Source of the DNA: Stappia sp.
GTDB lineage: Bacteria; Pseudomonadota; Alphaproteobacteria; Rhizobiales; Stappiaceae
Assembly (NCBI RefSeq): GCF_048261845.1
Contig: NZ_JBLXFR010000008.1
Span: forward strand, 17,150 to 81,149
Length of the DNA stretch: 64,000 bases
Reading direction: 5' to 3'
Shown: in pieces, positions 1 through 64,000 of the stretch
How the letters are laid out: every line of letters begins with the position of its first letter
How positions within the stretch are numbered: the first letter of the stretch is position 1
Notes under the pieces: model-generated
Databases searched by the model: none
Told to the model about the DNA's origin: nothing
What the model saw: only the letters and a program-made list of their open reading frames with translations
Position numbers and translations under genes: made by a program

Positions 1-605
1 GTGGGCGCATAGTGGATGCGCACCGACGTGCCGTCGCACACAAACCGTAGTCCGTCGCCGCTCGCAGCTTCAAACATTGCCAAGGGCACCGGTTCGGCCG
101 CGAAAAACCAGCGGTCGCGGGGCTCCTCATACAGGTTCTGCACAGCCTTGCCGGCAAGCCGGTAGCGTCGGTAGCATGTCTCGGCCCCCGAACGCCCGCA
201 GGACCCGCCGTGAAGGACGGCAAGGAATGCGGCCTGCGAGGGACGGTCGAAGCGCAGGTCGTAAGCGAGGAACTCTGCCACCTTGTCATAGGAGCCGCCA
301 TCGCGCTGGACGTAGAGGTTTTGCGTGCAGCCGGCGGAACCGCAAAACATCATCTGCGTGCCATCGCATTTCAGCAGGCCGTAATCCGTCAGCACGTCCG
401 GAAGAGCATCGCCGTTGACGTCGACCTCCTTGGCGAAACCGCCGAGAAACTCCAATTTCTGGCAACTCTCGGCAAGCGCGGCACGCTCCATGCCAAGCAC
501 GGCGGCCATATCAGCACGCGCGCCAGCCCCCATGATCAGGACAAGCGATGCCGCGGCAAACAGTTTCAGGCTTGTGGTCGAGATTGAATGACGGACGCTG
601 GCCAC
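1..605 (-). CDS. Secreted hypothetical protein, partial (runs off the left edge; absent from the ORF track)
   Basis: Hand translation from GTG at 605, preceded by GAGG: MASVRHSISTTSLKLFAAASLVLIMGAGARA-DMAAVLG... Signal-peptide-like N-terminus, DVNGDALPD and FCGSAGC motifs, open to position 1. Confidence 0.7.
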   Translation of the reverse strand, partial: MASVRHSISTTSLKLFAAASLVLIMGAGARADMAAVLGMERAALAESCQKLEFLGGFAKEVDVNGDALPDVLTDYGLLKCDGTQMMFCGSAGCTQNLYVQRDGGSYDKVAEFLAYDLRFDRPSQAAFLAVLHGGSCGRSGAETCYRRYRLAGKAVQNLYEEPRDRWFFAAEPVPLAMFEAASGDGLRFVCDGTSVRIHYAP

Positions 606-725
606 GAAAACCTCTTTTTCCAGAATGGATGATGCGATCAATCGCAACAGCGTAGCGGCGAGGCATGACACTGGCAACAAAGCCTCCATATCGCGGCGTG
701 AGCCAGCCAATCAGTCCGTGATTTT

Positions 726-753
726 TTATTCCATAATATATCTTATGCGAATT
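726..753 (-). other. dif: dif-like XerC/XerD recombination site, probably the chromosomal dif
   Basis: Minus strand reads AATTCGCATAA-GATATA-TTATGGAATAA, an 11-6-11 layout with CGCATAA/TTATG inner arms as in E. coli dif (GGTGCGCATAA-TGTATA-TTATGTTAAAT). Intergenic, with KOPS converging on it. Confidence 0.8.
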
Positions 754-880
754 TCACGTACGGCGTGCGGACGGAAGCCACCAAGGTCCGTTTCCGAGTC
801 CGAGTTTGTTTGATGATCCTGATTACATCGCGAAGGGGCGGAAAGGCCGGCAAAAGGTCGAAGCCGCTGAATGGTCGGTC

Positions 881-1270
881 CTATTCGGTTCGAAGTTGGC
901 TGAGCATTGGGCAAAGGACATTGCCCCGCGAGCAGTTTGAGATCAGCTGCTTCAGCGCGGTTTCAAGCTTCTTCAGTTCGGCGATTTTGGTTTCCACATT
1001 GGCGATATGAACTTCCGCCAGCTCCTTCACAGCCTCACAGTCCGAGGCCCGGTTCTCGGAAAGGTCCAGCAGCATCTTCGCTTCGGCAAGGGGGAAACCA
1101 AGATCGCGCAGCCTTTTCAGGAGGCGCAACCGGCCGACATCATCAGCCGTATAAAGCCGCCGATTGTTGGTTGCCCGCCCCGGTTCCGGAACAACCCCTT
1201 CCCGTTCGTAGTAGCGGATTGTCTCGATACCGACACCGCTCCGTTTCGATGCTTCTCCAATCGCGATCAT
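881..1270 (-). CDS. merR: MerR-family metal-responsive transcriptional regulator
   Basis: N-terminal IGEASKRSGVGIETIRYYER HTH; three Cys (DC, NC, LC) spaced like the Hg-binding triad of MerR; divergent from a merT-like gene. Confidence 0.85.
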   Translation of the reverse strand: MIAIGEASKRSGVGIETIRYYEREGVVPEPGRATNNRRLYTADDVGRLRLLKRLRDLGFPLAEAKMLLDLSENRASDCEAVKELAEVHIANVETKIAELKKLETALKQLISNCSRGNVLCPMLSQLRTE

Positions 1271-1285
1271 GTGATGTCATCCGGC

Positions 1286-1316
1286 TTGAGCCTGTAGTGA
1301 CTACAGGAAGTATGTC
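1286..1316 (+). promoter_or_regulatory. MerR-type promoter/operator
   Basis: TTGAGC (1286-1291), 19-bp spacer, TATGTC (1311-1316), with a perfect dyad CCTGTAGT-G-ACTACAGG (1291-1307). Same architecture as the Tn501 mer promoter. Confidence 0.85.
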
Positions 1317-1367
1317 TGCGGGCACCGAAAGTCACTACGCAATGCCGTGATGGGCCGGGAGATCGAG

Positions 1368-1691
1368 ATGCAGAAATTTTTGAGCCTGAGTTATCTGAGT
1401 TCGATTTCGGCGCTAGGGGTCGCGACCTGCTGCGTCCTACCGATGGCGATGATGTTGCTGGGACTGGGAGGAAGTTGGCTGGCGGTGTTCGGGAAGATCG
1501 CCGCTGCAAGCTACTACGTTCTTGCGATTTCTTCAGTCCTTTTGGCTGTGTCCTGGTTCCTCGCGTTTCGACGGCAGTCGCTTGCAAGGTTGAAGTGGTG
1601 GTTGTCGGGGAGCACGGCGATGACGGTTTTGGCCTGGGTTGTTGTCTTCAACGAGACCCGGATAAACGACTATCTGACTATGCGGATGTGA
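1368..1691 (+). CDS. MerT-like mercuric/heavy-metal transporter
   Basis: About 107 aa, three hydrophobic segments, ATCCVLP..LLGLGGSW resembling MerT TM1 (CC pair). GGAG RBS before ATG 1368; the ORF-track start is 1347. Confidence 0.7.
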   Translation: MQKFLSLSYLSSISALGVATCCVLPMAMMLLGLGGSWLAVFGKIAAASYYVLAISSVLLAVSWFLAFRRQSLARLKWWLSGSTAMTVLAWVVVFNETRINDYLTMRM

Positions 1692-1695
1692 GGCG

Positions 1696-1914
1696 ATGGC
1701 TGATCAAGAAGTAGTTTTGGAAAGCACACTGACTTGTCCCGTGTGCGGTCATGTTGAGACGGAAACCATGCCCACTGGTTCCTGCCAGTGGTTCTATGAG
1801 TGCAAGGCATGTCATGAAGTGCTGAAGCCCAAAGCAGGTGACTGCTGCGTTTTCTGTTCCTACGCGACGGTTCCCTGTCCGCCAATTCAACTGGGTAAAA
1901 CCCGTTGTAGCTGA
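1696..1914 (+). CDS. GDCCVxC-domain small Cys-rich protein
   Basis: 72 aa, 10 Cys: CPVC, CKAC, GDCCVFCSY, CPPIQ. Starts 4 nt after the merT-like stop. Confidence 0.85.
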   Translation: MADQEVVLESTLTCPVCGHVETETMPTGSCQWFYECKACHEVLKPKAGDCCVFCSYATVPCPPIQLGKTRCS

Positions 1915-2014
1915 AGTCGTCGCCCCTCCTCCCCGCAAGGCTTCCCGCCCTGCGATATGTGGGGTCTGCGGGCGGTCAGCCTTGCTCCTGCCCTGCCCGT
2001 TTCACCGCCCTGTT

Positions 2015-2065
2015 CGTGACCGTTCTGTCTGGCATAAATCGTGACCATTCTCGCTAGTGACAACA
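2015..2065. mobile_element. Possible orphan IS terminus (IS481/IS1202-like layout)
   Basis: Two imperfect direct repeats CGTGACC(G/A)TTCT 25 nt apart (2015, 2040), ending in ...GACAACA (TGTTGTC on the minus strand). No transposase in the window. Confidence 0.3.
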
Positions 2066-2120
2066 GCGCGTGTGGTCAGACAGGCGGACACATTAGGTGA
2101 GCGAGCCGGATCCGGCACGG

Positions 2121-2666
2121 TCACAGATCCTGTCCCTGACCCTGGATCCGCCGGAACATGTAGGTGGTCGCGTGCCGTGCCTGGCCGTCCGGGTCGAAGG
2201 CAAAGTCCGGAATCATCCCCGCTACTTCGAACCCGACGGAGGCGTAGAGCGGTTCGGCAACATCGCCGGTTCTCGTATCGAGCGTGACCAGGGTCTTGCC
2301 CAGTTCACGCGCGCGTTCGATCGCGCGGTTCATCAAGGCCCTGCCAATTCCGAGCCTTCGGGCTCCCGGATGAACAATCATCTTTGCGATCTCGCAGCGA
2401 TGCGGCTGATTGGGCGGCATGGCCGTGAGGAGCTGGACGGTTCCGACAGTCTCGCCACCGCGCTCGGCGCCGAAAACCACGCGGCGCCCTGCCTGCACTT
2501 CGGGCCGGACGTCCCGCAACCAGAACATGGCCGCGTCGTCATCGGACACGGGAGCCATGAAGCTGATTGCAGCTCCATCCGCCACACTCTCGATGAGGAT
2601 TTGCGACAGCGCCGCCAGCCGTCGTTCGATAGCGGGGCCGTCGAGTTCGATGATCTGCGTTTCCAT
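2121..2666 (-). CDS. GNAT N-acetyltransferase (Ttr-like)
   Basis: EIAKMIVHPGARRLGIGRALM acetyl-CoA motif, LVTLDT, LYASVGF; GAGG RBS before ATG 2666. Confidence 0.85.
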   Translation of the reverse strand: METQIIELDGPAIERRLAALSQILIESVADGAAISFMAPVSDDDAAMFWLRDVRPEVQAGRRVVFGAERGGETVGTVQLLTAMPPNQPHRCEIAKMIVHPGARRLGIGRALMNRAIERARELGKTLVTLDTRTGDVAEPLYASVGFEVAGMIPDFAFDPDGQARHATTYMFRRIQGQGQDL

Positions 2667-2677
2667 GTGTCGGACCC

Positions 2678-3238
2678 TCAAGCCAACGCAATGATGTAGC
2701 GAGCCGGCTGCTCTCCGGTCTCGAAGGACGAGGCGCCGAACAACCGGTAGCGCATGCAGTCCCCCGGACGCAGGTCATGGCGATCGCCGTCAATGGTGAG
2801 GGCAAGCGCGCCGGACAGCAGGACGAGGTGGTGTTCGTGCCCTGCGACAGCGGGTCGATCATAGGAAATGCGCTGGTTGGGAGCGATTTCGCACTCGATC
2901 ATTTCGAGCTTGAGCCGACCGCTGGGCGGCGACAGCGCACGGCGCGTGAAGCCGTTTTCGCGATCATGCCAGATCCCCTGCTCCGCATGCCGGACGAGCG
3001 GCGGAAAGTCCGGCTCAAGCGGCGAAAGCAGTTGGGAAAGCGGCAGACCGAAAGCCGAAGCCAGACGACCAAGCGTCTCCGCCGTCGGGCTGACGTCGCC
3101 GTTCTCGATGCGCGAGAGCGTGGCGCGACTGACCCCGCTGCTTTCCGCAAGATCCTGAAGGGTAAGATCGCGTCCCGTTCGCAGCAAACGGAGATGCTCG
3201 GCCAGGGCCTTGTGTCGCTGTGTATGGTCTTTGTCCAT
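2678..3238 (-). CDS. XRE-family transcriptional regulator with C-terminal cupin
   Basis: LTLQDLAESSGVSRATLSRIENG HTH; HEHHLVLLSGALAL..LRPGDC cupin. ATG 3238 preferred to the ORF-track start 3367. Confidence 0.88.
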   Translation of the reverse strand: MDKDHTQRHKALAEHLRLLRTGRDLTLQDLAESSGVSRATLSRIENGDVSPTAETLGRLASAFGLPLSQLLSPLEPDFPPLVRHAEQGIWHDRENGFTRRALSPPSGRLKLEMIECEIAPNQRISYDRPAVAGHEHHLVLLSGALALTIDGDRHDLRPGDCMRYRLFGASSFETGEQPARYIIALA

Positions 3239-3244
3239 ATGTGA

Positions 3245-3273
3245 GATATATTCCCAAATACGGACGGATACAA
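3245..3273 (-). promoter_or_regulatory. Putative sigma70 promoter giving a leaderless XRE mRNA
   Basis: Minus strand TTGTAT, 17 bp, TATATC, 6 nt, ATG(3238). No SD sequence. Overlaps the pseudo-palindrome TGAGA-TATAT-TCCCA. Confidence 0.5.
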
Positions 3274-3399
3274 CACTTTTTCGCCTCGGTGCCGCGGACC
3301 GGGAAACCGATGTCAGGTGTCCCTGCCCTGTGCGCCCTCTTGGCTCGGTCAAGGCAGCCCGGATCACCCGTGCGACCTTGGCACCTCCGCATGTCGAAC

Positions 3400-3429
3400 A
3401 AAAATGCCGGGAGATCCCTCTCCCGGCAT
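3400..3429 (-). terminator. Intrinsic terminator of the purine ABC operon
   Basis: ATGCCGGGAGA-TCCC-TCTCCCGGCAT 11-bp stem followed by a T-run on the minus strand. Confidence 0.75.
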
Positions 3430-3461
3430 GTCATTCGGCCGTGACGGCCCGGTTTTGTCGA

Positions 3462-3493
3462 CTGGCCGCCTCTTACTCTGGCCGCCTCTTACT
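3462..3493. repeat. 16-bp tandem duplication overlapping the BMP stop codon
   Basis: CTGGCCGCCTCTTACT x2 (3462-3477, 3478-3493). Confidence 0.85.
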
Positions 3494-4556
3494 GCGGCAG
3501 CTTGTCGTCGATGCCCTTGACGTACCAGTTCATGCCGAGCAGGACGCCGTCATCGAGGATGATGCCTTCGCCGACAGCTTCAGAGCCGTCCTGCTTGAAG
3601 ATCGGGCCGGTGAACGGGTGGAATTCGCCGGAGCGGATCTTCTCCTGCGTTTCCGCTGCCGCCTTGGCGACATCTTCCGGCAGGTTGGTGTACGGCGCCA
3701 TCAGAACCATTTCGGCAGCCAGGCCGCCCCAGACGTCCTCGCTCTTCCAGGTGCCGTCGAGAACCGCCTTGACGCGACCCTTGTAGTAGACGCTCCAGTC
3801 GTCGACGATCGCGGTGAGCTGCGCCTTGGGCGCGAAGTTGATCATGTCGGAGGCCTGGCCGAAACCGATCGCGCCACGCTCTTCGGCAACCTGCAGCGGC
3901 GCCGGGCTGTCCGTGTGCTGGGCGATCACGTCGGCGCCCTGGTCGAGCAGAGCCTTGGCCGCATCCGCTTCCTTGCCCGGATCATACCAGGTGTTCACCC
4001 ACACGACCTTGACCTTGAAGTCCGGATTGACGGACTGCGCGCCGAGCATGAAGGAGTTGATGCCGCGCACGACTTCGGGGATCGGGAAGGAGGCGATGTA
4101 GCCGGCGGTGCCGGACTTCGACATCTTCGCGGCGATCTGGCCGATGATGTAGCGCCCCTCGTAGAAGCGGGCCGAATAGGTCGACAGGTTGTCGGCGCGC
4201 TTGTAGCCGGTGGCGTGCTCGAACTTCACGTCCGGGAACTTCTTGGCGACCTTGACGGTCGGGTTCATGAAGCCGAACGAGGTTGTGAAGATGAGCCCGG
4301 CACCGTCGCGGGCCAGACGCTCGATGGCGCGCTCCGCGTCCGGGCCTTCCGACACGTTCTCGATGTAAACCGTCTCCACCTGGTCGCCGAATTCTTCCTC
4401 GATCGCGAGTCGGCCCTGGTTGTGCTGGTACGACCAGCCGTGGTCGCCGATCGGGCCGACATAGATGAAGCCGATTTTCAGCTTGTCCGCGGCCTGGGCG
4501 CCAACGAGGCCCATGCCAAGCAGCGCTGCCGCCGCCAATCCAAGAACTTTCTTCAT
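3489..4556 (-). CDS. BMP-family ABC substrate-binding protein (purine/nucleoside)
   Basis: Signal peptide; KIGFIYVGPIGDHGWSYQH; GADVIAQHTDS; lies in the xdh operon. Confidence 0.92.
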   Translation of the reverse strand: MKKVLGLAAAALLGMGLVGAQAADKLKIGFIYVGPIGDHGWSYQHNQGRLAIEEEFGDQVETVYIENVSEGPDAERAIERLARDGAGLIFTTSFGFMNPTVKVAKKFPDVKFEHATGYKRADNLSTYSARFYEGRYIIGQIAAKMSKSGTAGYIASFPIPEVVRGINSFMLGAQSVNPDFKVKVVWVNTWYDPGKEADAAKALLDQGADVIAQHTDSPAPLQVAEERGAIGFGQASDMINFAPKAQLTAIVDDWSVYYKGRVKAVLDGTWKSEDVWGGLAAEMVLMAPYTNLPEDVAKAAAETQEKIRSGEFHPFTGPIFKQDGSEAVGEGIILDDGVLLGMNWYVKGIDDKLPQ

Positions 4557-4654
4557 TTCAAGCTCCTACGTCCCCTGTTTGAAGCCGACGCCGGTTGTCC
4601 CCCGACGGCTTTTTTGCGGTAGGGAGGCGTTCCCCCTGTCCGGCATTCCACGCA

Positions 4655-5575
4655 TCACCGGTCCGGCACGAAGGGCTTGCCAAGGCAGGCCGGCGTGTTG
4701 ATCCGGGTCAGGATACGGTTTCGCGATATGATGACAAGCACGGCGATCGTCGCAGCATAGGGCAAGGCGGACAGGAATTGCGAGGGAATGGCGACCCCGT
4801 GCGCCTGTGCGTGAAACTGCAGGATGCCGACGGCCCCGAAAAGATAGGCGCCGGCCAGCACGCGCAACGGACGCCATGTGGCGAAGACGACCAGCGCCAG
4901 CGCGATCCAGCCGCGTCCGGCCGTCATCCCCTCGATCCATTGCGGCGTGTAGGCAAGCGACAGGTAGCCCCCGGCAAGCCCAGCGCAGGCGCCGCCGAAG
5001 AGCACCGCGAGATAGCGCACCTTGAGCACGGAGACGCCGAGTGCATGGGCCGAACCGTGATTGTCGCCGACAGCGCGGATGACGAGGCCCGCGCGTGTGC
5101 GGAAGAGGACATATGTCACGCCCGCGACCAGCGCCAGCGACACATAGACCAGCAGGTCCTGCCCGAACACGATCCGCCCGATGACCGGAAGATCGCTGAG
5201 GCCCGGGATCGACAGAGCTTGCAGCTTGATCCCCGGCCGGCCGACGAACGCTTCGCCGATCATCCCTGACAGCCCCAATCCGAGCAGGGTCAGCGCCAGT
5301 CCTGTTGCCACCTGGTTGGCAACGAGATGCAGCGTCAGGAAGCCGAAAAGCAGTGCCATGCCCATGCCGGCAAGCAATGCGCACAGCGCTCCGACATAGG
5401 GCGAGCCGGTGGCCTGCGCCCCGGCGAAGCCCATCACCGCGCCGACGATCATCATGCCCTCGACACCGAGGTTGAGGACGCCCGAGCGCTCGACGACCAG
5501 TTCGCCGATGGCCGCAAGCAGCAGCGGCGTTGCCGCCGTGATGACTGTCAGAAGAATGGATTCGTAGGCTCCCAT
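4655..5575 (-). CDS. Nucleoside/purine ABC permease
   Basis: LLLAAIGELVVERSGVLNLGVEG; GRGWIALALV. Confidence 0.92.
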   Translation of the reverse strand: MGAYESILLTVITAATPLLLAAIGELVVERSGVLNLGVEGMMIVGAVMGFAGAQATGSPYVGALCALLAGMGMALLFGFLTLHLVANQVATGLALTLLGLGLSGMIGEAFVGRPGIKLQALSIPGLSDLPVIGRIVFGQDLLVYVSLALVAGVTYVLFRTRAGLVIRAVGDNHGSAHALGVSVLKVRYLAVLFGGACAGLAGGYLSLAYTPQWIEGMTAGRGWIALALVVFATWRPLRVLAGAYLFGAVGILQFHAQAHGVAIPSQFLSALPYAATIAVLVIISRNRILTRINTPACLGKPFVPDR

Positions 5576-5578
5576 GGA

Positions 5579-6647
5579 TCAGTTCCCCCTGCCCGTCGCC
5601 GCCGGCCGCCCCAACCGGACCCGGTACAGGATGAGCGTGTCGCAGGCGAGCACGTAGAAAAGCAGCATGCCCTGAAAGACGCGGGTGGTCTTGTCGGAGA
5701 TGCCCAGACCGACCTGCGCCGCCTCCCCGCCGAGATAGGACAGGGCCAGAAGGAAGCCGGAAAAGAAAATTCCGATCGGGTTGAGCCGGCCGAGAAATGC
5801 GACGATGATCGCGGTGAACCCGTAACCGGGCGAGACGATCGGCGTCAGCTGGTTCACGGAGCCGGAGACCTCGCTGATACCGGCAAGGCCGGCAAGGCCG
5901 CCGGCAAGCAGGAAGGCGAACCAGACCATCCGGTTCTGCGAGAAGCCGGCGAACCGGCCCGCCCTTGGAGCCTGGCCCAGAACCCTGATCTCGAAGCCCT
6001 TCAGCGACTTGAGCAGGACCACGGCGAGGACCAGAACGGCGATAACGGCGAAGATGGCCCCGACATGCATGCGCCCGTCGGCCAGCGCCGGCAGCGTTGC
6101 CGCTTCGGAGAAAACCCTGCTTTCGGGAAAGTTGAACCCGTCCGGGTCACGCCAGGGACCGCGCACCAGCCAGTCGAGCAGAAGCTGCGCGATATAGACC
6201 AGCATCAGGCTGGTCAGGATCTCGTTGGTGCCGAACCGCACTTTGAGAAAGGCCGGGATTGCTGCCCAGGCCATGCCCCCGGCAATGCCCATGACGAGCA
6301 TCAGGGGCAGCGTCAGGACGTTCTCGAAGGCGGGAAACATGATCGGCAGGATGCAGCCGACAATGGCGCCGAACGTGAATTGTCCTTCCGCGCCGATATT
6401 CCAGTTGTTCGACAGATAGCAGACCGCAAGGCCGACACCGATCAGGATCAGCGGAGTGGCCTTGACGACCAGTTCCTGCAAGGACCAGGACGCCGTCAGC
6501 GGTTCGATGAAGAACGTGTAGAGGGCAATGGCCGGGTTCTGCCCCAGCGCGGCGAACAGGATGCCTCCGGTGACAAGCGTCAGTGCAAGCGCGATCACCG
6601 GCGACAACAGTGCCATCAGGCTGGATCGTTCGGCGCGTTTTTCCAAC

Positions 6648-6658
<11 letters not shown>
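5579..6658 (-). CDS. Nucleoside/purine ABC permease
   Basis: WNIGAEGQ, GTNEILTSLML, GYGFTAIIVAFLGRLNP; ATG 6658 overlaps the ATPase stop. Confidence 0.92.
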
Positions 6659-8231
<1,573 letters not shown>

Positions 8232-8250
8232 CGCTCCCCCCGAGCCCTTG

Positions 8251-9276
8251 TCATACGGCCCTCAGTCCCCCGGCAAGCCTGCCATCGTCTTTGTTGTGGA
8301 AAGTCGCGGCCGCCTCCCGGCGGATCATCAGTTCGCCCACCACCGCAACGGCAATGGCGGCCGGCTCCTTCGATGTTATCCCGGCGATGCCGATCGGGCA
8401 GCGAAAGCGCGCAAGCGCGTCCTCGCCATGGCCGGCAGCGCGCAACCTGGAGCGCATCCGGGCCGCCTTGGTGCGGCTGCCGATCATGCCGACCCCGCGA
8501 ACGCCTGCCTGATGCAGGGCCGCATCGGCGATGGCAAGGTCGATCGCGTGATCGTGGGTCATGATCAGCACCTCGGCTCCGCCCGGAGGGAGAAGGCCCC
8601 AGCCTTCGGGCCCGCCGGACAGCGTGGATGGCGGATCGGGGTGATGGATGGATACGACATTCGCCGGCGCACGGCCGGGAAACGCCTCCGCGCGGCTGTC
8701 GATCCAACTGATCCTGAATGGCAGCGGCGCGAGCGCGAGAACAAGGGCGCGGCCGACATGACCCGCCCCGAACAGCAGGAGGGAGGTCGCCGGCGCGTCG
8801 AAGCGCTCGAACAACAGGGATCCCGAAAGATCCAGCGCTGGCCCGCCGGCATCGTCCCCCGACAGGATTTCGCGCGGCCCGACCGTCCCGTCAGCGGCGA
8901 TCCGGGCGCGGGTCGCGAGCCCCCCCGACCGCGCCGCCGCTGCAATCCGCTCCACTTCGTTCTGGCGGGCTGAACTGAAGCTCTCCACCGCGAGCGTCAC
9001 GCGCCCGCCGCAGCATTGACCAAGGTCGGGACCGAGCGAGAACCCGCGCAGCGTGAGCCGGTCATCGGCAGCCCGTGCGCATTGCCGTGCAAGGGCGATG
9101 GCCTCGAATTCCAGCGTTCCCCCGCCGATCGTCCCGTGGAACGAACCGTCGGGCGCGACCACCATGCGCGCGCCCGCCTCGCGCGGACCGGATCCTTCAA
9201 GCGCCAGGACACTGACCATGGCGCATGTGCCGTGGCGCCCCAGCAATTCGGCAACAGCGCTCCACGGTTCCCTCAT
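8251..9276 (-). CDS. xdhC: Xanthine dehydrogenase accessory protein XdhC
   Basis: GSGPREAGARM, GTIGGGTLE, DLGQCCGG, FGAGHVG, MIGSRTK, CPIGI. Confidence 0.93.
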   Translation of the reverse strand: MREPWSAVAELLGRHGTCAMVSVLALEGSGPREAGARMVVAPDGSFHGTIGGGTLEFEAIALARQCARAADDRLTLRGFSLGPDLGQCCGGRVTLAVESFSSARQNEVERIAAAARSGGLATRARIAADGTVGPREILSGDDAGGPALDLSGSLLFERFDAPATSLLLFGAGHVGRALVLALAPLPFRISWIDSRAEAFPGRAPANVVSIHHPDPPSTLSGGPEGWGLLPPGGAEVLIMTHDHAIDLAIADAALHQAGVRGVGMIGSRTKAARMRSRLRAAGHGEDALARFRCPIGIAGITSKEPAAIAVAVVGELMIRREAAATFHNKDDGRLAGGLRAV

Positions 9277-11612
9277 GCGCGCCCCCTGCTCCGCTTCATG
9301 AGGGAAACGGCCTTGAGGATCTGTTCCGGTGTCGCCGGAGCATCAAGCTCCGGCACCGCGCCGGGATTGAGGCTCGCCACCGCATCGTGGATGGCGCTGA
9401 ACACGGAGATTGCCAGCATCACCGGGGGCTCGCCCACCGCCTTGGAGCGATAGACGGTCGGCGACGGATTGCCGCTTGAACCGAACAGCTCGACACGGAA
9501 ATCCTCCGGCACGTCGGAGGCCGTCGGGATCTTGTAGGTCGAAGGTGCATGGGTGCGCAGCCGTCCGGCATCGTCCCAGACGAGCTCCTCGGTCGTCAGC
9601 CAGCCCATCCCTTGCACGAAACCTCCCTCGATCTGGCCGATGTCGATGGCCGGATTGAGGGAATGGCCGACATCGTGAAGGATGTCGACCCGGTCGACGC
9701 GCATTTCTCCGGTCATCGTGTCGATGGTGACCTCGGAACAGGCCGCGCCATAGGCGAAGTAGAAGAACGGCTGGCCGGAAGCGCTCGGCCGGTCCCAGGT
9801 GATGCCCGGCGTCGCATAGAACCCCGTGGCGGAAAGCTGGATCCGCGCCATGTGGGCCTCGCGCGCGAGCTGGCCGAGGGAGACGGTTTCCTCGCCGATA
9901 CGCACGGCATTGTCCTGGAAGGCGACGGCATCGGGCTCGACCTGGAAGCGCTCGCAAGCGAAGGCAACCAGCCGCGCCTTGATCTTTTCCGCGGCGATCC
10001 TTGCGGCCATGCCGTTGAGATCCGTGCCGGAGGACGCTGCCGTCGGGCCGGTATTCGGCACCTTGCCGGTATGGGTGGCGGTGATCTTCACACGGTCGAG
10101 CGACACGCCGAACTCCTCGGCGACGACCTGGGCGACCTTCTGGAACAGCCCCTGCCCCATCTCGGTGCCGCCGTGGTTCAGATGGATCGAACCGTCGGTG
10201 TAAAGATGCACCAGCGCACCGGCCTGGTTGAGATGCTTGAGCGTGAAGGAGATGCCGAACTTCACCGGCGTCAGGGCGAGGCCCTTCTTGAGGATCGGGC
10301 TCGCTGCATTGAAGGCGGCGATGCTCTCCCGCCTTGCCCGGTAGTCCGAGCTTTCCTCCAGCTGGTCGACAACGGCATGCAGGGTGGCATGCTCCTCCAC
10401 CTTCATGCCGAAGGGCGTGACATCACGTCCCTCGCCGTAGAAATTCCGCTTGCGGATATCGAGCGGGTCAATACCGAGACGGATCGCGAGCGTGTCCATC
10501 ATCAACTCGGCCGCAAGCATCCCCTGCGGCCCGCCAAACCCGCGAAAGGCGGTGTTCGAACAGGTGTTGGTCTTCAGCCTGCGCGAATGGATCAGGGCAT
10601 CGGGATAGTAGTAGCTGGAGTCGGCGTGGAACATCGCCCGGTCGACGACGCCGAGCGACAGATCGGCGGAATACCCGCAGCGGGCGAAGAAGCGCATGTC
10701 GATGGCACGCACCAGGCCGTTCTCGTCATGTCCGAGAATCCAGTCGGCACGGAAATCGTGCCGCTTGCCGGTCATGATCATGTCGTCGTCACGGTCGAGA
10801 CGCATCTTGCAGGGATGCCCGCTCACCCGCGCCGCGACGGCAGCGATCCCGGCCCAGTGATTGGCCTGGGACTCCTTGCCGCCGAAGCCGCCGCCCATGC
10901 GCCGCACCTCGACGGTGACCGCCGCATCCGGAACGCCGAGCACGCGCGCGATCACGTGCTGCGTCTCGCTCGGATGCTGCGACGAGGTATGCACGAACAT
11001 GTCGCCGTCCTCGCCCGGCACCGCCAGCGAGACCTGCCCTTCCAGATAGAAGTGCTCCTGCCCGCCGATCCGCATCGACCCTTCCAGTCGCTGGCGCGCG
11101 GTGGCCAGTCCGGTCTCCGGAGACCCCTTGCGGAACTGGTAGTCCGGCAGGACGGTCGTATCCGCCGAAACGGCGTCCTCCACAGTCAGCACCGGGGCAA
11201 GCGCCTCGATCTCGAACCGTGCCTTGCGCTCCGCGTGGCGGGCTGCCTCGCGGGTGGTGGCAATGACCGCGAAGACCGGCTGCCCCCAGAACGAAATCTC
11301 TTCGTCGGCGAACATCGGCTCGTCGCCTAGCGCCGGCGAAACGTCATTCTTGCCGGGCACATCGGCGCTGGTGAGAACCGCGACGACGCCGGGAGCAGCA
11401 CGCACTGCGTCCAGGTCGAGCGAGACGATCCTGCCTCTTGTCGCGTCACGTGCCCATCCCGGCACCACATGCAAGGTGCCGGCCGGCTCGCGAATGTCAT
11501 CGACATAGACGGCCTCGCCGGTGACATGGCGTGCGGCGCTGTCATGCGGCGACGGCTGGCGCACCTGCCGAAGCCCGCTCTCTGCCGCACCGGTGTGGTC
11601 TTCAAGCCGCAT
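9273..11612 (-). CDS. xdhB: Xanthine dehydrogenase molybdopterin-binding subunit
   Basis: HDSAARHVTG, GGQEHFYLEG, RRMGGGFGGKE, AFRGFGGPQG, SKAVGEPP. ATG 11612 has a GGAGA RBS (ORF-track start 11630). Confidence 0.95.
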   Translation of the reverse strand: MRLEDHTGAAESGLRQVRQPSPHDSAARHVTGEAVYVDDIREPAGTLHVVPGWARDATRGRIVSLDLDAVRAAPGVVAVLTSADVPGKNDVSPALGDEPMFADEEISFWGQPVFAVIATTREAARHAERKARFEIEALAPVLTVEDAVSADTTVLPDYQFRKGSPETGLATARQRLEGSMRIGGQEHFYLEGQVSLAVPGEDGDMFVHTSSQHPSETQHVIARVLGVPDAAVTVEVRRMGGGFGGKESQANHWAGIAAVAARVSGHPCKMRLDRDDDMIMTGKRHDFRADWILGHDENGLVRAIDMRFFARCGYSADLSLGVVDRAMFHADSSYYYPDALIHSRRLKTNTCSNTAFRGFGGPQGMLAAELMMDTLAIRLGIDPLDIRKRNFYGEGRDVTPFGMKVEEHATLHAVVDQLEESSDYRARRESIAAFNAASPILKKGLALTPVKFGISFTLKHLNQAGALVHLYTDGSIHLNHGGTEMGQGLFQKVAQVVAEEFGVSLDRVKITATHTGKVPNTGPTAASSGTDLNGMAARIAAEKIKARLVAFACERFQVEPDAVAFQDNAVRIGEETVSLGQLAREAHMARIQLSATGFYATPGITWDRPSASGQPFFYFAYGAACSEVTIDTMTGEMRVDRVDILHDVGHSLNPAIDIGQIEGGFVQGMGWLTTEELVWDDAGRLRTHAPSTYKIPTASDVPEDFRVELFGSSGNPSPTVYRSKAVGEPPVMLAISVFSAIHDAVASLNPGAVPELDAPATPEQILKAVSLMKRSRGRA

Positions 11613-13086
11613 TGCTTGTCTCTCCGCCACGCAAACCGGTCACCCGCGTCCTCTCGTCCGGCGTTCCGCCGATTTCCACCAGTGACTTTGCGAGCAAGGC
11701 GCGTGCCACCTCCCGGCGATACGCGTCGCTGGCGCGCATGTCGCTGATCGGATCGAAATCGTCTCCGAGCGCCTTCAGCGCCGCCGCCCAGCTCGACGGC
11801 TGGTCGGGCCGCGCCCCGATCAGCGCCAGCTCAGCTTTTGCCGCACGCCGGGGCGTGGCCGCCATGCCGCCAAATGCAAGGCGCGCGTCCGTCACGATTC
11901 CGTCGGCGAGCGTCAGGCGCAGCGCGCAAAGCACAGCCGTGATGTCCTGGTCGAAGCGCTTGGATATCTTGAAGCAGCGAAACGCATGATTGGGATCAAG
12001 GCGTGGCACGTAGAGACCGGTAACGATCTCGCCGGGCGCCCTGTCCTGCTTGCCGTAATCGATGAAGAAATCCTCAAGCGCCACCGTGCGCGAGGCCGCC
12101 CCCTTGCGCAGTTCCAGCGTCGCACCGAGCGCAATCAGCGCCGGCGGGCTGTCGCCGATGGGCGAACCGTTGGCGATATTGCCGCAGACCGTTCCGGAGG
12201 CCCGCACCTGCCGGGATCCGATCCTCCGCCACAACTCGCCGAGATCCGGATCGATCCGCGCCATGAAGGCGTGCGTGTCCGAGAACGTCGCACCGGCCCC
12301 CATCAGCACGCCGCCGGACGTTTCCTCGACCTTTTCGAAATCGCGTACCCGCCCGAGCCAGATCACCTGCGGCAGGTCGCGAAGCTGTTTGGTCACCCAG
12401 AGCCCGACATCGGTGGCACCGGCAACGATGGTGGCCTGGGGATGCGCCTCGCAAAGTGCCGCCAGGGCGTCGAGAGAGGCCGGCGCTGCGAAGAACCGCT
12501 GTTCGTCGCCGAGCCACAGGTCGTGCGGGTCCCCGGCCATCTCCAGAAGCGCGGCCGTCGTCTCCTCCGCGCGGCGCGAAAACGCATCGTCCGCCACCTG
12601 GAAACAGGCCTCCATCGCAGCGTCGACAATCGGGCGATACCCCGTGCAACGGCACAGGTTGCCGGCCAGCCAGTCGGTGACCGTCTTGCGCGTCGGTTGT
12701 GCATCGGGGGCGTGATACAAGGTGAAAAGGCTCATGATGAAGCCGGGCGTACAGAACCCGCATTGCGACCCGTGGCAGTCGACCATGGCCTGCTGCACCG
12801 GGTGCAGACGCCCGTCCTGAGCGAGGTCCTCCACGGTGACCAGTTCCGCGCCGTCCAGCATGCCGAGAAACTGGATGCAGGAATTGACCGGCTGATAGAC
12901 GAGCCGGCCCTCGACCAACCGGCCGATGGCGACCGTGCAGGCCCCGCAATCGCCTTCGCCGCACCCTTCCTTGGTACCCACGAGACCCCGCCGCAGACGC
13001 AGATAGTCGAGCACCGTTTCGGTGGGTCGCACATCGGCGAGTTCGACGATCTGACCCTTGTGCAGGAAGCGGAGTTGCCGGCGCAT
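11602..13086 (-). CDS. xdhA: Xanthine dehydrogenase small (2Fe-2S/FAD) subunit
   Basis: GTKEGCGEGDCGAC, QCGFCTPG, NLCRCTGY, AGATDVGL, KISKRFDQD. Confidence 0.95.
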   Translation of the reverse strand: MRRQLRFLHKGQIVELADVRPTETVLDYLRLRRGLVGTKEGCGEGDCGACTVAIGRLVEGRLVYQPVNSCIQFLGMLDGAELVTVEDLAQDGRLHPVQQAMVDCHGSQCGFCTPGFIMSLFTLYHAPDAQPTRKTVTDWLAGNLCRCTGYRPIVDAAMEACFQVADDAFSRRAEETTAALLEMAGDPHDLWLGDEQRFFAAPASLDALAALCEAHPQATIVAGATDVGLWVTKQLRDLPQVIWLGRVRDFEKVEETSGGVLMGAGATFSDTHAFMARIDPDLGELWRRIGSRQVRASGTVCGNIANGSPIGDSPPALIALGATLELRKGAASRTVALEDFFIDYGKQDRAPGEIVTGLYVPRLDPNHAFRCFKISKRFDQDITAVLCALRLTLADGIVTDARLAFGGMAATPRRAAKAELALIGARPDQPSSWAAALKALGDDFDPISDMRASDAYRREVARALLAKSLVEIGGTPDERTRVTGLRGGETSNAA

Positions 13087-13089
13087 CGC

Positions 13090-13452
13090 CTAGCTCCCCC
13101 TGTAGGTGGAATAGCCGAAGGGCGAGAGCAGCAGGGGCACGTGGTAATGCGCGGCGGCGTCGGCGATCCCGAAGCGCAGCGGAACGACATCGAGGAACGG
13201 CGGATCGGGCAGCTTGGCCCCCGAAGTGGCCAGATAGGCGCCTGCCTCGAACCTGAGCTCGTAAATGCCTGTCACGAAGGCATTGCCTTCCAGCAGCGGG
13301 GCATCGACACGGCCATCGGCATTGGTGACGGCCCGGGCAATGCAGCTGAACGCCTCGTCGTCCGCTCCCTCGGCCTTCCACAGCGAGAGGGCAAGGCCGG
13401 CTGCGGGCTTGCCAAGCGCGGTGTCGAGAACATGCGTGGTCAGTCGTCCCAT
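13090..13452 (-). CDS. uraH: 5-hydroxyisourate hydrolase (transthyretin-like)
   Basis: [27 protein letters not shown]-terminal signature. Confidence 0.95.
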
Positions 13453-13581
13453 CGTCCCATTCCGTATCTGTTCGGCGTCGCGCGCCGGGGTCCGGTCAAG
13501 TCTGAACCATGACCGTCGCTTGGGCACGCCTTGAAAGAGTGCAACAGCATTGTGACAGCGACCAGAACAGATTCGCGCGCC

Positions 13582-14523
13582 CTAAGATGCCGTTTCGGCA
13601 TCGATATGTGAAAGGCGTTCTCTCAATGCGGTCACGGAATGGTCAAAGAACGCATGTGCCGCATGGCTGAGCCCGCGATGCGACGACGTCAGCACCGTGA
13701 ACCGGTCCCGTTGCAGCGGCGGATCGCGCAGGGGCAGGAAGACAAGCGATCCGTCGGCAAGCTCGCGCTCCAGCCCCAGAATGGTCTGGAAGATGACGGC
13801 ATCGTCGGCAATGGCAAGGGCTTTCATCAGCTTCAGCGAGTTCGCCTCGACAAAGGCTCCCAGGCCGAGCGGCTGGTCGGCAAGCACCAGGTCTATCCGC
13901 TTGCGCAGCGACAGTCCGGGCGACGGCAGGCAGAAGGGATAGGCCAGGCACTCGGCAAGGCTCGGCCGGTGCGTACCCGTCAGCGGATGGCCGGGACGAA
14001 CCACGGCGCCGATCGCAAGATCGCGGTGAAAGGCGATGTCGAGACGCGGGTCCTCCGGCGGCTCGAAGGTGAAACCGACATCGGTCTCGCCGGCGATGAC
14101 CGCTTGCGCCACCTGCTCGGAACCGGTGAGCCGGACGGTGATATGAATGCCCGGGAACTTGCGCCGGAACGCCGCGATGACCCCGGGCAACAGGCTTTCC
14201 GCCACGCTTTCAACGCTTGTGACATGCACGCCGCCGCGCTGCATGCCGGTCAGGGCGTCGAGATCGCCGGCGGTGGCATCGAAATCCGACAGGGTGCGAA
14301 GCACATGGGCGCGCAGGATCTCGCCTGCCGGTGTCAGCCGGACGCCCCGTGCCACCCGGTCGAAAAGCGCATGTCCGAGGGTTTCCTCAAGCCAGAGGAT
14401 CTGCCGGTTGACGGCGCTCGAGGCGACGTTGAGTTCGCGCGCCGCGGCGCGAATGGATCCGGATGCGGCCACTGCCGCGAAATAGCGAAGCGCAGGACCA
14501 TAGAGATGACGCGCACGATCCAT
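13582..14523 (-). CDS. LysR-family transcriptional regulator
   Basis: LRYFAAVAASGSIRAAARELNVASSAVNRQI HTH; directly upstream of uraH-xdh. Confidence 0.92.
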   Translation of the reverse strand: MDRARHLYGPALRYFAAVAASGSIRAAARELNVASSAVNRQILWLEETLGHALFDRVARGVRLTPAGEILRAHVLRTLSDFDATAGDLDALTGMQRGGVHVTSVESVAESLLPGVIAAFRRKFPGIHITVRLTGSEQVAQAVIAGETDVGFTFEPPEDPRLDIAFHRDLAIGAVVRPGHPLTGTHRPSLAECLAYPFCLPSPGLSLRKRIDLVLADQPLGLGAFVEANSLKLMKALAIADDAVIFQTILGLERELADGSLVFLPLRDPPLQRDRFTVLTSSHRGLSHAAHAFFDHSVTALRERLSHIDAETAS

Positions 14524-14540
14524 GGCCTGCCGTCCGGTTG

Positions 14541-14582
14541 CACCGGGAGAGGAACCGCTTGAAAGCGGCTCCTCTCCCGGTG
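14541..14582 (-). other. Long RNA hairpin between qor and the LysR gene
   Basis: CACCGGGAGAGGAACCGCT-TGAA-AGCGGCTCCTCTCCCGGTG, a 19-bp stem whose one mismatch is a G.U pair on the minus strand. No U-tract. Confidence 0.7.
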
Positions 14583-14587
14583 TGTGT

Positions 14588-15565
14588 TCAGGGAACGAAA
14601 ACCGTCGTGCCCGTGGTCTTGCGGCCCTGAAGATCCTGGTGGGCACGCACGGCATCGGAGAGCGCGTATTCCTGGTTCACCTGGATCTTCACATCGCCCG
14701 AGCGAACGACGTCGAAGAGGTCGTTGGCCGTCTCCTCGAGGTCTGCGCGCGTGGCGATATAGGAAAAGAGCGTCGGACGGGTCGCGAAGAGCGAGCCTTT
14801 CGGGCCGAGCAAGCCGAGATTGAAATCGGTGATGGGGCCCGACGACTGGCCGAACGAAACCCACAGGCCGAGCGGCCGCAGGCAGTCGAGCGAGCCGGGA
14901 TAGGTGTCCTTGCCGACGGAATCATAGACGACGTCGCAAAGCTTGCCGCCGGTGATCTCGCGCACCCGCTCGACGAAATTCTCGCTCCGGTAGTTGATCA
15001 CATGAGTGTAGCCGTTGGCCCGGGCGAGCTCAGCCTTTTCCTCGGACCCGACCGTTCCGATCACCGTTGCGCCGAGCTTCGCCGCCCACTGGCCGGCGAT
15101 CAGGCCGACGCCGCCCGCCGCCGCGTGGAACAGCAGCGTCGTGTCCGAGGTGACGTTGAAAGTCCGTCGCAAGAGATAGCGCGCGGTCATGCCCTTCAGC
15201 ATCATGCCGGCGGCCGTCTTGTCGTCGACCCCTTCCGGGATCCTGACCAGCCTGTCGGCCGGCACCAGCCGCTCCTCGGCATAGGATCCGAGCGGGCCGA
15301 CATAAGCAACCCGGTCGCCGGGCGCGACATGGGTGACGCCTTCGCCAACGGCCAGGACCTCGCCCGCCCCCTCGTTGCCGGGAATGAACGGCGTGCCTGC
15401 AGGCGCCGGATAGAGGCCGGAGCGGAAGTAGGTGTCGATGAAGTTCAGGCCGATCGCCGTGTGGCGGACGCGCGCCTCGCCCGCTGCCGGCGCCCCGACC
15501 TCGATTTCCTCCCAGCGCATGACCTCGGGTCCGCCGGTCTCGTGAACCCTGATTGCGTGAACCAT
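14588..15565 (-). CDS. qor: NADPH:quinone oxidoreductase (zeta-crystallin family)
   Basis: AIGLNFIDTYFRSGLY, HAAAGGVG, VVYDSVGKDT, RKTTG. Confidence 0.92.
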   Translation of the reverse strand: MVHAIRVHETGGPEVMRWEEIEVGAPAAGEARVRHTAIGLNFIDTYFRSGLYPAPAGTPFIPGNEGAGEVLAVGEGVTHVAPGDRVAYVGPLGSYAEERLVPADRLVRIPEGVDDKTAAGMMLKGMTARYLLRRTFNVTSDTTLLFHAAAGGVGLIAGQWAAKLGATVIGTVGSEEKAELARANGYTHVINYRSENFVERVREITGGKLCDVVYDSVGKDTYPGSLDCLRPLGLWVSFGQSSGPITDFNLGLLGPKGSLFATRPTLFSYIATRADLEETANDLFDVVRSGDVKIQVNQEYALSDAVRAHQDLQGRKTTGTTVFVP

Positions 15566-15646
15566 TTCCTGTGCTCCCATCGGGACTTGTTGTCGAACTG
15601 GACGGGATCATGGGGTTGCCGGGAGGTGCCGGCAACCCTTTTCGCG

Positions 15647-16369
15647 TTACTGGTGTTTCGCCCGGCGGCGACGCGACGCCAGGATGTTGATGATCTCGAC
15701 ACCGGCCGAGAAGGCCATGGCGAAGTAGATGTAGCCGCGCGGGATGTGGAAGCCGAGACCGTCCGCCACCAGCGCAACGCCGATCAGAAGCAGGAAGGCC
15801 AGCGCCAGCATCTTGGTCGTCGGATGTTTCTGGACGAAGGCAGAGATCGGCCCGGAAGCCAGGTACATCGCAATCATCGAGATGATCACGGCCGCGACCA
15901 TCACCTCGATATGCTCGGCCATGCCGATCGCCGTGACGATGGAATCGACCGAGAACACCATGTCGATGACGATGATCTGGGCAATCACCGCGCCGAAGCT
16001 CGCCACCGCCGCCGATCCGCCCGCATCGTGGCCGCCCTCGATGCCCTGGTGAATCTCGTGGGTGCCCTTGACGATCAGGAACAGGCCGCCGGCAAGCAGG
16101 ATCAGGTCGCGCCAGGAGATGTCTTCTCCGAAAACGATAAAGACCGGCGCGGTCAGGCCGATCAGCACCGTCAGGATGGACAAGAGCGCGATGCGGAAGA
16201 TCAGGGCCAGCGCCAGACCGATCTGGCGGGCACGCTTGGCCTGCTGCGGGTCGAGCCGGCTGACCAGTACCGAAATGAAGATGATGTTGTCGATGCCGAG
16301 CACGATCTCCATGACCGTCAGGGTCAGGAGGCTTGCCCAGACAGCCGGATCATTCAGCAGTTCGATCAT
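15647..16369 (-). CDS. TerC-family membrane protein
   Basis: MEIVLGIDNIIFI, DMVFSVDSIVTA, HPTTKMLALAFL, RGYIYFAMAFS. Confidence 0.92.
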   Translation of the reverse strand: MIELLNDPAVWASLLTLTVMEIVLGIDNIIFISVLVSRLDPQQAKRARQIGLALALIFRIALLSILTVLIGLTAPVFIVFGEDISWRDLILLAGGLFLIVKGTHEIHQGIEGGHDAGGSAAVASFGAVIAQIIVIDMVFSVDSIVTAIGMAEHIEVMVAAVIISMIAMYLASGPISAFVQKHPTTKMLALAFLLLIGVALVADGLGFHIPRGYIYFAMAFSAGVEIINILASRRRRAKHQ

Positions 16370-16464
16370 GCCGGGTCCTCGTCTTGCAAGGGGCGGCATC
16401 GGGGGAAAGGAGCGCCGCCCTCACCTCCTCATGACAAATGCCCGGACGGAATCCAAGTGGGAAT

Positions 16465-17196
16465 TCAGGCCCCGCGCAGGGCTCCAAGGCCCTGCTGCAC
16501 GGCGGACACGCAGAGCAGGTAGACGCTGGAAACGGCGAGCGCCCACTTGGCGATGCCTTCCGCCGACATGCCGTTGGCGATGGCGAACCCTGCCGCGACA
16601 AACCACACGAGCGTCATGGCCAGCGTCAGGATGCGCCACTTCACGACGCGCACCGGATGGATGAAGCGGATCGGGGCAAATGTCAGTGCGCAAAGCGCGA
16701 CCACGAAGATCACCGTGAACACCTGCGACGACGACAGCACCATCAGGCCGAAGACGACCATGTTCCAGCCGGCCGGGAACCCCTTGAAGGAGCCGTCCGG
16801 CTGCTTCATGCCGTTGTCGGCGAAGTACAGCGCACCGGTGAACACGACGAGGCCGCCGCAGATCCAGTTCCAGGGCGTCGACAGCATGTCACTGGCGGCA
16901 AGGGCGAAAGCCGGCAGGAAGACATAGGTGGCGTAGTCGATGACGAAATCCAGCGAGGCGCCGGACCATTGCGGCATGCGCCTGGCGATATCGAAACGGC
17001 GCGCCAGGGGGCCGTCGATGCCGTCGATGACGAGCGCAATGCCGAGCCAGACGAAAAGCATGCTCCAGTCGCCCCGCGATCCGGCCAGCAGGGCGAGCAA
17101 CGCGATGGGAGCGCCTAGCGCGGTCAGGACATGAATGAGAAACAGCGGATGGGCGCTTTTGAGCCGTTCCGCGACGCCTGCGTCGATATCCGCCAT
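16465..17196 (-). CDS. pcs: Phosphatidylcholine synthase (CDP-alcohol phosphotransferase)
   Basis: HVLTALGA, IDGIDGPLAR, LDFVIDYATYV, FKGFPAGWN. Start uncertain (17196 or 17274). Confidence 0.85.
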   Translation of the reverse strand: MADIDAGVAERLKSAHPLFLIHVLTALGAPIALLALLAGSRGDWSMLFVWLGIALVIDGIDGPLARRFDIARRMPQWSGASLDFVIDYATYVFLPAFALAASDMLSTPWNWICGGLVVFTGALYFADNGMKQPDGSFKGFPAGWNMVVFGLMVLSSSQVFTVIFVVALCALTFAPIRFIHPVRVVKWRILTLAMTLVWFVAAGFAIANGMSAEGIAKWALAVSSVYLLCVSAVQQGLGALRGA

Positions 17197-17357
17197 CTTG
17201 CCCTTTGCCACAGGCCTTGCCTCGCGAAATGGTTCGCGTCGTCGATCCGACGAGACGAGAGAAACATCTCCCAAACTCTTCCTATGCCTTCATGTGCGCC
17301 AGACTGCAACACAACTGACATGGAATTGTCGCAAATGATCTTGCGCCGACGGCCTGC

Positions 17358-18305
17358 TCAAAACCCTGTTATTGCCTTCCCGGCATCGGAGGCCGCCAGC
17401 AAAAAACCGCCCCAAAGCAGGAACAGTGCCCCGACGGCGCGGGGCACCCACATGGCGTGAACGGTCTTCTCGACAGCCATCAGCAGTCCCAGAACGGCGA
17501 TCCACACGACATTCATGATGCCGACCGCGAACATCACAGTCATCAGTGCCCAGCAACAGCCAAGGCACAGCAATCCCTGGAAGACGCCAAGACGAAACAC
17601 GCCGAAGTAATCCTCCGGCACCCGTTCGAGGAAAAAGGGAAGCGGGCGACGGCAACGCATGAGGCAGGCAAGCTTGGCCGGCGTGAACTGGTAGATCCCC
17701 GCCGCGATCAACGTGGTCCCGGCAAGGACGAGTGTTGCCGGCGCCATCATCGGCGACACCAGTCGCAGGGCGGTCAGCCCGCCCTGTGCCGCGGTCGCGA
17801 CGACCGCATAGGCAACCCAGACGGAAAGATAGCCGAGCGCAAGGGTCACGACCGGCAGGGCGCGCGCGTCACGCCCCGCGATCAGGCGCGGCTGCTCCGA
17901 GTATGTCGCGATCATCGGTGCGGCACCGGGCAGCATCATGGCCAGCGCCATCATCACCCACATGACGAAGACAAGGCCGGCATCGCCGGCAGACCACGCA
18001 CTGCCGACAGGCATGCCGAAGGTTGCCGCCCCTTCCGGCAGGCAGATGGCGGCAAGGGCCGCGCGTGCTTCCGCCGGAAGCCCTGAAAAGATGTTGAACC
18101 GGTTGAATGCCCCCATCCCGGGCCCGAGTTCCGACATGTCCATGACCGGAACCATGGCCGTGACCATCGCCGCGAGATAGGCCCATCCGGCCAGCGCTGC
18201 CACGCCGACAGCCAGAAAGACGGCGCCCCTGGGCCTGCGGGCAAGCGCGTGCAGGCCCGGCATGCGCCCTGCTCCGTCCCGCTGCGTTTTCGCCCGTCCG
18301 GTCAT
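17358..18305 (-). CDS. DUF2182 predicted metal-binding membrane protein
   Basis: MWVMMALAMMLP, YQFTPAKLACLMRCR, CLGCCWALM, EK motif; GGAG RBS before ATG 18305. Confidence 0.85.
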   Translation of the reverse strand: MTGRAKTQRDGAGRMPGLHALARRPRGAVFLAVGVAALAGWAYLAAMVTAMVPVMDMSELGPGMGAFNRFNIFSGLPAEARAALAAICLPEGAATFGMPVGSAWSAGDAGLVFVMWVMMALAMMLPGAAPMIATYSEQPRLIAGRDARALPVVTLALGYLSVWVAYAVVATAAQGGLTALRLVSPMMAPATLVLAGTTLIAAGIYQFTPAKLACLMRCRRPLPFFLERVPEDYFGVFRLGVFQGLLCLGCCWALMTVMFAVGIMNVVWIAVLGLLMAVEKTVHAMWVPRAVGALFLLWGGFLLAASDAGKAITGF

Positions 18306-18492
18306 GTACGCTTCTCCGTTTCCGCGTTTCGGCCCCGCGCAAGGCACGCGGTCACAGGTAGCAAAGGAGGTGCATCCGTTCATCCGCGTCCTTGCGGATG
18401 CGACCAATCGCGCATGTCCCGAGCTTGCAAATCCGCGCCGGACAGTCATCTTCCACACGAGAGAGTATGCAGATCCGCCGAGGGAGCCGGCA

Positions 18493-19746
18493 ATGACAAA
18501 GCGCAGATCCGCCAGTTCGGAAAAATCGACGGCAGGGCCCCCTGCCGACAAGGTGGCTGTCGCGATTGTCGGCGCGGGTCCTTCCGGCATGACGATGGCG
18601 ATCGCGCTTGCCCGTCACGGGTTTTCCGTGGCGCTTGTCGCCCCGGCCCTGCCTGCACATGACGACAGGACGACGGCGCTTCTTGATTCGTCCGTGGAGA
18701 TGCTGCGCGCACTCGGGCTGTGGGCCGACGTCGAGCCGCATACGGCGCCGCTTCGGCACATGCGCCTGATCGATGCCACGGGGCGCCTGTTGCGCGCGCC
18801 GGAGGTCGTCTTCGATGCATCGGAACTGAAGCTCGATGCCTTCGGCCACAACATCCGGAACAGCGAACTGAACAGCGCCCTTGCCGCCGCTTGCGGGCAG
18901 GAAGCCTCGTTGCTGCGCATCGAGGACCGGCTGGCGCATGTCGAGACCGGGACCGACGGTGCAACGCTGGTGCTGGAGAGCGGCCGACAGGTCGAGGCAC
19001 GTCTCGTCATCGGCGCGGACGGCCGCATGTCGGCCGTGCGCACGGCTGCCGGCATCGCGGCGAAGTCCTGGCGCTATCCGCAATCCGCGCTGGTGCTCAA
19101 CCTCGAGCACGAGGTTTCGCACCACAACCATTCCAACGAGTTCCATACGCCAACGGGCCCCTTCACGCTGGTGCCCCTGACGGGCCGCCGGTCCTCGCTC
19201 GTCTGCGTGGAACAGCCCGACGAGGCCGAGCGGCTTTTCGCCATGGACGACGAGACGCTGTCCCTGGAACTGGAGCGCCGGGCTGCCTCGATTCTCGGGC
19301 GCATGCGGATCGCCGGCAAGCGGCAGGTCTATCCGCTTGGCGGCATGACGGCGGAAACGGTCGCCGCCAATCGCTGTGCGCTCGTCGGCGAGGCAGCTCA
19401 CGCCTTCCCGCCCATCGGGGCGCAAGGGCTCAACCTCGGACTGCGCGATGTCGCGGCGCTTGCCGAACTGCTGGTCGCGGCCAGGAGCAAGGGCGAGGAT
19501 ATCGGCTCGGACGCGGTTCTTGCCCGCTACGAGCGCGCCCGGCGCCCGGACATCGCCTCGCGGACCACTGCGGTCGACCTTCTCAACCGGTCGCTGATGA
19601 GCGACCTGTTGCCGGTGCAGGCGCTGCGCAGCGTCGGGCTTTATGCGGCCAGCCGTGTGCCTCCCCTGCGCCGCCTGCTGATGCGCGAGGGCATTGCGCC
19701 GATGATGGCGCGGCCGCGCTTGATGCGCGGGCTTTCGCTCAGCTGA
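18493..19746 (+). CDS. UbiH/UbiF/UbiL-family FAD hydroxylase (ubiquinone biosynthesis)
   Basis: GAGPSG, VIGADGRMS, GEAAHAFPPIGAQGLNLGLRD. Confidence 0.9.
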   Translation: MTKRRSASSEKSTAGPPADKVAVAIVGAGPSGMTMAIALARHGFSVALVAPALPAHDDRTTALLDSSVEMLRALGLWADVEPHTAPLRHMRLIDATGRLLRAPEVVFDASELKLDAFGHNIRNSELNSALAAACGQEASLLRIEDRLAHVETGTDGATLVLESGRQVEARLVIGADGRMSAVRTAAGIAAKSWRYPQSALVLNLEHEVSHHNHSNEFHTPTGPFTLVPLTGRRSSLVCVEQPDEAERLFAMDDETLSLELERRAASILGRMRIAGKRQVYPLGGMTAETVAANRCALVGEAAHAFPPIGAQGLNLGLRDVAALAELLVAARSKGEDIGSDAVLARYERARRPDIASRTTAVDLLNRSLMSDLLPVQALRSVGLYAASRVPPLRRLLMREGIAPMMARPRLMRGLSLS

Positions 19747-19757
19747 TCAGCAGCCGT

Positions 19758-20840
19758 TCAAAGCGGCGCCTTGGCGGTCCGGGGACCGCGAAATGCCGGA
19801 GCGATCGGCATCACGGTCGCCGGCAGACGATGCGCGCCGGTCTCGACGACGTGGTCGAACAGCCCACGCTCCATGAAATGCGGATCACGCAGGGCCTCCT
19901 CCAGCGTTGCGAGCGGTGTGGCGCAGCAGTCCGCGGCCGCAAGCACTTTTGACCAGTGGGCCGTGTCGTGCGCGGCGAAACGGGCGGCAATTGCCGCGCC
20001 GGTCGCCACAGGATCGCGCGCGTCGTCACGAAGGTCCGGGGCCAGCCCGACCGCCTCGCACAGCGCCGCCCAAAACTTTTCCTCGAGCGCGCCGACCGCG
20101 ATCAGTCCGCCGTCGGAGGCCGGATAGATCCGGTAGCGCGGCGAGCCGCCGGTCAGGAGATCATCGCCATTGCCCGGAAGGATGCCGGTTGCGGCAAGCT
20201 TCGCATGGGCAAACAACGCGAAAGTGAACATCGCGTCGCACATCGCGATGTCGATGAGCGATCCCCTTCCCGTCCGTTCGCGTGCGAACAGCGCCAGCAG
20301 GATGTTGATGACCGCCGGAAAACTGCCGCCGCCAATGTCGGCAAGCTGAGCGGGAGGCAGCACCGGCGCTTCGGCCGTGCCGCAGGACAGCGCAAGCAGG
20401 CCGGTCAGGGCCATGTAGTTGAGGTCGTGCCCTGCCTCGCCCGCCCGAGGGCCTGTCTGCCCGAAACCCGTGATCGAGCAATGGACAAGGCGCGGATTGC
20501 GCGCCATCAGCACATCGGCGCCAAGCCCGACACGCTGCATCACGCCGGGGCGGAACTGCTCGATGACGACATCGGCCCCGTCCACGAGCGCCAGGACCTT
20601 GTCGCGGTCGGTCGGATTCTTCAGGTCGGCCTCGACGCAGGTCTTGCCCCGGTTGAGCATCGCATAGAGCGCGCTTGCCGGCCCGACGCGCGGCGGGAAG
20701 AAGCGCATGTCCTCGCCGCCCGGTCGCTCGATCTTGATCACTGTCGCGCCCGCCTCGGCGAGCATCAGACTGGCCAGGGGACCGGGCAACAGCGTGCTGA
20801 AATCGACGACGGTGATGCCGGAAAGCGGTTGTTCGTTCAT
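19758..20840 (-). CDS. CaiB/BaiF family III CoA-transferase
   Basis: LPGPLASLMLAEAGATVIKIE, EQFRPGVM, GHDLNY. Confidence 0.92.
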   Translation of the reverse strand: MNEQPLSGITVVDFSTLLPGPLASLMLAEAGATVIKIERPGGEDMRFFPPRVGPASALYAMLNRGKTCVEADLKNPTDRDKVLALVDGADVVIEQFRPGVMQRVGLGADVLMARNPRLVHCSITGFGQTGPRAGEAGHDLNYMALTGLLALSCGTAEAPVLPPAQLADIGGGSFPAVINILLALFARERTGRGSLIDIAMCDAMFTFALFAHAKLAATGILPGNGDDLLTGGSPRYRIYPASDGGLIAVGALEEKFWAALCEAVGLAPDLRDDARDPVATGAAIAARFAAHDTAHWSKVLAAADCCATPLATLEEALRDPHFMERGLFDHVVETGAHRLPATVMPIAPAFRGPRTAKAPL

Positions 20841-20866
20841 GCAGCTCCCTCTTCTGCCAAGGCTGT

Positions 20867-21820
20867 TCAATTCAGCGGCAGGAGCCCTTCGGTGATCAGG
20901 TAGATGAAGACAGAGACCGTGATGGTCGAGGCAATGGTCCCGAGCAGGATCGCGCTGGACGCGCGCTGGACATAGACCTGATATTGCTGGGCGATCACGA
21001 AGACATTCGCCGCCGGCGGCAGGCAGGCCATCAGGACGGCGGTCGCCACCCAGGCCGGATCGAAACCGCCCACCCAGTTGAGCAGCACCAATACGATCAA
21101 CGGATGGACGACCAGTTTCACGGCCATGATCACCGGCAGTTCCAGCGGCGTGCGTCCCAGCGGCTGCAGGGCCACCGTCACGCCCATGGCAAACAAAGCG
21201 CAGGGAGCTGCCGCATTGCTCAGGAAGGTCAGCAGGGTTTCAATCGCCTGAGGAGGCTGGAACTGAACTGCCGCGGCAAACACGCCTGCTATCGTGGCAA
21301 GGATGAAGGGATGAGTGAATATCCGCTTCAGGACCGTGACGGCCATGGTCAGTGGAGGTTCGTTGTCGGTGCCGCCGATCGCCATCATCAACGGCACCAG
21401 CGTGAACAGCAGGATGTTGTCGAAACAGAAGACCAGCGCCGTCGGCACGGCCGCCGCCGGGCCGAGCACGGCCAGTGTCAGGCCCGGCCCCATGTAGCCG
21501 ATATTGGAATAGGATCCGGCAAGCGCCTGGATGGTCGCCTCCGGAATGTTGCCGCGCGAGGCCAGCACCCCCACGCAGAAGGCGACGGCAAAGGCGCAGT
21601 AGGTTGCGAACGTCGTTGCCGCGACATAGCCGATATTGGTCAGTTCCTCGATCGGCGTCTTGGCCAGCAGGCGGAAGAACAGGGCCGGCAACGCGATATA
21701 GATGATGAAAAACTGCATCCAGGCGAGCCCCGACGCCGGGATCTTCTTCAGCTTTCCGGCCGCGACCCCGAGAAAGATCAGGCCGAAGAACGGAAGCGCC
21801 AGTGAAATCACATTTTCCAT
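20867..21820 (-). CDS. AEC (auxin efflux carrier) family transporter
   Basis: Multiple TM segments, NIGYMG, ACLPPAANVF. Confidence 0.88.
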   Translation of the reverse strand: MENVISLALPFFGLIFLGVAAGKLKKIPASGLAWMQFFIIYIALPALFFRLLAKTPIEELTNIGYVAATTFATYCAFAVAFCVGVLASRGNIPEATIQALAGSYSNIGYMGPGLTLAVLGPAAAVPTALVFCFDNILLFTLVPLMMAIGGTDNEPPLTMAVTVLKRIFTHPFILATIAGVFAAAVQFQPPQAIETLLTFLSNAAAPCALFAMGVTVALQPLGRTPLELPVIMAVKLVVHPLIVLVLLNWVGGFDPAWVATAVLMACLPPAANVFVIAQQYQVYVQRASSAILLGTIASTITVSVFIYLITEGLLPLN

Positions 21821-22010
21821 CGGGGTCTCCGGCGGACACGAGGAGGTGTCCGCATGCGGCCGGCATGTTGCCAAGCCCGGGCCGCTTGGTTAATCACCGC
21901 AGGCCTAGCGGGTTCGCAAAGACCGGTCAACGGCAGCGAAGGGAACTTTGGAATGACGCGGAGCGGCGACAGCTTGCGATGAGACGGCAACCTCAAACCC
22001 GGTCGGGCAG

Positions 22011-22886
22011 ATGACCAAGGGCTCAGAACTGCACGGGCTTCGGTATCGGGCCGAATGGGCCGCGCTCGCCTTCATCCTCTGGTTGCTGCGCCTGCTGCCG
22101 CCCGACACGGCATCGTGGCTGATGGGCAAGGCGTGGCGCTTCATCGCGCCGTTCAACAGCCGCCACCGGCGCGCGCTTGGCAATCTCTCCCGCGCGATGC
22201 CCGGGCTTTCCCCCCGCGAGAAGCAGCGGATCGTCCGCGACATGTGGGAAAACCTCGGACGCATCGCCGCCGAAACCTTGCAGCTCGACCGGATTTCCGC
22301 CGATTCCGCGCGTTTCGACTACGATATCGATGCCGTTCGAGAGACGGTCGGTGACGGCGGCGCCGTTGTGGTGTCACTGCATGCGGGCAATTGGGAAGTA
22401 ACGGCGCTGGGCGGTCTTGCCGCCGGGTGGCAGCCGGCCGGTGTCTACCAGTCGCTGAAAAACCCGCTGACGGACCGGATTGTCTACGACCTGCGCGCGA
22501 GGCTCTACCCCGCAGGACTGTTCCCCAAGAACCACGAAACCGCACGCAGGCTGCTGACCCTGGCGCGCTCCGGTGGCCGAACCGCGATGCTGGCCGACCT
22601 TCAGGACCGCCGGGGTGGCGTGATACCGTTTTTCGGGCACGACGCCTATGCAACCCTTTATCCTGCGACCATCGCGCGTGCGGCAGGCGTTCCACTCGTC
22701 GCGAGTCGCGTCGTCCGCCTCCCGGGCAACCGCTTCCGGATCGAGGCCCGTATCGTCGAGATGCCGGATACCGGCGATCGCAAGGCGGACGCCCTGGAAG
22801 CCACCCGGCGCTACCATGCGCTGTTCGAGCAGTGGATCCGCGAGTACCCCTCCCAGTGGATGTGGATCATGCGCAAGTGGGTCTGA
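22011..22886 (+). CDS. Lipid A late acyltransferase (LpxL/HtrB family)
   Basis: SLHAGNWE, LADLQD, FFG, EQWIREYPSQWMW. Confidence 0.85.
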   Translation: MTKGSELHGLRYRAEWAALAFILWLLRLLPPDTASWLMGKAWRFIAPFNSRHRRALGNLSRAMPGLSPREKQRIVRDMWENLGRIAAETLQLDRISADSARFDYDIDAVRETVGDGGAVVVSLHAGNWEVTALGGLAAGWQPAGVYQSLKNPLTDRIVYDLRARLYPAGLFPKNHETARRLLTLARSGGRTAMLADLQDRRGGVIPFFGHDAYATLYPATIARAAGVPLVASRVVRLPGNRFRIEARIVEMPDTGDRKADALEATRRYHALFEQWIREYPSQWMWIMRKWV

Positions 22887-22958
22887 CCGGCGCGCGGGCG
22901 GACAACACGGCCCCGGACATATCTCCTGCTTGAATGCCGCAGCGCGAATGTATTTATA

Positions 22959-22970
22959 TGCATTGCAGCA
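22959..22970 (+). promoter_or_regulatory. PhaR/AniA-like operator upstream of the CoA lyase
   Basis: TGCATTGCAGCA fits TGCRNYGCASMA, the rhizobial PhaR consensus as I recall it. Lies in an AT-rich promoter region. Confidence 0.5.
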
Positions 22971-22993
22971 TAAATGTTCGGGAGGAACAGGAC

Positions 22994-24037
22994 GTGAAGA
23001 CACCGCGCGCATTCTATCAACCGCTTGCCATAGGGGCTCCCGCCCCCTTGCGCGAGTTGCCGGTTCGGCTGGAACGCATGATCCATTTCGTGCCGCCGCA
23101 TGTGGAGAAGATGCGCGCCAAGGTGCCGGACCTGATTTCCGGCGTGGATGTCGTCCTTGGCAATCTCGAGGATGCCATTCCGGCCGACCAGAAAATCGCG
23201 GCGCGGCGCGGGTTCATCCAGATGGCCCGCGACAATGACTTCGGCACCACCGGCCTGTGGACCCGCATCAACTGCCTCAACAGCCCCTGGGTGCTCGACG
23301 ATCTCGTCGAGATCGTCAGCGAAGTCGGCGACAAGCTCGATGTGGTGATGCTGCCGAAGGTCGAAGGTCCCTGGGACATCCACTTCATCGACCAGCTTCT
23401 GGCACAACTCGAGGCCCGCGCCGGCGTCACCCGCCCGATCATGGTTCACGCCATCCTGGAGACGGCGGAGGGCGTGAAGAATGTCGAGACAATCGCCACC
23501 GCCAGCCCGCGCATGCACGGGATGAGCCTTGGACCGGCTGATCTTGCCGCATCGCGCGGCATGAAGACCACCCGCGTCGGCGGCGGTCATCCCGACTACA
23601 CCGTGCTCGCCGACGCAGACGGAACGGACGCGGCACGCGGCGCATTCCAGCAGGACCTTTGGCACTACACGGTTGCGAAGATGGTCGATGCCTGCATGTC
23701 GGCGGGCATCAAGGCCTTCTACGGCCCCTTCGGCGATTTCTCCGATTCCCAGGCCTGCGAGGCGCAGTTCCGCAACGCGTTCCTGATGGGCTGTGTCGGG
23801 GCCTGGTCCCTGCACCCGAACCAGATCGACATCGCCAAGCGCGTCTTCAGTCCGGAGCCGGCCGAGGTCGCCTTTGCCCTGCGCATCCTGGAAGCGATGC
23901 CGGACGGAACCGGCGCCGTGATGATCGACGGCAAGATGCAGGACGACGCGACCTGGAAACAGGCGAAAGTGATTGTCGATCTGGCGCGCATCGTTGCGGC
24001 AAAAGATCCGGCACTCGCCTCCGTCTACGGATTGTAG
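22994..24037 (+). CDS. mcl: Malyl-CoA/beta-methylmalyl-CoA lyase-like (CitE/HpcH family)
   Basis: [63 protein letters not shown], as in Chloroflexus-type Mcl. GTG start with GGAGG RBS. Confidence 0.8.
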
Positions 24038-24108
24038 GTCCGTGTGCAGTGCCGGTCCCGGCAACCGTCGCGACTTGTAAACTGAACGTTGAGGGCGTAT
24101 GCGCTAGT

Positions 24109-24139
24109 CTTGAATCAAGGGGAATTGTTCCCCAGACCT
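24109..24139 (+). promoter_or_regulatory. Possible RpoH (sigma32) promoter of hspQ
   Basis: CTTGAA ... CCCAGAC(C)T about 25-55 nt upstream of the hspQ ATG. Confidence 0.4.
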
Positions 24140-24163
24140 GCTCAACTTGGCTGAACTGACGAA

Positions 24164-24487
24164 ATGCGCACCGCGAAATTCATGATCGGACAGGTCGTTC
24201 GGCACCGGGTGTATCCCTTCCGGGGGATCATCTTCGATGTCGATCCGACCTTTTCGAACACAGAGGAATGGTGGGAGGCGATCCCGGACGACGTGCGCCC
24301 GGACCGCGACCAGCCGTTCTATCATCTGCTCGCCGAAAATTCCGAGACGGAATATGTCGCCTATGTGTCCGAGCAGAATCTCGTTCCCGACGATACGGGG
24401 GAGCCGGTCCGCCACCCGCAGGTCGACGAGATCTTCGAGCAGCAGGACGATGGCTCCTACCTGCCCCGCGACGTGGACCTGCACTGA
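24164..24487 (+). CDS. hspQ: Heat shock protein HspQ (YccV domain)
   Basis: KFMIGQVVRHR, RGIIFDVDP, DQPFYHLL, YVSEQNL. Confidence 0.93.
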   Translation: MRTAKFMIGQVVRHRVYPFRGIIFDVDPTFSNTEEWWEAIPDDVRPDRDQPFYHLLAENSETEYVAYVSEQNLVPDDTGEPVRHPQVDEIFEQQDDGSYLPRDVDLH

Positions 24488-24545
24488 ACGGACGGCAGGG
24501 ACCCGGACGCCGACGGGCTCGTGAGTATTCCGCCTTGGGACAAGC

Positions 24546-24583
24546 AAAAACGAGGCGATCCCCGGATCGCGGCGTTTTTTTTT
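24546..24583. terminator. Bidirectional terminator between hspQ and the ialB-like gene
   Basis: AAAAACG..GCGATC-CCCG-GATCGC..CGTTTTTTTTT. Confidence 0.75.
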
Positions 24584-24612
24584 ATTGCTGGAGAACGTCG
24601 AAGCGTCGCCGG

Positions 24613-25239
24613 TCAGTTCGAGCCGGAGACTTCCTTCTGCTTCTCGATCAGCTTCTGGCGGGCTTCCTCGGCGCGCTTCTGCAACTCGGACTGGAGCTGC
24701 TGCTGCTTCTGCTGGAGGGCGGCCGCGTCGATCGGGTCGCCATCATAGACCTTGGTGAAGCCGGACAGGGTCAGCTGGAACGGGACCTGCTTGGCCTGCT
24801 GGTTCAGCGTGGTGAGAACCAGGTTTCCGCCCTTCTTCAACGACCCGATGAAATCGTCGTCAATCACCAGCTCCGAATAGCAGGCGTTGGGGAAGCAGAT
24901 GCCGTATTTCGCTTCGCTCTGCTTGCCGCTGTCGACCTGGACGCGCAGGCCCGGCTGGATCAGCATGCCCGGCGGCACCGCGAGAAGCAGCGTCTTGCGG
25001 GCCTCGCCAGCGATCTCGCGCACGGCAACTGACGCCAGGAACTGCCCCGTATCGGTGCGCAGTTCCTGCGTGACGACACAGATTTCCTTGTTGGACTGCG
25101 GGTCTGTGTTGCAGATTTTCACCCAGGGCGTATCTGCCGGCGGTTCGACCGTCTGCGCGCCGGCGCCGCCAATGGTGGCGATCGCCGCAGCCACGGCAAC
25201 GGTCATGCCCGTCAGGTGGTTCTTGAATCTCTCAGCCAT
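24613..25239 (-). CDS. Invasion-associated locus B (IalB) family protein
   Basis: Signal peptide; WVKIC..C, PPGMLIQPG, CFPNAC, LSGFTKVYDG. Start uncertain. Confidence 0.85.
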   Translation of the reverse strand: MAERFKNHLTGMTVAVAAAIATIGGAGAQTVEPPADTPWVKICNTDPQSNKEICVVTQELRTDTGQFLASVAVREIAGEARKTLLLAVPPGMLIQPGLRVQVDSGKQSEAKYGICFPNACYSELVIDDDFIGSLKKGGNLVLTTLNQQAKQVPFQLTLSGFTKVYDGDPIDAAALQQKQQQLQSELQKRAEEARQKLIEKQKEVSGSN

Positions 25240-25584
25240 GCAATGCGTCCCTAAGTCCATGGTTTCGTCGCAACGGGCAGATATAAGCGCACCGCCGCCG
25301 CGAACCGGAGAAAAATGTGTCGCCCACTCGCCCAATCCTCTGCGCAACGAATGCGGCAAGACCTTGGCTCTTGCGGTCACGGGCGCATCTTTACAGCCAA
25401 GTCACGCGAATATCCAGATTATCGGCGTGGCGCCGTGCCGTCGCGGCGGTTTGCGCCGCACGCGGAAAGCAGATGTTGCGCGAAAGCCGCACCCGGACCG
25501 GCGAGCCGGCACGACCGGCGCCGGGAACGCTGCGTTGAGACGTCGTTAACCATAACAAAGTGATTGCAGGTTAGAGATGATCTC

Positions 25585-27420
25585 ATGATGCAGACACTTA
25601 AATCCCTGATTCTCGCGGGCACGCTCGCGCTGGCGGCAACAGCACCGCTGACGGCGCAGGCGGCGGAAGACGTGCCGTGGCGGCACGGCATCGCCATGCA
25701 TGGCGAACCCGCCCTTGCCCCGGATTTCACCCACCTCCCCTATGCGGATCCGCAAGCCCCGCGCGGCGGCACTGTCACACATGGCGTGCAGGGATCCTTC
25801 GACAGCCTCAACCAGTTCATCGTGCAAGGCGGCACGACGACCGCACGCGGCATCCGCGACACGGATTTCGGCGCGCTGGTCATCGAGAGCCTGCTTGAGC
25901 GCAACATGGACGAACCTTTCGCGCTTTACGGGTTGCTCGCCGAATCGGTGCGGCTGCCGGAGGAACGCGACTGGATCGAGTTCCGGCTGAACGAAAAGGC
26001 CCGCTTTTCCGACGGCACGCCGGTGACGGTCGAGGACGTGATCTTCTCCTTCGGCATCCTGCGCGACAAGGGGCGGCCGCATTTTCGTGCCCGCTACGCG
26101 CGCATCACCGCGATGGAAAAGACGGGCGAGCGCAGCGTCCGCTTTACCTTCGAGGACGGTTCCGATCGCGAGTTGCCGTTGCTTGTCGGCATGTCGCCGA
26201 TCTTCGCGAAGCACACGATCGACCCCGAAACATTCGACAAGAGCACGCTGACGCCTCCGGTCGGCTCCGGCCCCTACGTGATCGATGCCGTCGATCCGGG
26301 CAATCGCATCATCTACCGCCGCAATCCGGACTATTGGGCGCAAGACCTGCCGATCCGCCGCGGTCTCTACAATTTCGACCAGGTACGGATCGAGTATTTC
26401 CGCGACGAGAACGCGCTGCTCGAAGCGTTCAAGAAAGGGCTGGTGCAGGTGCTCCCGGTCGCGGATCCGGCACGCTGGACGACATCGATCGACTTTCCCG
26501 CGGTCGCAGGGGGCGATGTCCTGAAGGAGAGTTTCAGCCTCGGCACACCTGCCGGCATGTACGGTTTCGTCTTCAACACCCGTCGGCCGGTCTTCTCCGA
26601 CCCGCGTGTGCGCCGGGCGTTGGCCATGCTGTTCGATTTCGAATGGGTCAACCGCACGCTCTATCACGGGCTCTATGCACGGACCGGCGGCTACTTCGAC
26701 AATTCGCCCCTCTCCTCGCTCGGCCACCCGGCCAGCGCGCTTGAACGCGACCTGCTCGCCCCCTTTGCCGAGGAGATCGAGCCTGCCGTCATGGACGGAA
26801 CATGGCGTCCGACAGAGGCTGACGGGTCGGGTCGCGACCGGGCCGTGCTGCGTGCGGCCGTCGGTGCACTGGGCAAGGCGGGCTACCGGATCGACGGCGG
26901 CGTGATGAAGGGTCCGGACGGAACACCGCTCGCGTTCGAGATGCTGGTCGCGGCCCAGGACCAGGAGCGACTGGCGCTCGCCTATCAGCGGGCGCTCAAG
27001 CTCGTGGGCATTGCCACGACGATCCGCTCCGTCGACAGCGCCCAGTACCAGCGCCGCCGCCAGACCTTCGATTACGACATGGTGCTGAACACCTGGCTCG
27101 TGTCGTTGTCGCCCGGCAACGAGCAGCGCTATCGCTGGGGCAGCGAGGCCGCCCGCCAGGAGGGCTCGTTCAACTATGCCGGGGTTGCCAGCCCGGCCGT
27201 CGACGCGATGATCGACGCGATGCTGTCCGCGCGCGACCAGGACGGCTTCACCGCCGCCGTCCGCGCCTTCGACCGTGCCCTGATCTCCGGCGCCTATGTT
27301 GTGCCGCTCTTCCATCTTCCCGAAAAATGGGTTGCCCGCTGGCGGGACATCGCCCGCCCGCAGGCGCATTCCGTTTTCGGTCCCCGTTTCGAGACCTGGT
27401 GGTCTGCCAGGGACAATTGA
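25585..27420 (+). CDS. Family 5 extracellular solute-binding protein (YejA-like)
   Basis: HGIAMHGEP, GSFDSLN, YGLLAESV, ARFSDGTPVT, GSGPY, RVRRALAMLFDFEW. No adjacent permeases. Confidence 0.9.
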   Translation: MMQTLKSLILAGTLALAATAPLTAQAAEDVPWRHGIAMHGEPALAPDFTHLPYADPQAPRGGTVTHGVQGSFDSLNQFIVQGGTTTARGIRDTDFGALVIESLLERNMDEPFALYGLLAESVRLPEERDWIEFRLNEKARFSDGTPVTVEDVIFSFGILRDKGRPHFRARYARITAMEKTGERSVRFTFEDGSDRELPLLVGMSPIFAKHTIDPETFDKSTLTPPVGSGPYVIDAVDPGNRIIYRRNPDYWAQDLPIRRGLYNFDQVRIEYFRDENALLEAFKKGLVQVLPVADPARWTTSIDFPAVAGGDVLKESFSLGTPAGMYGFVFNTRRPVFSDPRVRRALAMLFDFEWVNRTLYHGLYARTGGYFDNSPLSSLGHPASALERDLLAPFAEEIEPAVMDGTWRPTEADGSGRDRAVLRAAVGALGKAGYRIDGGVMKGPDGTPLAFEMLVAAQDQERLALAYQRALKLVGIATTIRSVDSAQYQRRRQTFDYDMVLNTWLVSLSPGNEQRYRWGSEAARQEGSFNYAGVASPAVDAMIDAMLSARDQDGFTAAVRAFDRALISGAYVVPLFHLPEKWVARWRDIARPQAHSVFGPRFETWWSARDN

Positions 27421-27439
27421 GTGTTGTGGATGTAACGCG

Positions 27440-29062
27440 ATGATCCTGACGCCGCTGAAGACTATCGAGATGCACCGCCAGACCGGCCTTTGGGGTCAGG
27501 TCACGCTGGATGCGCTGTTCCGCAAGACCGCCGCCGCCCACCCCGACCGGCTCGCGCTTGTCGATGCGGATGCGGCGAGCGGCGGACTGCGCGACACGCC
27601 GCGCCGCCTCACCTATGCTGAGGCCGATCGCGAGATCGCGCGGCTGGCCGCCTTTTTCGCCGCCGTCGGCCTCAAGCAGGACAACGTCGTCGGCCTGCAG
27701 AGCGCCAACACTGTCGATGCGGTGATCTCCCTGCTGGCGGCGCTGCGTGCCGGTCTTGTCGTCGCTCCCTTGCCGCTGCACTGGCGCCAGAAGAACGTCA
27801 TCGAGGCGCTGACGCGCGCCGGGGCCAAGGCGCTGATCGCAGGCGAGAGCTTCGGTGGGCGCTCCATCGGCATGGAGGCCCGCGACACGGCCGCCGAACT
27901 CTTCGCGCTGCGGTTCGTCTTCGGTCTCGGGGACGAGGTCGAGGACGGGCTGATGGAACTCGAACAGATCCTCGCCGACCTGCCCGACGACATGGAGCCG
28001 GCGCCTGTCCGCCGCGACCCGAACGCCGCCGATCACGTGGCGACGCTGACCTGGACCCGTTCCACCAGCGGCGAGCCGCTGCCCATCGCCCGCAGCCACA
28101 ACCAGTGGATCGCCGCCGGCCTGATGCCCTATCTGGAACTGTCGCTGCCGCCCGCGCCGGTTTTCGTCCAGCCCTATGCACTGACGGGCATGGCCGGCCT
28201 TGGTGCCGGCTTCGTTCCCTGGCTGCTTTCCGGCGGCACGCTGCATCTTCACCACCCGGCCTCGCTGCGCCGGCTCGCCGCCCATGCCGATGCCGTCAAG
28301 GCTGACATGGTGCTGTGCCCGGGTTCGCTGGCCCCCGCGCTGGAACGGCGCATCGACACTGCCGAGTGCCGCATCGTGCCCGTGTGGCATGCGCATTCGG
28401 CCGCGGCCACGCCCCACCAGACCAACCGTGACGTGGTCGACCTGCATGTCGCCGACGAATTCGCCATGGTCGCAAGACGTCGCGAGGGAAGCGCCCTGCC
28501 CCGCCCCTTCGCCAGTGGCCGCATCGGCTCGCCTTCGAGCGCGGCAAAGGGACCGGCGTTGCTGGAAATCGACATCGACACCGAATCCGTGCCCAACACG
28601 CTGAAGGTGCGCGGCGCCATGGTCCCCGATGCCGCCTGGCCGGCCTGCAAGGTGCGGGTGCCGACCGACAAGGCCGGTTTCGTCGACACGCTCCTGCCGC
28701 TGCGCCAGAACGAGAGCGGCATCACCGCCTTCGGCATTCCCGGCATGACCGCTCCCGGCGTTGGTTCGCTGCCTTCGCTCGATGCGCTCTATGCCGCCTA
28801 TCCCGGCATCCTGGAGGCGGCCGCCTTCGTCGTCGAGGACGACCTGGTCGGCGCCCGCCTTTATGCCGCGCTGGTTCCCCAAAAAGGCCTGCTCTTCGAT
28901 GTCGAGGGTTTCTTCGCCTATCTGGAGGCGGAACATGCCGGCCTTGCCGAAATCCCGCTCCGGGTGATGCCCGTCGCCCGCCTGCCGCGCAGCGAAACCG
29001 GCAAGGTCGACCGCGCAGCGCTCGCCGCGCGCGCCGGCATGAGCCGGGCCGAAGTGGCGTGA
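27440..29062 (+). CDS. AMP-binding (ANL) superfamily protein with degenerate motifs
   Basis: HPDRLAL, LTYAE, LRAGLVVAPL, A3-like TRSTSGEPLPI, C-terminal LPRSETGKVDR. Confidence 0.75.
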   Translation: MILTPLKTIEMHRQTGLWGQVTLDALFRKTAAAHPDRLALVDADAASGGLRDTPRRLTYAEADREIARLAAFFAAVGLKQDNVVGLQSANTVDAVISLLAALRAGLVVAPLPLHWRQKNVIEALTRAGAKALIAGESFGGRSIGMEARDTAAELFALRFVFGLGDEVEDGLMELEQILADLPDDMEPAPVRRDPNAADHVATLTWTRSTSGEPLPIARSHNQWIAAGLMPYLELSLPPAPVFVQPYALTGMAGLGAGFVPWLLSGGTLHLHHPASLRRLAAHADAVKADMVLCPGSLAPALERRIDTAECRIVPVWHAHSAAATPHQTNRDVVDLHVADEFAMVARRREGSALPRPFASGRIGSPSSAAKGPALLEIDIDTESVPNTLKVRGAMVPDAAWPACKVRVPTDKAGFVDTLLPLRQNESGITAFGIPGMTAPGVGSLPSLDALYAAYPGILEAAAFVVEDDLVGARLYAALVPQKGLLFDVEGFFAYLEAEHAGLAEIPLRVMPVARLPRSETGKVDRAALAARAGMSRAEVA

Positions 29063-30282
29063 CGGGTCCGCTGACCGACATGGAAACTGCCAGGGAAGCG
29101 GGCCCGCGCATCCTCGTCGGCCATGCCGGGGGACGCGACACCGAACCACAGGCGCGGAGCCTCGTTGAAACCGGTCCGGGCGCCTTTGCCTGTCCGGACG
29201 ATGCGCGCGAGCTTGCAGCGCTTCCCGATGCGCTCGTCTGGGTCGGCGGGCCGGCGGACGGACTGCCCCCGGCCTTTGCGGTCCTGCGCGAAAGGGCACG
29301 CGCGGCGAGGATCGCCCTGCCGCTTGTCATCGTCGGCGACCGGATGCCGGCCGGGTTCGACGTGCGCGCTGCCGACGTGATTGTGCCCGGGACCTGCCCG
29401 CCGACCGTCCTGCAGGAACGCATCGCGGAGGCCGTGCGCCAATCCCTGCGCATGGAGGAGGCCCGGCTGCGCCGGTCCGCCTTTGGCCGCGATCCCTTTG
29501 CCCCGGATACAAAGCCGCTCCTGCCGGAAGAGGATGCGGCGCGGCGCACCCGCATTCCCGTTCTTGTCGCCGGCAATGGCAGCCGCATCGCCGCCGCGCT
29601 GTCGGGCGGCCTGTCTGCCATCGAGCTTGTCGGTTGCCTGACACCGGACGCGGCCCTTGCCCGGCTTGGCGAACACCCGTTCCGCATGCTGGTGGCGGAC
29701 CTTCCCGAGGCGCGCGCGCTGGAGCTTGTCGCCGCCCTGCGCCGCGACCCGCGCCACATCGCCCTGCCGGTCATGGTGCTTGCGGAGGGGCAGCCGGCCG
29801 CCGCCGCCTTGCTGGAGGCCAGCGCCAGCGACGTCGTCACTTCGACCGCGCCCGACGACGAACTCGGCGCCCGCTGCCGCATGCTGTTGCGCTCCGGCGC
29901 GCGGCGGCACCTGGCCGGCGCCTGCCTGTCGCGCTACCGGGCAAGCGGACCGCGCGTGCGAGCCGAACTCCCGCATGATGCGTTCGAACACTATCTCGCC
30001 GCCCTGCGGCGCGTCCTTGCCTTCCGCGGCGGCGAACCGCACCTGCTGCGGCTCGACGAGATCGACGTCGCAACGCCGCCGATGGCCGCCGACAATGACG
30101 ATCCCTTCGCGGCGGCAATCGGAAATCCCGTACGCTCGGCTGCGCTCGCCGCATCGCGCGACGAGGATTTTGTTGCTAGGGTGGCCGAAATCGGCGACGT
30201 CGCGCTGGTTCGCAACCGGCAAGCGCTCGAACGTATCGAGCGTCGCATTGCGGCCATCGTCGCCAGCACAAGTTTCGCCTGA
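29059..30282 (+). CDS. PleD/PopA-like protein: receiver-like domains plus a degenerate GGDEF-like C-terminus
   Basis: REC-like segment (PFRMLVAD...LRRDPRHIALPVMVL...GARCRMLLR); C-terminal SRDEDFVAR aligns to the RxxD-x3-R stretch but no GG(D/E)EF follows. GTGA overlap with the upstream gene. Confidence 0.5.
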   Translation: MTGPLTDMETAREAGPRILVGHAGGRDTEPQARSLVETGPGAFACPDDARELAALPDALVWVGGPADGLPPAFAVLRERARAARIALPLVIVGDRMPAGFDVRAADVIVPGTCPPTVLQERIAEAVRQSLRMEEARLRRSAFGRDPFAPDTKPLLPEEDAARRTRIPVLVAGNGSRIAAALSGGLSAIELVGCLTPDAALARLGEHPFRMLVADLPEARALELVAALRRDPRHIALPVMVLAEGQPAAAALLEASASDVVTSTAPDDELGARCRMLLRSGARRHLAGACLSRYRASGPRVRAELPHDAFEHYLAALRRVLAFRGGEPHLLRLDEIDVATPPMAADNDDPFAAAIGNPVRSAALAASRDEDFVARVAEIGDVALVRNRQALERIERRIAAIVASTSFA

Positions 30283-30339
30283 CGCCTTTCGGAGCATGGC
30301 TTCGAGCGGCAGTCAGGCCAGCCTACAAGGAATGCCCTC

Positions 30340-31017
30340 ATGGATGCCGAAACCAGCGACGCCGAAACCGAGCCGCAGCCGATGCAGATCGACGTCATTT
30401 CCGACGTGATGTGCCCGTGGTGCTATATCGGTAAGCGCAGGCTGGAAAAGGCGCTGGCCAGCGTCCCCGATATTCCCGTCGCGCTGCGCTGGCTCCCCTA
30501 TCAGCTCGACGAGACGCTGCCGCGCGAGGGCAAGGACCGCCAGGCCTATCTGAACGAGAAGTTCGGCGGCACCGAGCGGGCCGAGGCCGTCTACGCGCCG
30601 ATCCGGGCCGCCGGCGCGCAAGAAGGCATTCCCTTCGCCTTCGAGCGCATCAAGAAGTCGCCCAACACGCTCGACTGCCACCGGCTGATCCTGTGGTCAC
30701 GCGCCGACGGGGTGCAGAGCGAGATGGCCGAGCGGCTGTTCCAGCTCTATTTCGTCGAAGGCGCGGACCTCACCGACCCGCAGGTGCTCATTGGCGCCGC
30801 CGCCGATGTCGGCATGATGTCGGACCTTGTCGCCGAATTGCTGCCGACGGATTCCGACTTCGAGAAGATCCGCAAGGACCTCGACAAGGCCCACGCCATC
30901 GGCGTCACGGGCGTGCCCTGCTTCATCATCGACGAGCGTTTCATGGTGATGGGCGCGGAAAAACCGGAAACCATCGCCGCCGCGATCAAGCATGCACATG
31001 AGACAAAGCCGGGGTGA
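30340..31017 (+). CDS. DsbA-family oxidoreductase (FrnE-like)
   Basis: ISDVMCPWCYIGKRRL, PNTLDCHRL, GVTGVPCF. Confidence 0.92.
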   Translation: MDAETSDAETEPQPMQIDVISDVMCPWCYIGKRRLEKALASVPDIPVALRWLPYQLDETLPREGKDRQAYLNEKFGGTERAEAVYAPIRAAGAQEGIPFAFERIKKSPNTLDCHRLILWSRADGVQSEMAERLFQLYFVEGADLTDPQVLIGAAADVGMMSDLVAELLPTDSDFEKIRKDLDKAHAIGVTGVPCFIIDERFMVMGAEKPETIAAAIKHAHETKPG

Positions 31018-31126
31018 GTGCCAGAAGCCTCGTCGACCTCGCACCCCGCGCAGGCTGAACGGGCGCTGGTCCGGGTTGCCGGCTTTCGTGTTATTGTTTC
31101 TGGCGGCGAAGCGATAACTGAGGGCC

Positions 31127-31828
31127 ATGACGATGGTGTTCGCGTCAAGTCACCGCTTTCCCCGAGCGCTGCGACTTTCCTGTTTTGCGCTGGGTTTGTC
31201 GTTGGCCGCCGGACAGCCTGTTTCGGCCGAACCGCACCGCATCGCCTTCTCCCACAAGAACTTTTCCGACCTCCGGGGCATACTGAACGTGTTCGACACA
31301 TTCCGGACCGCGTGCCTTGCCCAGCCCGTGACACAGGGCCTTGACGAGCAGCTTCTTCCCGAAGGTTACCGGATTGTCTCTTCAAGCCTGCATGCCCTCG
31401 GCCTTGAAACCGCCGTCGAGCCCAGGACGACGGTTCTGTCCATGACCGGGGACGAGGAGAAAGATTTCACCGGCGGACATCCCTATGTCGAACTTGGACT
31501 TCCCAATGATGCCGCGCCGAACGGCGCGTGCCGGGTCGCCTGGAAGCGGACATGGGATTATGCCGACGGCGTCGACAAGGTCATGACCGACACCGCCGTC
31601 CTCTTCGATCCCTGGCTGTCCTTCCGGCTCAAGGCCGTGCGCGTCTCCCGGCCCGAGGACGGGTTTGCGGTGGCGGAGCGCTACGACCACGTCAGCGAAT
31701 GGGCCGCGCCCTGCTTTGGCGGCAAATGGTGCCGCCTCGAGACGCTCCTGATCCTGAACCGCAAAGATGGTATCCATCTGACGATCAAACGCAGCGACCC
31801 GCCGTCAGCCTCCGGCGGGAAGAACTAG
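31127..31828 (+). CDS. Hypothetical secreted protein
   Basis: 233 aa ORF with signal-peptide-like N-terminus (..LAAGQPVSA-EP), host-like codon usage, four Cys in the mature part. Confidence 0.65.
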   Translation: MTMVFASSHRFPRALRLSCFALGLSLAAGQPVSAEPHRIAFSHKNFSDLRGILNVFDTFRTACLAQPVTQGLDEQLLPEGYRIVSSSLHALGLETAVEPRTTVLSMTGDEEKDFTGGHPYVELGLPNDAAPNGACRVAWKRTWDYADGVDKVMTDTAVLFDPWLSFRLKAVRVSRPEDGFAVAERYDHVSEWAAPCFGGKWCRLETLLILNRKDGIHLTIKRSDPPSASGGKN

Positions 31829-31937
31829 GCCGGTCCTTACTTAACCGCCGCCACAGACAAACCGAAAACCCTCACCGTCGCGATCAGGCACACAGCTCCA
31901 ATCCGCCTGTAACCGGCTGTCGTCTTCCCCAAAACAA

Positions 31938-31963
31938 AAGCCGCCGGATCGCTCCGGCGGCTT
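31938..31963 (-). terminator. Intrinsic terminator downstream of eno
   Basis: AAGCCGCCGGA-TCGC-TCCGGCGGCTT stem with a T-rich tail on the minus strand. Confidence 0.75.
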
Positions 31964-32020
31964 CGCGTTTCAGTCGGCCAGTGACAGGTGGTGCAAGGTG
32001 TACGCCCTGCACTCAGACCC

Positions 32021-33313
<1,293 letters not shown>

Positions 33314-33449
33314 TCAGAAATGGCAGTGAGGTCTGAAGGCGTGAAGCCCGGCACCCTGCGGGCACGGCTTACGATGAAATCGTGACGATGGAACGTATCG
33401 TCCGCGCTTCTAGCCGAGACGGCGCAAAAGGGGAAGCGCGGGCGTGTTC

Positions 33450-34301
33450 TCAGATGCCGCGCGGGCGCGACTTGGCGACCTTGTCGAAGGCCATCAGGTC
33501 CTCGAGCAGGTCCTTCAGGTCCTTGAGCGCGATCATGTTGGGCCCGTCGGAGGAGATGGTGTTGTCCGGGTCCGGATGGGTCTCGATGAAGAGCCCGGCA
33601 ACGCCGACGGCAACGGCCGCGCGCGCCAGAACCGCCACCATGTGACGCTCGCCGCCGGAGGACGCCCCCTGCCCGCCCGGCTGCTGCACCGAATGGGTGG
33701 CATCGAAGACTACCGGCGCGCCGGTCTGGGCCATCACCGGCAGCGCCCGCATGTCGGTGACCAGCGTGTTGTAGCCGAAGGAGGCGCCACGCTCGGTCAG
33801 GAGAACGTTCGGATTGCCGGTGTCGACGATCTTGGCGAGCACGTTCTTCATGTCCCAGGGAGCGAGGAACTGGCCCTTCTTGACGTTGACGACACGGCCC
33901 GTCCTGGCGGCGGCGACAAGCAGATCGGTCTGGCGGCACAGGAAGGCCGGGATCTGCAGCACGTCGACGACTTCCGCGACCGGCGCGCATTGGTCGGCGG
34001 AATGGATGTCGGTCAAGACCGGCATGCCGAATGTCTCGCGGATCTCGGCGAAGACCGGCAGCGCCTCCATGAGCCCGACCCCGCGAGAGGCGGCGATCGA
34101 GGTGCGGTTCGCCTTGTCGAAGGAGGCCTTGAAAACGACACCGATGCCGAGCCCGTCGGCGATTTCCTTCACCGCCGCCGCACATTCCAGCACATGCGCA
34201 CGGCTTTCCATCTGGCAGGGCCCGGCGATCAGCGCGAAGGGCGCCTCCTGGGCAAACGTCACGTTGCCGACCTTCACGCTCTGATTGCAGGTCATCGTCA
34301 T
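33450..34301 (-). CDS. kdsA: KDO 8-phosphate synthase
   Basis: IAGPCQME, FDKANRTS, QIPAFLCRQTD, KKGQF, ERGASFGY, DATHSVQQPGG. Confidence 0.97.
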   Translation of the reverse strand: MTMTCNQSVKVGNVTFAQEAPFALIAGPCQMESRAHVLECAAAVKEIADGLGIGVVFKASFDKANRTSIAASRGVGLMEALPVFAEIRETFGMPVLTDIHSADQCAPVAEVVDVLQIPAFLCRQTDLLVAAARTGRVVNVKKGQFLAPWDMKNVLAKIVDTGNPNVLLTERGASFGYNTLVTDMRALPVMAQTGAPVVFDATHSVQQPGGQGASSGGERHMVAVLARAAVAVGVAGLFIETHPDPDNTISSDGPNMIALKDLKDLLEDLMAFDKVAKSRPRGI

Positions 34302-34542
34302 GGCTGTCCCGTGTCTCCTTGCCGCCCCGGCCCTCAAGATTTTCACCGCCCGTCAGTAGTCCGCATGGAGCCCGCGCGCAAGCATCGGCCGTCGCCATCC
34401 TCCCGGGAGGTCTTGCGTTGTCGAAACGGAAACGCCTTCCGGTTTAAGCGGATGCTCCAACTTGGTTCCGTCATCCTTTCAGGCTACCTTCCCGCACCTC
34501 AGGCCTCGCCAGACGGCCAGAACAAACCGGAAAGCGCGTTCG

Positions 34543-35424
34543 ATGCAGAAAAAGAAGATCCGCAAGGCAGTCCTTCCCGTGGCGGGACTGGGCACCCGTT
34601 TCCTGCCGGCCACCAAGGCCCTGCCCAAGGAAATGCTGACGATCGTCGACCGGCCGATCATCCAGTATGTGGTCGACGAGGCCCGTGCCGCCGGCATCGA
34701 GCATGTCGTCTTCGTCACCGGGCGCAACAAGCACGTCATCGAGGACCATTTCGACATCGCCTACGAGCTGGAGGACACGCTGCGGGCCCGCACCAAGGCC
34801 AGCGCGCTGAAGCTGCTGGAGGCGATTCGTCCCATGCCCGGCACGACCAGCTTCACCCGCCAGCAGGAGCCGCTGGGCCTTGGTCACGCGATCTGGTGCG
34901 CCCGCGACATCATCGGCGACGAGCCCTTCGCCATCCTGCTGCCCGACATGCTGATGAAATCCGATCCGGGCTGCCTGTCGCAGATGGTCGAGGTCTATAA
35001 CGAGCACGGCGGCAACGTCATCTCCGTGGAAGAGGTTCCGCAAGACCAGACCCACAATTACGGCATCGTGGAGGTCGATGGCGACGCGTCCGCCAAAACG
35101 CTCTCGATCACCGGCATGGTGGAAAAGCCCGCACCGGGAACCGCACCGACCAACCTTTTCATCAACGGTCGTTATATCCTCCAGCCGAAGATCTTCGAAC
35201 TGCTGGAGAACCAGGAGACGGGCGCCGGCGGCGAGATCCAGTTGACCGACGCCATGCTGGCGCTGATGGGCATGGAGCCTTTCACCGGTCTGCGTTTCGA
35301 AGGCGAGACTTACGATTGCGGCTCCAAGTCCGGCTTCCTGGCCGCCAACATCGCCTATGCGCTGGAGGACGAGGAACTGGCATCGGAACTGCGCCCCTTA
35401 CTCAATGCCATGCTGAACACCTGA
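34543..35424 (+). CDS. galU: UTP--glucose-1-phosphate uridylyltransferase
   Basis: [43 protein letters not shown]. Confidence 0.96.
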
Positions 35425-35449
35425 TCCGACCCACCCGACACCGGCGACC

Positions 35450-36460
35450 ATGCGCACCATTCTCGTTACCGGCTCGGCCGGCTTCATTGGCTATCATCTG
35501 TGCCGCCGTCTCCTCGATGACGGATGGCGCGTGGTCGGGCTTGACTGCGTCAGCCCCTATTACGACCCCGCGCTGAAGGAGGCGCGCCTGAAGATCCTCA
35601 ACGGGATCGACAATTTCATCGAGGCGCGGATCTCGCTTCAGGATCGCGATGCGGTCATGGCGTTGATGGCGGAGCACGCTCCGGAGCGGATCATCCATCT
35701 CGCGGCGCAGCCCGGTGTGCGCTATTCGCTGGAAGTGCCGCAGGCCTATGTCGACGCCAATGTGACCGGCTTCCTGACGATCCTGGAGGCGGCCCGGGCC
35801 TTCCCGGTCGATCATGTCGTCTTCGCCTCGACCTCCTCGGCCTACGGCCTCGACGAGGCGATGCCGCTGTCCCCGCATCGCGGCGGCAACCATCCGATCT
35901 CCCTCTACGCAGCGACGAAGAAGGCCAACGAGGCGATGGCGCACAGCTACGCCCATCTCTTCGGCATCCCGTTGACCGGCTTGCGCTTCTTCACGGTCTA
36001 CGGCCCATGGGCGCGGCCCGACATGGCGCTCTACAAGTTCACCAGCGCCATTCTCGAAGGCCGGCCGATCGACATCTACAACAATGGCGAGATGCTGCGC
36101 GATTTCACTTATGTGGACGACATCGTCGAGGGCATCGTGCGGATCGCCGACCGTCCGGCGCGGGCCAATCCGCACTGGAACGGCGCGGAACCCGACCCGG
36201 CGACGAGCCGTGCGCCCTACCGGATCCACAATATCGGCAATTCCGAACCGGTGAAGCTGCTGCGCTATGTCGACGCGGTGGAGGCGGCCTGCGGTGTCAA
36301 GGCGATCCGAAATTTCATGCCGCTGCAGCCAGGCGACGTGCTGGCGACCTGGGCGGATGTCGAGGATCTGGTCGAGGAGACGGGCTTCCGGCCCAGGACC
36401 AGTGTCGAGGACGGCGTGAAAGCCTTCGTCGACTGGTATCGCGACTTCTACGGCGTGTGA
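35450..36460 (+). CDS. NAD-dependent epimerase, UDP-glucuronate 4-epimerase-like
   Basis: TGSAGFIG, HLAAQPGVRYS, YAATKKANE, RFFTVYGPWARPDMA. Confidence 0.9.
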   Translation: MRTILVTGSAGFIGYHLCRRLLDDGWRVVGLDCVSPYYDPALKEARLKILNGIDNFIEARISLQDRDAVMALMAEHAPERIIHLAAQPGVRYSLEVPQAYVDANVTGFLTILEAARAFPVDHVVFASTSSAYGLDEAMPLSPHRGGNHPISLYAATKKANEAMAHSYAHLFGIPLTGLRFFTVYGPWARPDMALYKFTSAILEGRPIDIYNNGEMLRDFTYVDDIVEGIVRIADRPARANPHWNGAEPDPATSRAPYRIHNIGNSEPVKLLRYVDAVEAACGVKAIRNFMPLQPGDVLATWADVEDLVEETGFRPRTSVEDGVKAFVDWYRDFYGV

Positions 36461-36473
36461 GACGCCAGGGCGG

Positions 36474-37838
36474 TTACTTGCCGCCCTGCTTCTCCGCCTT
36501 GGCGCGGGCAAAACGGGCGCGCAGCTGTTCGCCGCGCCCTTCCTTGATCACCTGCCGCGACCGGCCCAGCGACAGGGCGTCCGCCGGCACATCCTCGGTC
36601 ACGACGCCGCCGGCCGCCAGATAGGCGCCGTCGCCGATCGTCAGCGGCGCGACCAGGGTCGAGTTCGAGCCGACAAAGACGCCCGCGCCGATATCCGTGT
36701 GGTGCTTGAGAAACCCGTCATAATTGCAGGTGATGGTTCCCGCGCCGACATTCGCCTTCGCGCCGACACGGGCATCGCCGATATAGGTCAGGTGATTGAC
36801 CTTGGCGCCCGCCTCGATCCGCGCGTTCTTGATCTCCACGAAATTGCCGACATGCGCGCCCTCGCCGATCCTCGCGCCGGGACGCAGCCGCGCGTAGGGA
36901 CCGAGCGTCGCACCGGCCTCGACCACGGCCTCCTCCAGATGCGAGAAGGCGCGGATCGTGACGCCGTCGCCAACGGTGACGCCGGGTCCGAAGACCACGT
37001 TGGGCTCCACCAGCACATCCCGGCCGAGCCTTGTATCGTGGGAGAAGAACACGGTTTCCGGAGCAACGAGGCTGGCACCCTCCTCCATCGCTGCAAGCCG
37101 CGCGCGGGCCTGGAAGTCGGCCTCCACGCGCGCCAACTGGGCGCGGGTGTTGATCCCCTGCACCTCCCACTCCTCGGCGGTTTCCGTCACGACGGAAAGG
37201 CCCATGCTGTTGGCGATCTCGACCGCGTCGGTCAGGTAGTACTCGCCCTTGGTGTTGGCGTTGCCGACCTGTCCGAGGATTTCGGCGAAGCGTGCCCCGC
37301 TAAAGCCCATGATGCCGGAATTGCAGAAATCGACCTTCCGCTCCTCGGCGCTTGCATCGCGTTCTTCGCGGATGGCTACCAGCCGCCCGTCCTGCGTCAG
37401 AAGTCGCCCGTAACCGGTCGGATCGGCGGCATGAAACCCGAGCACGGCGACATCGGCACCGCTTTCCAGTCTGGCCGAAACCCGCGCGAGCGTGTGTGCA
37501 GAGACCAGCGGCGTGTCGCCGAACAGCACCAAGACCTGGTCGGGCGTGTCGGCGAACGCCGGCGCGGCAGCGCGCGCGGCATGCGCCGTGCCAAGCCGCT
37601 CGCCCTGGACGTGACATCCGGCTTCCGGCGCCAATCGCGCAACCTCGGCGGCAAGTTCCGGCATGTCGGGTCCGACCACGACCGCGACACGGTCGATCCC
37701 CGCCCCGGTCACCGCTTTCAGCACGTGCCCGACGAGCGACAGGTTCGCAACCTCGTGCATCACCTTCGGCCGCTCCGACTTCATGCGGGTACCGAGGCCG
37801 GCGGCAAGGACAATGGCGAGACGGGAGTTGTGCGGCAT
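36474..37838 (-). CDS. glmU: Bifunctional UDP-GlcNAc pyrophosphorylase/glucosamine-1-P acetyltransferase
   Basis: LAAGLGTRMKS, LGTAHA, GEYYLTD, hexapeptide repeats, GNFVEIK, HLTYIGDA, TITCNYDG. Confidence 0.97.
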   Translation of the reverse strand: MPHNSRLAIVLAAGLGTRMKSERPKVMHEVANLSLVGHVLKAVTGAGIDRVAVVVGPDMPELAAEVARLAPEAGCHVQGERLGTAHAARAAAPAFADTPDQVLVLFGDTPLVSAHTLARVSARLESGADVAVLGFHAADPTGYGRLLTQDGRLVAIREERDASAEERKVDFCNSGIMGFSGARFAEILGQVGNANTKGEYYLTDAVEIANSMGLSVVTETAEEWEVQGINTRAQLARVEADFQARARLAAMEEGASLVAPETVFFSHDTRLGRDVLVEPNVVFGPGVTVGDGVTIRAFSHLEEAVVEAGATLGPYARLRPGARIGEGAHVGNFVEIKNARIEAGAKVNHLTYIGDARVGAKANVGAGTITCNYDGFLKHHTDIGAGVFVGSNSTLVAPLTIGDGAYLAAGGVVTEDVPADALSLGRSRQVIKEGRGEQLRARFARAKAEKQGGK

Positions 37839-38030
37839 GGTGGGTCTCAGGGTTTGCAATCGGACGGGGTCACGTTCTCGAAGGCCGGTCGCGCGGCGTC
37901 AAGCCATTGATCGCACGGGGCTGCCTTTTTGTCGCGGCCCGTGCCAAGAACGACGGTGAGTGAGTGGACGATTCTTCAAGTTTCGTATGTTGGAAATATA
38001 GAAAAATATTGGATGCAGGGAACGCAGGAC

Positions 38031-39026
38031 ATGGAAGCGACACAGGACGGCGACGGATCGAACGCGCTCGCGGAATCGCAGCTGAAGCATTTTCCGGTCA
38101 CCTTCTTCGCCGTGGTCATGGGTCTTGCCGGCCTGTCGCTGGCGACACACCGGATGGAGGTGGCAGGCGTGGTGCCAACCGGCGTCAGCTTCGCCCTGAT
38201 GACCGTGACAGCACTGGCATTCGCCGGCATCGCCGGGTTCTTCATAGCAAAGGCCGTGCGCTATCCCAAGGCCCTGCGCGCCGAGTGGGAGCACCCCGTC
38301 CGGATCGCCTTTTTTCCGGCGATCACCATCGGTGTACTGCTGATCTGTGCCGGCCTCCTGCCGCTTGGCGACGAGATCATTCGCCCGGTATGGATGGCGG
38401 CAACCGCTGCGCATCTGGCCGTGACCCTTGGCGTGGTGTCTGCCTGGATCAGCCATCGCACTTTCGAACAGGCGCACCTGACCCCGGCCTGGTTCATACC
38501 AGCCGTCGGAAACGTGCTGGTGCCGCTTGCAGGTGTGCCTCTCGGTTTCCCGGAGATCTCCTGGTTCTTCTTCTCGGTTGGAATGCTCTTCTGGCTCGTC
38601 TTTCTGACGCTGGTCTTCAACCGGTTGATCTTCCACAACCCGATCGCCGAACGCCTGCTTCCGACCCTGGTCATTCTCATCGCCCCGCCGTCGGTGGGCT
38701 TCGTCGCATGGTTGCAGCTGAATGGCGGCGAGATCGATGCCTTTGCCCGCGTGCTCTACTATTGCGCGACGATGTTCGTCCTCGTGACGCTGACACAGGT
38801 CGGGAAGCTGATCCGCCTGCCCTTCTCCATGGCATGGTGGGCCTATTCCTTTCCCGTTGCGGGCTTTACCGTCGCCTCCGCGCTCTTCGCGGAAGGCACG
38901 GGCGCGGGCTTTCAAAAAGGCCTCTCCTTCATCGCCTATGCGGTTCTGTGGGTCGTGATCGCGATCCTCGTGTCCAAGACGCTGGCGGCGATCCGGCGCG
39001 ACGAGATCTGCCGGCCGGAAGGCTGA
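38031..39026 (+). CDS. SLAC1/TehA (TDT family) anion channel
   Basis: FFAVVMGLAG, TPAWFIPAVG, LPTLVILIAPP, WWAYSFP. Confidence 0.9.
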   Translation: MEATQDGDGSNALAESQLKHFPVTFFAVVMGLAGLSLATHRMEVAGVVPTGVSFALMTVTALAFAGIAGFFIAKAVRYPKALRAEWEHPVRIAFFPAITIGVLLICAGLLPLGDEIIRPVWMAATAAHLAVTLGVVSAWISHRTFEQAHLTPAWFIPAVGNVLVPLAGVPLGFPEISWFFFSVGMLFWLVFLTLVFNRLIFHNPIAERLLPTLVILIAPPSVGFVAWLQLNGGEIDAFARVLYYCATMFVLVTLTQVGKLIRLPFSMAWWAYSFPVAGFTVASALFAEGTGAGFQKGLSFIAYAVLWVVIAILVSKTLAAIRRDEICRPEG

Positions 39027-39050
39027 CCCCGTCGCCAGCGCGAAGACGCG

Positions 39051-39662
39051 CTACCAGAGCGTCTTGCGCGCCCGCTCCGGCCAGTCCCTGTCGTAGCTGT
39101 CCCCGCCGACATGGCCCTGGCTGAGCGCCGCCAGGATCGTGCCCGGCGTCGGCAGGTGCGACAGGTCTCCCTGCGCGTCCGCGTCCCAGAGACGAGAACG
39201 CACGATCGCGCGGGCGCACTGGAAATAGACCTTTTCGACATGCACCAGGATGACGGTGCGGGGCGCATGGCCGTCAACCGTGAAGTCGTCCAGCAGCTGC
39301 GGATCGGTGCTGATCCGGGCGGTGCCATTGACACGCAGCGTCGTGCCGCTGCCGGGAATGAGGAACAGCAGCGCCACCCGCGGATCGCGCACGATGTTGC
39401 GCAGGGAATCGATCCGGTCGTTGCCGCGCCGGTCGGGAAGCGCCAGCGTCTTGCGGTCGAGAATGCTGACCACGGCGCCTCGGTCGCCGCGCGGCGAGCA
39501 GTCGAGCCCTTCCGGCCCGACGGTTGCGAGCGACACGAAGGGAGATGCGTCGATATAGGCGGCGTAGTGTTCGGAAATCCAGTCGATCTCCTTGACCGTT
39601 GAGGCCGCCTTTGGCGTGCCGTAGATGCGCTCGAGGTCGTCCAGAGTGGTGACCGTCGCCAT
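39051..39662 (-). CDS. Pyridoxamine 5'-phosphate oxidase-like FMN-binding protein
   Basis: DCSPRGD, PDRRGNDRIDSLRN, LLFLIPG, YFQCARAIVRS. Confidence 0.88.
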   Translation of the reverse strand: MATVTTLDDLERIYGTPKAASTVKEIDWISEHYAAYIDASPFVSLATVGPEGLDCSPRGDRGAVVSILDRKTLALPDRRGNDRIDSLRNIVRDPRVALLFLIPGSGTTLRVNGTARISTDPQLLDDFTVDGHAPRTVILVHVEKVYFQCARAIVRSRLWDADAQGDLSHLPTPGTILAALSQGHVGGDSYDRDWPERARKTLW

Positions 39663-39918
39663 CGGCAATCTCCTGCAATGTCACGAATGGAACCCGACGC
39701 CCGGAACCGGACGGGCGCAAGCTACCAGCTCCTGCGGGCTGCCGCCATGTGCTGGCTGGGTCGCTGAGCCGAGATCCCGCTTGCGCTTGCAATCCGTTCA
39801 TCGCTCGCATTCTTGCCCTGTCGATGCGATCCTGTTTCCTGTCGGCGGACTGTCCGCCTCTGCAAGCGCGGCCTCCACGCCAAACACCAGCGACCCCTGA
39901 GGAAAGGGCTGCGGACCC

Positions 39919-40674
39919 ATGACACACGCGGGACGACACCTTGCGGCGACTGCGGCCGCCCTGCTGGCGTTCACCCTGGCGGCGTTGGCGCCTCGCACGA
40001 CCGCTGCCGAGATGGCTGTCGATCTGGAGCTCGTTCTTGCGGTCGACGCGTCGGCAAGCGTCGACGAGACTGAGTTCTCCTTGCAGATGAACGGGATTGC
40101 CGCCGCCTTCCGCTCTCGCGAGGTACAGGAGGCTATCGCTTCCGGACCTGCCGGCAGGATCGCGGTGGCGCTGGCCGTGTGGGCCGAGGCGGAACGCCCT
40201 GCGGACCTCACTCCCTTCCACCTCGTGCGCGATGGCGCGTCGGCAAGCTATTTCGCCAGCGCAGTTGAGGCCTGGCCGCGACGCGTCAATGGCGGTACCG
40301 GGATCGGTGCCGGTCTCGCCCATGCGATGCGGCATTTCGACCGAAACGGATACGCCGGCCGCAGGCGCGTCGTCGACGTCTCGGGAGACGGCCGGGAAAC
40401 GCCCCCGCGCGACTATGTGGTGCTGATCGAGACCGCGCGCGGCATGGCGCTGGGGCGAGGCATCATCATCAACGGGCTCGCCATCGAGAACGAGGACCGA
40501 GGCCTTGCGCAGTGGTATCGCGACAATGTCGCGGTCGGTCCGCGCAGTTTCGTCATGTCGGTCGCCCGTTATGAGGATTTCGCGGCCGCCATGCGCCGCA
40601 AGCTGATCCGCGAGATCGAGGACCGGCCTCCGCTGGCAGCCGTAGCGCCGGGCGCAACCGCCAGCGAACGGTGA
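39919..40674 (+). CDS. DUF1194 (vWA-like) secreted protein
   Basis: Signal peptide; DLELVLAVDASASVD (MIDAS-like DxSxS), IDVSGDG-like VDVSGDG, INGLAI. Confidence 0.85.
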   Translation: MTHAGRHLAATAAALLAFTLAALAPRTTAAEMAVDLELVLAVDASASVDETEFSLQMNGIAAAFRSREVQEAIASGPAGRIAVALAVWAEAERPADLTPFHLVRDGASASYFASAVEAWPRRVNGGTGIGAGLAHAMRHFDRNGYAGRRRVVDVSGDGRETPPRDYVVLIETARGMALGRGIIINGLAIENEDRGLAQWYRDNVAVGPRSFVMSVARYEDFAAAMRRKLIREIEDRPPLAAVAPGATASER

Positions 40675-40680
40675 CGGGTC

Positions 40681-42759
40681 CTATTCGGCCGCCTGGGTGC
40701 GCGGCTTGATCACCGGCTCCATGTTCGAAAGCTCCGCAGGATCGAGGTGACAGAGGATGCGGTGTCCATCGCCGAAGCTGCGCAGCGGCGGCAGGTCGAC
40801 ATCGCATGTACCCGGGATCATGTAGGGGCAGCGCGTGGAGAACGGACATCCCTTTGGCGGGTTCGATGGCGAAGGAATTTCCCCCTTCAGCACGATGTGC
40901 CTCTTCTCCACCCTGGTGTCGGCGATCGGGACGGCGGCGAGCAGCGCCTCAGTGTAAGGATGGTAGGGCGGCGCGAAAATCTCCTCCGTCGTCCCCTGTT
41001 CCATGATCCGGCCGAGATACATGACGACGATCCGGTCGGCTAGATAGCGCACCACCGAAAGGTCGTGGCTGATGAACAGCATCGTCGTGCGGTTCTCGCG
41101 CTGGATGTCCATCAGCAGCTCGGTCACCGCCGCCTGAACGGACACGTCAAGCGCCGAGACCGGTTCGTCGGCGATCACCACCTTCGGATTGCCGGCAAAG
41201 GCGCGGGCAATGCCGACGCGCTGCTTCTGTCCGCCGGAAAGCTGGCGCGGCTTGCACCTGACGAAATCGCGCGGCAGCTTCACCGTGTCGAGCAGCCGCA
41301 TGACGATCTCGTTGACCTCGGCCTCGTCTTTGGCGACGCCGAACTTGCGGATCACCCGTCCGATCTGGCTTCCGATCGTGTGCGAGGGATTGAGCGTGTC
41401 GAACGGGTTCTGGAAGACCATCTGGAGTTTCGCGATGGTGGACTTGTCGCGCTTGTCGACCGGCAGGCCACCCAGTTCGACATCGCCGAGCATGACCTTG
41501 CCGTCCGTGGCGTCCTCGAGCCCCATCAGCACCTTGGCGAAGGTCGACTTGCCGCAGCCCGACTCGCCGACGATGGCGACCGTCTCGGCCTCCCGCGCCG
41601 TGAAACTCAGTTTCTCGTTGGCCTTGACCGTGCGCGCAACGCCGCCGGACATGAACAGCCCGCCGTCGTCGATGATGTAATGCTTGGTCATGTTTTCCAC
41701 GGAGAGCACCGTGTCGCCCGGCAGAACCGGCGGTTTCGCCTCGCCCTTGGGCAAATCGCGATCCCAGTCGATCTCCTGGAAGCGCTCGCAGCGCACCTTG
41801 TGATCGTCGTCGCCGGGAACCGGATGCATCTTCAAGGCCCCGACATTGCACAGCCCGTCGCGAAAGAACGTGCAGCGCGGTGCGAAATTGCACCCCTTGG
41901 GCCGTTCGTGCGGCAGGGGCAACTGGCCGGGAATGGCAACCAGCGGATGGGCGTTCTTGTCGGCTCCAGGCAGCGGGATCGAGCCGAAAAGGCCGCGCGT
42001 ATAGGGGTGCCGCATCTCGTCGAAGACATCGTGTATGTCGCCGACCTCAACGGCCTCGCCGGAATACATCACCGTCAACCGGTCGCAGGTCTCCAGGATC
42101 AGGCCAAGATTATGCGAAATATAGATCATCGAGGTGCCGAACTCCTCGGCGATCTCGTTGATCAGCTCGACGATGCCGGCCTCCACGGTGACGTCCAGCG
42201 CCGTTGTGGGTTCGTCAAGCAGCAGCAACTTCGGGTTGGACAGGAGCGCCATGGCGATGACCACGCGCTGCTGCTGGCCGCCGGAGATCTGGTGCGGATA
42301 GGAACCGAGGATGCGTTCGGGGTCCGGCAGGCGGACCTTGGCCAGCATCTCTTTCGCGCGCTGCAGCGCCTCCTTCTCGGAAAGGCCGTCGTGATAGATC
42401 GGAACCTCGGCAAGCTGCGCACCGATCAGCATTGAGGGGTTCAGCGACGCCATCGGCTCCTGATAGACCATGGCGATCTTCGAGCCACGGATCCGGCGCA
42501 GCTCCTCCTCGCTCATGGTGCGCATGTCGCGCCCCTCGAACAGGATCTCGCCGCCCACAATGGCGCCGTTCTTGCCCATGTACTGCATGATCGCGAGTGC
42601 GACCGTCGACTTGCCGCAACCGCTCTCGCCGACGATCCCGTGTGCCTCGCCAGGCATGAGCTTGAGGTTGAAGTCGACGACGGCCGGGATCTCGCCCGCT
42701 CGCGTGTAGTAGGAGATGCAAAGGTTCCGGCACTCCAGAACCGGGGTCTGGTCGCTCAT
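40681..42759 (-). CDS. Fused dipeptide/oligopeptide ABC ATP-binding protein
   Basis: Two GESGCGKST Walker A motifs, SGGQQQR and SGGQKQR, Cys-rich oligopeptide C-terminal extensions. Confidence 0.92.
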
Positions 42760-42772
42760 GACGGTCCCTTCC

Positions 42773-43792
42773 TCAGTCACGCAGGCTCATTTCCCTGAGG
42801 CCGTCGGCCATCAGGTTGAAGCCGAGAATGAGGCTCGAAACCGATAGCGCCGGCACGAGCAGCATGTAGGAGAACTTCCACAGCATCGCCGTCTTGGCGC
42901 TTTCGCGGATCATCAGGCCCCAGTCGGGATCCGGCGGCTGCAGGCCGAGACCAAGGAAGGTCAGGGTCGTGATCGCCACCGTTGTGTAGCCGAGCCGCAG
43001 GCAGGCATCGACGATGATCGGACCGCGCACGTTCGGCAGCAGTTCGAAGATCATGATGTAGAGCGGATGCTCTCCGCGCGTCTGGGCGGCGAAGACATAG
43101 TCCCGCGTCTTGATGTCGAGTGCGAGGCCCCGGACGATGCGCATGATCGCCGGCGCCGACGCGAAGGTCACCGCCACGACGATGTTGAACCCTGATGGCC
43201 CCAGATAATTCAGGATGACGATGAACAGCACCATCACCGGAAACGACAGCAGCACATTGGCCGCGAAGGAGATGATCTCGTCCCACCAGCCGCTCAGGTA
43301 GCCGGAGATCAGCCCGAAAAGTGCCCCCACCACATAGGCGACCAGGGTCGCCGTGACGCCCCAGACCAGCACCCTCTGACAGCCCCAGATCATCCGGGAC
43401 AGCATGTCTCGGCCTTTGAAATCCGTGCCGAGCCAGAAAAAGATGTCCTTCCGTTCCGTGAACGGCGTGGTGAAGGGGGCGATCGGCTTGTTCGGGTCGA
43501 GAAGCGGCAGGTAAGGCGCGCTCACCGCCATCAGCAGCCAGAAGAAGACCAGCGTCAGTCCGATCACCGCGACCCAGCTTTCGCGGAAGGCGCGAATGCC
43601 CAGAATATAAAGGAGCAAGGTCGCCGGAATGGCTGGCAGAAGCACGGTATGTGCATTTTTTCCGATGCTCTGGCCGAACATGACATAGGCCATCAGCGGC
43701 AGCCACATGAGCAGCAGCAGCGCGATCACCGGCTTGGGCCGCGACAGGCGGGACAGGAAAGGCGTGGATGCCTGGATATCGGTCACTGCCAT
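42773..43792 (-). CDS. Peptide/nickel ABC permease (DppC-like)
   Basis: LGTDFKGRDMLSR, ELLPNVRGP, LTFLGLGLQPPDPDWG. Confidence 0.92.
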   Translation of the reverse strand: MAVTDIQASTPFLSRLSRPKPVIALLLLMWLPLMAYVMFGQSIGKNAHTVLLPAIPATLLLYILGIRAFRESWVAVIGLTLVFFWLLMAVSAPYLPLLDPNKPIAPFTTPFTERKDIFFWLGTDFKGRDMLSRMIWGCQRVLVWGVTATLVAYVVGALFGLISGYLSGWWDEIISFAANVLLSFPVMVLFIVILNYLGPSGFNIVVAVTFASAPAIMRIVRGLALDIKTRDYVFAAQTRGEHPLYIMIFELLPNVRGPIIVDACLRLGYTTVAITTLTFLGLGLQPPDPDWGLMIRESAKTAMLWKFSYMLLVPALSVSSLILGFNLMADGLREMSLRD

Positions 43793-43810
43793 GGGGTGTG
43801 TCTCCGGGGC

Positions 43811-44761
43811 TCAGGCAAATCGGATGCGCGGGTTCAGGAAGGTGTAGCCGATGTCGGAAATGATCTGCGACACGACGGCAACGGCAACGGCAACCAGGGT
43901 GCAGGCCTGAACCACCTCGACGTCGGGGAAGAGGGCTGCCTCCAGCAGAAGCTTGCCGAAACCGTCATATTCGAAGAACACCTCGACCACGACAACGCCC
44001 GACAGCAACCAGTTGAGCTGCAGCACGATCAGCGTGAAGGGGGCGATCAGCGCATTGCGGAGCGCGTGTTTCATCACCACGCGGCGATAGGGAATGCCCT
44101 TCAGGATGGCGGTGCGGATATATTGCGAGGTCATCACCTCCGCCATGGAAGCGCGCGTCATGCGCGCCACATAGCCGAAGTCGTAGATCACCAGCGTCAG
44201 CACCGGCAGCACCAGTTCGCGAAAGTCGAACCCGCCGATCATGGCCGACTTGACCGGCAGCCAGCCGAGCCCGAGCGCGAAGACAATGGTCAGCAGGATG
44301 GCGCTCGCGATCTCCGGAATGCTGGTGGTGAAGACTGATATGAAAGAGATCGACCGGTCCTGGAGAGACCCTTCCTTCATGCCGGCGAGAACGCCCAGCA
44401 CCAGCGATATCGGGATCATCAGGGCGAAAACGAAGAAGGCGAGAATGCCGGTATTCGCCAGCCGGTCCGCCAGAAGCGGCGCGACAGGCCGGTTCTTCTC
44501 AAAGGAAAATCCGAGATCCCCGGTCAGGATATTGCCGACCCAGTTGGCGTAGCGTTGATAGAACGGCACGTCGAGCCCGCGAGCGGCAAGCCAGTCCTGG
44601 TAGCTGTCCTCGGTAAGCGCTGAAACAGCGAACCCGCCCAGTTCCTGTACGGCGAGCCGTTTCTTGAACTCTGGCGTATCGAAAATCGCAAAGAGCAACA
44701 GTGACGAGACGGCCATGATCAGAACCATCTGAACCAGTCGTCTCAGAACAAGTTTCAGCAT
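43811..44761 (-). CDS. Peptide/nickel ABC permease (DppB-like)
   Basis: GDLGFS, RMTRASMAEV, HALRNAL, VVVEVFF. Confidence 0.92.
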   Translation of the reverse strand: MLKLVLRRLVQMVLIMAVSSLLLFAIFDTPEFKKRLAVQELGGFAVSALTEDSYQDWLAARGLDVPFYQRYANWVGNILTGDLGFSFEKNRPVAPLLADRLANTGILAFFVFALMIPISLVLGVLAGMKEGSLQDRSISFISVFTTSIPEIASAILLTIVFALGLGWLPVKSAMIGGFDFRELVLPVLTLVIYDFGYVARMTRASMAEVMTSQYIRTAILKGIPYRRVVMKHALRNALIAPFTLIVLQLNWLLSGVVVVEVFFEYDGFGKLLLEAALFPDVEVVQACTLVAVAVAVVSQIISDIGYTFLNPRIRFA

Positions 44762-44844
44762 GTGTGCCCACCGTGTCCGGCATCACGCCCCCGCAAGTTC
44801 GCGGCGTGACGACCCTCCCCTGACCTCAGGAGCCTGAACGGAAA

Positions 44845-44876
44845 CCGCGCGGCTCCCCTGCTGGGAAACCGCGCGG
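44845..44876 (-). other. Intercistronic hairpin after the solute-binding gene
   Basis: Minus-strand RNA CCGCGCGGUUUCCC-AGCA-GGGGAGCCGCGCGG forms 14 bp with two G.U pairs. Confidence 0.65.
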
Positions 44877-44886
44877 CACAACTGTC

Positions 44887-46578
44887 TCAACCCATCCAGA
44901 CTTTGTTGAACTGGTGATACTGGGTCGGATGAGCCGGATAGCCATGCACCGACTTGGACGCCATGCAGTACACCGGGCGCCAGATCGGCATCACCATAAC
45001 GGCCGCGTCCTGCAGGATCTTGGAGGCCTTGGCGAGCAGTCCCTTGCGCTTCTCGACATCGAGCGTTGCTTCAGCCGCGTCCAGAGCGGCATCGAACTCC
45101 GGCGAGGCAAAGCCGGACTCGTTCCACGGCACGCCCGACCGGTAGCCGAGCGACATCACCATGGTGCCGAGCGGACGGTGGGTCCAGGCAGTGGCGCCGA
45201 ACGGCGTCTTGGTCCAGATCTCCCAGTATTTGGAAGCCGGAATGACGTTGATGTTCAGCGTGATCCCCGCATCCTGAAGCTGGTCGCGCATGGCTTCGGC
45301 GACGGTCTGGTGCCAGGGGCCGTCCGTGTTGCCGACATCAATCGTGATCGTGATGCCGTCGGGATGGCCGGCTTCGGCAAGGAGAGCCTTGGCCCCCTCG
45401 ACGTCGCGGGTGAGCGGCGGCAGAGCCTCGTAATCGGGATGTACCGGCGCGACATGGTAGTTCTCGCCGATGTCACCGCCCTCGGGATAGACCAGCGGCT
45501 TGATCGTGGCGTTGTCGATGGCCATCGCCACAGCCTTGCGAACACGCTCGTCGTCGAAGGGCTTGGCGTCGACCCGCATCCGGCAGCACAGGCACTGCGC
45601 GGTGCGCGCGGCGATGATGTTGCCGTCAATGGCCTTGGCCAGCTCCATCTGCTCGACACCGAAGTCGTAGATGGCATCGACGCTCTGGCCGGCGAAGGCG
45701 GTCAGCTGGTTGTCGGCGTCGAAATTGTAATAGTGGATCTCGTCGAGGAAGACCGTGCCGCCCCAATACTCGAACGGCTGGCCGCCGGCCTCCGTCACCC
45801 GCTTGAGGATGCAGCGGTCGCCCACGACATTCTCGGTGATGGTGAACGGGCCCGTGCCGATCAGCGCATTGTCAAGCGGCGGGGTGAAGCCGCGATGCAC
45901 GATGGCCGTCGGATAGTTGTACATGTCCTCTGGGAAGGACAGCACCGGCTTCGTCAGGTTGAAGCGGATCGTGTGGTCGTCGATCACCTCGATGGAGCCG
46001 TCGATCAGCTTTTTCTTGCCGTCCACTTCCTCGACCATGGCGGACACCGACGACAGGCCGATATTGGACGAACCGACTTCCGGGTTGGTCCAGCGTTCGA
46101 AATTGAACTTCACGTCCTCGGCGGTGAAATCATCGCCGTTGTGCCACTTCACGCCCTTGCGCAGGCGAAAGGTCCAGGTTTTGAGATCTTCGGAGGCTTC
46201 CCAGCCCTCCGCCAGCATGGGCCGGGTCACGTTGTCCGGACCGGTCATCGCCAGATACTCGAGCATGTGGCGTGTCTGGTTGGAGGCCTGCGTCCAGGAG
46301 AATGTCGCGGGGTCGTCGATCTTCTGGACCTGCATCGCGACTTTCAGGATGCCGCCTGATTTCGCGCCCGCGTCATCTGCCGGGAACGGCAGGTTTGCCG
46401 CATCCTGCGCGACCGCCGGGTTCGGCAGGCCGGCCATTGCGTAGGCTGCCCCGGCCCCGACGCCGAGCAAGGCGGCATAACGGACGAACTCGCGTCGGCT
46501 CAACTTGCCGCCATCCATCTGCTCGCGGGCTTCCCGGACCTTCGGATGCAGTGTGTTCGATGTATCGTTGGTCGACAT
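44887..46578 (-). CDS. Family 5 ABC substrate-binding protein with Tat signal
   Basis: LSRREFV twin-arginine motif; WTFRLRKGVKWHNG, IGTGPF, FDDERVRKA. Confidence 0.9.
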   Translation of the reverse strand: MSTNDTSNTLHPKVREAREQMDGGKLSRREFVRYAALLGVGAGAAYAMAGLPNPAVAQDAANLPFPADDAGAKSGGILKVAMQVQKIDDPATFSWTQASNQTRHMLEYLAMTGPDNVTRPMLAEGWEASEDLKTWTFRLRKGVKWHNGDDFTAEDVKFNFERWTNPEVGSSNIGLSSVSAMVEEVDGKKKLIDGSIEVIDDHTIRFNLTKPVLSFPEDMYNYPTAIVHRGFTPPLDNALIGTGPFTITENVVGDRCILKRVTEAGGQPFEYWGGTVFLDEIHYYNFDADNQLTAFAGQSVDAIYDFGVEQMELAKAIDGNIIAARTAQCLCCRMRVDAKPFDDERVRKAVAMAIDNATIKPLVYPEGGDIGENYHVAPVHPDYEALPPLTRDVEGAKALLAEAGHPDGITITIDVGNTDGPWHQTVAEAMRDQLQDAGITLNINVIPASKYWEIWTKTPFGATAWTHRPLGTMVMSLGYRSGVPWNESGFASPEFDAALDAAEATLDVEKRKGLLAKASKILQDAAVMVMPIWRPVYCMASKSVHGYPAHPTQYHQFNKVWMG

Positions 46579-47102
46579 GGGTCTGTCTCCCCTCCGTATG
46601 TTCGAATGTATGTCGATATTGTTTCGCCGGTCGCGCGGAGCATTTTCATCGCGCGGTCGCGCCGCCAATCGGCACCGGTGCCGGGCGGAAACCTACGCGC
46701 GGACAATATGCTCGCTCGCATATCTCGCGCATACGGCCAACGCCCGCCTGTCCAGACCCTCCCCCTCGGCTGATCCTTGGTGTGATGCAGGAGACAGTCC
46801 CGCCGGAACGGAACCTGCCCCGTCAGGCTAGCAGCCTAACACGCATTTCGGCCGGATTGGCAAAGCCTTGCCAGCATTTTTTTGGTTCACCCGACAGGCA
46901 TGTCGGTATCGAACAACGGCTGGTCGCATAAATGATATCGCCTTTCCCTTGTTGGCGGGTCTAGGCTCCACGAAACGATCGCGTATAGGAGCGCGCAGGA
47001 ACTCGGAAAACCGGGCATTTTGCTTGGCGGTTTCGAGGGCAGGACCGTCTTATTCAAGATTCCCGAGAAAGACGACTTCCAGAAACCGGAAAGCCGCCGA
47101 TC

Positions 47103-48692
47103 ATGACAAGCAGTGACGACATTCGGGCATCCGCCCCAGAGACGGCCGAGACACCTCTCAGGCGCCGCGGACGCAGGGGCGGCCGGGATGGCGGAAGCGG
47201 CGACACACCGATCGGGCAGAAGCCCTTTCGCGCAAGAAGAAATCCGTTTCAGCCTGTCGCTTGCGTGTCGGCTGACGAGCTTGAATCCATCCACAACGCC
47301 TCGCTCGACGTGCTGGAAAATATCGGGATCGATTTTATCAACTCCGAGGCAAAGGCGATCCTCGCCGCCGCTGGCGTCGAAATTCCTGCATCCGGAGACC
47401 GAATCCGCATGGATCGTGGTCTGGTCCTGGAGGCCCTGGCGCAGGCGCCGGCCGAATTCACCCTGCATGCCCGCAACCCTGCTCACAACCTGCGCGTCGG
47501 CGGCGACAGTGTCATCTGGAGCGGTGTGGCCAGCGCCCCCAACTGCGCGGACGCTGCCGGTGGCCGCAGGCCGGGCAGCCAGGAGGACTTCCGCGACTTC
47601 GTCCGCCTCAGCCAGGTATTCAATGTCATCGACCTCAACGGCGGTTATCCGGTGGAGCCCGTGGACCTGCATGCGAGCGTTCGCCATCTCGACTGCATCA
47701 GCGACTTCGTCACGCTGACCGACAAGGCGTTCCACATCTACTCGCTTGGCCGGGAGCGCAATCTCGACGGCATGGAGATTGCCCGTATCGCACTTGGACT
47801 GACAGATGAAGAATTTTCCAAAACACCTTGTACAATATCGATAATCAACTCTTCATCACCGTTGCGTCTCGACACGCCCATGCTGCAGGGGATCATCGAG
47901 ATGTCACGCCGCGGCCAGCCGATCGTGCTGACGCCCTTCACCCTTGCCGGTGCAATGGCTCCGGTGACGATCGCCGGCGCGCTTGTGCAGCAGAACGCGG
48001 AAGCGCTGGCGGGCCTCGCCTTCGCGCAGATCGTCAAGCCCGGCGCGCCCATCGTCTATGGCGGGTTCACCTCGAATGTCGACATGAAGTCGGGGGCTCC
48101 CGCCTTCGGCACTCCGGAATACATGCAAGCCGCCCTTGTCGGTGGCCAGCTCGCCCGGCGCTATGACATCCCCTACCGCTCATCGGCCGTCTGCGCTGCC
48201 AACTCTCCCGACGCGCAGGCCGCCTACGAAACCGTTTTCTCGCTCTGGGGCGCGTTGATGGGCGGCGCCAATTACATCAAGCACGCAGCCGGATGGCTGG
48301 AAGGCGGCCTGACTGCGGGGTTCGAGAAATTCATCATCGACATCGATCTGCTGCAGATGGCCGACGCATTCCTGCAACCGCTCGATGTCTCCACCGAGGC
48401 GCTTGCGGTCGACGCGATCCGCGATGTCGGGCCTGGTGGCCACTTCTTTGGAACCGCCCACACCCAATCCCGCTACAAGACCGCATTTTATCCGCCGATC
48501 ATCTCGGACTGGCGCAATTTCGAGACATGGCAGGAGGCCGGGTCTCCTACCGCCTATGACAAGGCACAGAAACTCCACAAGACCGCCCTGGCGGAATACG
48601 AGGCACCGCCGCTGGATCCCGCCATCGCCGAGGAACTGGCAAGCTTCGTCGCAAGGCGGAAGGCGGAAGGCGGCGCGCCGACCGATTTCTGA
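47103..48692 (+). CDS. Trimethylamine methyltransferase (MttB) family, non-pyrrolysine
   Basis: IHNASLDVLENIG, SSPLRLD, PVTIAGAL, KSGAPAFG, DAQAAYE, GPGGHFFG. No in-frame TAG. Confidence 0.9.
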   Translation: MTSSDDIRASAPETAETPLRRRGRRGGRDGGSGDTPIGQKPFRARRNPFQPVACVSADELESIHNASLDVLENIGIDFINSEAKAILAAAGVEIPASGDRIRMDRGLVLEALAQAPAEFTLHARNPAHNLRVGGDSVIWSGVASAPNCADAAGGRRPGSQEDFRDFVRLSQVFNVIDLNGGYPVEPVDLHASVRHLDCISDFVTLTDKAFHIYSLGRERNLDGMEIARIALGLTDEEFSKTPCTISIINSSSPLRLDTPMLQGIIEMSRRGQPIVLTPFTLAGAMAPVTIAGALVQQNAEALAGLAFAQIVKPGAPIVYGGFTSNVDMKSGAPAFGTPEYMQAALVGGQLARRYDIPYRSSAVCAANSPDAQAAYETVFSLWGALMGGANYIKHAAGWLEGGLTAGFEKFIIDIDLLQMADAFLQPLDVSTEALAVDAIRDVGPGGHFFGTAHTQSRYKTAFYPPIISDWRNFETWQEAGSPTAYDKAQKLHKTALAEYEAPPLDPAIAEELASFVARRKAEGGAPTDF

Positions 48693-48795
48693 TCCTTCTC
48701 CGTTTTCGGGTGACGCCGGCCTCTCGCCGGTCGACACTGGCGGCGAAGGACTTCCCGACAGACTGACAACCGGCAAACCGGAAGGACGAGACGGA

Positions 48796-51231
48796 ATGAA
48801 ATCGCAGGCACGTGTGGTGGTGATCGGGGGCGGAGTGGTCGGATGCAGCGTGCTCTACCACCTGACCAAGCGGGGCTGGACCGACGTCCTGCTCATCGAG
48901 CGCTCCGAGCTCACATCCGGATCGACCTGGCACGCGGCGGGCGGATTCCACACGCTGAACGGCGATCCGAACGTCGCCAAACTGCAAGCCTACACCGTCT
49001 CGCTCTACAAGGAGATCGAGGAGATTTCCGGTCAACCGTGCGGCCTTCACCTGACGGGCGGCCTGCAGTTGGCGGACACCAGGGAGAGGCTGGACTGGCT
49101 TAAAATGGCGCATGCGCGCGGCCGTTACCTTGGCATGGAAACCGAGATCATTTCGGCGAAGGAAGCCAAGGAGCTCTTGCCGCTCATCGACGAGCGCCAT
49201 TTCGTCGGCGCGATGTGGGACCCGATCGAAGGCCACCTCGATCCGTCCGGCACCACCCATGCCTACGCAAAGGCCGCGAGAATGGCGGGCGCGGACATAT
49301 CGCTGCGCAACCGCGTCGTGGAACTGGCACAAAAGCCCGACGGCACATGGATCGTCGTCACCGAACAGGGAACGGTGGAGGCCGAGCACGTCGTCAATGC
49401 CGGCGGCCTGTGGGCCCGGGAGATCGGCCGCATGGTAGGCCTGGAACTGCCGGTTCTGGCGATGGAGCACCACTACCTCTTGACCGAGGACATGCCGGAG
49501 ATCGCCGAGATCAATGCATCGACCGGCAAGGAAATGGTGCATGCGATTGATTTTTCGGGTGAAATATACACGCGGCAGGAGCGCGGCGGCATGTTGCTCG
49601 GCACCTACGAGCGTGCGGCGACGCCCTGGAGCCCGCGCGAAACGCCCTGGGATTTCGGACAGGAACTGCTGGAGCCCGATCTGGAACGCATCGCGCCGTC
49701 GCTGGAAATCGGTTTCGAGCACTTCCCCGCGCTCAAGGGAGCCGGCATCAAGCAGTTCATCAACGGCCCCTTCACCTTCGCGCCCGACGGCAACCCGCTG
49801 GTCGGTCCGGTGCGCGGGCGGACCAATTTCTGGTGCGCCTGTGCGGTCATGGCCGGCTTCAGCCAGGGCGGCGGCGTCGGCCTGGCGCTCGCCAACTGGA
49901 TGGTCGACGGCGATCCCGGGTTCGACATCTGGGGGATGGATGTCTCGCGCTACGGGGACTGGGCGACGCTCGCCTACACCAACGCCAAGGTGCGCGAGAA
50001 CTACTCCCGCCGCTTTCGCATCCGGTATCCCAACGAGGAACTGCCCGCCGCCCGCCCGCACCAGACGACACCGCTTTACGACCGCATGCAGGCGCGCGGC
50101 GCCGTCATGGGCGACAGCTGGGCCCTGGAAACCCCGCTCTGGTTTGCACCCGACGGGAGCGAGGCGAAGGACATCGTATCCTTCCGTCGGTCCAACGACT
50201 TCGAGCACGTGAAGGCGGAATGCCGGGCGGTGCGTGAGGCTGTCGGCATCACCGAGATTGCCAATTTCGCGAAATACGAGATCACCGGTCAAGGCGCCGC
50301 CGCCTTTCTCGACCGGATGATGACCAACCGCATGCCGGCCGAAGGCCGCATGATCCTGACGCCGATGCTCAACGAGAACGGCAAGCTGATCGGCGATTTC
50401 ACCATCGCCAGGATGGCCAGCGACCGTTTCCTCATGTGGGGATCGAGCCAGGCGGAAGTCTATCACATGCGCTGGTTCGAGCGGCATATGCCGGTTGACG
50501 GCAGCGTCGTCATCCGCCCGATCAATCTCGGCTGGGTGGGCCTGTCGATCGCAGGTCCGAGGGCACGCGACCTTCTCGAACGCGTCACCGGCGACAATGT
50601 CTCGAACGCCGCATTCCCCTTCATGGCAAGCCGGGCGATGGTCGTTGCCAACGCACCCTGCCACGTCAGCCGCATCAGCTATACCGGCGACCTTGGTTAC
50701 GAGATCTGGATGGCGCCGCACTACGAGCGGCAGGTCTATGACGCGCTTCACGCCGCGGGCGGCGACCTGGGTCTGCGCGACTTCGGCATGCGCGCCCTCC
50801 TCTGCCTGCGGTTGGAGAAGAATTTCGGAACCTGGTTCCGGGAGTTCCGGCCGATCTACGGCCCCTACGAAGCCGATCTTGGCCGCTTCGTTTCCCTGAA
50901 GAAGGGCGACTTCATCGGACGGGACGCGGCGCTGAAGGAAAAGGAAAGCGGCGGAACCCTGCGCCGTGTCTCCTTTGTCGTGGAAGCAACCGATGCCGAC
51001 GTCATTGGCGACGAACCGATCTGGCACGACGGCAAGGTGGTCGGCTGGGTCACCTCGGGCGGCTATGGCCATTTCGTCGATGCCTCGCTGGCCCAGGGCT
51101 ACCTGCCGAAGGACCTCGCGACGATCACGGATGACGGGGCTTTCGAGATCGAGATCATCGGCGAGATGCGCAAGGCCCGGATCATCACCGAACCGCTTTT
51201 CGACCCCTCAGCCGAGCGGATGCGGATGTAG
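48796..51231 (+). CDS. GcvT-family FAD-dependent oxidoreductase (dimethylglycine/sarcosine dehydrogenase-like)
   Basis: IGGGVVG, TSGSTWHAAG, NGPFTFAPDG, RISYTGDLGYE, C-terminal folate-binding GcvT fold. ATG 48796. Confidence 0.9.
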   Translation: MKSQARVVVIGGGVVGCSVLYHLTKRGWTDVLLIERSELTSGSTWHAAGGFHTLNGDPNVAKLQAYTVSLYKEIEEISGQPCGLHLTGGLQLADTRERLDWLKMAHARGRYLGMETEIISAKEAKELLPLIDERHFVGAMWDPIEGHLDPSGTTHAYAKAARMAGADISLRNRVVELAQKPDGTWIVVTEQGTVEAEHVVNAGGLWAREIGRMVGLELPVLAMEHHYLLTEDMPEIAEINASTGKEMVHAIDFSGEIYTRQERGGMLLGTYERAATPWSPRETPWDFGQELLEPDLERIAPSLEIGFEHFPALKGAGIKQFINGPFTFAPDGNPLVGPVRGRTNFWCACAVMAGFSQGGGVGLALANWMVDGDPGFDIWGMDVSRYGDWATLAYTNAKVRENYSRRFRIRYPNEELPAARPHQTTPLYDRMQARGAVMGDSWALETPLWFAPDGSEAKDIVSFRRSNDFEHVKAECRAVREAVGITEIANFAKYEITGQGAAAFLDRMMTNRMPAEGRMILTPMLNENGKLIGDFTIARMASDRFLMWGSSQAEVYHMRWFERHMPVDGSVVIRPINLGWVGLSIAGPRARDLLERVTGDNVSNAAFPFMASRAMVVANAPCHVSRISYTGDLGYEIWMAPHYERQVYDALHAAGGDLGLRDFGMRALLCLRLEKNFGTWFREFRPIYGPYEADLGRFVSLKKGDFIGRDAALKEKESGGTLRRVSFVVEATDADVIGDEPIWHDGKVVGWVTSGGYGHFVDASLAQGYLPKDLATITDDGAFEIEIIGEMRKARIITEPLFDPSAERMRM

Positions 51232-51288
51232 GACCTGCACTCGCGCATCGCTTGAAGAAACCACCTCAACAAGCTGAAGTGATTCAGT

Positions 51289-52182
51289 TCATACCGGGTT
51301 GATCTCCCGGAAGCAGGCAACAACATGGCTTGCGAAAGCGGCCGTCGCCTTGCCGGCGTTCCCCGCCTCCTTGAGGATCAGGTGATAGTCGCCGATTTCC
51401 GGAAGCCCGTGCCTGTCGTCGAGCTTCTGCAGCGGCGGCGTGATGACGCTCGTCGGAAACGGCGCGATGGCGAGATCCGCGAGCAGCGCCGCTTCCTGCC
51501 CCGCGCTGTGAAAGCTCTGATAGGCAATCCGATAGGGGTGGTCGGCCTTGTCGAGCGCGATCCGCGCCGCCTTCCGCCACGGACAGCCCGATACCGACAG
51601 CGCCAGGGGCAACGGATCCCGGCTATGGGCGACCCCGCCTTCGAGCCCCGCCCAGGCAAGCGGTTCCGTGTAGACGATCTCCCCGCCCCGGGCGAGGTCG
51701 CTGTCCGGCCGTGCAGTATAGAGGATCAGGTCCAGTTGGCTCTCCTTGAGCTTCTGCAGAAGCGGCGGGCTGCCGTCGAGATGCACGTCGACATTGACGC
51801 CGGGATGGGACCGCGCAAACCGCGTCAGGATATTGGGCAGGAAACGGGTGCCGAAATCGGACGGCGCCCCGAAACGGACCTCGCCCTCGATTTCCGGGGA
51901 ACGGAACATCGTCACGGCTTCCTCATTGAGAAGCAGGATGCGCCGGGCATATCCGAGCAGCGCCTCGCCCTCTGCCGTCATGCGTATGCTGCGACCCTCT
52001 CTTGCAAAAACGGCAACGCCAAGCAGTTGCTCCAGCTTCTTGATCTGCATCGACACGGCAGAGGGCGTTCGGCCGATAATTTCCGAAGTTTTTGAAAAAC
52101 TTCCAGTTTCGGCGATCAGAAGGAACGTCCGATAGAGATCCGTCTCGATCAGAGGCGTCCCTTTTCCCGGCACCAGGTCCAT
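51289..52182 (-). CDS. LysR-family regulator (LrhA/HexA-like)
   Basis: DLYRTFLLIAETGSFS..RTPSAVSMQIKKLE; RFARSHPGV. Confidence 0.92.
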   Translation of the reverse strand: MDLVPGKGTPLIETDLYRTFLLIAETGSFSKTSEIIGRTPSAVSMQIKKLEQLLGVAVFAREGRSIRMTAEGEALLGYARRILLLNEEAVTMFRSPEIEGEVRFGAPSDFGTRFLPNILTRFARSHPGVNVDVHLDGSPPLLQKLKESQLDLILYTARPDSDLARGGEIVYTEPLAWAGLEGGVAHSRDPLPLALSVSGCPWRKAARIALDKADHPYRIAYQSFHSAGQEAALLADLAIAPFPTSVITPPLQKLDDRHGLPEIGDYHLILKEAGNAGKATAAFASHVVACFREINPV

Positions 52183-52205
52183 GTCAGTCCTCGCAAATCC
52201 TGAGT

Positions 52206-52218
52206 TCAATGTAATTGA
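52206..52218. promoter_or_regulatory. LysR T-N11-A box
   Basis: TCAAT-GTA-ATTGA dyad in the AT-rich divergent intergenic region. Confidence 0.55.
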
Positions 52219-52322
52219 TGATATATATTAGTTCTTTTTGTTTGTCTGAAGTGACGAATGCGACCATATCCCGCAATAGAACGGCGGCAGTCACTCCGCA
52301 CCCTCGGGTGCCGCCGGATCTC

Positions 52323-52351
52323 GCAACACGAGCACTTTGCAACACGAGCAC
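52323..52351 (+). repeat. 13-bp direct repeat in the leader of the small ORF
   Basis: GCAACACGAGCAC x2, separated by TTT. Confidence 0.8.
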
Positions 52352-52363
52352 ATGGAGAGCGAC

Positions 52364-52567
52364 ATGTCCTACCTGACCCGGGTCCTCGGCAACACTTTTG
52401 GCGTCGCGACGCGCGTTCATGCGCTTCATGTTGCCGACACCGACAAGCGCACCCTTTCCGATCTCGGTTTTGCCGATGAAGCTGCCAAGCGCGCGCGCTT
52501 CCAGGCATTCCGTTTCGGCGAGCCCGGTGCATCGAACGCCGCCCGCCTCGGCGTCAACGGCCGCTGA
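52364..52567 (+). CDS. Small protein, DUF1127/YjiS-like
   Basis: 67 aa, GGAG RBS; TDKRTLSDLG resembles the DUF1127 L-D-R-L-DIG motif; divergent from an LrhA-like LysR; followed by a terminator. Confidence 0.5.
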   Translation: MSYLTRVLGNTFGVATRVHALHVADTDKRTLSDLGFADEAAKRARFQAFRFGEPGASNAARLGVNGR

Positions 52568-52610
52568 GCCGCATCCCCGCGGGCGCAGCAAGGCAATTCC
52601 AGTCAAAAGA

Positions 52611-52640
52611 AAAACCGCCGGAGGCCACTCCGGCGGTTTT
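52611..52640. terminator. Bidirectional terminator between the small ORF and xylA
   Basis: AAAACCGCCGGAG-GCCA-CTCCGGCGGTTTT. Confidence 0.8.
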
Positions 52641-52678
52641 GTCGTTCCTGGAAGAGGGTCGTGCGTGGCGCTCGCCCG

Positions 52679-53986
52679 TCAGAACCTGCGATTGAGCAGG
52701 TTCTCCAGATATTCCTGGCGTCCCGAGACCGGGCGCGGGTCGATGCCTTCTTTGTCAACGCGCGCGGCGATATCCTCGAGCGTGCGTTCCCCCGCCAGCA
52801 TCGCGCGCGCCTCCGCCCCCTGCCAGCCGGCATAGCGCTCGGCGAGCGCCGATGAAAGGTCGCCCTTCTCGATCATGTCGGCGGCGGCCAGAAGCCCGCG
52901 TGCGCAGGTGTCCATGCCGCCCACATGCGCGTGGATGAGGTCGGCCGCGTCGAGCGACTGACGGCGCAGCTTGGCATCGAAATTCAGGCCGCCGGTGGTG
53001 AAGCCGCCGCCTTGCAGGATGTAGTAGAGCGCCAGCGCCACTTCCGGGACATTCATCGGAAACTGATCCGTGTCCCAACCGGACTGGTAATCGTTCCGGT
53101 TGATGTCGATGGACCCGAAAATGCCGAGAGCCGAGGCAAGAGCCACCTCGTGTTCGAAGGAATGTCCGGCGAGCACCGCGTGACCGACCTCGATATTGAC
53201 CTTCACCTCCTTTTCCAGCCCGTAGGCCTGGAGGAAGCCGTAGACGGTCGCCACATCGAAATCATACTGGTGCTTGGTCGGTTCCTGCGGTTTCGGCTCG
53301 ATCAGGATCGCTCCGGGAAATCCGATTTTGTGCTTGTACTCGACCACCATCGACAGGAAGCGGCCAAGCTGGTCCAGTTCATGGCGAAGATCGGTGTTGA
53401 GCAGCGTCTCGTAGCCCTCGCGCCCCCCCCACAACACGTAGTTCTGGCCGCCCAGCTCATGCGTCACGTCCATGCAGGCCTTCACCTGGCCGGCCGCATA
53501 GGCAAAGACGTCCGGATCGGGATTGGTGGCCGCGCCTGCCATGTAGCGGCGATGCGAGAAGAGGTTTGCGGTGCCCCAGAGCAGCTTCGTCTTCGACGTC
53601 TCCATCTTGCGGGCGAAGACTTCGGCAATGTCGCGCAGGTTGCGATTGCTCTCGGCAAGCGTCGCGCCTTCCGGCGAGGCGTCCCGGTCGTGGAAACAGA
53701 AGAACGGAGCCCCGAGAATATCGAACATCTCGAAGGCGACGTCGGCCTTCGCCCGGGCTGCCTCCATGCTGTCGCCGAACCAGGGGCGCTCGAAGGTGGC
53801 GCCGCCGAAGGGATCGCCACCCGGCCAGCAGAACGAGTGCCAGTAGGCGACCGCGAAACGCAAATGGTCTTCCATGCGCTTGCCAAGAACCAGCCGGTCG
53901 GCATCGTACCAGCGATAGGCAAACGGATTTTCACTCTCCGGCCCCTCATAGCGGATGGCCGGAACGCCCTCGAAAAACGCAGTCAT
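52679..53986 (-). CDS. xylA: Xylose isomerase
   Basis: [52 protein letters not shown]. Confidence 0.97.
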
Positions 53987-55446
53987 CGCAGAACCTCTTT
54001 CAATGCCGGATAAAGTGCGCGGTAACGACCGAGCCCCTCCCGGTAGGAAGACGAGAGCCCGGCATCGGGCTCCACCGTGAAATCCGTTTTCGGCGACGGG
54101 AAGAGCGCCGCATCATGCCGGCCGGCGGCGGCCGCATGTCCCAGCCGGGCCGCACCAAAGGCTGCTCCGAAATCCCCGTGTTCGGGGACATCGATCGGGA
54201 TGCCGAGAACCGCAGCCAGCATCGTCAGCCAGCATTTCGAACGCGCACCGCCGCCTATGGCCGTCGCCCGGGCAACGCTCGATCCTGCCGCCGAAAGCAC
54301 ATCGAGGCTGTCCCTGAAGGCAAAGGCAACGCCCTCCAGCACCGCAAGCGCGAGATCGGCCCTGTCGTTCGCGTGAGAGAGGCCGACGAAGGATCCGCGC
54401 GCACCCGCATCGTTGTGCGGCGTTCGCTCGCCGGAAAGATAGGGCAGGAAAATCACCTCGGACGGCCCGCGGCGCGCCTCGAAACGCCCGGCCGCCTCCG
54501 CCTCCAGCGTCGCCACATCGCAGCCGGACACCCGCGCCAGCCAGTTGAGACTGTCGGTCGCCGACAGGATCACCCCCATCTGGTGCCAGGTGTCTGGCAG
54601 CGCGTGACAGAAGGCATGCACGGCACCTTCCGTGTTCGGCCGGAACCGGTCGGTCGCGACGAACAGGACACCGGAAGTGCCAAGTGAGAGAAACGCCTCA
54701 CCGGGACGAACCGCACCGATACCGCACGCGCTTGCCGCATTGTCGCCGGCCCCGCCGGCAACCACTGGCGGCGCGGCAAAACCCCATCGCCCCGCAAGCT
54801 CGGCCCTCACCCGGCCTGTTGCCTCGGATCCTTCGGCAAGGCGCGGCATGTGGCTGCGGTCAAGGCCGGTCGCGGTCAGAAGCGCATCCGACCAGTCACG
54901 CCGCGCCACATCGAGCCAGAGCGTGCCGGCCGCATCCGACATGTCGGACACCGCCTCGCCCGTCAGACGCAGGCGGACATAGTCCTTGGGCAGCAGCACG
55001 AGGCGCGTCTTCCCGAAGACCTCCGCTTCGTGCCGCGCCACCCATTCAAGCTTCGGTGCGGTGAAACCGGGCATGACAAGATTGCCGCCGATGCCGCGAA
55101 AATCGGCGCGCGCATCGAGGATCGCGCATTCCGCCGCCGAGCGACCGTCATTCCACAGGATGGCCGGGCGCAGCACCCGATGCGCCTCGTCCAGAAGGGT
55201 GGCGCCGTGCATCTGGCCGGACAGGCCAATGCCCGCGACCCGCGCCATCGCCGACGCATGGGTCCGCGCGAGTTCATCCAGCGTGTCCGTGACGGCCCGC
55301 CACCAGCCTTCCGGATCCTGTTCCGACCAGCCGGGTTGCGGACGCTCGACCGTCAGGGCGCTGGACGCCGAGCCCAGGACGGCGCCTGCGTCATCCATGA
55401 GCACGGTCTTGACGCCCGATGTTCCGATATCGATCCCGAGATACAC
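53983..55446 (-). CDS. xylB: Xylulokinase
   Basis: [47 protein letters not shown] start with GGAGG RBS. Confidence 0.96.
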
Positions 55447-55539
55447 GTTCCCTCCCGACGCATTATCACGCGTGCCGCGTGTTTTTTTTCGAAACCAAAA
55501 TATACCATGGCACGAGGAAATAAAGGGCGGGAATCGCAA

Positions 55540-55577
55540 ATGCCGGTGGCGACACCAAAGGGTGCCGCCACCGGCAT
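55540..55577 (-). terminator. Hairpin/terminator after the membrane-protein gene
   Basis: ATGCCGGTGGCGACACC-AAAG-GGTGCCGCCACCGGCAT, a 17-bp stem whose mismatch is a G.U pair on the minus strand. Confidence 0.6.
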
Positions 55578-55611
55578 TGGATTGCGGCTTTGCAATACGG
55601 GCAGTGCGGGT

Positions 55612-56016
55612 TCAGGCGGCCATCGCCGCGTGCCGCCCGGCGAAGGCCTTCTGCTCGAGGATTGCAAGAATTGCGACAGCCCCCGCCTGGACGACCAGAA
55701 CGGCGAGGCCGAGCGCGGTGGGAGCGACAAGGCCGAGAACCGGCAGTGCGATGCTTGCCGCCACCCAGAGCCAGTTGCCAGCAACGACGATCACGGCTCC
55801 GGGGCCGGATGTGCGCGCCGGAAGGGCGACCAGACCCATGAAGGCTGCAATGGGCAGCAGCAGGAGACCGGCATAGAAGAGCAGATCAGCCGGGAGCCCC
55901 AGCGGCCCGGCCAGAGGACCGCCGGCGACCAACAGCAACGTCCCCATTGCGGCACAGGTGAGCGCGTCGACAACAAGGAGATTGCGAAGCGAAAGACGGG
56001 CGATGATGTCGAACAT
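55612..56016 (-). CDS. Hypothetical 4-TM membrane protein
   Basis: 134 aa hydrophobic ORF (LLVVDALTC, GNWLWVAAS), AAGGA RBS, divergent from an XRE regulator. Confidence 0.75.
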   Translation of the reverse strand: MFDIIARLSLRNLLVVDALTCAAMGTLLLVAGGPLAGPLGLPADLLFYAGLLLLPIAAFMGLVALPARTSGPGAVIVVAGNWLWVAASIALPVLGLVAPTALGLAVLVVQAGAVAILAILEQKAFAGRHAAMAA

Positions 56017-56081
56017 GTCTGGTTCCTTCCGTTGGCTCGATGCGGCGATCGCCGCTCGATGGCCGGAAGGAAAGCACCACG

Positions 56082-56112
56082 AGGTCATCAGGTCGATTAC
56101 CTCAAAGGTCAT
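56082..56112. promoter_or_regulatory. Putative XRE operator
   Basis: ATTACCT-CAA-AGGTCAT pseudo-palindrome (56096-56112) plus an extra AGGTCAT half-site (56082-56088). Confidence 0.5.
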
Positions 56113-56146
56113 TGAATCACGTGTGCGGGACCGCCAAAATCGTTTC

Positions 56147-56959
56147 ATGAACACAGCAAGCACCTTCCCCACCCAGCTACGCAGCTGGCGCAACCGCCGC
56201 CGGCTCAGCCAGCTCGCCCTTGCCGGCGATGCCGGACTGTCGCAGCGCCATCTCAGCTTTCTGGAATCGGGCAAGGCCCGGCCCAGCCGGGACATGGTGG
56301 AACGCCTTGCCGCGCACCTCGCCATGCCGCCGCGCGAGACCAGCGCGCTCCTGGTTGCCGCCGGTTTTGCGCCCATGCCCGAGACGCGGGCCATCGATCA
56401 TCCCGAGATGGAGGCAGCCCTTGGCGTCGTCGGGATGATCCTCGACGGTCATGCGCCCCATCCCTCGCTTGCCGTGGATCGTCATTGGAACCTGCTGCGT
56501 GCCAACGCGGCTGCCCGGTTCCTTCTGGCCGGCGTCGCGCCGGCGCTTCTCGCCGAGCCGGTCAATGTGCTGCGTGTGAGCCTGCATCCGGAGGGGCTTG
56601 CCCCGCGCATCCTCAATTTCCGGCAATGGCGCTCCCACATCCTGCATCGCGTGTCGGCACAGGTGGAAACAAGTGGCGACACGCAGCTTGCAGCCCTTCA
56701 TGACGAGATCGCGGGCTACCCGACACCGCCCGGGGCCAGCCCCTACCGCCCCTTCGGCCAGGACCGGCATGCAGGCATCGCCATCCCGCTGCAACTGGCA
56801 AGCGATGCCGGAACACTGTCCTTCCTGAGCACCACGACGGTGTTTGGCACGGCAGTCGACATCCTGCTTTCTGAACTCGTCATCGAAAGCTTCTTTCCCG
56901 CCGATGCCGAAACGGCGGCCGTCATGACCCGGATCGCGGCGCAGACCGGCACGGGCTGA
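56147..56959 (+). CDS. XRE-family regulator with MmyB-like ligand-binding domain
   Basis: LSQLALA..LSQRHLSFLESG HTH; HAPHPSLAVDRHWN, FLSTTTVFGT..ELVIESFFPAD. Confidence 0.88.
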   Translation: MNTASTFPTQLRSWRNRRRLSQLALAGDAGLSQRHLSFLESGKARPSRDMVERLAAHLAMPPRETSALLVAAGFAPMPETRAIDHPEMEAALGVVGMILDGHAPHPSLAVDRHWNLLRANAAARFLLAGVAPALLAEPVNVLRVSLHPEGLAPRILNFRQWRSHILHRVSAQVETSGDTQLAALHDEIAGYPTPPGASPYRPFGQDRHAGIAIPLQLASDAGTLSFLSTTTVFGTAVDILLSELVIESFFPADAETAAVMTRIAAQTGTG

Positions 56960-56971
56960 CCAGGGGCACGG

Positions 56972-57409
56972 TCAGTCGTCGGCCGACGAGCGCAGGCGCT
57001 TGACCGCGGATCTCTGCTTCTTGGAGGCGAGCCGTCGCTCCTTCGACCCGCGCGTCGGCCGTGTCGCCTTGCGAGGCTTGGGACGCTCCAGCGCCTTGCG
57101 TACCAGTGCCGCAAGCCGCTCCAGCGCATCCTGGCGGTTGCGCTCCTGGGTGCGGAAGCGGTCGGCCTGGATCAGGATCTCGCCCGCCAGTGTCAACCGG
57201 CTGCCAGCCAGTCGCGCGAGCCGCTGCTTGACGTCCTCCGGCAGCGTGCGGTTGGCATGAAGCTGGAACCGCAGTTGCACGGCTGTCGCGACCTTGTTGA
57301 CATTCTGCCCGCCCGGCCCGGAGGCGCGCACGAAGCTTTCCGACAGATCCTCCGCCGGAATCACGATGCCCTGTCCGATCTCCAGAGGTGCGCTCCTGCC
57401 CTCCGCCAT
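56972..57409 (-). CDS. arfB: Alternative ribosome-rescue peptidyl-tRNA hydrolase ArfB
   Basis: RASGPGGQNVNKVATAVQLRF (GGQ), basic tail KATRPTRGSKERRLASKK. Confidence 0.96.
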   Translation of the reverse strand: MAEGRSAPLEIGQGIVIPAEDLSESFVRASGPGGQNVNKVATAVQLRFQLHANRTLPEDVKQRLARLAGSRLTLAGEILIQADRFRTQERNRQDALERLAALVRKALERPKPRKATRPTRGSKERRLASKKQRSAVKRLRSSADD

Positions 57410-57588
57410 GCCCGCTGTCCTTCATGCCTGAGGCCGGGCCAATGATCCCTGCCCGCCTCCCTGTGTGCTAGTCGATATCGCGGAAGGGTTCAACTTGCGG
57501 CCCGGTGGCGGGCTTGGAGCCGGTCCGCGCCAATGCTATGTCGGACGGCATTCCCTGAAACACCCGCCCCCCCGCAAAGGTATCGCAC

Positions 57589-58434
57589 GTGAAACCAGAT
57601 CGCAGGATCGACCGCCTCATAGAGATCATGGCCGCGCTACGCACGCCCGGAACCGGGTGCCCCTGGGACCTGGAGCAGAATTTCGCTACGATCGCCCCCT
57701 ACACGATCGAAGAAGCCTATGAGGTTGCCGACGCCATTCATCGCGGCGACATGGTCAACCTGCGCGAGGAGCTCGGCGATCTCCTGCTTCAGGTGGTCTA
57801 CCACGCGCAGCTCGCCGAGGAGGCCGAAGCCTTCTCCTTTCCGGACGTTGTCGAGGGCATCACCACCAAGATGATCCGCCGCCATCCGCACGTCTTCGGC
57901 GACGAGGCGGCCCGCTCCGCCGGCATGGCCAAGGGCATGTGGGAACGCATCAAGCAGGAAGAAAAGCGCGAGCGCGCGGCTGCGCACGAAGCAGCCGGAA
58001 CTTCGGCACGCAAGCCCCGCTTCCTTGACGACGTCCCGGCCATCTTCCCGGCTCTCGTCGAGGCGGAAAAACTGCAGCGCCGTGCGGCTCGTGTCGGTTT
58101 CGACTGGGGCAGCGCCGGACCGGTCATCGACAAGATCCGCGAGGAGACGGAGGAGCTTTCCGCGGAGATCGAAGACGAGGGCAACCTGCCCGACGACCGC
58201 CGGGACCGCATTGCCGGAGAGATCGGCGACCTGATCTTCGCCATCGCCAATCTCGCCCGACATCTCGACATCGATCCGGAAGAAGCGCTCAAGCGCACCA
58301 ACCGGAAGTTCCGTCACCGCTTCGCCGCGATAGAGGATGCGGCCGAAGCCTCCGGCCGTACTCTCGACGATCTCACACTCGACGAAATGGAAGCAGTCTG
58401 GCAGGCGGCGAAGAAGCAGCCGTCAGGGAGCTGA
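57589..58434 (+). CDS. mazG: Nucleoside triphosphate pyrophosphohydrolase MazG
   Basis: GCPWDLEQ, EEAYEV, EELGDLLLQ, KMIRRHPHVF, EIGDLIFA. Confidence 0.96.
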   Translation: MKPDRRIDRLIEIMAALRTPGTGCPWDLEQNFATIAPYTIEEAYEVADAIHRGDMVNLREELGDLLLQVVYHAQLAEEAEAFSFPDVVEGITTKMIRRHPHVFGDEAARSAGMAKGMWERIKQEEKRERAAAHEAAGTSARKPRFLDDVPAIFPALVEAEKLQRRAARVGFDWGSAGPVIDKIREETEELSAEIEDEGNLPDDRRDRIAGEIGDLIFAIANLARHLDIDPEEALKRTNRKFRHRFAAIEDAAEASGRTLDDLTLDEMEAVWQAAKKQPSGS

Positions 58435-58498
58435 TCTGCCGCGACCGCCGCCGGGACCACCCTCGTCTGCAGTCGCCGCTGGCGCGGCAGGCCCGGGA

Positions 58499-59917
58499 TC
58501 AGGACGCTGCGTCGCCGGCATCCCTGTCGATCTCGACAAAGGTACCTCTGTACCGTTTTGAAAACTCGTCCTTTCGCCGCTCTCCGACACGGACCTGGAG
58601 GCGAATCTGCAACTCCTCGTCCTGTCGCTTCAGCACATCGGTGTGCCGGTAGAGCCAAGCAAGCCCCTCGCCATCCTCGATCGCCAAGGACACGGAGTAG
58701 AAAAGGCTTCCCTCCGACAGGCGTTCCTCGATGCGATCGAGAAGGTCGTCCACGCCCTCCCCCGAGACGGCGGACAGGGCAACGGGCCCGGCACCCGAGA
58801 GGTTGCCTGATACAAGCGTCTGCCGTTGCTCCTCCGGCAGCAGGTCGACCTTGTTCCAGACCTCGACAAGCCGGGCATCCCGGTCCTCGTCAAGGCCGAG
58901 GATGTCGAGTGTCGCCGCCACATCGGCCGCCTGCGCGTCCGTGTCTTCATGCGCGATGTCGCGCACGTGCAGGATCAGGTTCGCTTCCGTCACTTCCTCC
59001 AGCGTCGCGCGGAAGGCGGCAATCAGATGCGTGGGAAGATCCGAGATGAAGCCGACGGTGTCCGACAGGATGATTTCCCGGCCATGCGGAAGCGTGACAC
59101 GACGCAGCGTCGGATCGAGCGTCGCAAACAGAAGGTCCTTGGCAAACACGTCGGACTGCGTCAGGCGATTGAAGAGGGTCGACTTGCCCGCGTTGGTGTA
59201 GCCGACCAGCGCGACCACCGGCTGCGGCACCTTCTTGCGCTTCTGGCGGTGCAGGTCACGGGTGCGGGTGACCTGTTCGAGGTCCTTCTCCAGGCGCATG
59301 ATGCGTTCCTGGATCAGGCGACGGTCGGCCTCGATCTGGGTTTCGCCCGGTCCGCCGATGAAGCCGAGACCGCCTCGCTGCCGCTCCAGATGGGTCCAGG
59401 AACGCACAAGGCGGCTTTTCTGCCACTTGAGATGCGCCAGCTCGACCTGCAACGTGCCCTCGGCAGTGCTGGCGCGTGCGCCGAAAATCTCCAGGATCAG
59501 GCCCGTACGGTCCAGAACCTTGCACTGCAGGGCTTTTTCCAGATTGCGTTGCTGGATCGGGGTGAGCGGGTGATCGATCACCACCAGCTCGGCCTCTTCC
59601 GCCTTCACGATCGCCCCCAGTTCCTCGACCTTGCCGCTGCCGAAGAGCGTGCCCGGACGGGGATTGGAGACAGTGACGATGCCGGAGGAGACAATGTCGA
59701 GATCGATCGCGGCGGCCAGCCCGATCGCTTCCTCAAGCCGGGCCTTGGGCGAGCGGCGCAATGATGCCTCTGTCGCACCATCGCCGCGATAGCGACCTGA
59801 CAGAACGGGCACAATCACGGCGGCGCGCGCGCCGGCAGCTCCGCGCGGAGCATCGAACGGATTGTCCGGCTCCTGCGCGGAGGGCTTGTCCTTGCCTGGG
59901 CGGGGCTGTTTTTTCAA
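58499..59917 (-). CDS. hflX: Ribosome-splitting GTPase HflX
   Basis: LVGYTNAGKST, LFATLDPT, DTVGF, VWNKVD. TTG start abuts the hfq stop. Confidence 0.96.
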   Translation of the reverse strand: MKKQPRPGKDKPSAQEPDNPFDAPRGAAGARAAVIVPVLSGRYRGDGATEASLRRSPKARLEEAIGLAAAIDLDIVSSGIVTVSNPRPGTLFGSGKVEELGAIVKAEEAELVVIDHPLTPIQQRNLEKALQCKVLDRTGLILEIFGARASTAEGTLQVELAHLKWQKSRLVRSWTHLERQRGGLGFIGGPGETQIEADRRLIQERIMRLEKDLEQVTRTRDLHRQKRKKVPQPVVALVGYTNAGKSTLFNRLTQSDVFAKDLLFATLDPTLRRVTLPHGREIILSDTVGFISDLPTHLIAAFRATLEEVTEANLILHVRDIAHEDTDAQAADVAATLDILGLDEDRDARLVEVWNKVDLLPEEQRQTLVSGNLSGAGPVALSAVSGEGVDDLLDRIEERLSEGSLFYSVSLAIEDGEGLAWLYRHTDVLKRQDEELQIRLQVRVGERRKDEFSKRYRGTFVEIDRDAGDAAS

Positions 59918-60175
59918 TCAGTCCGCCGCTTTTTCGCCTGCCTCGTCGGCCGGGTCGAAGAGTTGCACCGGAGCGTTCGGCATGACGGTGGAAATCGCAT
60001 GCTTGTAGACAAGCTGCGAATGGCCGTCACGCCGAAGAAGAACGCAGAAATTGTCGAACCAGGTCACGACACCCTGCAACTTCACCCCGTTGATCAGGAA
60101 AATTGTGAGCGGCGTCTTCTGTTTGCGTACGTGATTGAGGAAAGTGTCCTGAAGGTTTTGAGCGCGGTCAGCCAT
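59918..60175 (-). CDS. hfq: RNA chaperone Hfq
   Basis: [28 protein letters not shown]. Confidence 0.98.
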
Positions 60176-60426
60176 GCTTTATATTGTCCTGCATTCGCTT
60201 TGTCGTTTATTGGTGCACCCGACCGACAACCCGACCTGAAACCGGTTTCTCGCGACCGCGAGCATTGCGCTGGGCAAGGGTCGGCGTCAAGAGCCCGGAG
60301 GAAAGCTCCCGGGCGCACGAGCGGCAGTCTAACGCATCCCGATTTGCATTTCTGCCCGTTTATGGATCACCCCGAACCGAGGGGCAGAGCCGGGGACTGA
60401 TGCCCCCGCCCTTTCGTCATTTCCGG

Positions 60427-61290
60427 TCAAACAGGTGACAACTCACTGACTGTGTGGAACATTTTACGCAGCTCCATCGTGGTCTCGCCGGGATGTCCGT
60501 TGCCGATCGTGACGTCATCAACCCTCACCACCGGCATCACGAGGGTTGAAGCGGCTGTAATGAATGCCTCTTTTGCCTGACGTGCTTCTTCCACGCTGAA
60601 GGGCCGCTCGTCAAACGTTAAACCAGCACGTTCAATCATATCCAGAACAACCTGCCGCGTGACCCCCTTGAGGATGCCGGATTGCGCTGGCCGCGTGACG
60701 AGGCAGTTGTCGCGGGTCACGATCCACGCATTGGTCGAACCGCCTTCCGTCACCATGCCCTGCGCGTCGACGAACCAGGCTTCCTTGGCGCCGGCCTCCC
60801 TGGCCTTCTGCTTGGCAAGCACGTTGGGAAGCAGGCCCACGGTCTTGATGTCCACCCTGTCCCAGCGGTTTTCCGGAACGGTGATCACGGACACGCCCTG
60901 TTCGGCCGCCTTCTCGCCCACCGCCGGTCGCACCGGCTTGGCGGTGATGACCAGGGCCGGCGGTGTATCGGCCGGCGGGAAAACATGGTCACGGCGCGCC
61001 ACGCCGCGGGTCACCTGCATGTAGACGATGCCGTCGCGCACGAGGTTCTTCCGCACGACCTGACGCAGGACCTGCGACAGCGCCGCCCGGCTCATCGGCA
61101 TGCGGATCGACAATTCGCCGAGAGAACGCTCCAGCCGGTCGAGATGCCGGCGCTCATCGACGACCTTGCCCTGCCAGATCTCGCAGACCTCATAGACACC
61201 GTCGGCGAACTGGTAGCCCCGGTCCTCAACATGGACGGCGGCTTCCGCGTGGCGAACGTAGCGTCCGTTCACATAGGCAATGCGACTCAT
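60427..61290 (-). CDS. dat: D-amino-acid transaminase (class IV aminotransferase)
   Basis: EDRGYQFADGVYEV, DIKTVGLLPN, EGGSTN, ILKGVTR. Confidence 0.9.
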   Translation of the reverse strand: MSRIAYVNGRYVRHAEAAVHVEDRGYQFADGVYEVCEIWQGKVVDERRHLDRLERSLGELSIRMPMSRAALSQVLRQVVRKNLVRDGIVYMQVTRGVARRDHVFPPADTPPALVITAKPVRPAVGEKAAEQGVSVITVPENRWDRVDIKTVGLLPNVLAKQKAREAGAKEAWFVDAQGMVTEGGSTNAWIVTRDNCLVTRPAQSGILKGVTRQVVLDMIERAGLTFDERPFSVEEARQAKEAFITAASTLVMPVVRVDDVTIGNGHPGETTMELRKMFHTVSELSPV

Positions 61291-61344
61291 TTCCCCTCCG
61301 GGTTTAAACAATCAAGCTGACATGGCGTGGAAGCGCCCGTTCTA

Positions 61345-62721
61345 TCAGAAGAATTCCAGGCTGACCCGGAACATTTGCTCGACCTGCCGAACACGTTCGG
61401 CAATGGCGAAAAGCACACAGCGGTCATGCGCCCTGATGATGGCAGACCCATCGGGAGTGATCACGTTGCCGTCCCGGAAAATCGCACCCACCCGGATGCC
61501 GTCCGGCAGATCGACTTCGCGAAGCGGTTTTCCGACCAGCGGCGATGTCTCCAGCGCCTCGGCCTCGATCACCTCAGCCGCACCGTTCTGCAAGGCATGC
61601 ACGCCGCGAATGCGGCCACGCCGAACGTGTTGCAGGATCTTCGAGATCGTCACCTGCCGCGGATTGACGAAGGCGTCGATCCCCAAAGCATGGGCGAAGG
61701 TCGGGTAACTTGGGTTGTTGAGCAGCGACAGGTTGCGCTTGCAGCCGAGCTTCTTGGCCATCACGCAGGACAGGATGTTGACCTCGTCCTCGTTGGTCAG
61801 CGCGATCAGCGTGTCCGCATCCTGGATGTCCGCTTCCAGCAACAGGTTCTGGTCGAGCGCACTGCCATGCAGGATCACCGCGCGTTTCAACGTGTCGGCG
61901 ATGCTGAGCGCCCTTTCGCGCGAGTGCTCGATGATCTTGACCTTGGCCGTCGACTGGCGTTGTTCCAGCGTGTGCGCCACGTAGTGGCCGATATTGCCGC
62001 CGCCGGCGATGACCACCCGGCTGGCCTCGGGCTCCTCGTGGCCGAAGATCGCCAGCGTCCGGCGAACCCGGTCGCGCCGTGCCACCACGTAAACGAGGTC
62101 ATCGACAAGGAGCGTGTCGGAGCTCTTGGGCACGAAGAGGTGATTGCCGCGAAAGACGCCGGTCACGACGGCGCCCAGATCGGGAAACAGCTCGGTCAGC
62201 TGACGCAGCGGCGTGTTGACCACCGGGCAGTCCTCCCGGCAGACGACGCCCACCACGACCACCTGGTCGTCGGCGAAACGCACCGTTTCCACCGCACCCG
62301 GCAGCGCCAGGCGGCGCAGCACCATCTCGCCAACCTCGATCTCGGGCGAGATGATCACGTCGATCGGCATGTTGTCGCGCGAGAACAAGTCGCTCCAGTG
62401 CGGTTTCAGGTAGCTCTGCGCGCGCACGCGCGCCACCTTGGTCGGCACCTTGAACAGCGAATGGGCCACCTGGCAGGCAACCATGTTGACTTCGTCGTAA
62501 AGCGTGACGGCGATCAGCATGTCAGCCTGGTCGGCACCGGCTTGCGCCAGCACGTCGGGATGGGCCCCGTGGCCGACGAATCCGCGCACGTCGAGCGTGT
62601 CGCGTATCCCGTTGATCAACCGCGGCGAGGAATCGATCACCGACACGTCGTTCTGCTCGGCGGCCAGCTTCTCGGCAATGCCGTAGCCAACCTGGCCGGC
62701 ACCGCAAATCACCACTCTCAT
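61345..62721 (-). CDS. trkA: Trk system K+ uptake protein TrkA
   Basis: Two RCK_N motifs (GAGQVG, GGGNIG) and RCK_C domains; 458 aa. Confidence 0.95.
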   Translation of the reverse strand: MRVVICGAGQVGYGIAEKLAAEQNDVSVIDSSPRLINGIRDTLDVRGFVGHGAHPDVLAQAGADQADMLIAVTLYDEVNMVACQVAHSLFKVPTKVARVRAQSYLKPHWSDLFSRDNMPIDVIISPEIEVGEMVLRRLALPGAVETVRFADDQVVVVGVVCREDCPVVNTPLRQLTELFPDLGAVVTGVFRGNHLFVPKSSDTLLVDDLVYVVARRDRVRRTLAIFGHEEPEASRVVIAGGGNIGHYVAHTLEQRQSTAKVKIIEHSRERALSIADTLKRAVILHGSALDQNLLLEADIQDADTLIALTNEDEVNILSCVMAKKLGCKRNLSLLNNPSYPTFAHALGIDAFVNPRQVTISKILQHVRRGRIRGVHALQNGAAEVIEAEALETSPLVGKPLREVDLPDGIRVGAIFRDGNVITPDGSAIIRAHDRCVLFAIAERVRQVEQMFRVSLEFF

Positions 62722-62800
62722 CGGATCCAGCGTCCTTTCGGAAACCTAAGGGCAGGCAATCGGGACCATGCCGACCGCCGAAGCTAGAAAAAGCGCGCGC

Positions 62801-64000
62801 TCAGGACAAGCCGAGCGACTTGAGCTTGCGATGCAGGGCGGAGCGTTCCATTCCCACGAATTCCGCCGTCCGCGAGACATTGCCGCCGAACCGCTTGATC
62901 TGCGCCTGCAGGTAGTCACGCTCGAACATCTCCCGGGCATCGCGCAGCGGCAGCGCCATCAGGTGCTCTCCGCCGCCATTTGTCGGCAGGTTCGGTACGT
63001 CGGCACCGATCTCGCCCGGCAACAGGTCTGCGGTGATCACCGCATCCGGCTCCCCCCGCGAGAGGATCATCAGCCGTTCGACATTGTTGCGCAACTGGCG
63101 CACGTTCCCCGGCCAGTCATGCGCTTGAAGAACCGCCATGGCGTCGTCGCCGATCTTGCGGATCGGCAGTCCGGAGGCAACCGAAATCTGCTCCATGAAG
63201 AACTGCACAAGGTCGGGAATGTCGTCCCTTCGGTCGGCCAGCGCGGGCACATGCAAGGGCACGACGCCAAGCCGGTGGAACAGGTCCTCCCGGAACCTTG
63301 CCTCGGAGATCTCGTTCTCCAGATTGCGGGCGCTCGAAGACAGGATGCGGATATCGACGCTTACCTTGCCGACGCCTCCCACCCGGGTGAAGGTCTGGTC
63401 GACCAGCACCCGCAGGATCTTGCCCTGCGTCTCGTAGGGCATGTCGGCAACCTCGTCGATGTAGAGGGTGCCGCCATGGGCCTCCTCCATCGCGCCAACC
63501 TTCCGTATGCGCCCGTCGACATCCTCGATGCCGAACAGTTCCTCTTCCATGCGATCGGGCGTGATCGTCGCCGCGTTGATCACCACGAACGGGTTGCGGG
63601 CCCGCTGCGACATGGCGTGAATGGTTCGGGCCGTGAGTTCCTTGCCGGCACCGGAAGGCCCCGCGATCAGCACGCGGCTGTTGGTCGGGGCAACCCGTTC
63701 GATCGTGTGCCGCAACTGGTTCATGGCGCTGCTGTCGCCCAGCAGTTCCGGCGCATCGCTGCTGCGCTGCTTCAGCTGCCTGATCTCGCGCTTCAGGGAC
63801 GACGCCTCCAGCGCCCGCTCGGTGATCAACACCAGCCGGTCGGCCTTGAACGGCTTTTCGATATAGTCGTAGGCGCCGCGCTTGATCGCCGAGACCGCCG
63901 TCTCGATATTGCCGTGGCCGGAGATGATCACGACGGGCAGTTCCGCGTCCTGCTCCTTGATCGCGTCGAGGAGCTCCAGGCCATCCATCTTGCTGCCCTG
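62801..64000 (-). CDS. ntrX: Sigma54-type response regulator NtrX, partial (5' end outside the window)
   Basis: Receiver end (ISGHGNIE), GPSGAGKE, DEVADM, WPGNVRQL, C-terminal HTH; context ntrX-trkA-dat-hfq-hflX. The frame stays open to 64000. Confidence 0.92.
   Translation of the reverse strand, partial: QGSKMDGLELLDAIKEQDAELPVVIISGHGNIETAVSAIKRGAYDYIEKPFKADRLVLITERALEASSLKREIRQLKQRSSDAPELLGDSSAMNQLRHTIERVAPTNSRVLIAGPSGAGKELTARTIHAMSQRARNPFVVINAATITPDRMEEELFGIEDVDGRIRKVGAMEEAHGGTLYIDEVADMPYETQGKILRVLVDQTFTRVGGVGKVSVDIRILSSSARNLENEISEARFREDLFHRLGVVPLHVPALADRRDDIPDLVQFFMEQISVASGLPIRKIGDDAMAVLQAHDWPGNVRQLRNNVERLMILSRGEPDAVITADLLPGEIGADVPNLPTNGGGEHLMALPLRDAREMFERDYLQAQIKRFGGNVSRTAEFVGMERSALHRKLKSLGLS

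Follow-up and report, generated by a model that had tools for sequence, protein, structure and literature searches.

The window analysed here is a stretch of 64,000 nucleotides at positions 17150-81149 of contig C8 in the draft genome of Stappia sp., an assembly of 132 contigs and 4.58 Mb with 65% G+C that is 92% complete. Close to its left edge, a short intergenic element stands between a conserved hypothetical gene, for which we did not find a family match, and a small group of genes with a metal-response character (Table 1). The plus strand at 726-753 reads TTATTCCATAATATATCTTATGCGAATT, the reverse complement of which is exactly AATTCGCATAA GATATA TTATGGAATAA; the minus-strand 28-mer pointed out in the sequence-only reading of this DNA, which took it for the chromosomal dif, is therefore present letter for letter. 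The start of the 338-aa ORF on its left, at 710, is 16 bp away, and on its right the merR-family gene has its stop at 881, a distance of 128 bp; on contig C8 the site occupies 17875-17902.

Table 1. Features at and around the dif site (window coordinates; IS, insertion sequence)
Feature	Position	Strand	Remarks
Conserved hypothetical gene, 338 aa in full	1..710	minus	Left neighbour of dif; truncated by the left edge of the window
dif, 28-bp XerCD site	726..753	minus	Exact and unique, conserved, KOPS flip; matches published Rhizobiales predictions
XerD arm TTATGGAATAA	736-726	minus	Assigned by analogy with E. coli dif
dif central region GATATA	742-737	minus	6 bp
XerC arm AATTCGCATAA	753-743	minus	Assigned by analogy with E. 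coli dif
Gap of nine bases between XerC arm and IS homology	754..762		May hold the 5-bp spacer of IS1202-family insertions
Remnant, 3' end of IS1202-family (NCBIfam ISNCY_2) transposase gene	763..880	plus	Alignment to NZ_CP045633.1
MerR-family metal-responsive regulator, IS cargo	881..1270	minus	
Weak MerT-like membrane protein, IS cargo	1347..1691	plus	
GDCCVxC-domain small cysteine-rich protein, IS cargo	1696..1914	plus	NF041374, 102 bits
Conserved IS right end	1924..2065	plus	Ends ...GTGACAACA (ACA-3', ACA at 2065); subterminal repeats 2014-2026 and 2039-2051
Right junction GCGCG/TGTGGT	2066..2076	plus	IS-free relatives: dif, NNNNN, TGTGG...
Run of GGGNAGGG octamers	1196..58762	minus	15 in the window span, 18 on the contig, 0 on the plus strand; point towards dif
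First KOPS octamers right of dif	1196, 1991, 3321, 5587, 7300, 7982, 10150	minus	

A dif site consists of an 11-bp XerC arm, a 6-bp spacer and an 11-bp XerD arm. The 28-mer has this architecture, with two arms of 11 bp, a centre of 6 bp and the inner palindrome CATAA / TTATG. Its uniqueness, which the sequence-only reading had proposed to check, is borne out: fuzzy matching across the whole 4.58-Mb draft found no second place resembling it at up to eight mismatches, and a position matrix made from 17 Stappiaceae sites scored it at 59.6 bits and the runner-up of the genome at 11.8 bits. No match at up to three mismatches occurred in 100 shuffled versions of the window. The site is single-copy in the draft and likewise in each of 16 relatives of the same genus, single-contig genomes included. 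One copy of the core was found per genome in 16 of the 16 Stappia genomes searched; in 13 of these there is exactly one copy of the 28-mer at up to three mismatches, and the remaining three have one copy of the core.

The orientation of the site and its chromosomal slot are constant in all 16 genomes. On its left are housekeeping genes in the order rlpA (rlpA-like), dacC (D-Ala-D-Ala carboxypeptidase), tmk, holB, metG, tatD, a gene for an MBL-fold hydrolase and a recX-like gene; on its right is a Bmp/PnrA-type ABC transporter. This synteny was established at the protein level because the flanks are too diverged in DNA. Similarity ends at the edges of the 28-mer, the flanks being unalignable even among congeners, and a DNA comparison of the flanks (±1.5 kb) across relatives found almost nothing shared except the 28-mer itself. 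Judged from these alignments, a conserved 28-mer in unalignable flanks is the pattern that a short element under strong selection would be expected to leave.

For about 107 kb, and on either side of dif, contig C8 runs collinear at 86-91% identity with the genome of a relative (G016) assembled as a single contig of 4,932,864 bp. This makes the site chromosomal and most of the window core genome. The collinearity is broken only by small islets, one of which is the region around dif at window positions 477-3477. To the left of the window, at C8 1776-4150, a 2.4-kb islet carries genes for a Na+/H+ exchanger and a LysE-type exporter, and G016 is without it at this place. Gene content beside dif varies between Stappia species on both sides, with the recX-like and Bmp anchors fixed (±4 kb, loci L012-L024). 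The variable genes encode a PAS-GGDEF protein, M20 peptidases, GNAT enzymes, an SH3 protein, a DUF3291 protein, a Dabb protein and an alpha/beta hydrolase. No recombinase, integrase or phage gene was found among ten dif-flanking ORFs of relatives scanned against Pfam.

Outside the genus, a scan of species-representative genomes with a 22-nt core gave single matches in many Hyphomicrobiales, including Methylobacterium, Microvirga, Mesorhizobium, Bartonella, Devosia, Agrobacterium and Hyphomicrobium, and in some Rhodospirillales; across many Hyphomicrobiales the core occurs once per matching contig. Sites of this kind had been predicted by Kono et al. (2011), whose predicted dif of Mesorhizobium loti MAFF303099 is AAGTCGCATAAGATAGATTATGGAACTT, with similar sites in Agrobacterium radiobacter K84 chromosome I and in Bartonella (PMC3025954, Table S1). 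These Hyphomicrobiales sites share with the Stappia site the 11-6-11 layout, an identical core (TCGCATAA, GATA, ATTATGGAA) and their occurrence as one per chromosome near the skew shift point. The M. loti and Stappia sites match at 23 of 28 positions; the outer three bases of the XerD arm are TAA in Stappia and CTT in M. loti, and one central base also differs. The catalogued sites are themselves predictions, and the catalogue includes no Stappiaceae genome (it has no 'Labrenzia' entry).

The E. coli dif, GGTGCGCATAA TGTATA TTATGTTAAAT, has the same architecture and inner palindrome as the Stappia site, and in both organisms copies of GGGNAGGG converge on it. The two sites agree at 19 of 28 positions, including CGCATAA, TATA and TTATG. 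Most of the nine differences fall in the outer bases of the arms or in the first two bases of the centre.

In alphaproteobacteria hemE is a marker of the origin region. Since the 132 contigs of the draft are unordered, the position of the terminus and the whole-genome skew were taken from relatives. In three of these, each with dif and hemE on one contig of 4.7-4.9 Mb, the distance between the two is close to half of the contig: 2,512,122 bp or 50.9% in G016, 51.6% in G009 and 49.8% in G010. The GC skew of G016 turns from negative to positive exactly at hemE, remains positive as far as about 3.10 Mb and, after a flat stretch that reaches about 3.22 Mb, is negative from dif (3,225,806) onward. 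As a result of the flat zone of about 110 kb beside dif, the cumulative skew maximum falls at the far end of that zone, 112 kb (2.3% of the chromosome) from dif, an offset that is inside, but at the outer edge of, the proteobacterial range given by Kono et al. (PMC3025954). In a member of another genus of the same family (G022), the sign of the skew changes at dif itself. On contig C8 the skew is negative to the right of dif and near zero across the 17.9 kb to its left. The skew inversion expected of the site is thus found in relatives, in G022 at dif and in G016 with a zone that ends there, although the G016 maximum itself stands away from it.

To find the polar octamers of the Stappia genome, we oriented its contigs by skew, leaving out C8, and ranked all octamers by strand bias. 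The most strand-skewed octamer is GGGCAGGG, with 246 occurrences on the leading strand versus 46 on the lagging strand. It corresponds to GGGNAGGG, the KOPS consensus of E. coli. In G016, within 200 kb on either side of dif, GGGCAGGG occurs 25 times on the plus strand and 0 times on the minus strand to the left, and 3 and 25 times, respectively, to the right (Fisher p 4e-12). Over the same range GGGNAGGG gives 38 plus and 1 minus to the left and 4 plus and 42 minus to the right (p 2e-18), its last plus-strand copy lying 3 kb before dif and its first minus-strand copy 2 kb after. Within ±100 kb, the counts of GGGNAGGG are 19+/1- on the left and 3+/24- on the right in G009 (p 4e-9), and 17+/1- and 0+/20- in G022 (p 6e-10). 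Over the whole of contig C8 they are 2+/1- and 0+/18- (p 0.014), the three motifs in the 17.9 kb left of dif being too few to judge polarity there; the nearest right-side motif is 443 bp from dif. KOPS convergence is the sharpest test of the dif reading, and the motifs do converge.

KOPS polarity is also uniform throughout the near-zero-skew zone (about 3.10-3.22 Mb) that abuts dif on one side in G016. Two of the octamers in the window, at 1196-1203 within the merR-family gene and at 1991-1998 within the IS right end, lie inside acquired DNA, both in the permissive orientation.

Only two tyrosine recombinases were detected in the Stappia genome with the Pfam model. One, encoded at C3:103864-104808, is XerD: its TIGR02225 score of 338.7 bits clears the cut-off, and in its alignment to E. 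coli XerD (1A0P; E = 1.5e-66) the R, HxxR, H and Y motifs are conserved. The other, encoded at C21:13492-14550, is a XerC-like paralogue that retains the same motifs when aligned to XerD; its best family is XerC, but its 303 bits are under the NCBIfam cut-off of 335, so that XerC is identified by best family match only. The genome also encodes an FtsK with a gamma domain, the part of the protein that reads KOPS.

By analogy with the E. coli and Caulobacter paradigm, homologous recombination that joins sister chromosomes would produce a dimer, and septal FtsK would pump the DNA in the direction set by GGGNAGGG until it reached dif. There XerC would be bound to AATTCGCATAA and XerD to TTATGGAATAA. 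FtsK would then activate XerD, and strand exchange by both recombinases over the 6-bp GATATA would resolve the dimer. What is said here of binding, of which recombinase takes which arm and of catalysis at dif is carried over from these better-known systems. The 28-mer itself is almost certainly an ordinary chromosomal XerC/XerD dimer-resolution site at the replication terminus of the Stappia chromosome. The proposal that this is the chromosomal dif has accordingly held up, given a unique site on a contig collinear with the chromosome of a relative and, in relatives, a distance from hemE of about 50% of the contig, a change of skew in the zone that ends at the site and a flip of KOPS polarity on it.

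Only about 1.3 kb of the window, from about 754 to 2065, departs from the genus pattern. This islet has a G+C content of 54-58% versus 63-66% around it, and its MerT-like gene is in none of the 16 Stappia genomes. The homology of the islet to known elements starts 9-10 bp from the XerC arm with the transposase remnant, which aligns with the last ~110 bp of a transposase gene on the Roseibium aggregatum plasmid NZ_CP045633.1, where an intact element spans about 27.8-30.5 kb. The left IS end and about 1.3 kb of the transposase gene are missing, and no left inverted repeat is recognisable at 754-762. Between the divergent merR-family and merT-like genes, at about 1292-1306, is a palindrome distinct from dif, CTGTAGTGACTACAG, which is the likely MerR-type operator.

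Window positions 800-2065 are 91.6-91.9% identical to two Roseibium aggregatum plasmids, on both of which a gene for an ISNCY family transposase is followed by the same three cargo genes. The right end of about 140 bp (1924-2065) recurs on other Roseibium plasmids together with the same kind of transposase and different passenger genes, and all copies diverge straight after ...GTGACAACA. An end shared behind differing cargo, with divergence at this point, identifies 1924-2065 as the right end of a transporter IS. The intact Roseibium transposase matches NF033594 with 483 bits and shares 46-47% identity with ISKpn21-family transposases and about 46% with Acinetobacter ISNCY transposases. The model match and the 46-47% identity place the element in the IS1202 family of Harmer, Pong and Hall. 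A search for intact transposases in the Stappia genome and 40 relatives found one above the cut-off, in another genus (G021); in the draft and the 16 Stappia genomes there was no ISNCY_2 transposase above the cut-off.

Members of the IS1202 family insert in a single orientation, at a distance of 5 bp from the XerC arm of a dif or pdif site, and have TGT...ACA ends and 5-bp duplications (PMC10132070). Their transposases are 25-60% identical, and their imperfect terminal inverted repeats of 24-26 bp are accompanied by a second, internal copy of the binding site, with duplications of 3-5 bp overall (PMC10132070). Among them are the 'dif hunter' elements ISAjo2, ISAba71, ISKpn21, tISRel10 and ISMex6 (Harmer, Pong and Hall 2023, PMC10132070). 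The intact relatives from Roseibium and other Stappiaceae share with this family a transposase of 457-467 aa, with 46-47% identity to the ISKpn21 type, 5'-TGT...ACA-3' ends, imperfect inverted repeats of ~25 bp, a repeated subterminal motif, a left end 5 bp from a XerC arm, a 5-bp target duplication and passenger genes.

Three intact Stappiaceae copies have their left end next to a dif-like site, 5 bp away from its XerC arm. At locus L215 the order is ATGTTCCATAA TAACTA TTACGCGATTT, then TTGAT, then TGTAGC...; at L217 it is ATGTTCCATAA TCCAAA TTACGCGATTC, then TCGCT, then TGTAGC..., with TCGCT again after the right end as a perfect 5-bp duplication; and at L218 (contig C3 of G021) it is AAGTTCCATAA GATAAA TTATGCGAATA, then GACGA, then TGTAGC.... 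The islet in the window has the orientation expected of dif-adjacent IS1202-family copies. A fourth copy, L216, has no adjoining dif-like site. This copy (positions 560-3200 of the L216 locus on NZ_CP045634.1) is a related IS with another passenger gene, and its right flank, TCGCTTATA, is common to the L217 copy, which suggests, from the matching flanks, recombination between IS copies. The region immediately upstream of the dif-like site and IS at L215 (positions 890-3072 of this locus on NZ_CP045633.1) carries a CBASS phospholipase/nucleotidyltransferase pair together with a toxin-antitoxin gene. The 120-kb Labrenzia/Roseibium plasmids and many large plasmids of Bradyrhizobium, Agrobacterium, Rhizobium and Sinorhizobium have dif-like sites with 87-93% identity to the 28-mer, and these are probably the dimer-resolution sites of their replicons.

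The islet most likely reached this place by dif-targeted transposition of an IS1202-family element. It is probably the leftover of a transporter IS of this family that was inserted 5 bp from the XerC arm and afterwards lost its left end and its transposase gene. Loss of the transposase gene would have left the merR-family, merT-like and GDCCVxC cargo fixed next to dif. The sequence of the right junction agrees with, but does not prove, an insertion originally made at 5 bp from the XerC arm. The five bases next to dif, TCACG, and those after the right end, GCGCG, agree at three of five positions. The sequence-only reading had also suggested that the accessory DNA neighbouring dif was acquired at or near it; this applies to the 1.3-kb islet, but the remaining window is core chromosome.

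In the published family the cargo of a transporter IS is one ORF of unknown function, as against the three-gene metal-response unit found here (PMC10132070). The window copy also differs from the published transporter IS in being a remnant with neither left end nor transposase, and its host family, Stappiaceae, is absent from that study (PMC10132070).

Attempts to fix the insertion point by aligning the spacer between the islet and the following GNAT gene with the spacer between dif and GNAT in relatives failed because the spacers are too diverged. An apparent spacer match, GCGATATGTGG, is due to chance, since it is located inside the IS end. Comparisons of the ends of the islet gave only short, chance-level matches for bounding direct or inverted repeats.

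In 13 of 16 related genomes, positions +6 to +8 beyond the XerC arm hold TGT, TGC or TAT, and several of these genomes have TGTGG. The same holds for a genome of another family (L027), despite an otherwise unalignable flank, and TGTGG is also found at window 2071-2075, after the IS right end and 5 bp. TGTGG in this position could belong to a longer dif region or mark old IS scars. In most relatives a TGT follows the XerC arm after 5 bp; when this was considered as the left end of another IS or a miniature element (MITE), no inverted partner was found within 8 kb.

Other origins can be considered for both the islet and the 28-mer. The islet might instead be an IMEX integrated by XerCD, with the 28-mer as one of its junction sites. 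Like the IMEX elements CTXphi, TLCphi and the gonococcal genetic island, it is foreign DNA that abuts dif, here at the XerC arm, and has no recombinase of its own; its low G+C content and its absence from all 16 genus relatives would suit such an origin as well. An element integrated by XerCD is, however, bounded by two dif-like sites, whereas the islet has one site and transposon ends. Neither a second dif-like site, sought in the whole draft by fuzzy matching at up to eight mismatches and by the matrix, nor flanking repeats were found, the next best site falling at 11.8 bits against 59.6. The right end of the islet is recognisably that of an IS, a remnant of a DDE transposase gene is present, and the intact elements related to it, of the IS1202 family, insert beside and not into dif-like sites. 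We therefore regard an IMEX as very improbable. A different history of the IS, in which it was inserted elsewhere and a later deletion extended towards dif, may also apply: there is no left inverted repeat, the two 5-bp copies are alike at only three positions, and the spacer from the islet to the GNAT gene is shorter in the window than in relatives, in five of which this gene lies ~150-190 bp from dif.

As for the 28-mer, with 132 contigs and 92% completeness the main dif could in principle lie in an unassembled part of the genome, and the site described here would then be a pdif of a plasmid or chromid, or a secondary dif-like site, of the kind present on the large Rhizobiales and the 120-kb Labrenzia/Roseibium plasmids. 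Such a site would hardly be expected amid the housekeeping genes holB, metG and tatD on a contig collinear for ~107 kb with the G016 chromosome, and in single-contig genomes the orthologous site is the sole copy, opposite hemE and with KOPS converging on it; this explanation is even less probable than an IMEX. The 28-mer is AT-rich, partly palindromic and intergenic, with a merR-family gene 128 bp away, and might thus be thought a chance palindrome or an operator for an unrelated protein such as the neighbouring MerR-type regulator. It is, however, conserved base for base in genomes that have no such merR gene, a likelier MerR operator is the palindrome at ~1292-1306, and the chance expectation is nil, so that the probability of this explanation is negligible.

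The chromosomal dif is a well-known kind of feature, and the remnant of a dif-hunting IS beside it is only a mildly unusual aspect of the locus. The site is a routine landmark that fixes the replication terminus of the draft and orients contig C8, and it indicates that the standard XerCD/FtsK/KOPS system, with the GGGCAGGG octamer, is the one used by the Stappiaceae. The IS remnant links the dif hunting of the IS1202 family (PMC10132070) to alphaproteobacterial chromosomes. It also supports an idea left open in that study, namely that the unusual targets described for the rhizobial members are true dif sites following a consensus specific to their clade, and it indicates that a metal-response cargo of several genes can be brought to the terminus by elements of this kind. 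We suggest tentatively, at somewhat less than even chance, that in Hyphomicrobiales the chromosomal dif, with XerC bound to it, serves transporter IS of this family as a landing pad, so that the terminus is loaded with cargo that outlasts the transposase. If so, the loosely pdif-like targets of ISMex6, ISRel10 and ISRel26 would be genuine dif sites that follow the clade's own consensus, and such insertions would account for some of the turnover in gene content found right next to dif in all Stappia genomes.

Follow-up and report, generated by a model that had tools for sequence, protein, structure and literature searches.

The canonical mer operons of Tn21 and Tn501 comprise merR, followed by merT, merP, (merC), merA, merD and merE. 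The divergent regulator is of the MerR type, with Cys79, Cys114 and Cys123 (Tn21 numbering) as metal ligands, the promoter contains a 19-nt spacer with a dyad, and the first structural gene encodes a membrane transporter with a CC motif. The NmerA domain and the C-terminal Cys-Cys tail of MerA form the cytoplasmic acceptor that takes Hg(II) from MerT. Since mercury taken up in the absence of MerA should sensitise cells, mer loci with an importer but no reductase have long been written off as broken.

One locus without merA is that of Tn5563 and Tn5563a (Pseudomonas plasmid pRA2; IncP-6 KPC plasmids, e.g. p10265-KPC). The Tn5563 merRTP locus has been known since 1998, and the papers list merR, merT and merP only and call the locus 'defective' or 'partial'. 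These papers overlooked a small terminal ORF encoding a GDCCVxC protein, which lies with a regulator annotated as Hg(II)-responsive MerR, a MerT-type importer and MerP inside the Tn3-family transposon. With the whole of Tn5563a in 15 strains, the Hg MIC went up in 2 and down at least 2-fold in 6 (PMC4447125). These results indicate that the module is not generally protective at micromolar Hg, and argue against strong resistance. Going by Tn5563-type organisation, Tn5563a should include the small ORF.

In the pbr operon of Cupriavidus metallidurans, a MerR-family sensor governs uptake by PbrT and a cytoplasmic Pb-binding protein, PbrD. The CH34 genome paper gives 'seq' (sequestration) among the pbr mechanisms. 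Bacterial metallothioneins (SmtA/BmtA) are small, Cys-rich, metal-regulated proteins with a zinc-finger-like fold element.

Here, we analysed a reductase-less cassette within a 64,000-nt stretch of DNA from Stappia sp. (the window). The complete three-gene unit with an intact MerR operator, described in a sequence-only reading of the window, was confirmed, and encodes a MerR-family sensor, a MerT-like membrane protein and a GDCCVxC protein (Table 1). The cassette resembles the canonical operons in its divergent MerR-type regulator, its 19-nt spacer with a dyad and its first structural gene for a CC-motif transporter. It differs from them in lacking MerA, MerP, MerD and MerE, in having a small Cys-rich protein in the place of merA, and in that neither recognisable protein reaches the curated mer thresholds. 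With Tn5563 it shares a MerR-type regulator, a MerT-type importer, a terminal GDCCVxC gene and the absence of merA, and the two small proteins are homologous (62% identical). In contrast to Tn5563, it contains no MerP and no transposase, its divergent MerT-like protein is without the cytoplasmic Cys pair, and its regulator is short-looped and sub-cut-off, whereas the regulator, MerT and MerP of merTP-type loci related to Tn5563 pass the curated cut-offs. The pbr operon is similar in logic, but no sequence relationship was found, and the cassette has no efflux ATPase like PbrA.

Table 1. Features of the cassette in the window.
Feature	Position	Strand	Basis
MerR-family metal-sensing regulator, 129 aa	881-1270	minus	Pfam and NCBIfam matches, Cys positions, dN/dS
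MerR-type operator-promoter of the transport operon	1286-1316	plus	Direct sequence reading, uniqueness, conservation
MerT-superfamily membrane protein, divergent, 107 aa	1368-1691	plus	Sub-cut-off MerT matches, TM1-TM2 alignment
GDCCVxC-domain protein, 72 aa, 10 Cys	1696-1914	plus	NF041374 match
Lower-GC islet carrying the triad	800-2065	none	GC, plasmid identity, repeats

The regulator matched the Pfam families MerR_1 (PF13411, 73.7 bits), MerR-DNA-bind (PF09278, 62.9 bits) and MerR (PF00376, 49.9 bits), each exceeding its gathering score (E-values 1e-20 to 3e-13), and contains both the N-terminal MerR HTH and the MerR-DNA-bind dimerisation helix. It remained below all NCBIfam equivalog cut-offs, with nearly tied scores for the MerR (TIGR02051, 109.6 vs 150.85 bits) and CadR-PbrR (102.9 vs 151.45 bits) models. 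Cys78, Cys113 and Cys120-Pro121 occupy the alignment positions of the invariant Cys residues of bona fide MerR, and the three Cys and the Pro are invariant in an alignment with regulators adjoining other GDCCVxC genes. The metal-binding loop is short, with a C-x6-C spacing in place of the C-x8-C of regulators passing the MerR cut-off. Five candidate metals had been put forward from the sequence alone (Hg, Cd, Ag, Au, Cu). Induction by three of these, Cu, Ag and Au, is unlikely, since position 78 of the sensor is Cys rather than Ser, a distinction drawn from the CueR and ZntR structures.

The operator consists of a -35 element (TTGAGC, 1286-1291), a 19-nt spacer that contains the dyad CTGTAGT-G-ACTACAG (1292-1306), and a -10 element (TATGTC, 1311-1316). 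It occurs once in the window, for which shuffles give an expectation of 0 matches, and is invariant in 8 Roseibium and Ruegeria loci, in which the remaining intergenic sequence diverges. A generic sigma-70 scan called no promoter at this site, as expected of a MerR-type promoter, since the scan accepts only 16-18 nt spacers.

The start of the MerT-like gene was assigned to ATG 1368 and not GTG 1347, because the orthologues are 107 aa in length and this ATG is conserved. Matches of the protein to MerT models were weak and sub-threshold (Pfam PF02411, 20.3 vs 32.9 bits; NF010314, 19.6 vs 150), and its alignment to bona fide MerT was limited to TM1-TM2. It contains three hydrophobic segments and two cysteines in all, the vicinal Cys21-Cys22 in TM1 (...GVATCCVLPM...). 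The TM2-TM3 loop (RRQSLARLKWW) is Cys-free, so that the protein is without the cytoplasmic Cys pair found in canonical MerT. The subfamily comprises 209 clusters; among the best 120 of these, nearly all members are 107 aa long and all named members belong to marine Alphaproteobacteria.

The small protein matched NCBIfam NF041374 (102.3 bits, cut-off 40) over model positions 1-56 of 58, and its ATG lies only 4 nt past the stop codon of the MerT-like gene, which suggests translational coupling. It possesses all nine family cysteines (C14, C17, C30, C36, C39, C50, C51, C54 and C61), which, including those of the G-D-C-C-V-x-C motif, are invariant in 98 aligned family members. The N-terminal half resembles a zinc ribbon (C14xxC17 and C36xxC39); the other cysteines are C30, C50-C51-x2-C54 and C61. 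In an AlphaFold2 model (pLDDT 82.7), the predicted strands 9-13 and 20-24 adjoin the CxxC knuckles. The top matches in Foldseek and PDB-profile searches were zinc-ribbon proteins with non-significant E-values (0.4 or higher and 0.019 or higher, respectively), and neither search returned a significant solved structural relative. A Pfam scan with E up to 0.1 found no metallothionein family and only Zn_ribbon_PaaD (E 0.0011, sub-cut-off). The protein further differs from SmtA/BmtA in its rigidly conserved Cys pattern and in being linked to an importer and not to SmtB; one family member is named 'Metallothionein' in UniRef. It may do the same acceptor job as the NmerA domain and the Cys-Cys tail of MerA, which also offers a vicinal Cys pair, but fold and sequence are unrelated.

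The GDCCVxC family comprises 3,282 clusters and is represented in at least 593 species and 353 plasmids, hundreds of hospital plasmids among them. With 60-75% identity across phyla, it is among the most conserved small proteins met in this analysis. NCBIfam already includes a named, curated model for the family, which PGAP annotates, and the sister merR-merT-merP-GDCCVxC locus of Tn5563 has long been on record, so the description of the cassette as an undescribed system was overstated. A literature search retrieved no paper containing 'GDCCVxC' or WP_003089113, and no study of the small protein.

To survey the neighbourhoods of the family, 80 loci from species-level genomes were examined. The GDCCVxC gene lies downstream of a MerT-superfamily gene on the same strand in 54 of the 80; MerP intervenes in 23 of these 54, and a MerR-family gene is located within 2 kb in 45. 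Equivalog scoring of the neighbours at two sampled loci gave MerR (170 bits), MerT (197) and MerP (126) above the NCBIfam cut-offs in Acidovorax (L028), and MerR above the cut-off in Shewanella (L096, 174 bits). No MerA-type reductase was found within 4 kb in 79 of the 80 loci, and the single exception has a reductase nearby that is not MerA-like at the C-terminus. Likewise, merA was not found next to the GDCCVxC gene in ten annotated plasmid regions. The merA-less arrangement is recurrent in many species-level genomes, in which the small protein fills the position of the reductase. A further 23 of the 80 loci are orphan GDCCVxC genes with no transporter nearby, and other members follow an ars operon or are placed under a regulator of the ArsR type or a bona fide CadR, so that partner and metal of the family are not fixed. 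Many members reside within islands encoding P-type ATPases, CDF and RND efflux systems. Independent fusions join the domain to a 2-TM CC anchor (three proteins), to MerT/MerC-like anchors (two) and to an HMA domain (one), and it forms the C-terminal domain of one 793-aa PAS-GGDEF protein. In some metagenome members, the second Cys of the CC motif is selenocysteine (GDCU).

The reported lack of merA and merP in the window held up: no MerA-like match was obtained, and phmmer with bona fide MerP detected no homologue in the six-frame translation. We then searched the source genome, which encodes one GDCCVxC copy, and found no recognisable MerA (TIGR02053) at the cut-off, the best match reaching 360 of the 454.45 bits needed. 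The top five matches were three dihydrolipoyl dehydrogenases, one glutathione reductase and one FAD oxidoreductase; the last of these, MerA-like with 358 bits, has neither NmerA nor the C-terminal Cys pair. A distant canonical merA in the same genome was thus rejected, with some residual chance of a merA in the missing part of the assembly, which is 92% complete in 132 contigs.

The cassette is located on an islet with a GC content of 0.53-0.57, in flanks of 0.62-0.65. It aligns over 1,267 nt to a plasmid of Roseibium aggregatum at 91.9% identity, and the similarity stops sharply on the right side at 2065/2066. In the conserved 150-nt 3' tail of the islet, there is a hairpin (1935-1950 / 1970-1985), and a 13-nt direct repeat occurs twice (at 2014-2026 and 2039-2051). 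The sharp boundary and lower GC, like the labels attached to Tn5563 in the literature, could be taken to favour a decaying remnant, in which merA was deleted from a mer operon next to a mobile-element end and the rest is non-functional. However, the IS-like end proposed near the cassette found no backing on the 3' side, where neither terminal inverted repeats nor a transposase fragment were detected. The triad occurs again in Roseibium, Ruegeria, Leisingera and Pseudovibrio as well as on the Roseibium plasmid, and several genera with unrelated flanks have the same gene order, the same 107-aa length and the same 4-5 nt coupling. Purifying selection acts on all three genes (dN/dS 0.07-0.22 overall; regulator 0.08-0.22, MerT-like gene 0.09-0.17, GDCCVxC gene 0.07-0.19). 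Because of this selection, the recurrence with different flanks and the operator conserved across taxa, the unit is a self-contained, conserved one and not a merA-deleted remnant. The recurrence of merA-less modules elsewhere also speaks against decay, which we consider hardly credible. A truncated mer operon, the outcome that the sequence-only reading had named as fatal to its proposal, was accordingly rejected, given that the unit is conserved and under selection and that IS ends are lacking.

We hypothesize that the triad is a metal-inducible two-gene import-and-buffer operon under a divergent MerR-type activator, a reading whose probability we place at about even. A thiophilic divalent metal would be bound by the sensor via Cys78, Cys113 and Cys120, and the metal-bound sensor would remodel the 19-nt-spacer promoter, switching on both structural genes. 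The 107-aa MerT-like protein would then use the Cys-Cys pair of TM1 to move the metal over the inner membrane. Because this protein has no cytoplasmic Cys pair and the cell has no MerA, the metal would presumably be handed directly to the co-translated GDCCVxC protein. The zinc-ribbon half of the latter may be structural, with the metal held at C50-C51-x2-C54, where some relatives have selenocysteine in place of C51. As the most likely outcome, trace metal would be tightly buffered (sequestered) in the cytoplasm, a putative high-affinity, low-capacity alternative to MerA reduction. Reduction to Hg(0) is not expected, because no flavin domain follows GDCCVxC, in contrast to MerA.

The small protein would thus be a cytoplasmic acceptor of imported Hg(II), possibly of Cd or Pb. 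Hg(II) is slightly favoured as the cognate metal, and Cd(II)/Pb(II) is a serious but less probable candidate. The acceptor role, already suggested from the sequence alone, gained backing from the MerT linkage in 54 of 80 loci, the anchor and HMA fusions and the Cys-Sec pair, and the protein may act as a sink, a chaperone or otherwise. Against the import-and-buffer reading stand the Hg MIC results with Tn5563a. In addition, neither the regulator nor the transporter of the window reaches its curated threshold (MerR and MerT, respectively), and the family includes orphans, members in ars, CadR and ArsR-type contexts, and a PAS-GGDEF fusion that hints at sensing. If the small protein is an acceptor, the persistence of reductase-less mer loci would be explained, and mer-type uptake would have a second outcome, buffering instead of volatilisation. 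This would bear on mercury cycling by marine Roseobacter and Stappiaceae, and would offer a compact two-gene module for metal capture. More generally, it is possible, if rather doubtful, that GDCCVxC is the end component of a widespread MerA-free handling of Hg or other soft metals, with the marine triads and the Tn5563-type merRTP loci, borne by hundreds of clinical and environmental plasmids, as complete systems tuned to trace metal. A MerT-type importer would in that case feed a Cys/Sec-rich zinc-ribbon protein, and the metal would be locked away or passed to a non-MerA partner.

Handing on of the metal, instead of its retention, is also conceivable. GDCCVxC might be a metallochaperone that passes metal to a non-canonical reductase, an efflux ATPase, or thioredoxin/glutathione systems encoded elsewhere. 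The HMA::GDCCVxC fusion looks like a trafficking chain, many members lie within efflux islands, and the MerA-like FAD oxidoreductase of the source genome, although lacking the C-terminal CC, is a candidate reductase. In addition, the authors of the Tn5563a study suggested that the two strains gaining tolerance carry a chromosomal merA (PMC4447125). However, neither the window nor the conserved triads have such a partner in genetic linkage, and the absence of a reductase from 79 of 80 neighbourhoods and of a cut-off MerA from the genome makes this relay unlikely. The PAS-GGDEF fusion and the orphan copies without any transporter would fit a metal-sensing switch that modulates a transporter, a regulator or, in fusions, a diguanylate cyclase, as would the identity across phyla, which is typical of proteins with partner interfaces. 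We regard such a switch as improbable, since the dominant context is directly 3' of, and translationally coupled to, a CC-type transporter, and membrane-anchor fusions outnumber the single signalling fusion. Finally, selenocysteine is usually a mark of redox catalysis, and together with the failure of both curated mer thresholds this could point away from metals, to a thiol-disulfide or selenium-handling relay formed by a CC membrane protein and a Cys/Sec-rich partner. Such a relay is very improbable, because the cassette has a MerR-type promoter and, as its regulator, a MerR-family metal sensor with three Cys, sister modules contain bona fide MerR, MerT and MerP, or CadR, and the neighbourhoods are heavy-metal islands.

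Most matches of the Sec pattern scan that retrieved the selenoprotein members were due to chance; of 80, the profile was passed by 23, and about 7 were full-length members. The rare CU motif was taken as marking heavy-metal interaction in a preprint by Haft, in which it was seen in MerT-family selenoproteins and the GDCCVxC family is unmentioned. Some of the GDCU members are adjoined by merR and MerT-like genes, and hairpins are present downstream of the UGA in Sec-type GDCCVxC genes.

The 72-residue protein encoded by the last gene of the triad contains ten Cys residues, and belongs unambiguously to NCBIfam NF041374, 'GDCCVxC domain-containing (seleno)protein'. It is the only copy in its own genome. 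The family numbers 3,282 clusters when grouped at 90% identity, and a search with E up to 0.001 gives 3,062 representatives at the 50% level; it occurs on 353 PLSDB plasmids and in no fewer than 593 species-level genomes, its hosts belonging to the Proteobacteria, Bacteroidota, Acidobacteriota, Rhodothermota and Campylobacterales. Nine Cys residues (C14, C17, C30, C36, C39, C50, C51, C54 and C61) are invariant in 98 sequences. An AlphaFold2 model (pLDDT 82.7) places CxxC knuckles on two N-terminal beta-hairpins. A PDB profile search and Foldseek revealed no significant solved structural relative, the top matches being non-significant zinc ribbons, and a Pfam scan gave no family covering the protein. 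A protein of 144 aa (P0247) contains a diverged GDCCVxC-like domain duplicated in tandem (KCCIFCSYGSVPCP and ECCIFCTFGSVRCP), without the Cys30 equivalent.

Features of the triad in window coordinates
Feature	Position	Strand	Basis
MerR-family regulator, 129 aa	881-1270	minus	Pfam MerR_1, MerR-DNA-bind and MerR, all above gathering scores
Operator-promoter	1286-1316, between divergent genes		TTGAGC, 19-nt spacer holding CTGTAGT-G-ACTACAG, TATGTC
MerT-like membrane protein, 107 aa	1368-1691	plus	Weak MerT likeness over TM1-TM2
GDCCVxC protein, 72 aa	1696-1914	plus	NF041374, 102.3 bits (cut-off 40)

The small gene begins 4 nt past the stop codon of the MerT-like gene. The start codon of the latter was assigned to the ATG at 1368 rather than the GTG at 1347, because orthologues keep this ATG together with a GGGAGA ribosome-binding site, and are 107 aa long. 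Its likeness to MerT is confined to TM1-TM2, with scores below the cut-offs of both Pfam (20.3 versus 32.9 bits) and NF010314 (19.6 versus 150 bits). The vicinal Cys21-Cys22 in TM1 are its sole cysteines, so that it has no counterpart of canonical MerT's cytoplasmic Cys pair. The subfamily consists of 209 clusters, and the named relatives among the best 120 listed all belong to marine Alphaproteobacteria.

The regulator scores nearly equally against the NCBIfam models for MerR (109.6 bits, cut-off 150.85) and CadR-PbrR (102.9 bits, cut-off 151.45), each below its cut-off, and is thus a member of neither equivalog. Its three cysteines (Cys78, Cys113, Cys120), and a Pro directly after the last, are common to all aligned regulators adjoining GDCCVxC family members. 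Its metal loop is C-x6-C, the spacing of CadR, whereas regulators above the MerR cut-off have C-x8-C. By comparison with the CueR and ZntR structures, a Cys in place of Ser at the regulator's position 78 indicates a divalent metal, so Cu(I), Ag(I) and Au(I) are improbable. MerR-type promoters are typified by a dyad within a 19-nt spacer; a generic scan limited to 16-18 nt spacers missed the operator-promoter. Its pattern has a single occurrence in the 64 kb, against a chance expectation of none, and is unchanged at eight loci from Roseibium, Ruegeria and Silicibacter despite diverged intergenic DNA around it. The sequence-only reading of a complete three-gene unit (881-1914) with an intact MerR operator is thereby borne out.

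That reading had also noted the lack of merA and merP, and indeed the window contains no MerA-like match and, in six-frame translation, no MerP homolog. Its proposed genome search for merA gave no match reaching the cut-off (best 360 versus 454 bits; 132 contigs, 92% complete). The five top matches are three dihydrolipoyl dehydrogenases, a glutathione reductase, and an FAD oxidoreductase lacking both NmerA and the C-terminal Cys pair. This MerA-like oxidoreductase (Stappia contig C18, 1450-3198, minus strand; 358 bits with the MerA model and 420 bits with NF004991, both below cut-offs) has the CxxxxC active site; that it could partner a soluble CC-pair protein is pure speculation.

In Roseibium sediminicola and a metagenome relative the triad lies between recX and ddl, and on a Roseibium aggregatum plasmid it adjoins an ISNCY transposase; further copies are in Ruegeria halocynthiae, Pseudovibrio japonicus and Leisingera. 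Each copy contains a regulator of 129-131 aa (annotated as 80 aa in Leisingera), the 107-aa protein and, after a gap of 4-5 nt, a protein of 71-74 aa, and the flanks are unrelated every time. In pairwise comparisons the regulator has a dN/dS of 0.08-0.22, the MerT-like gene one of 0.09-0.17 and the small gene one of 0.07-0.19. The islet carrying the triad (800-2065) has a lower GC content than its flanks and a sharp right edge at 2065/2066, and is 91.9% identical over 1.27 kb to the R. aggregatum plasmid copy. The conservation amid unrelated flanks, the low dN/dS and the islet identity together point to a small, mobile, functional unit. A degenerate mer leftover, such as the operon truncated at an IS-like end that had been envisaged earlier, is highly improbable: it is contradicted by retention of the triad in several genera, by dN/dS of 0.07-0.22, and by the 3' side of the islet, where neither terminal inverted repeats nor a transposase fragment was found. 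The conserved 150-nt tail on that side includes a hairpin at 1935-1985 and a pair of 13-nt direct repeats, TCGTGACC(G/A)TTCT.

The neighborhood survey proposed in the sequence-only reading covered 80 genome loci. A MerT-superfamily CC-motif gene lies just upstream on the same strand in 54 of these, with MerP between the two genes in 23 and a MerR-family gene within 2 kb in 45. By curated cut-offs, bona fide neighbors were found at two sampled loci, in Acidovorax (MerR 170, MerT 197, MerP 126 bits) and Shewanella (MerR 174 bits). A pyridine-nucleotide-disulfide reductase occurs within 4 kb at a single locus, and its C-terminus is not MerA-like. Thus the order merR-merT-(merP)-GDCCVxC recurs without merA, whose place the small gene takes. 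Orphan genes account for 23 of the 80 loci. A single allele, carried by Pseudomonas, Klebsiella, Aeromonas, Enterobacter and Citrobacter, accounts for about 300 of the 353 plasmid matches; in one example, on an IncP-6-type plasmid, it is flanked by the merP and tnpA genes of a Tn5563-type transposon of the Tn3 family. Other partners also occur: ArsR, MerTP, the small gene and then CadD in Hymenobacter; an ars operon followed by the small gene in Ensifer; and, on Thauera sp. K11 plasmid pTX1 (5051-6204), a bona fide CadR (168.9 bits), a TsoA-like protein and then the GDCCVxC gene, a variant under Cd/Pb control whose partner protein differs. The TsoA-like protein (132 aa) weakly matches selenoprotein TsoA (53 bits), and a heavy-metal P-type ATPase adjoins.

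Three fusion proteins consist of a two-TM anchor, which has a Cys-Cys in TM1, a Lys/Arg-rich linker and the GDCCVxC domain; this arrangement puts the domain on the cytoplasmic side, the location of MerT's second Cys pair. Two further proteins have MerT- or MerC-like anchors, one has a leaderless HMA domain, and one is a tandem of GDCCVxC domains. A metagenome scan for G-D-C-TGA-V recovered full-length, in-frame GDCU members (~90-125 bits against the family profile), some with merR and MerT-like neighbors. Sec occupies the Cys51 equivalent, the second Cys of the CC pair. Several of the GDCU contigs (L111, L113, L119, L132, L135, L187) carry stable hairpins no more than 60 nt beyond the TGA. Haft's preprint describes CU motifs as rare, found in MerT-family selenoproteins, and suggestive of heavy-metal contact.

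We propose that metal would bind the sensor and activate the 19-nt-spacer promoter, leading to co-production of the MerT-like and small proteins; metal would then leave the TM1 Cys-Cys pair for the Cys50-Cys51(Sec)-x2-Cys54 cluster of the soluble partner, where it would be retained, giving a high-affinity, low-capacity buffer. As a whole, this scheme of sensing, import, hand-off and buffering has roughly an even chance of being correct. The cytoplasmic acceptor suggested earlier is favored by gene context (54/80), the anchor fusions and Sec at Cys51, while its role as a sink stays a proposal that could go either way. Instead of being retained, the metal might be relayed to an unlinked partner, which we consider unlikely. 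A sensing or regulatory role for the GDCCVxC protein is more doubtful still; in P0265, a 793-aa metagenome PAS-GAF-PAS-GGDEF protein, the C-terminal GDCCVxC domain suggests that it can serve as a metal-sensing input to c-di-GMP signaling. A thiol relay involving no metal is very improbable. For the proposed buffer, Hg(II) is the best guess across the family and Cd/Pb a serious alternative for the window's subfamily, because of the C-x6-C loop and the members that are under CadR or ArsR, follow ars, or are orphans. Of the metals listed earlier, Hg and Cd are kept, and Cu, Ag and Au are considered unlikely.

The nearest described system is the Tn5563 'merRTP' locus, described as merR, merT and merP only and termed 'defective' or 'partial' (PMC4785139, PMC4133298, PMC4447125). 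In contrast, the window has no MerP or transposase, its MerT-like protein is divergent and Cys-pair-less, and its regulator is short-looped. A literature search found no papers naming the GDCCVxC family, which is NCBI-catalogued yet unstudied; the earlier claim of an undescribed system holds to that extent, but not beyond, given the catalogue entry and the Tn5563 locus. The pbr system has a similar logic, uptake plus a cytoplasmic binding protein, without homology. Judging from the Tn5563-type organization in the plasmid example, Tn5563a should contain the small ORF. Introduced whole into 15 strains, Tn5563a increased the Hg MIC of 2 and reduced that of 6 by 2-fold or more (PMC4447125); protection by the small protein, if any, would be confined to low metal or particular hosts. 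A four-gene variant, consisting of merR, a 128-aa MerT-like gene, a 70-86-aa two-helix 'CCFTPLLP' MerF-like gene and a final GDCCVxC gene, is present in four Rhodobacteraceae loci (L018, L019, L021, L023; about 3415-4204).

Follow-up and report, generated by a model that had tools for sequence, protein, structure and literature searches.

The genes described here lie within the window, by which we mean the whole 64-kb stretch of DNA analysed, from Stappia sp., a marine bacterium. An earlier note had described a Tat-exported family-5 importer divergent from a pyrrolysine-free MttB homologue and a DMGDH-like gene, and domain matches and coordinates confirm that all of these genes are present. 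The DMGDH-like gene was, however, assigned a start at 48385, which represents an in-frame upstream extension overlapping mttB. The features are as follows.

40681-42780, minus strand: fused two-domain ABC ATPase, OppD/OppF-like, 699 aa, with two ABC_tran and two oligo_HPY domains
42773-43792, minus strand: OppC/DppC-like permease, 339 aa, with BPD_transp_1 and OppC_N domains
43811-44761, minus strand: OppB/DppB-like permease, 316 aa, with BPD_transp_1 and BPD_transp_1_N domains
44887-46578, minus strand: family-5 periplasmic binding protein with a twin-arginine signal, 563 aa (SBP_bac_5, E 5e-74)
46579-47102, no strand: divergent intergenic region, 524 nt, with a conserved block at about 46830-46995
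47103-48692, plus strand: pyrrolysine-free MttB-superfamily methyltransferase, 529 aa (PF06253, E 2e-198)
48796-51231, plus strand: mammalian-type DMGDH-like FAD- and folate-dependent N-demethylase, 811 aa, with DAO, FAO_M, GCV_T, and GCV_T_C domains
51289-52209, minus strand: LysR-family regulator with HTH_1 and LysR_substrate domains, convergent with and following the DMGDH-type gene

The importer operon contains the gene set of Dpp and Opp systems, namely a family-5 binding protein, two BPD_transp_1 permeases, and ATPase domains with an oligo_HPY tail. The top NCBIfam matches of the fused ATPase are the OppF, DppD, and GsiA types, and orthologues with 76-78% identity occupy the same position in loci L023, L024, and L062; the permeases share 80-83% (OppC/DppC-like) and 74-80% (OppB/DppB-like) identity with their orthologues. 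The binding-protein gene, which is present in 16/16 Stappia genomes, starts with an ATG at 46578 that is preceded by a ribosome-binding site, GGAGGGGAGA. At the N-terminus of its product, the twin-arginine motif S-R-R-E-F-V is followed by a hydrophobic stretch and then by AVA-QD (SRREFVRYAALLGVGAGAAYAMA...AVA-QD). Judged by an S/T-R-R-x-F-L-K-like motif, a hydrophobic region, and an AxA site, the protein is predicted to be exported by the Tat pathway, and the motif is kept as RREF(V/L)R in five orthologues. Against the NCBIfam equivalogs, all scores of the binding protein fall far under the cut-offs.

The family-5 binding protein, the two permeases, and the OppD/F-type ATPase domains with oligo_HPY tails are shared with E. 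coli DppABCDF, but the window has a single fused ATPase protein, and its binding protein carries a Tat signal. The latter is 27% identical to E. coli DppA and has no counterparts of Asp408 and Arg355 (mature numbering), which we take to hold the peptide termini. The position of Arg355 is occupied by Gly420, and the segment aligned to the Asp408 loop, GATAWTHRP, contains no acidic residue. At 25-29% identity, this residue-level comparison depends on the alignment method, and the register shifts in the larger alignment, but Asp is absent from the Asp408 position in both alignments. A true DppA orthologue is encoded elsewhere in the same genome.

In an alignment of 12 Stappiaceae loci, the block at about 46830-46995 of the intergenic region is conserved across genera. 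No Rfam match, sigma-70 consensus, or conserved RNA fold was found in this region, which is probably a shared promoter and operator region. The LysR gene lies beside the ABC operon in 16/16 other Stappia genomes, including seven that lack the MttB-DMGDH pair, and its product probably regulates that operon.

The window MttB matches PF06253 over profile positions 1-500 of 500 with 659.9 bits (cut-off 25). An identity as a pyrrolysine trimethylamine methyltransferase was ruled out: Val363 stands where Methanosarcina MttB (7XCL) has pyrrolysine, the frame runs through 529 codons without interruption by an in-frame stop, and the score against TIGR02369, the pyrrolysine MttB family, is 310 bits, under the cut-off of 525. 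The genome holds two PF06253 genes, the window copy and one on contig C27, which are 43% identical to each other. In a phylogenetic tree, window-type sequences form a monophyletic clade (SH-like support 0.91) apart from the canonical MtgB clade, and both types are found in 5/5 other genomes checked.

With MtgB of Desulfitobacterium hafniense, a glycine betaine:corrinoid methyltransferase (2QNE, 9YCE; PMC13080624), the window MttB shares the fold family and a full-length match of 314 bits; the C27 paralogue is far closer to it, at 441 bits. The MtgB residues that bind the substrate carboxylate, Arg312 and His348, are kept as Arg359 and His394, and their equivalents are invariant in 86/86 window-type sequences. 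The aromatic residues Tyr97 and Phe356, by which D. hafniense MtgB binds the trimethylammonium group, are absent, as these positions are Ala143 and Gly402 in the window protein. This motif is an imperfect yardstick, and only Tyr97 discriminates, because Phe356 is also absent from the canonical alphaproteobacterial type, which has Gly there too. Among the 86 window-type sequences, the Tyr97 position is Ala in 79, Gly in 6, and Tyr in 1, and the Phe four residues further on is replaced by Asn in 84. D. hafniense is an anaerobe, and, unlike in the window, the gene for its cognate corrinoid protein lies next to mtgB. In Eubacterium limosum MtpB, MtcB, MtyB, and MthB, Arg312 is conserved and the aromatic pair is not (PMC13080624). 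These enzymes, which act on proline betaine, carnitine, gamma-butyrobetaine, and phosphocholine and which we compared with the window by description only, follow the same logic of substrate-specific paralogues on one corrinoid hub, but they belong to an anaerobic acetogen and have no DMGDH partner.

The window flavoprotein has a four-domain architecture in common with mammalian DMGDH (5L46, 4P9S) and Arthrobacter DMG oxidase (1PJ5), and it matches human DMGDH (5L46) over chain residues 19-829 with 591 bits (E 3e-176). Its paralogue on C27 is of the DMG oxidase type and just 26% identical to it. A same-strand DMGDH orthologue follows mttB in all 76 informative loci, i.e., those with enough DNA downstream of mttB. 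This universal pairing supports the earlier proposal of stepwise demethylation, in at least two steps, by MttB and then by the DMGDH-type enzyme, and in some relatives the cluster contains an oxidase for a third step: soxB(D)AG in Betaproteobacteria, a SolA-like protein in Mesorhizobium, and another DAO-family protein in locus L062. In Betaproteobacteria, soxB(D)AG directly follows the pair, which indirectly backs a possible activity of the flavoprotein on N,N-dimethylglycine; a sarcosine-dehydrogenase-like activity, or a different N,N-dimethyl amino acid as substrate, is equally conceivable.

In 14/14 Stappiaceae genomes that have both genes, from four genera, the binding-protein gene lies next to mttB and is oriented divergently from it. 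Three genomes beyond those sampled, one of Microbaculum and two MAGs (the first of them Rhodobiaceae), share this layout; across Stappiaceae, Microbaculum, and the MAGs the proteins are 64-83% identical, and in locus L030 a family-5 binding protein with 40% identity adjoins the MttB-DMGDH pair. With 76/76 pairing and 14/14 adjacency, the arrangement in the window is more than chance, though the latter count overstates independence because the genomes concerned are related. The link between importer and enzymes is not obligatory. Seven Stappia species have kept the importer and LysR without the window-type pair, so the importer must also serve some other purpose; the pair, in turn, occurs with other transporters or none in Roseibium-like genomes, Mesorhizobium, and Betaproteobacteria, and within Stappiaceae 46 of the 61 genomes from a sister genus have it without this importer. 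The transporters found beside the pair are of the Opp, PhnS/PotD, or MFS type, and none is of the classical betaine type.

These patterns bear on a different explanation, in which the ABC system imports peptides or some other unrelated compound under LysR control and owes its position to inherited gene order, with no substrate shared with the enzymes. At the sequence level, the ABC system matches only Opp, Dpp, Gsi, and Nik transporters, and the seven importer-only species, the wide occurrence of the pair without this importer, and the relatedness of the adjacency genomes all fit such an explanation. We nevertheless regard it as unlikely, if still worth weighing, given the adjacency across four Stappiaceae genera, Microbaculum, and both MAGs, the more distant binding protein beside the pair in L030, the intergenic block common to several genera, and a binding protein devoid of the terminus-binding residues of DppA in a genome that has a true DppA elsewhere. 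The earlier suggestion of a non-BCCT, non-ProU importer serving the two enzymes thus stands in part: conserved adjacency and the missing DppA residues speak for it, while the seven Stappia species show that the association can be dispensed with.

Contig C27 encodes, besides a canonical MtgB of the type that adjoins mtgC in M. huakuii and Microbaculum, an MtgE-like protein, a DMG-oxidase-type protein, a creatinase, and sox gene products, which together make up a complete gene set for the conversion of glycine betaine to glycine. The window pair might provide a second glycine betaine route, with MttB as an MtgB isozyme, the flavoprotein as a DMG dehydrogenase, and sarcosine passing to sarcosine oxidase. 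The betaproteobacterial sox genes after the pair and the strong similarity to human DMGDH fit glycine betaine itself and count against a different substrate; the conserved carboxylate-binding Arg and His, and the induction of two Ruegeria MtgB paralogues on glycine betaine (PMC12478193), point the same way. However, Ala or Gly replaces Tyr97 in 85/86 sequences and the neighbouring Phe has become Asn, every genome examined also has the canonical type, and the associated transporters are not those expected for betaines. A second glycine betaine route thus appears improbable to us. Because the C27 island is complete and the window MttB lacks the binding Tyr, the substrate is, on the strength of these sequence features, most likely not glycine betaine.

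The earlier note had seen no corrinoid protein, activator, or methyl-tetrahydrofolate (pterin) methyltransferase nearby, and none is encoded in the 64-kb window. The methyl acceptor, which that note had called unidentified, is no longer an open question, because a route from MtgB through MtgC to MtgD was shown in aerobes in 2025 (PMC12478193; bioRxiv 10.64898/2025.12.19.695462). In aerobic Alphaproteobacteria, the corrinoid protein MtgC accepts methyl groups from MtgB-type enzymes, and MtgD transfers them onward to tetrahydrofolate (PMC12478193). The MtgB-type enzymes share MtgC, the pterin methyltransferase MtgD, RamA, DUF1638, and MetF2, which are encoded elsewhere; MtgC is required in Ruegeria and Phaeobacter, as established by genetics, and extra pfam06253 paralogues have been listed as "related uncharacterized methyltransferases" (PMC12478193; bioRxiv 10.64898/2025.12.19.695462).

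The MtgB-MtgC-MtgD(-MtgE) system of Ruegeria pomeroyi DSS-3 and Phaeobacter inhibens thus contains, as does the window, an aerobic alphaproteobacterial pfam06253 enzyme without pyrrolysine. In Stappia, as in these genera, mtgD, metF2, and ramA lie away from the mtgB-like gene, and there are several pfam06253 paralogues per genome. In contrast to the canonical MtgB of Ruegeria and Phaeobacter, the window MttB belongs to another clade and has no counterpart of Tyr97; its gene is invariably accompanied by that of a mammalian-type DMGDH and, here, adjoins an Opp/Dpp-type importer.

Contig C111 contains a metF2 fragment, mtgD (a 334-aa Pterin_bind protein), and ramA (a 679-aa RACo-domain protein), so that the genome has the MtgD, MetF2, and RamA by which the aerobic MtgBCD system is recognised (Mausz et al. 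2025). The search for stand-alone B12-binding proteins that the earlier note had proposed gave a divided result: neither mtgC nor DUF1638 was found in the whole assembly (92% complete, 132 contigs), but 15/15 other Stappia genomes searched contain an mtgC whose product is about 80% identical to M. huakuii MtgC. DUF1638 adjoins mtgC in one congener (G017), and the order in complete Stappia genomes is ramA-mtgD-metF2-(99 aa)-DUF1638-mtgC-(next gene). The site expected for mtgC and DUF1638 lies exactly in a gap of this assembly, with contig C111 ending on one side and C56 on the other. From the congeners and these contig ends, we infer that mtgC is present in this strain.

One could also imagine that the MttB paralogue works without a corrinoid and that its direct methyl acceptor is tetrahydrofolate or the flavoprotein's folate domain. 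Such a protein with a folate domain is its invariant neighbour, and the window has no corrinoid gene, while those in the assembly amount to just MetH, two mutases, and two B12-radical-SAM proteins. Every characterised enzyme of the MttB superfamily, however, methylates a corrinoid. Together with the congeners' mtgC, the matching assembly gap, the Ruegeria and Phaeobacter genetics, and the location of the window-type cluster about 10 kb or less from mtgB-mtgC in Microbaculum and one MAG, this makes a corrinoid-free reaction highly improbable.

We favour the reading, with a probability of roughly 60%, that the window encodes the substrate-specific entry point to aerobic, cobalamin-dependent methyl transfer as known from Ruegeria and Phaeobacter, dedicated to an acidic quaternary amine that is not glycine betaine. 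The Tat-exported binding protein and the Opp/Dpp-type importer would take up a small, charged, non-peptide compound. The MttB paralogue would, judging from its family, demethylate a quaternary amine with a carboxylate or other acidic group and transfer a single methyl to Co(I) of MtgC, from which MtgD would pass it to tetrahydrofolate for oxidation by MetF2, with these hub genes located elsewhere in the genome and RamA and DUF1638 repairing oxidised cobalamin. The invariant gene pairing suggests that the DMGDH-type flavoprotein then transfers a second methyl group oxidatively to tetrahydrofolate, and sarcosine-oxidase-type enzymes, also encoded elsewhere, would take off the last N-methyl group. 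Candidate substrates are beta-alanine betaine, gamma-butyrobetaine or carnitine, alanine or homoserine betaine, and a phosphonate or sulfonate analogue.

A more specific and tentative possibility is that the window-type clade and its DMGDH partner degrade an acidic quaternary amine without a known aerobic route, for example beta-alanine betaine, homoserine betaine, or an N-methylated aminophosphonate or sulfonate, captured in Stappiaceae by the Tat-exported family-5 binding protein. On this view, the DddP-like gene that relatives have in the operon would hint at a C3 backbone resembling DMSP. If true, this would be the first betaine-type ligand for the family-5 (Opp/Dpp-type) binding proteins.

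The region containing the MttB-family gene is organized around a divergent intergenic spacer. ORF listing, third-position GC, and Pfam/NCBIfam scans confirmed that every gene named in the earlier note is present in the window, which has a G+C content of about 65%. The features are as follows.

40681-42780, minus strand: fused two-domain OppD/F-type ATPase
42773-43792 and 43811-44761, minus strand: two permeases
start ATG 46578, minus strand: family-5 binding protein of 563 residues, with the ribosome-binding site GGAGGGGAGA ahead of the ATG
47103-48692, plus strand: MttB-family gene (PF06253, 660 bits), 524 nt from the binding-protein gene
start ATG 48796, plus strand: flavoprotein gene with DAO, FAO_M, GCV_T, and GCV_T_C domains, after a 103-nt gap from mttB
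51289-52209: LysR gene, convergent with the flavoprotein gene

ATG 46578 is most likely the start of the binding-protein gene; the encoded N-terminus displays an SRREFV twin-arginine motif, which is kept in five orthologues, followed by a hydrophobic segment and the site AVA-QD. The flavoprotein start had earlier been placed at 48385, which is wrong; ATG 48796 is the real start. The MttB homologue is indeed pyrrolysine-free, as had been proposed: its frame contains no internal stop, Val363 occupies the position of pyrrolysine in Methanosarcina MttB, and its score against the pyrrolysine-type equivalog is 310, below the cut-off of 525. Stappia indica gives the best protein match (88% for MttB), followed by other Stappia and Roseibium, with Roseibium/Labrenzia names among the matches at about 70%. 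The flanking genes are unrelated: one flank encodes DUF1194, PNPOx-family, and SLAC1-type channel proteins, the other a xylose-isomerase-like protein plus an FGGY kinase.

The genome contains two PF06253 genes. The second (794 bits), on contig C27, is of the canonical, MtgB-like type and lies in a glycine betaine island with a GntR regulator, a TAXI-TRAP transporter, an MtgE/Bhmt-like homocysteine methyltransferase, a DMG-oxidase-type flavoprotein, a PotA-type ABC importer, a creatinase-like gene, and sox genes. The MttB proteins of the window and of C27 share 43% sequence identity, their flavoproteins only 26%; the former flavoprotein resembles mammalian dimethylglycine dehydrogenase (DMGDH, 591 bits), the latter Arthrobacter DMG oxidase. 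A maximum-likelihood tree places the window-type sequences in a single clade spanning Alpha- and Betaproteobacteria (SH-like support 0.91), with members in Mesorhizobium, Aminobacter, Nitratireductor, Roseibium/Labrenzia, Stappia, and Rhodoferax and other Comamonadaceae; the canonical sequences form a separate clade (0.93). The canonical type co-occurs in all five other genomes with the window type (a Rhodoferax MAG, Ca. Egaibacter, M. huakuii, Microbaculum, and Labrenzia), and in M. huakuii and Microbaculum it is divergent from mtgC.

Further members of both families were found. A third MttB paralogue type in Stappia G017 (C1:3573087-3574583; L143:9992-11602), with equivalents in Stappia G009, G014, G016, and G018, scores 752-765 bits, is 57% identical to the C27 type, and adjoins a divergently oriented gene of 302 aa. 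A third DMGDH-family gene in the window's own genome, 36% identical to the window DMGDH, is the last in an operon on contig C2 (172923-181494; L145), where it follows a DeoR regulator, an OpuAC-type binding protein, an ABC ATPase, a fused permease, and a choline/ethanolamine-kinase-like protein; this operon could be a methylated-amine module in its own right, distinguished by an unusual kinase step. In Ca. Egaibacter danicus (L124:7713-11042), another MttB paralogue precedes an Oxidored_FMN plus FAD/NAD(P)-binding oxidoreductase of 582 aa, possibly another betaine-type module. This locus would fit a rule by which each MttB paralogue has as its partner the enzyme removing the next methyl group.

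Pocket residues were read from alignments to solved chains and from a joint alignment of 86 window-type sequences and 12 from other paralogue types. In MtgB of D. hafniense, Tyr97 and Phe356 contact glycine betaine through cation-pi interactions, and Arg312 and His348 hold its carboxylate (PMC13080624). The latter two correspond to Arg359 and His394 of the window protein; both are invariant among the 86 window-type sequences and retained in the other paralogues. Tyr97, a Tyr in the canonical type, is replaced by Ala143 (Ala in 79 of the 86, Gly in 6, Tyr in 1, the single Tyr probably being a second, canonical-type copy from locus L024 that was clustered into the set), and the canonical Phe four residues further on is replaced by Asn147 (Asn in 84 of the 86), so that the motif V-Y-G-P-P-F of the canonical type reads V-A-S-A-P-N in the window gene. 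The Phe356 position is uninformative, being Gly402 in the window protein and Gly in both its clade and the canonical type. Because Arg and His are invariant while Tyr97 and the Phe have given way to Ala and Asn, the window-type pocket would still expect an acidic group, but its ammonium end would be wider and more polar. In this respect, it resembles the non-glycine-betaine members of the MttB family. The change argues for, but does not prove, a substrate different from glycine betaine. The alternative, that the pair is a redundant second glycine betaine route, would be compatible with the retained carboxylate contacts but has to accommodate the altered ammonium end, and we consider it less likely, though a serious rival. 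As the substrate of the pathway we favor, with a probability of roughly 60%, a quaternary amine that is acidic but is not glycine betaine.

In Ruegeria pomeroyi, glycine betaine is demethylated by the pfam06253 protein MtgB, which loads the methyl group onto MtgC, a stand-alone corrinoid protein; MtgD, a pterin-binding protein, passes the group on to tetrahydrofolate, and MetF2 then oxidizes it; RamA and DUF1638 reactivate the cobalamin, and MtgC and MtgD are common to this route and to a split methionine synthase (Mausz et al. 2025, PMC12478193). In Ruegeria, neither SPO2108 nor SPO2134 adjoins a DMGDH gene (supplement, PMC12478193). In Phaeobacter inhibens, the roles of mtgB1 and mtgC have been proven by deletion, and mtgB2-4 are "related uncharacterized methyltransferases" (bioRxiv 10.64898/2025.12.19.695462). 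In a salt-stress transcriptome of Mesorhizobium alhagi, mttB, of unspecified paralogue, was induced.

We searched the window's genome assembly (132 contigs, 92% complete) for the genes of this hub. The 7.2-kb contig C111 carries a metF2 fragment, mtgD, and ramA; neither a stand-alone corrinoid protein nor DUF1638 was found in these 132 contigs. B12-binding domains occur in the assembly only in MetH, two mutase-sized open frames (about 745 aa), and two B12-radical-SAM proteins, and MetH was the sole match in tblastn searches with MtgC from two relatives. By contrast, mtgC is present in all 15 other Stappia genomes searched, at about 80% identity to the M. huakuii MtgC used as the query. The gene order in complete Stappia genomes is ramA-mtgD-metF2-(99 aa)-DUF1638-mtgC-(next gene). 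C111 starts within metF2 and contig C56 within the gene beyond mtgC, so what is missing is mtgC, DUF1638, and the 99-aa gene, the counterpart of L141:8109-10035 in Stappia G017. Because all 15 congeners have mtgC and the two contigs end at the edges of the missing stretch, the absence reads as an assembly gap of about 2 kb between C111 and C56, not as gene loss, and the methyl acceptor in this genome is most likely MtgC. The earlier note had described uptake and stepwise N-demethylation of a methylated amine, with an acceptor it could not name. That outline is right, but on the acceptor it is outdated, the system having been published in 2025 (PMC12478193) and being present in the genus; the search it proposed for stand-alone B12-binding proteins succeeded in the congeners and not in the assembly itself.

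Two DUF1194 paralogues occur in this genome, one in the window (39919-40674) adjoining the 3' end of the ABC ATPase gene and one on C111 (3851-4804) adjoining ramA. A homologue of the latter in Stappia G013 (68% identical) also adjoins ramA, a few kb from glycine betaine island genes, and a link of DUF1194 genes to cobalamin methyl-transfer genes is possible.

Gene neighborhoods of relatives were rebuilt from the search loci by ORF calling on third-position GC and BLAST clustering. Of 80 loci from species-representative genomes, with MttB orthologues 63-72% identical, 76 have a same-strand DMGDH orthologue downstream of mttB (65 full length, 11 truncated where the contig stops); in the remaining four, no more than 520 nt follow mttB. 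The genes around the pair differ. In Betaproteobacteria, soxB(D)AG directly follows it. Clusters in Mesorhizobium and its relatives contain a DddP-like M24 protein (468-516 bits against a DddP equivalog cut-off of 600), a SolA-like N-methyl amino acid oxidase, an MFS transporter, a class-III aminotransferase, and an MtgE-like gene. The DddP-like gene, which is absent from the Stappia window, lies between mttB and dmgdh in Microbaculum and a Rhodobiaceae MAG; many relatives have it in or shortly after the mttB-dmgdh operon, examples being L023:11494-12795, L062:11548-12846, L025:14020-15396, and L027:15002-16369. Our literature search found no paper connecting such genes with MttB. In a Labrenzia genome, the importer upstream of the pair is instead a PhnS/PotD-type ABC system. 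There is no classical betaine system, BCCT or ProU/OpuA, among the pair-associated transporters. Given DMGDH in 76 loci and the differing additional genes and transporters, the enzyme pair is therefore the conserved core, to which a third-step oxidase is often attached and a variable transporter is added.

All four ABC genes of the window's importer recur, 64-83% identical and divergently arranged in the same way, in Microbaculum marinum, a Rhodobiaceae MAG, and another MAG, and a 40%-identical family-5 binding protein adjoins the pair in a Rhodospirillaceae MAG. Among 121 Stappiaceae genomes sampled, 23 contain an orthologue of the binding protein and 60 the window-type MttB. Both occur in 14 genomes of four genera, adjacent and divergent in every case, although these genomes are related and do not represent 14 independent events. 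Two observations speak against a strict coupling. In seven Stappia species, the ABC operon and LysR are retained with about 1 kb of unrelated AT-rich DNA in between; window-type MttB is found nowhere in their genomes, five of the seven (those searched) having the third paralogue type instead. Furthermore, in one sister genus, 46 of 61 genomes contain the pair without this importer; going by the names among the matches at about 70%, this genus may be Roseibium/Labrenzia. In Stappia G017, no remnant of the pair was found between the binding-protein gene and lysR, which fits insertion and deletion alike. Because LysR travels with the ABC operon, it is more likely the regulator of that operon. We regard an importer unrelated to the pair as less likely, though a serious rival; this possibility and that of a redundant glycine betaine route are not mutually exclusive.

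The binding protein shares 27% identity with E. coli DppA, in which Asp408 and Arg355 hold the peptide termini. At the Asp408 loop, it reads GATAWTHRP versus GWTGDNGDP and lacks the acidic residue, and the Arg355 position is Gly. The assignment of a Trp to the Asp408 position was weakened by a larger alignment, which shifts the register; the claim that survives is that there is no acidic counterpart, as no Asp is present either way. A true DppA orthologue with identical motifs is encoded elsewhere in the genome. These features fit a non-peptide ligand, without identifying it.

In the 524-nt spacer, an Rfam search gave only a chance snoRNA match and no cobalamin riboswitch, and a sigma-70 consensus was likewise not found. 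Three Stappiaceae genera share a conserved block at about 46830-46995, which contains TTGGCAAAGCC, a T-run, GTCGGTATC, and GTCGCATAAnnGATATCGCC. The hairpin and T-run at 46857-46884 were considered as a terminator, but the hairpin is not conserved in genomes G012, G013, and G039; the same segment loosely resembles a sigma-54 site, but its GG-GC spacing is one base short. Since the hairpin is not conserved and RNAalifold found no conserved fold in the block, we read it as a putative shared DNA operator/promoter region.

What is distinctive here is the pocket change, the invariant pairing with DMGDH, the Opp-type importer, and the presence/absence contrast within Stappia. If the pair were a second glycine betaine route, the finding would be ordinary. 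If the importer link holds, peptide-type binding proteins would accept a broader range of ligands, and Stappia offers a natural experiment, as some species have the importer and the pair and others the importer alone. Methylated osmolytes are a major currency among algae, plants, and bacteria. Work in 2025 established that aerobes demethylate glycine betaine via a B12 hub common with methionine synthesis and left the extra MtgB paralogues without substrates (PMC12478193). Because it is widespread, strictly DMGDH-paired, and recognizably different in its substrate pocket, the window-type clade is a well-defined target for one more B12-dependent osmolyte pathway.
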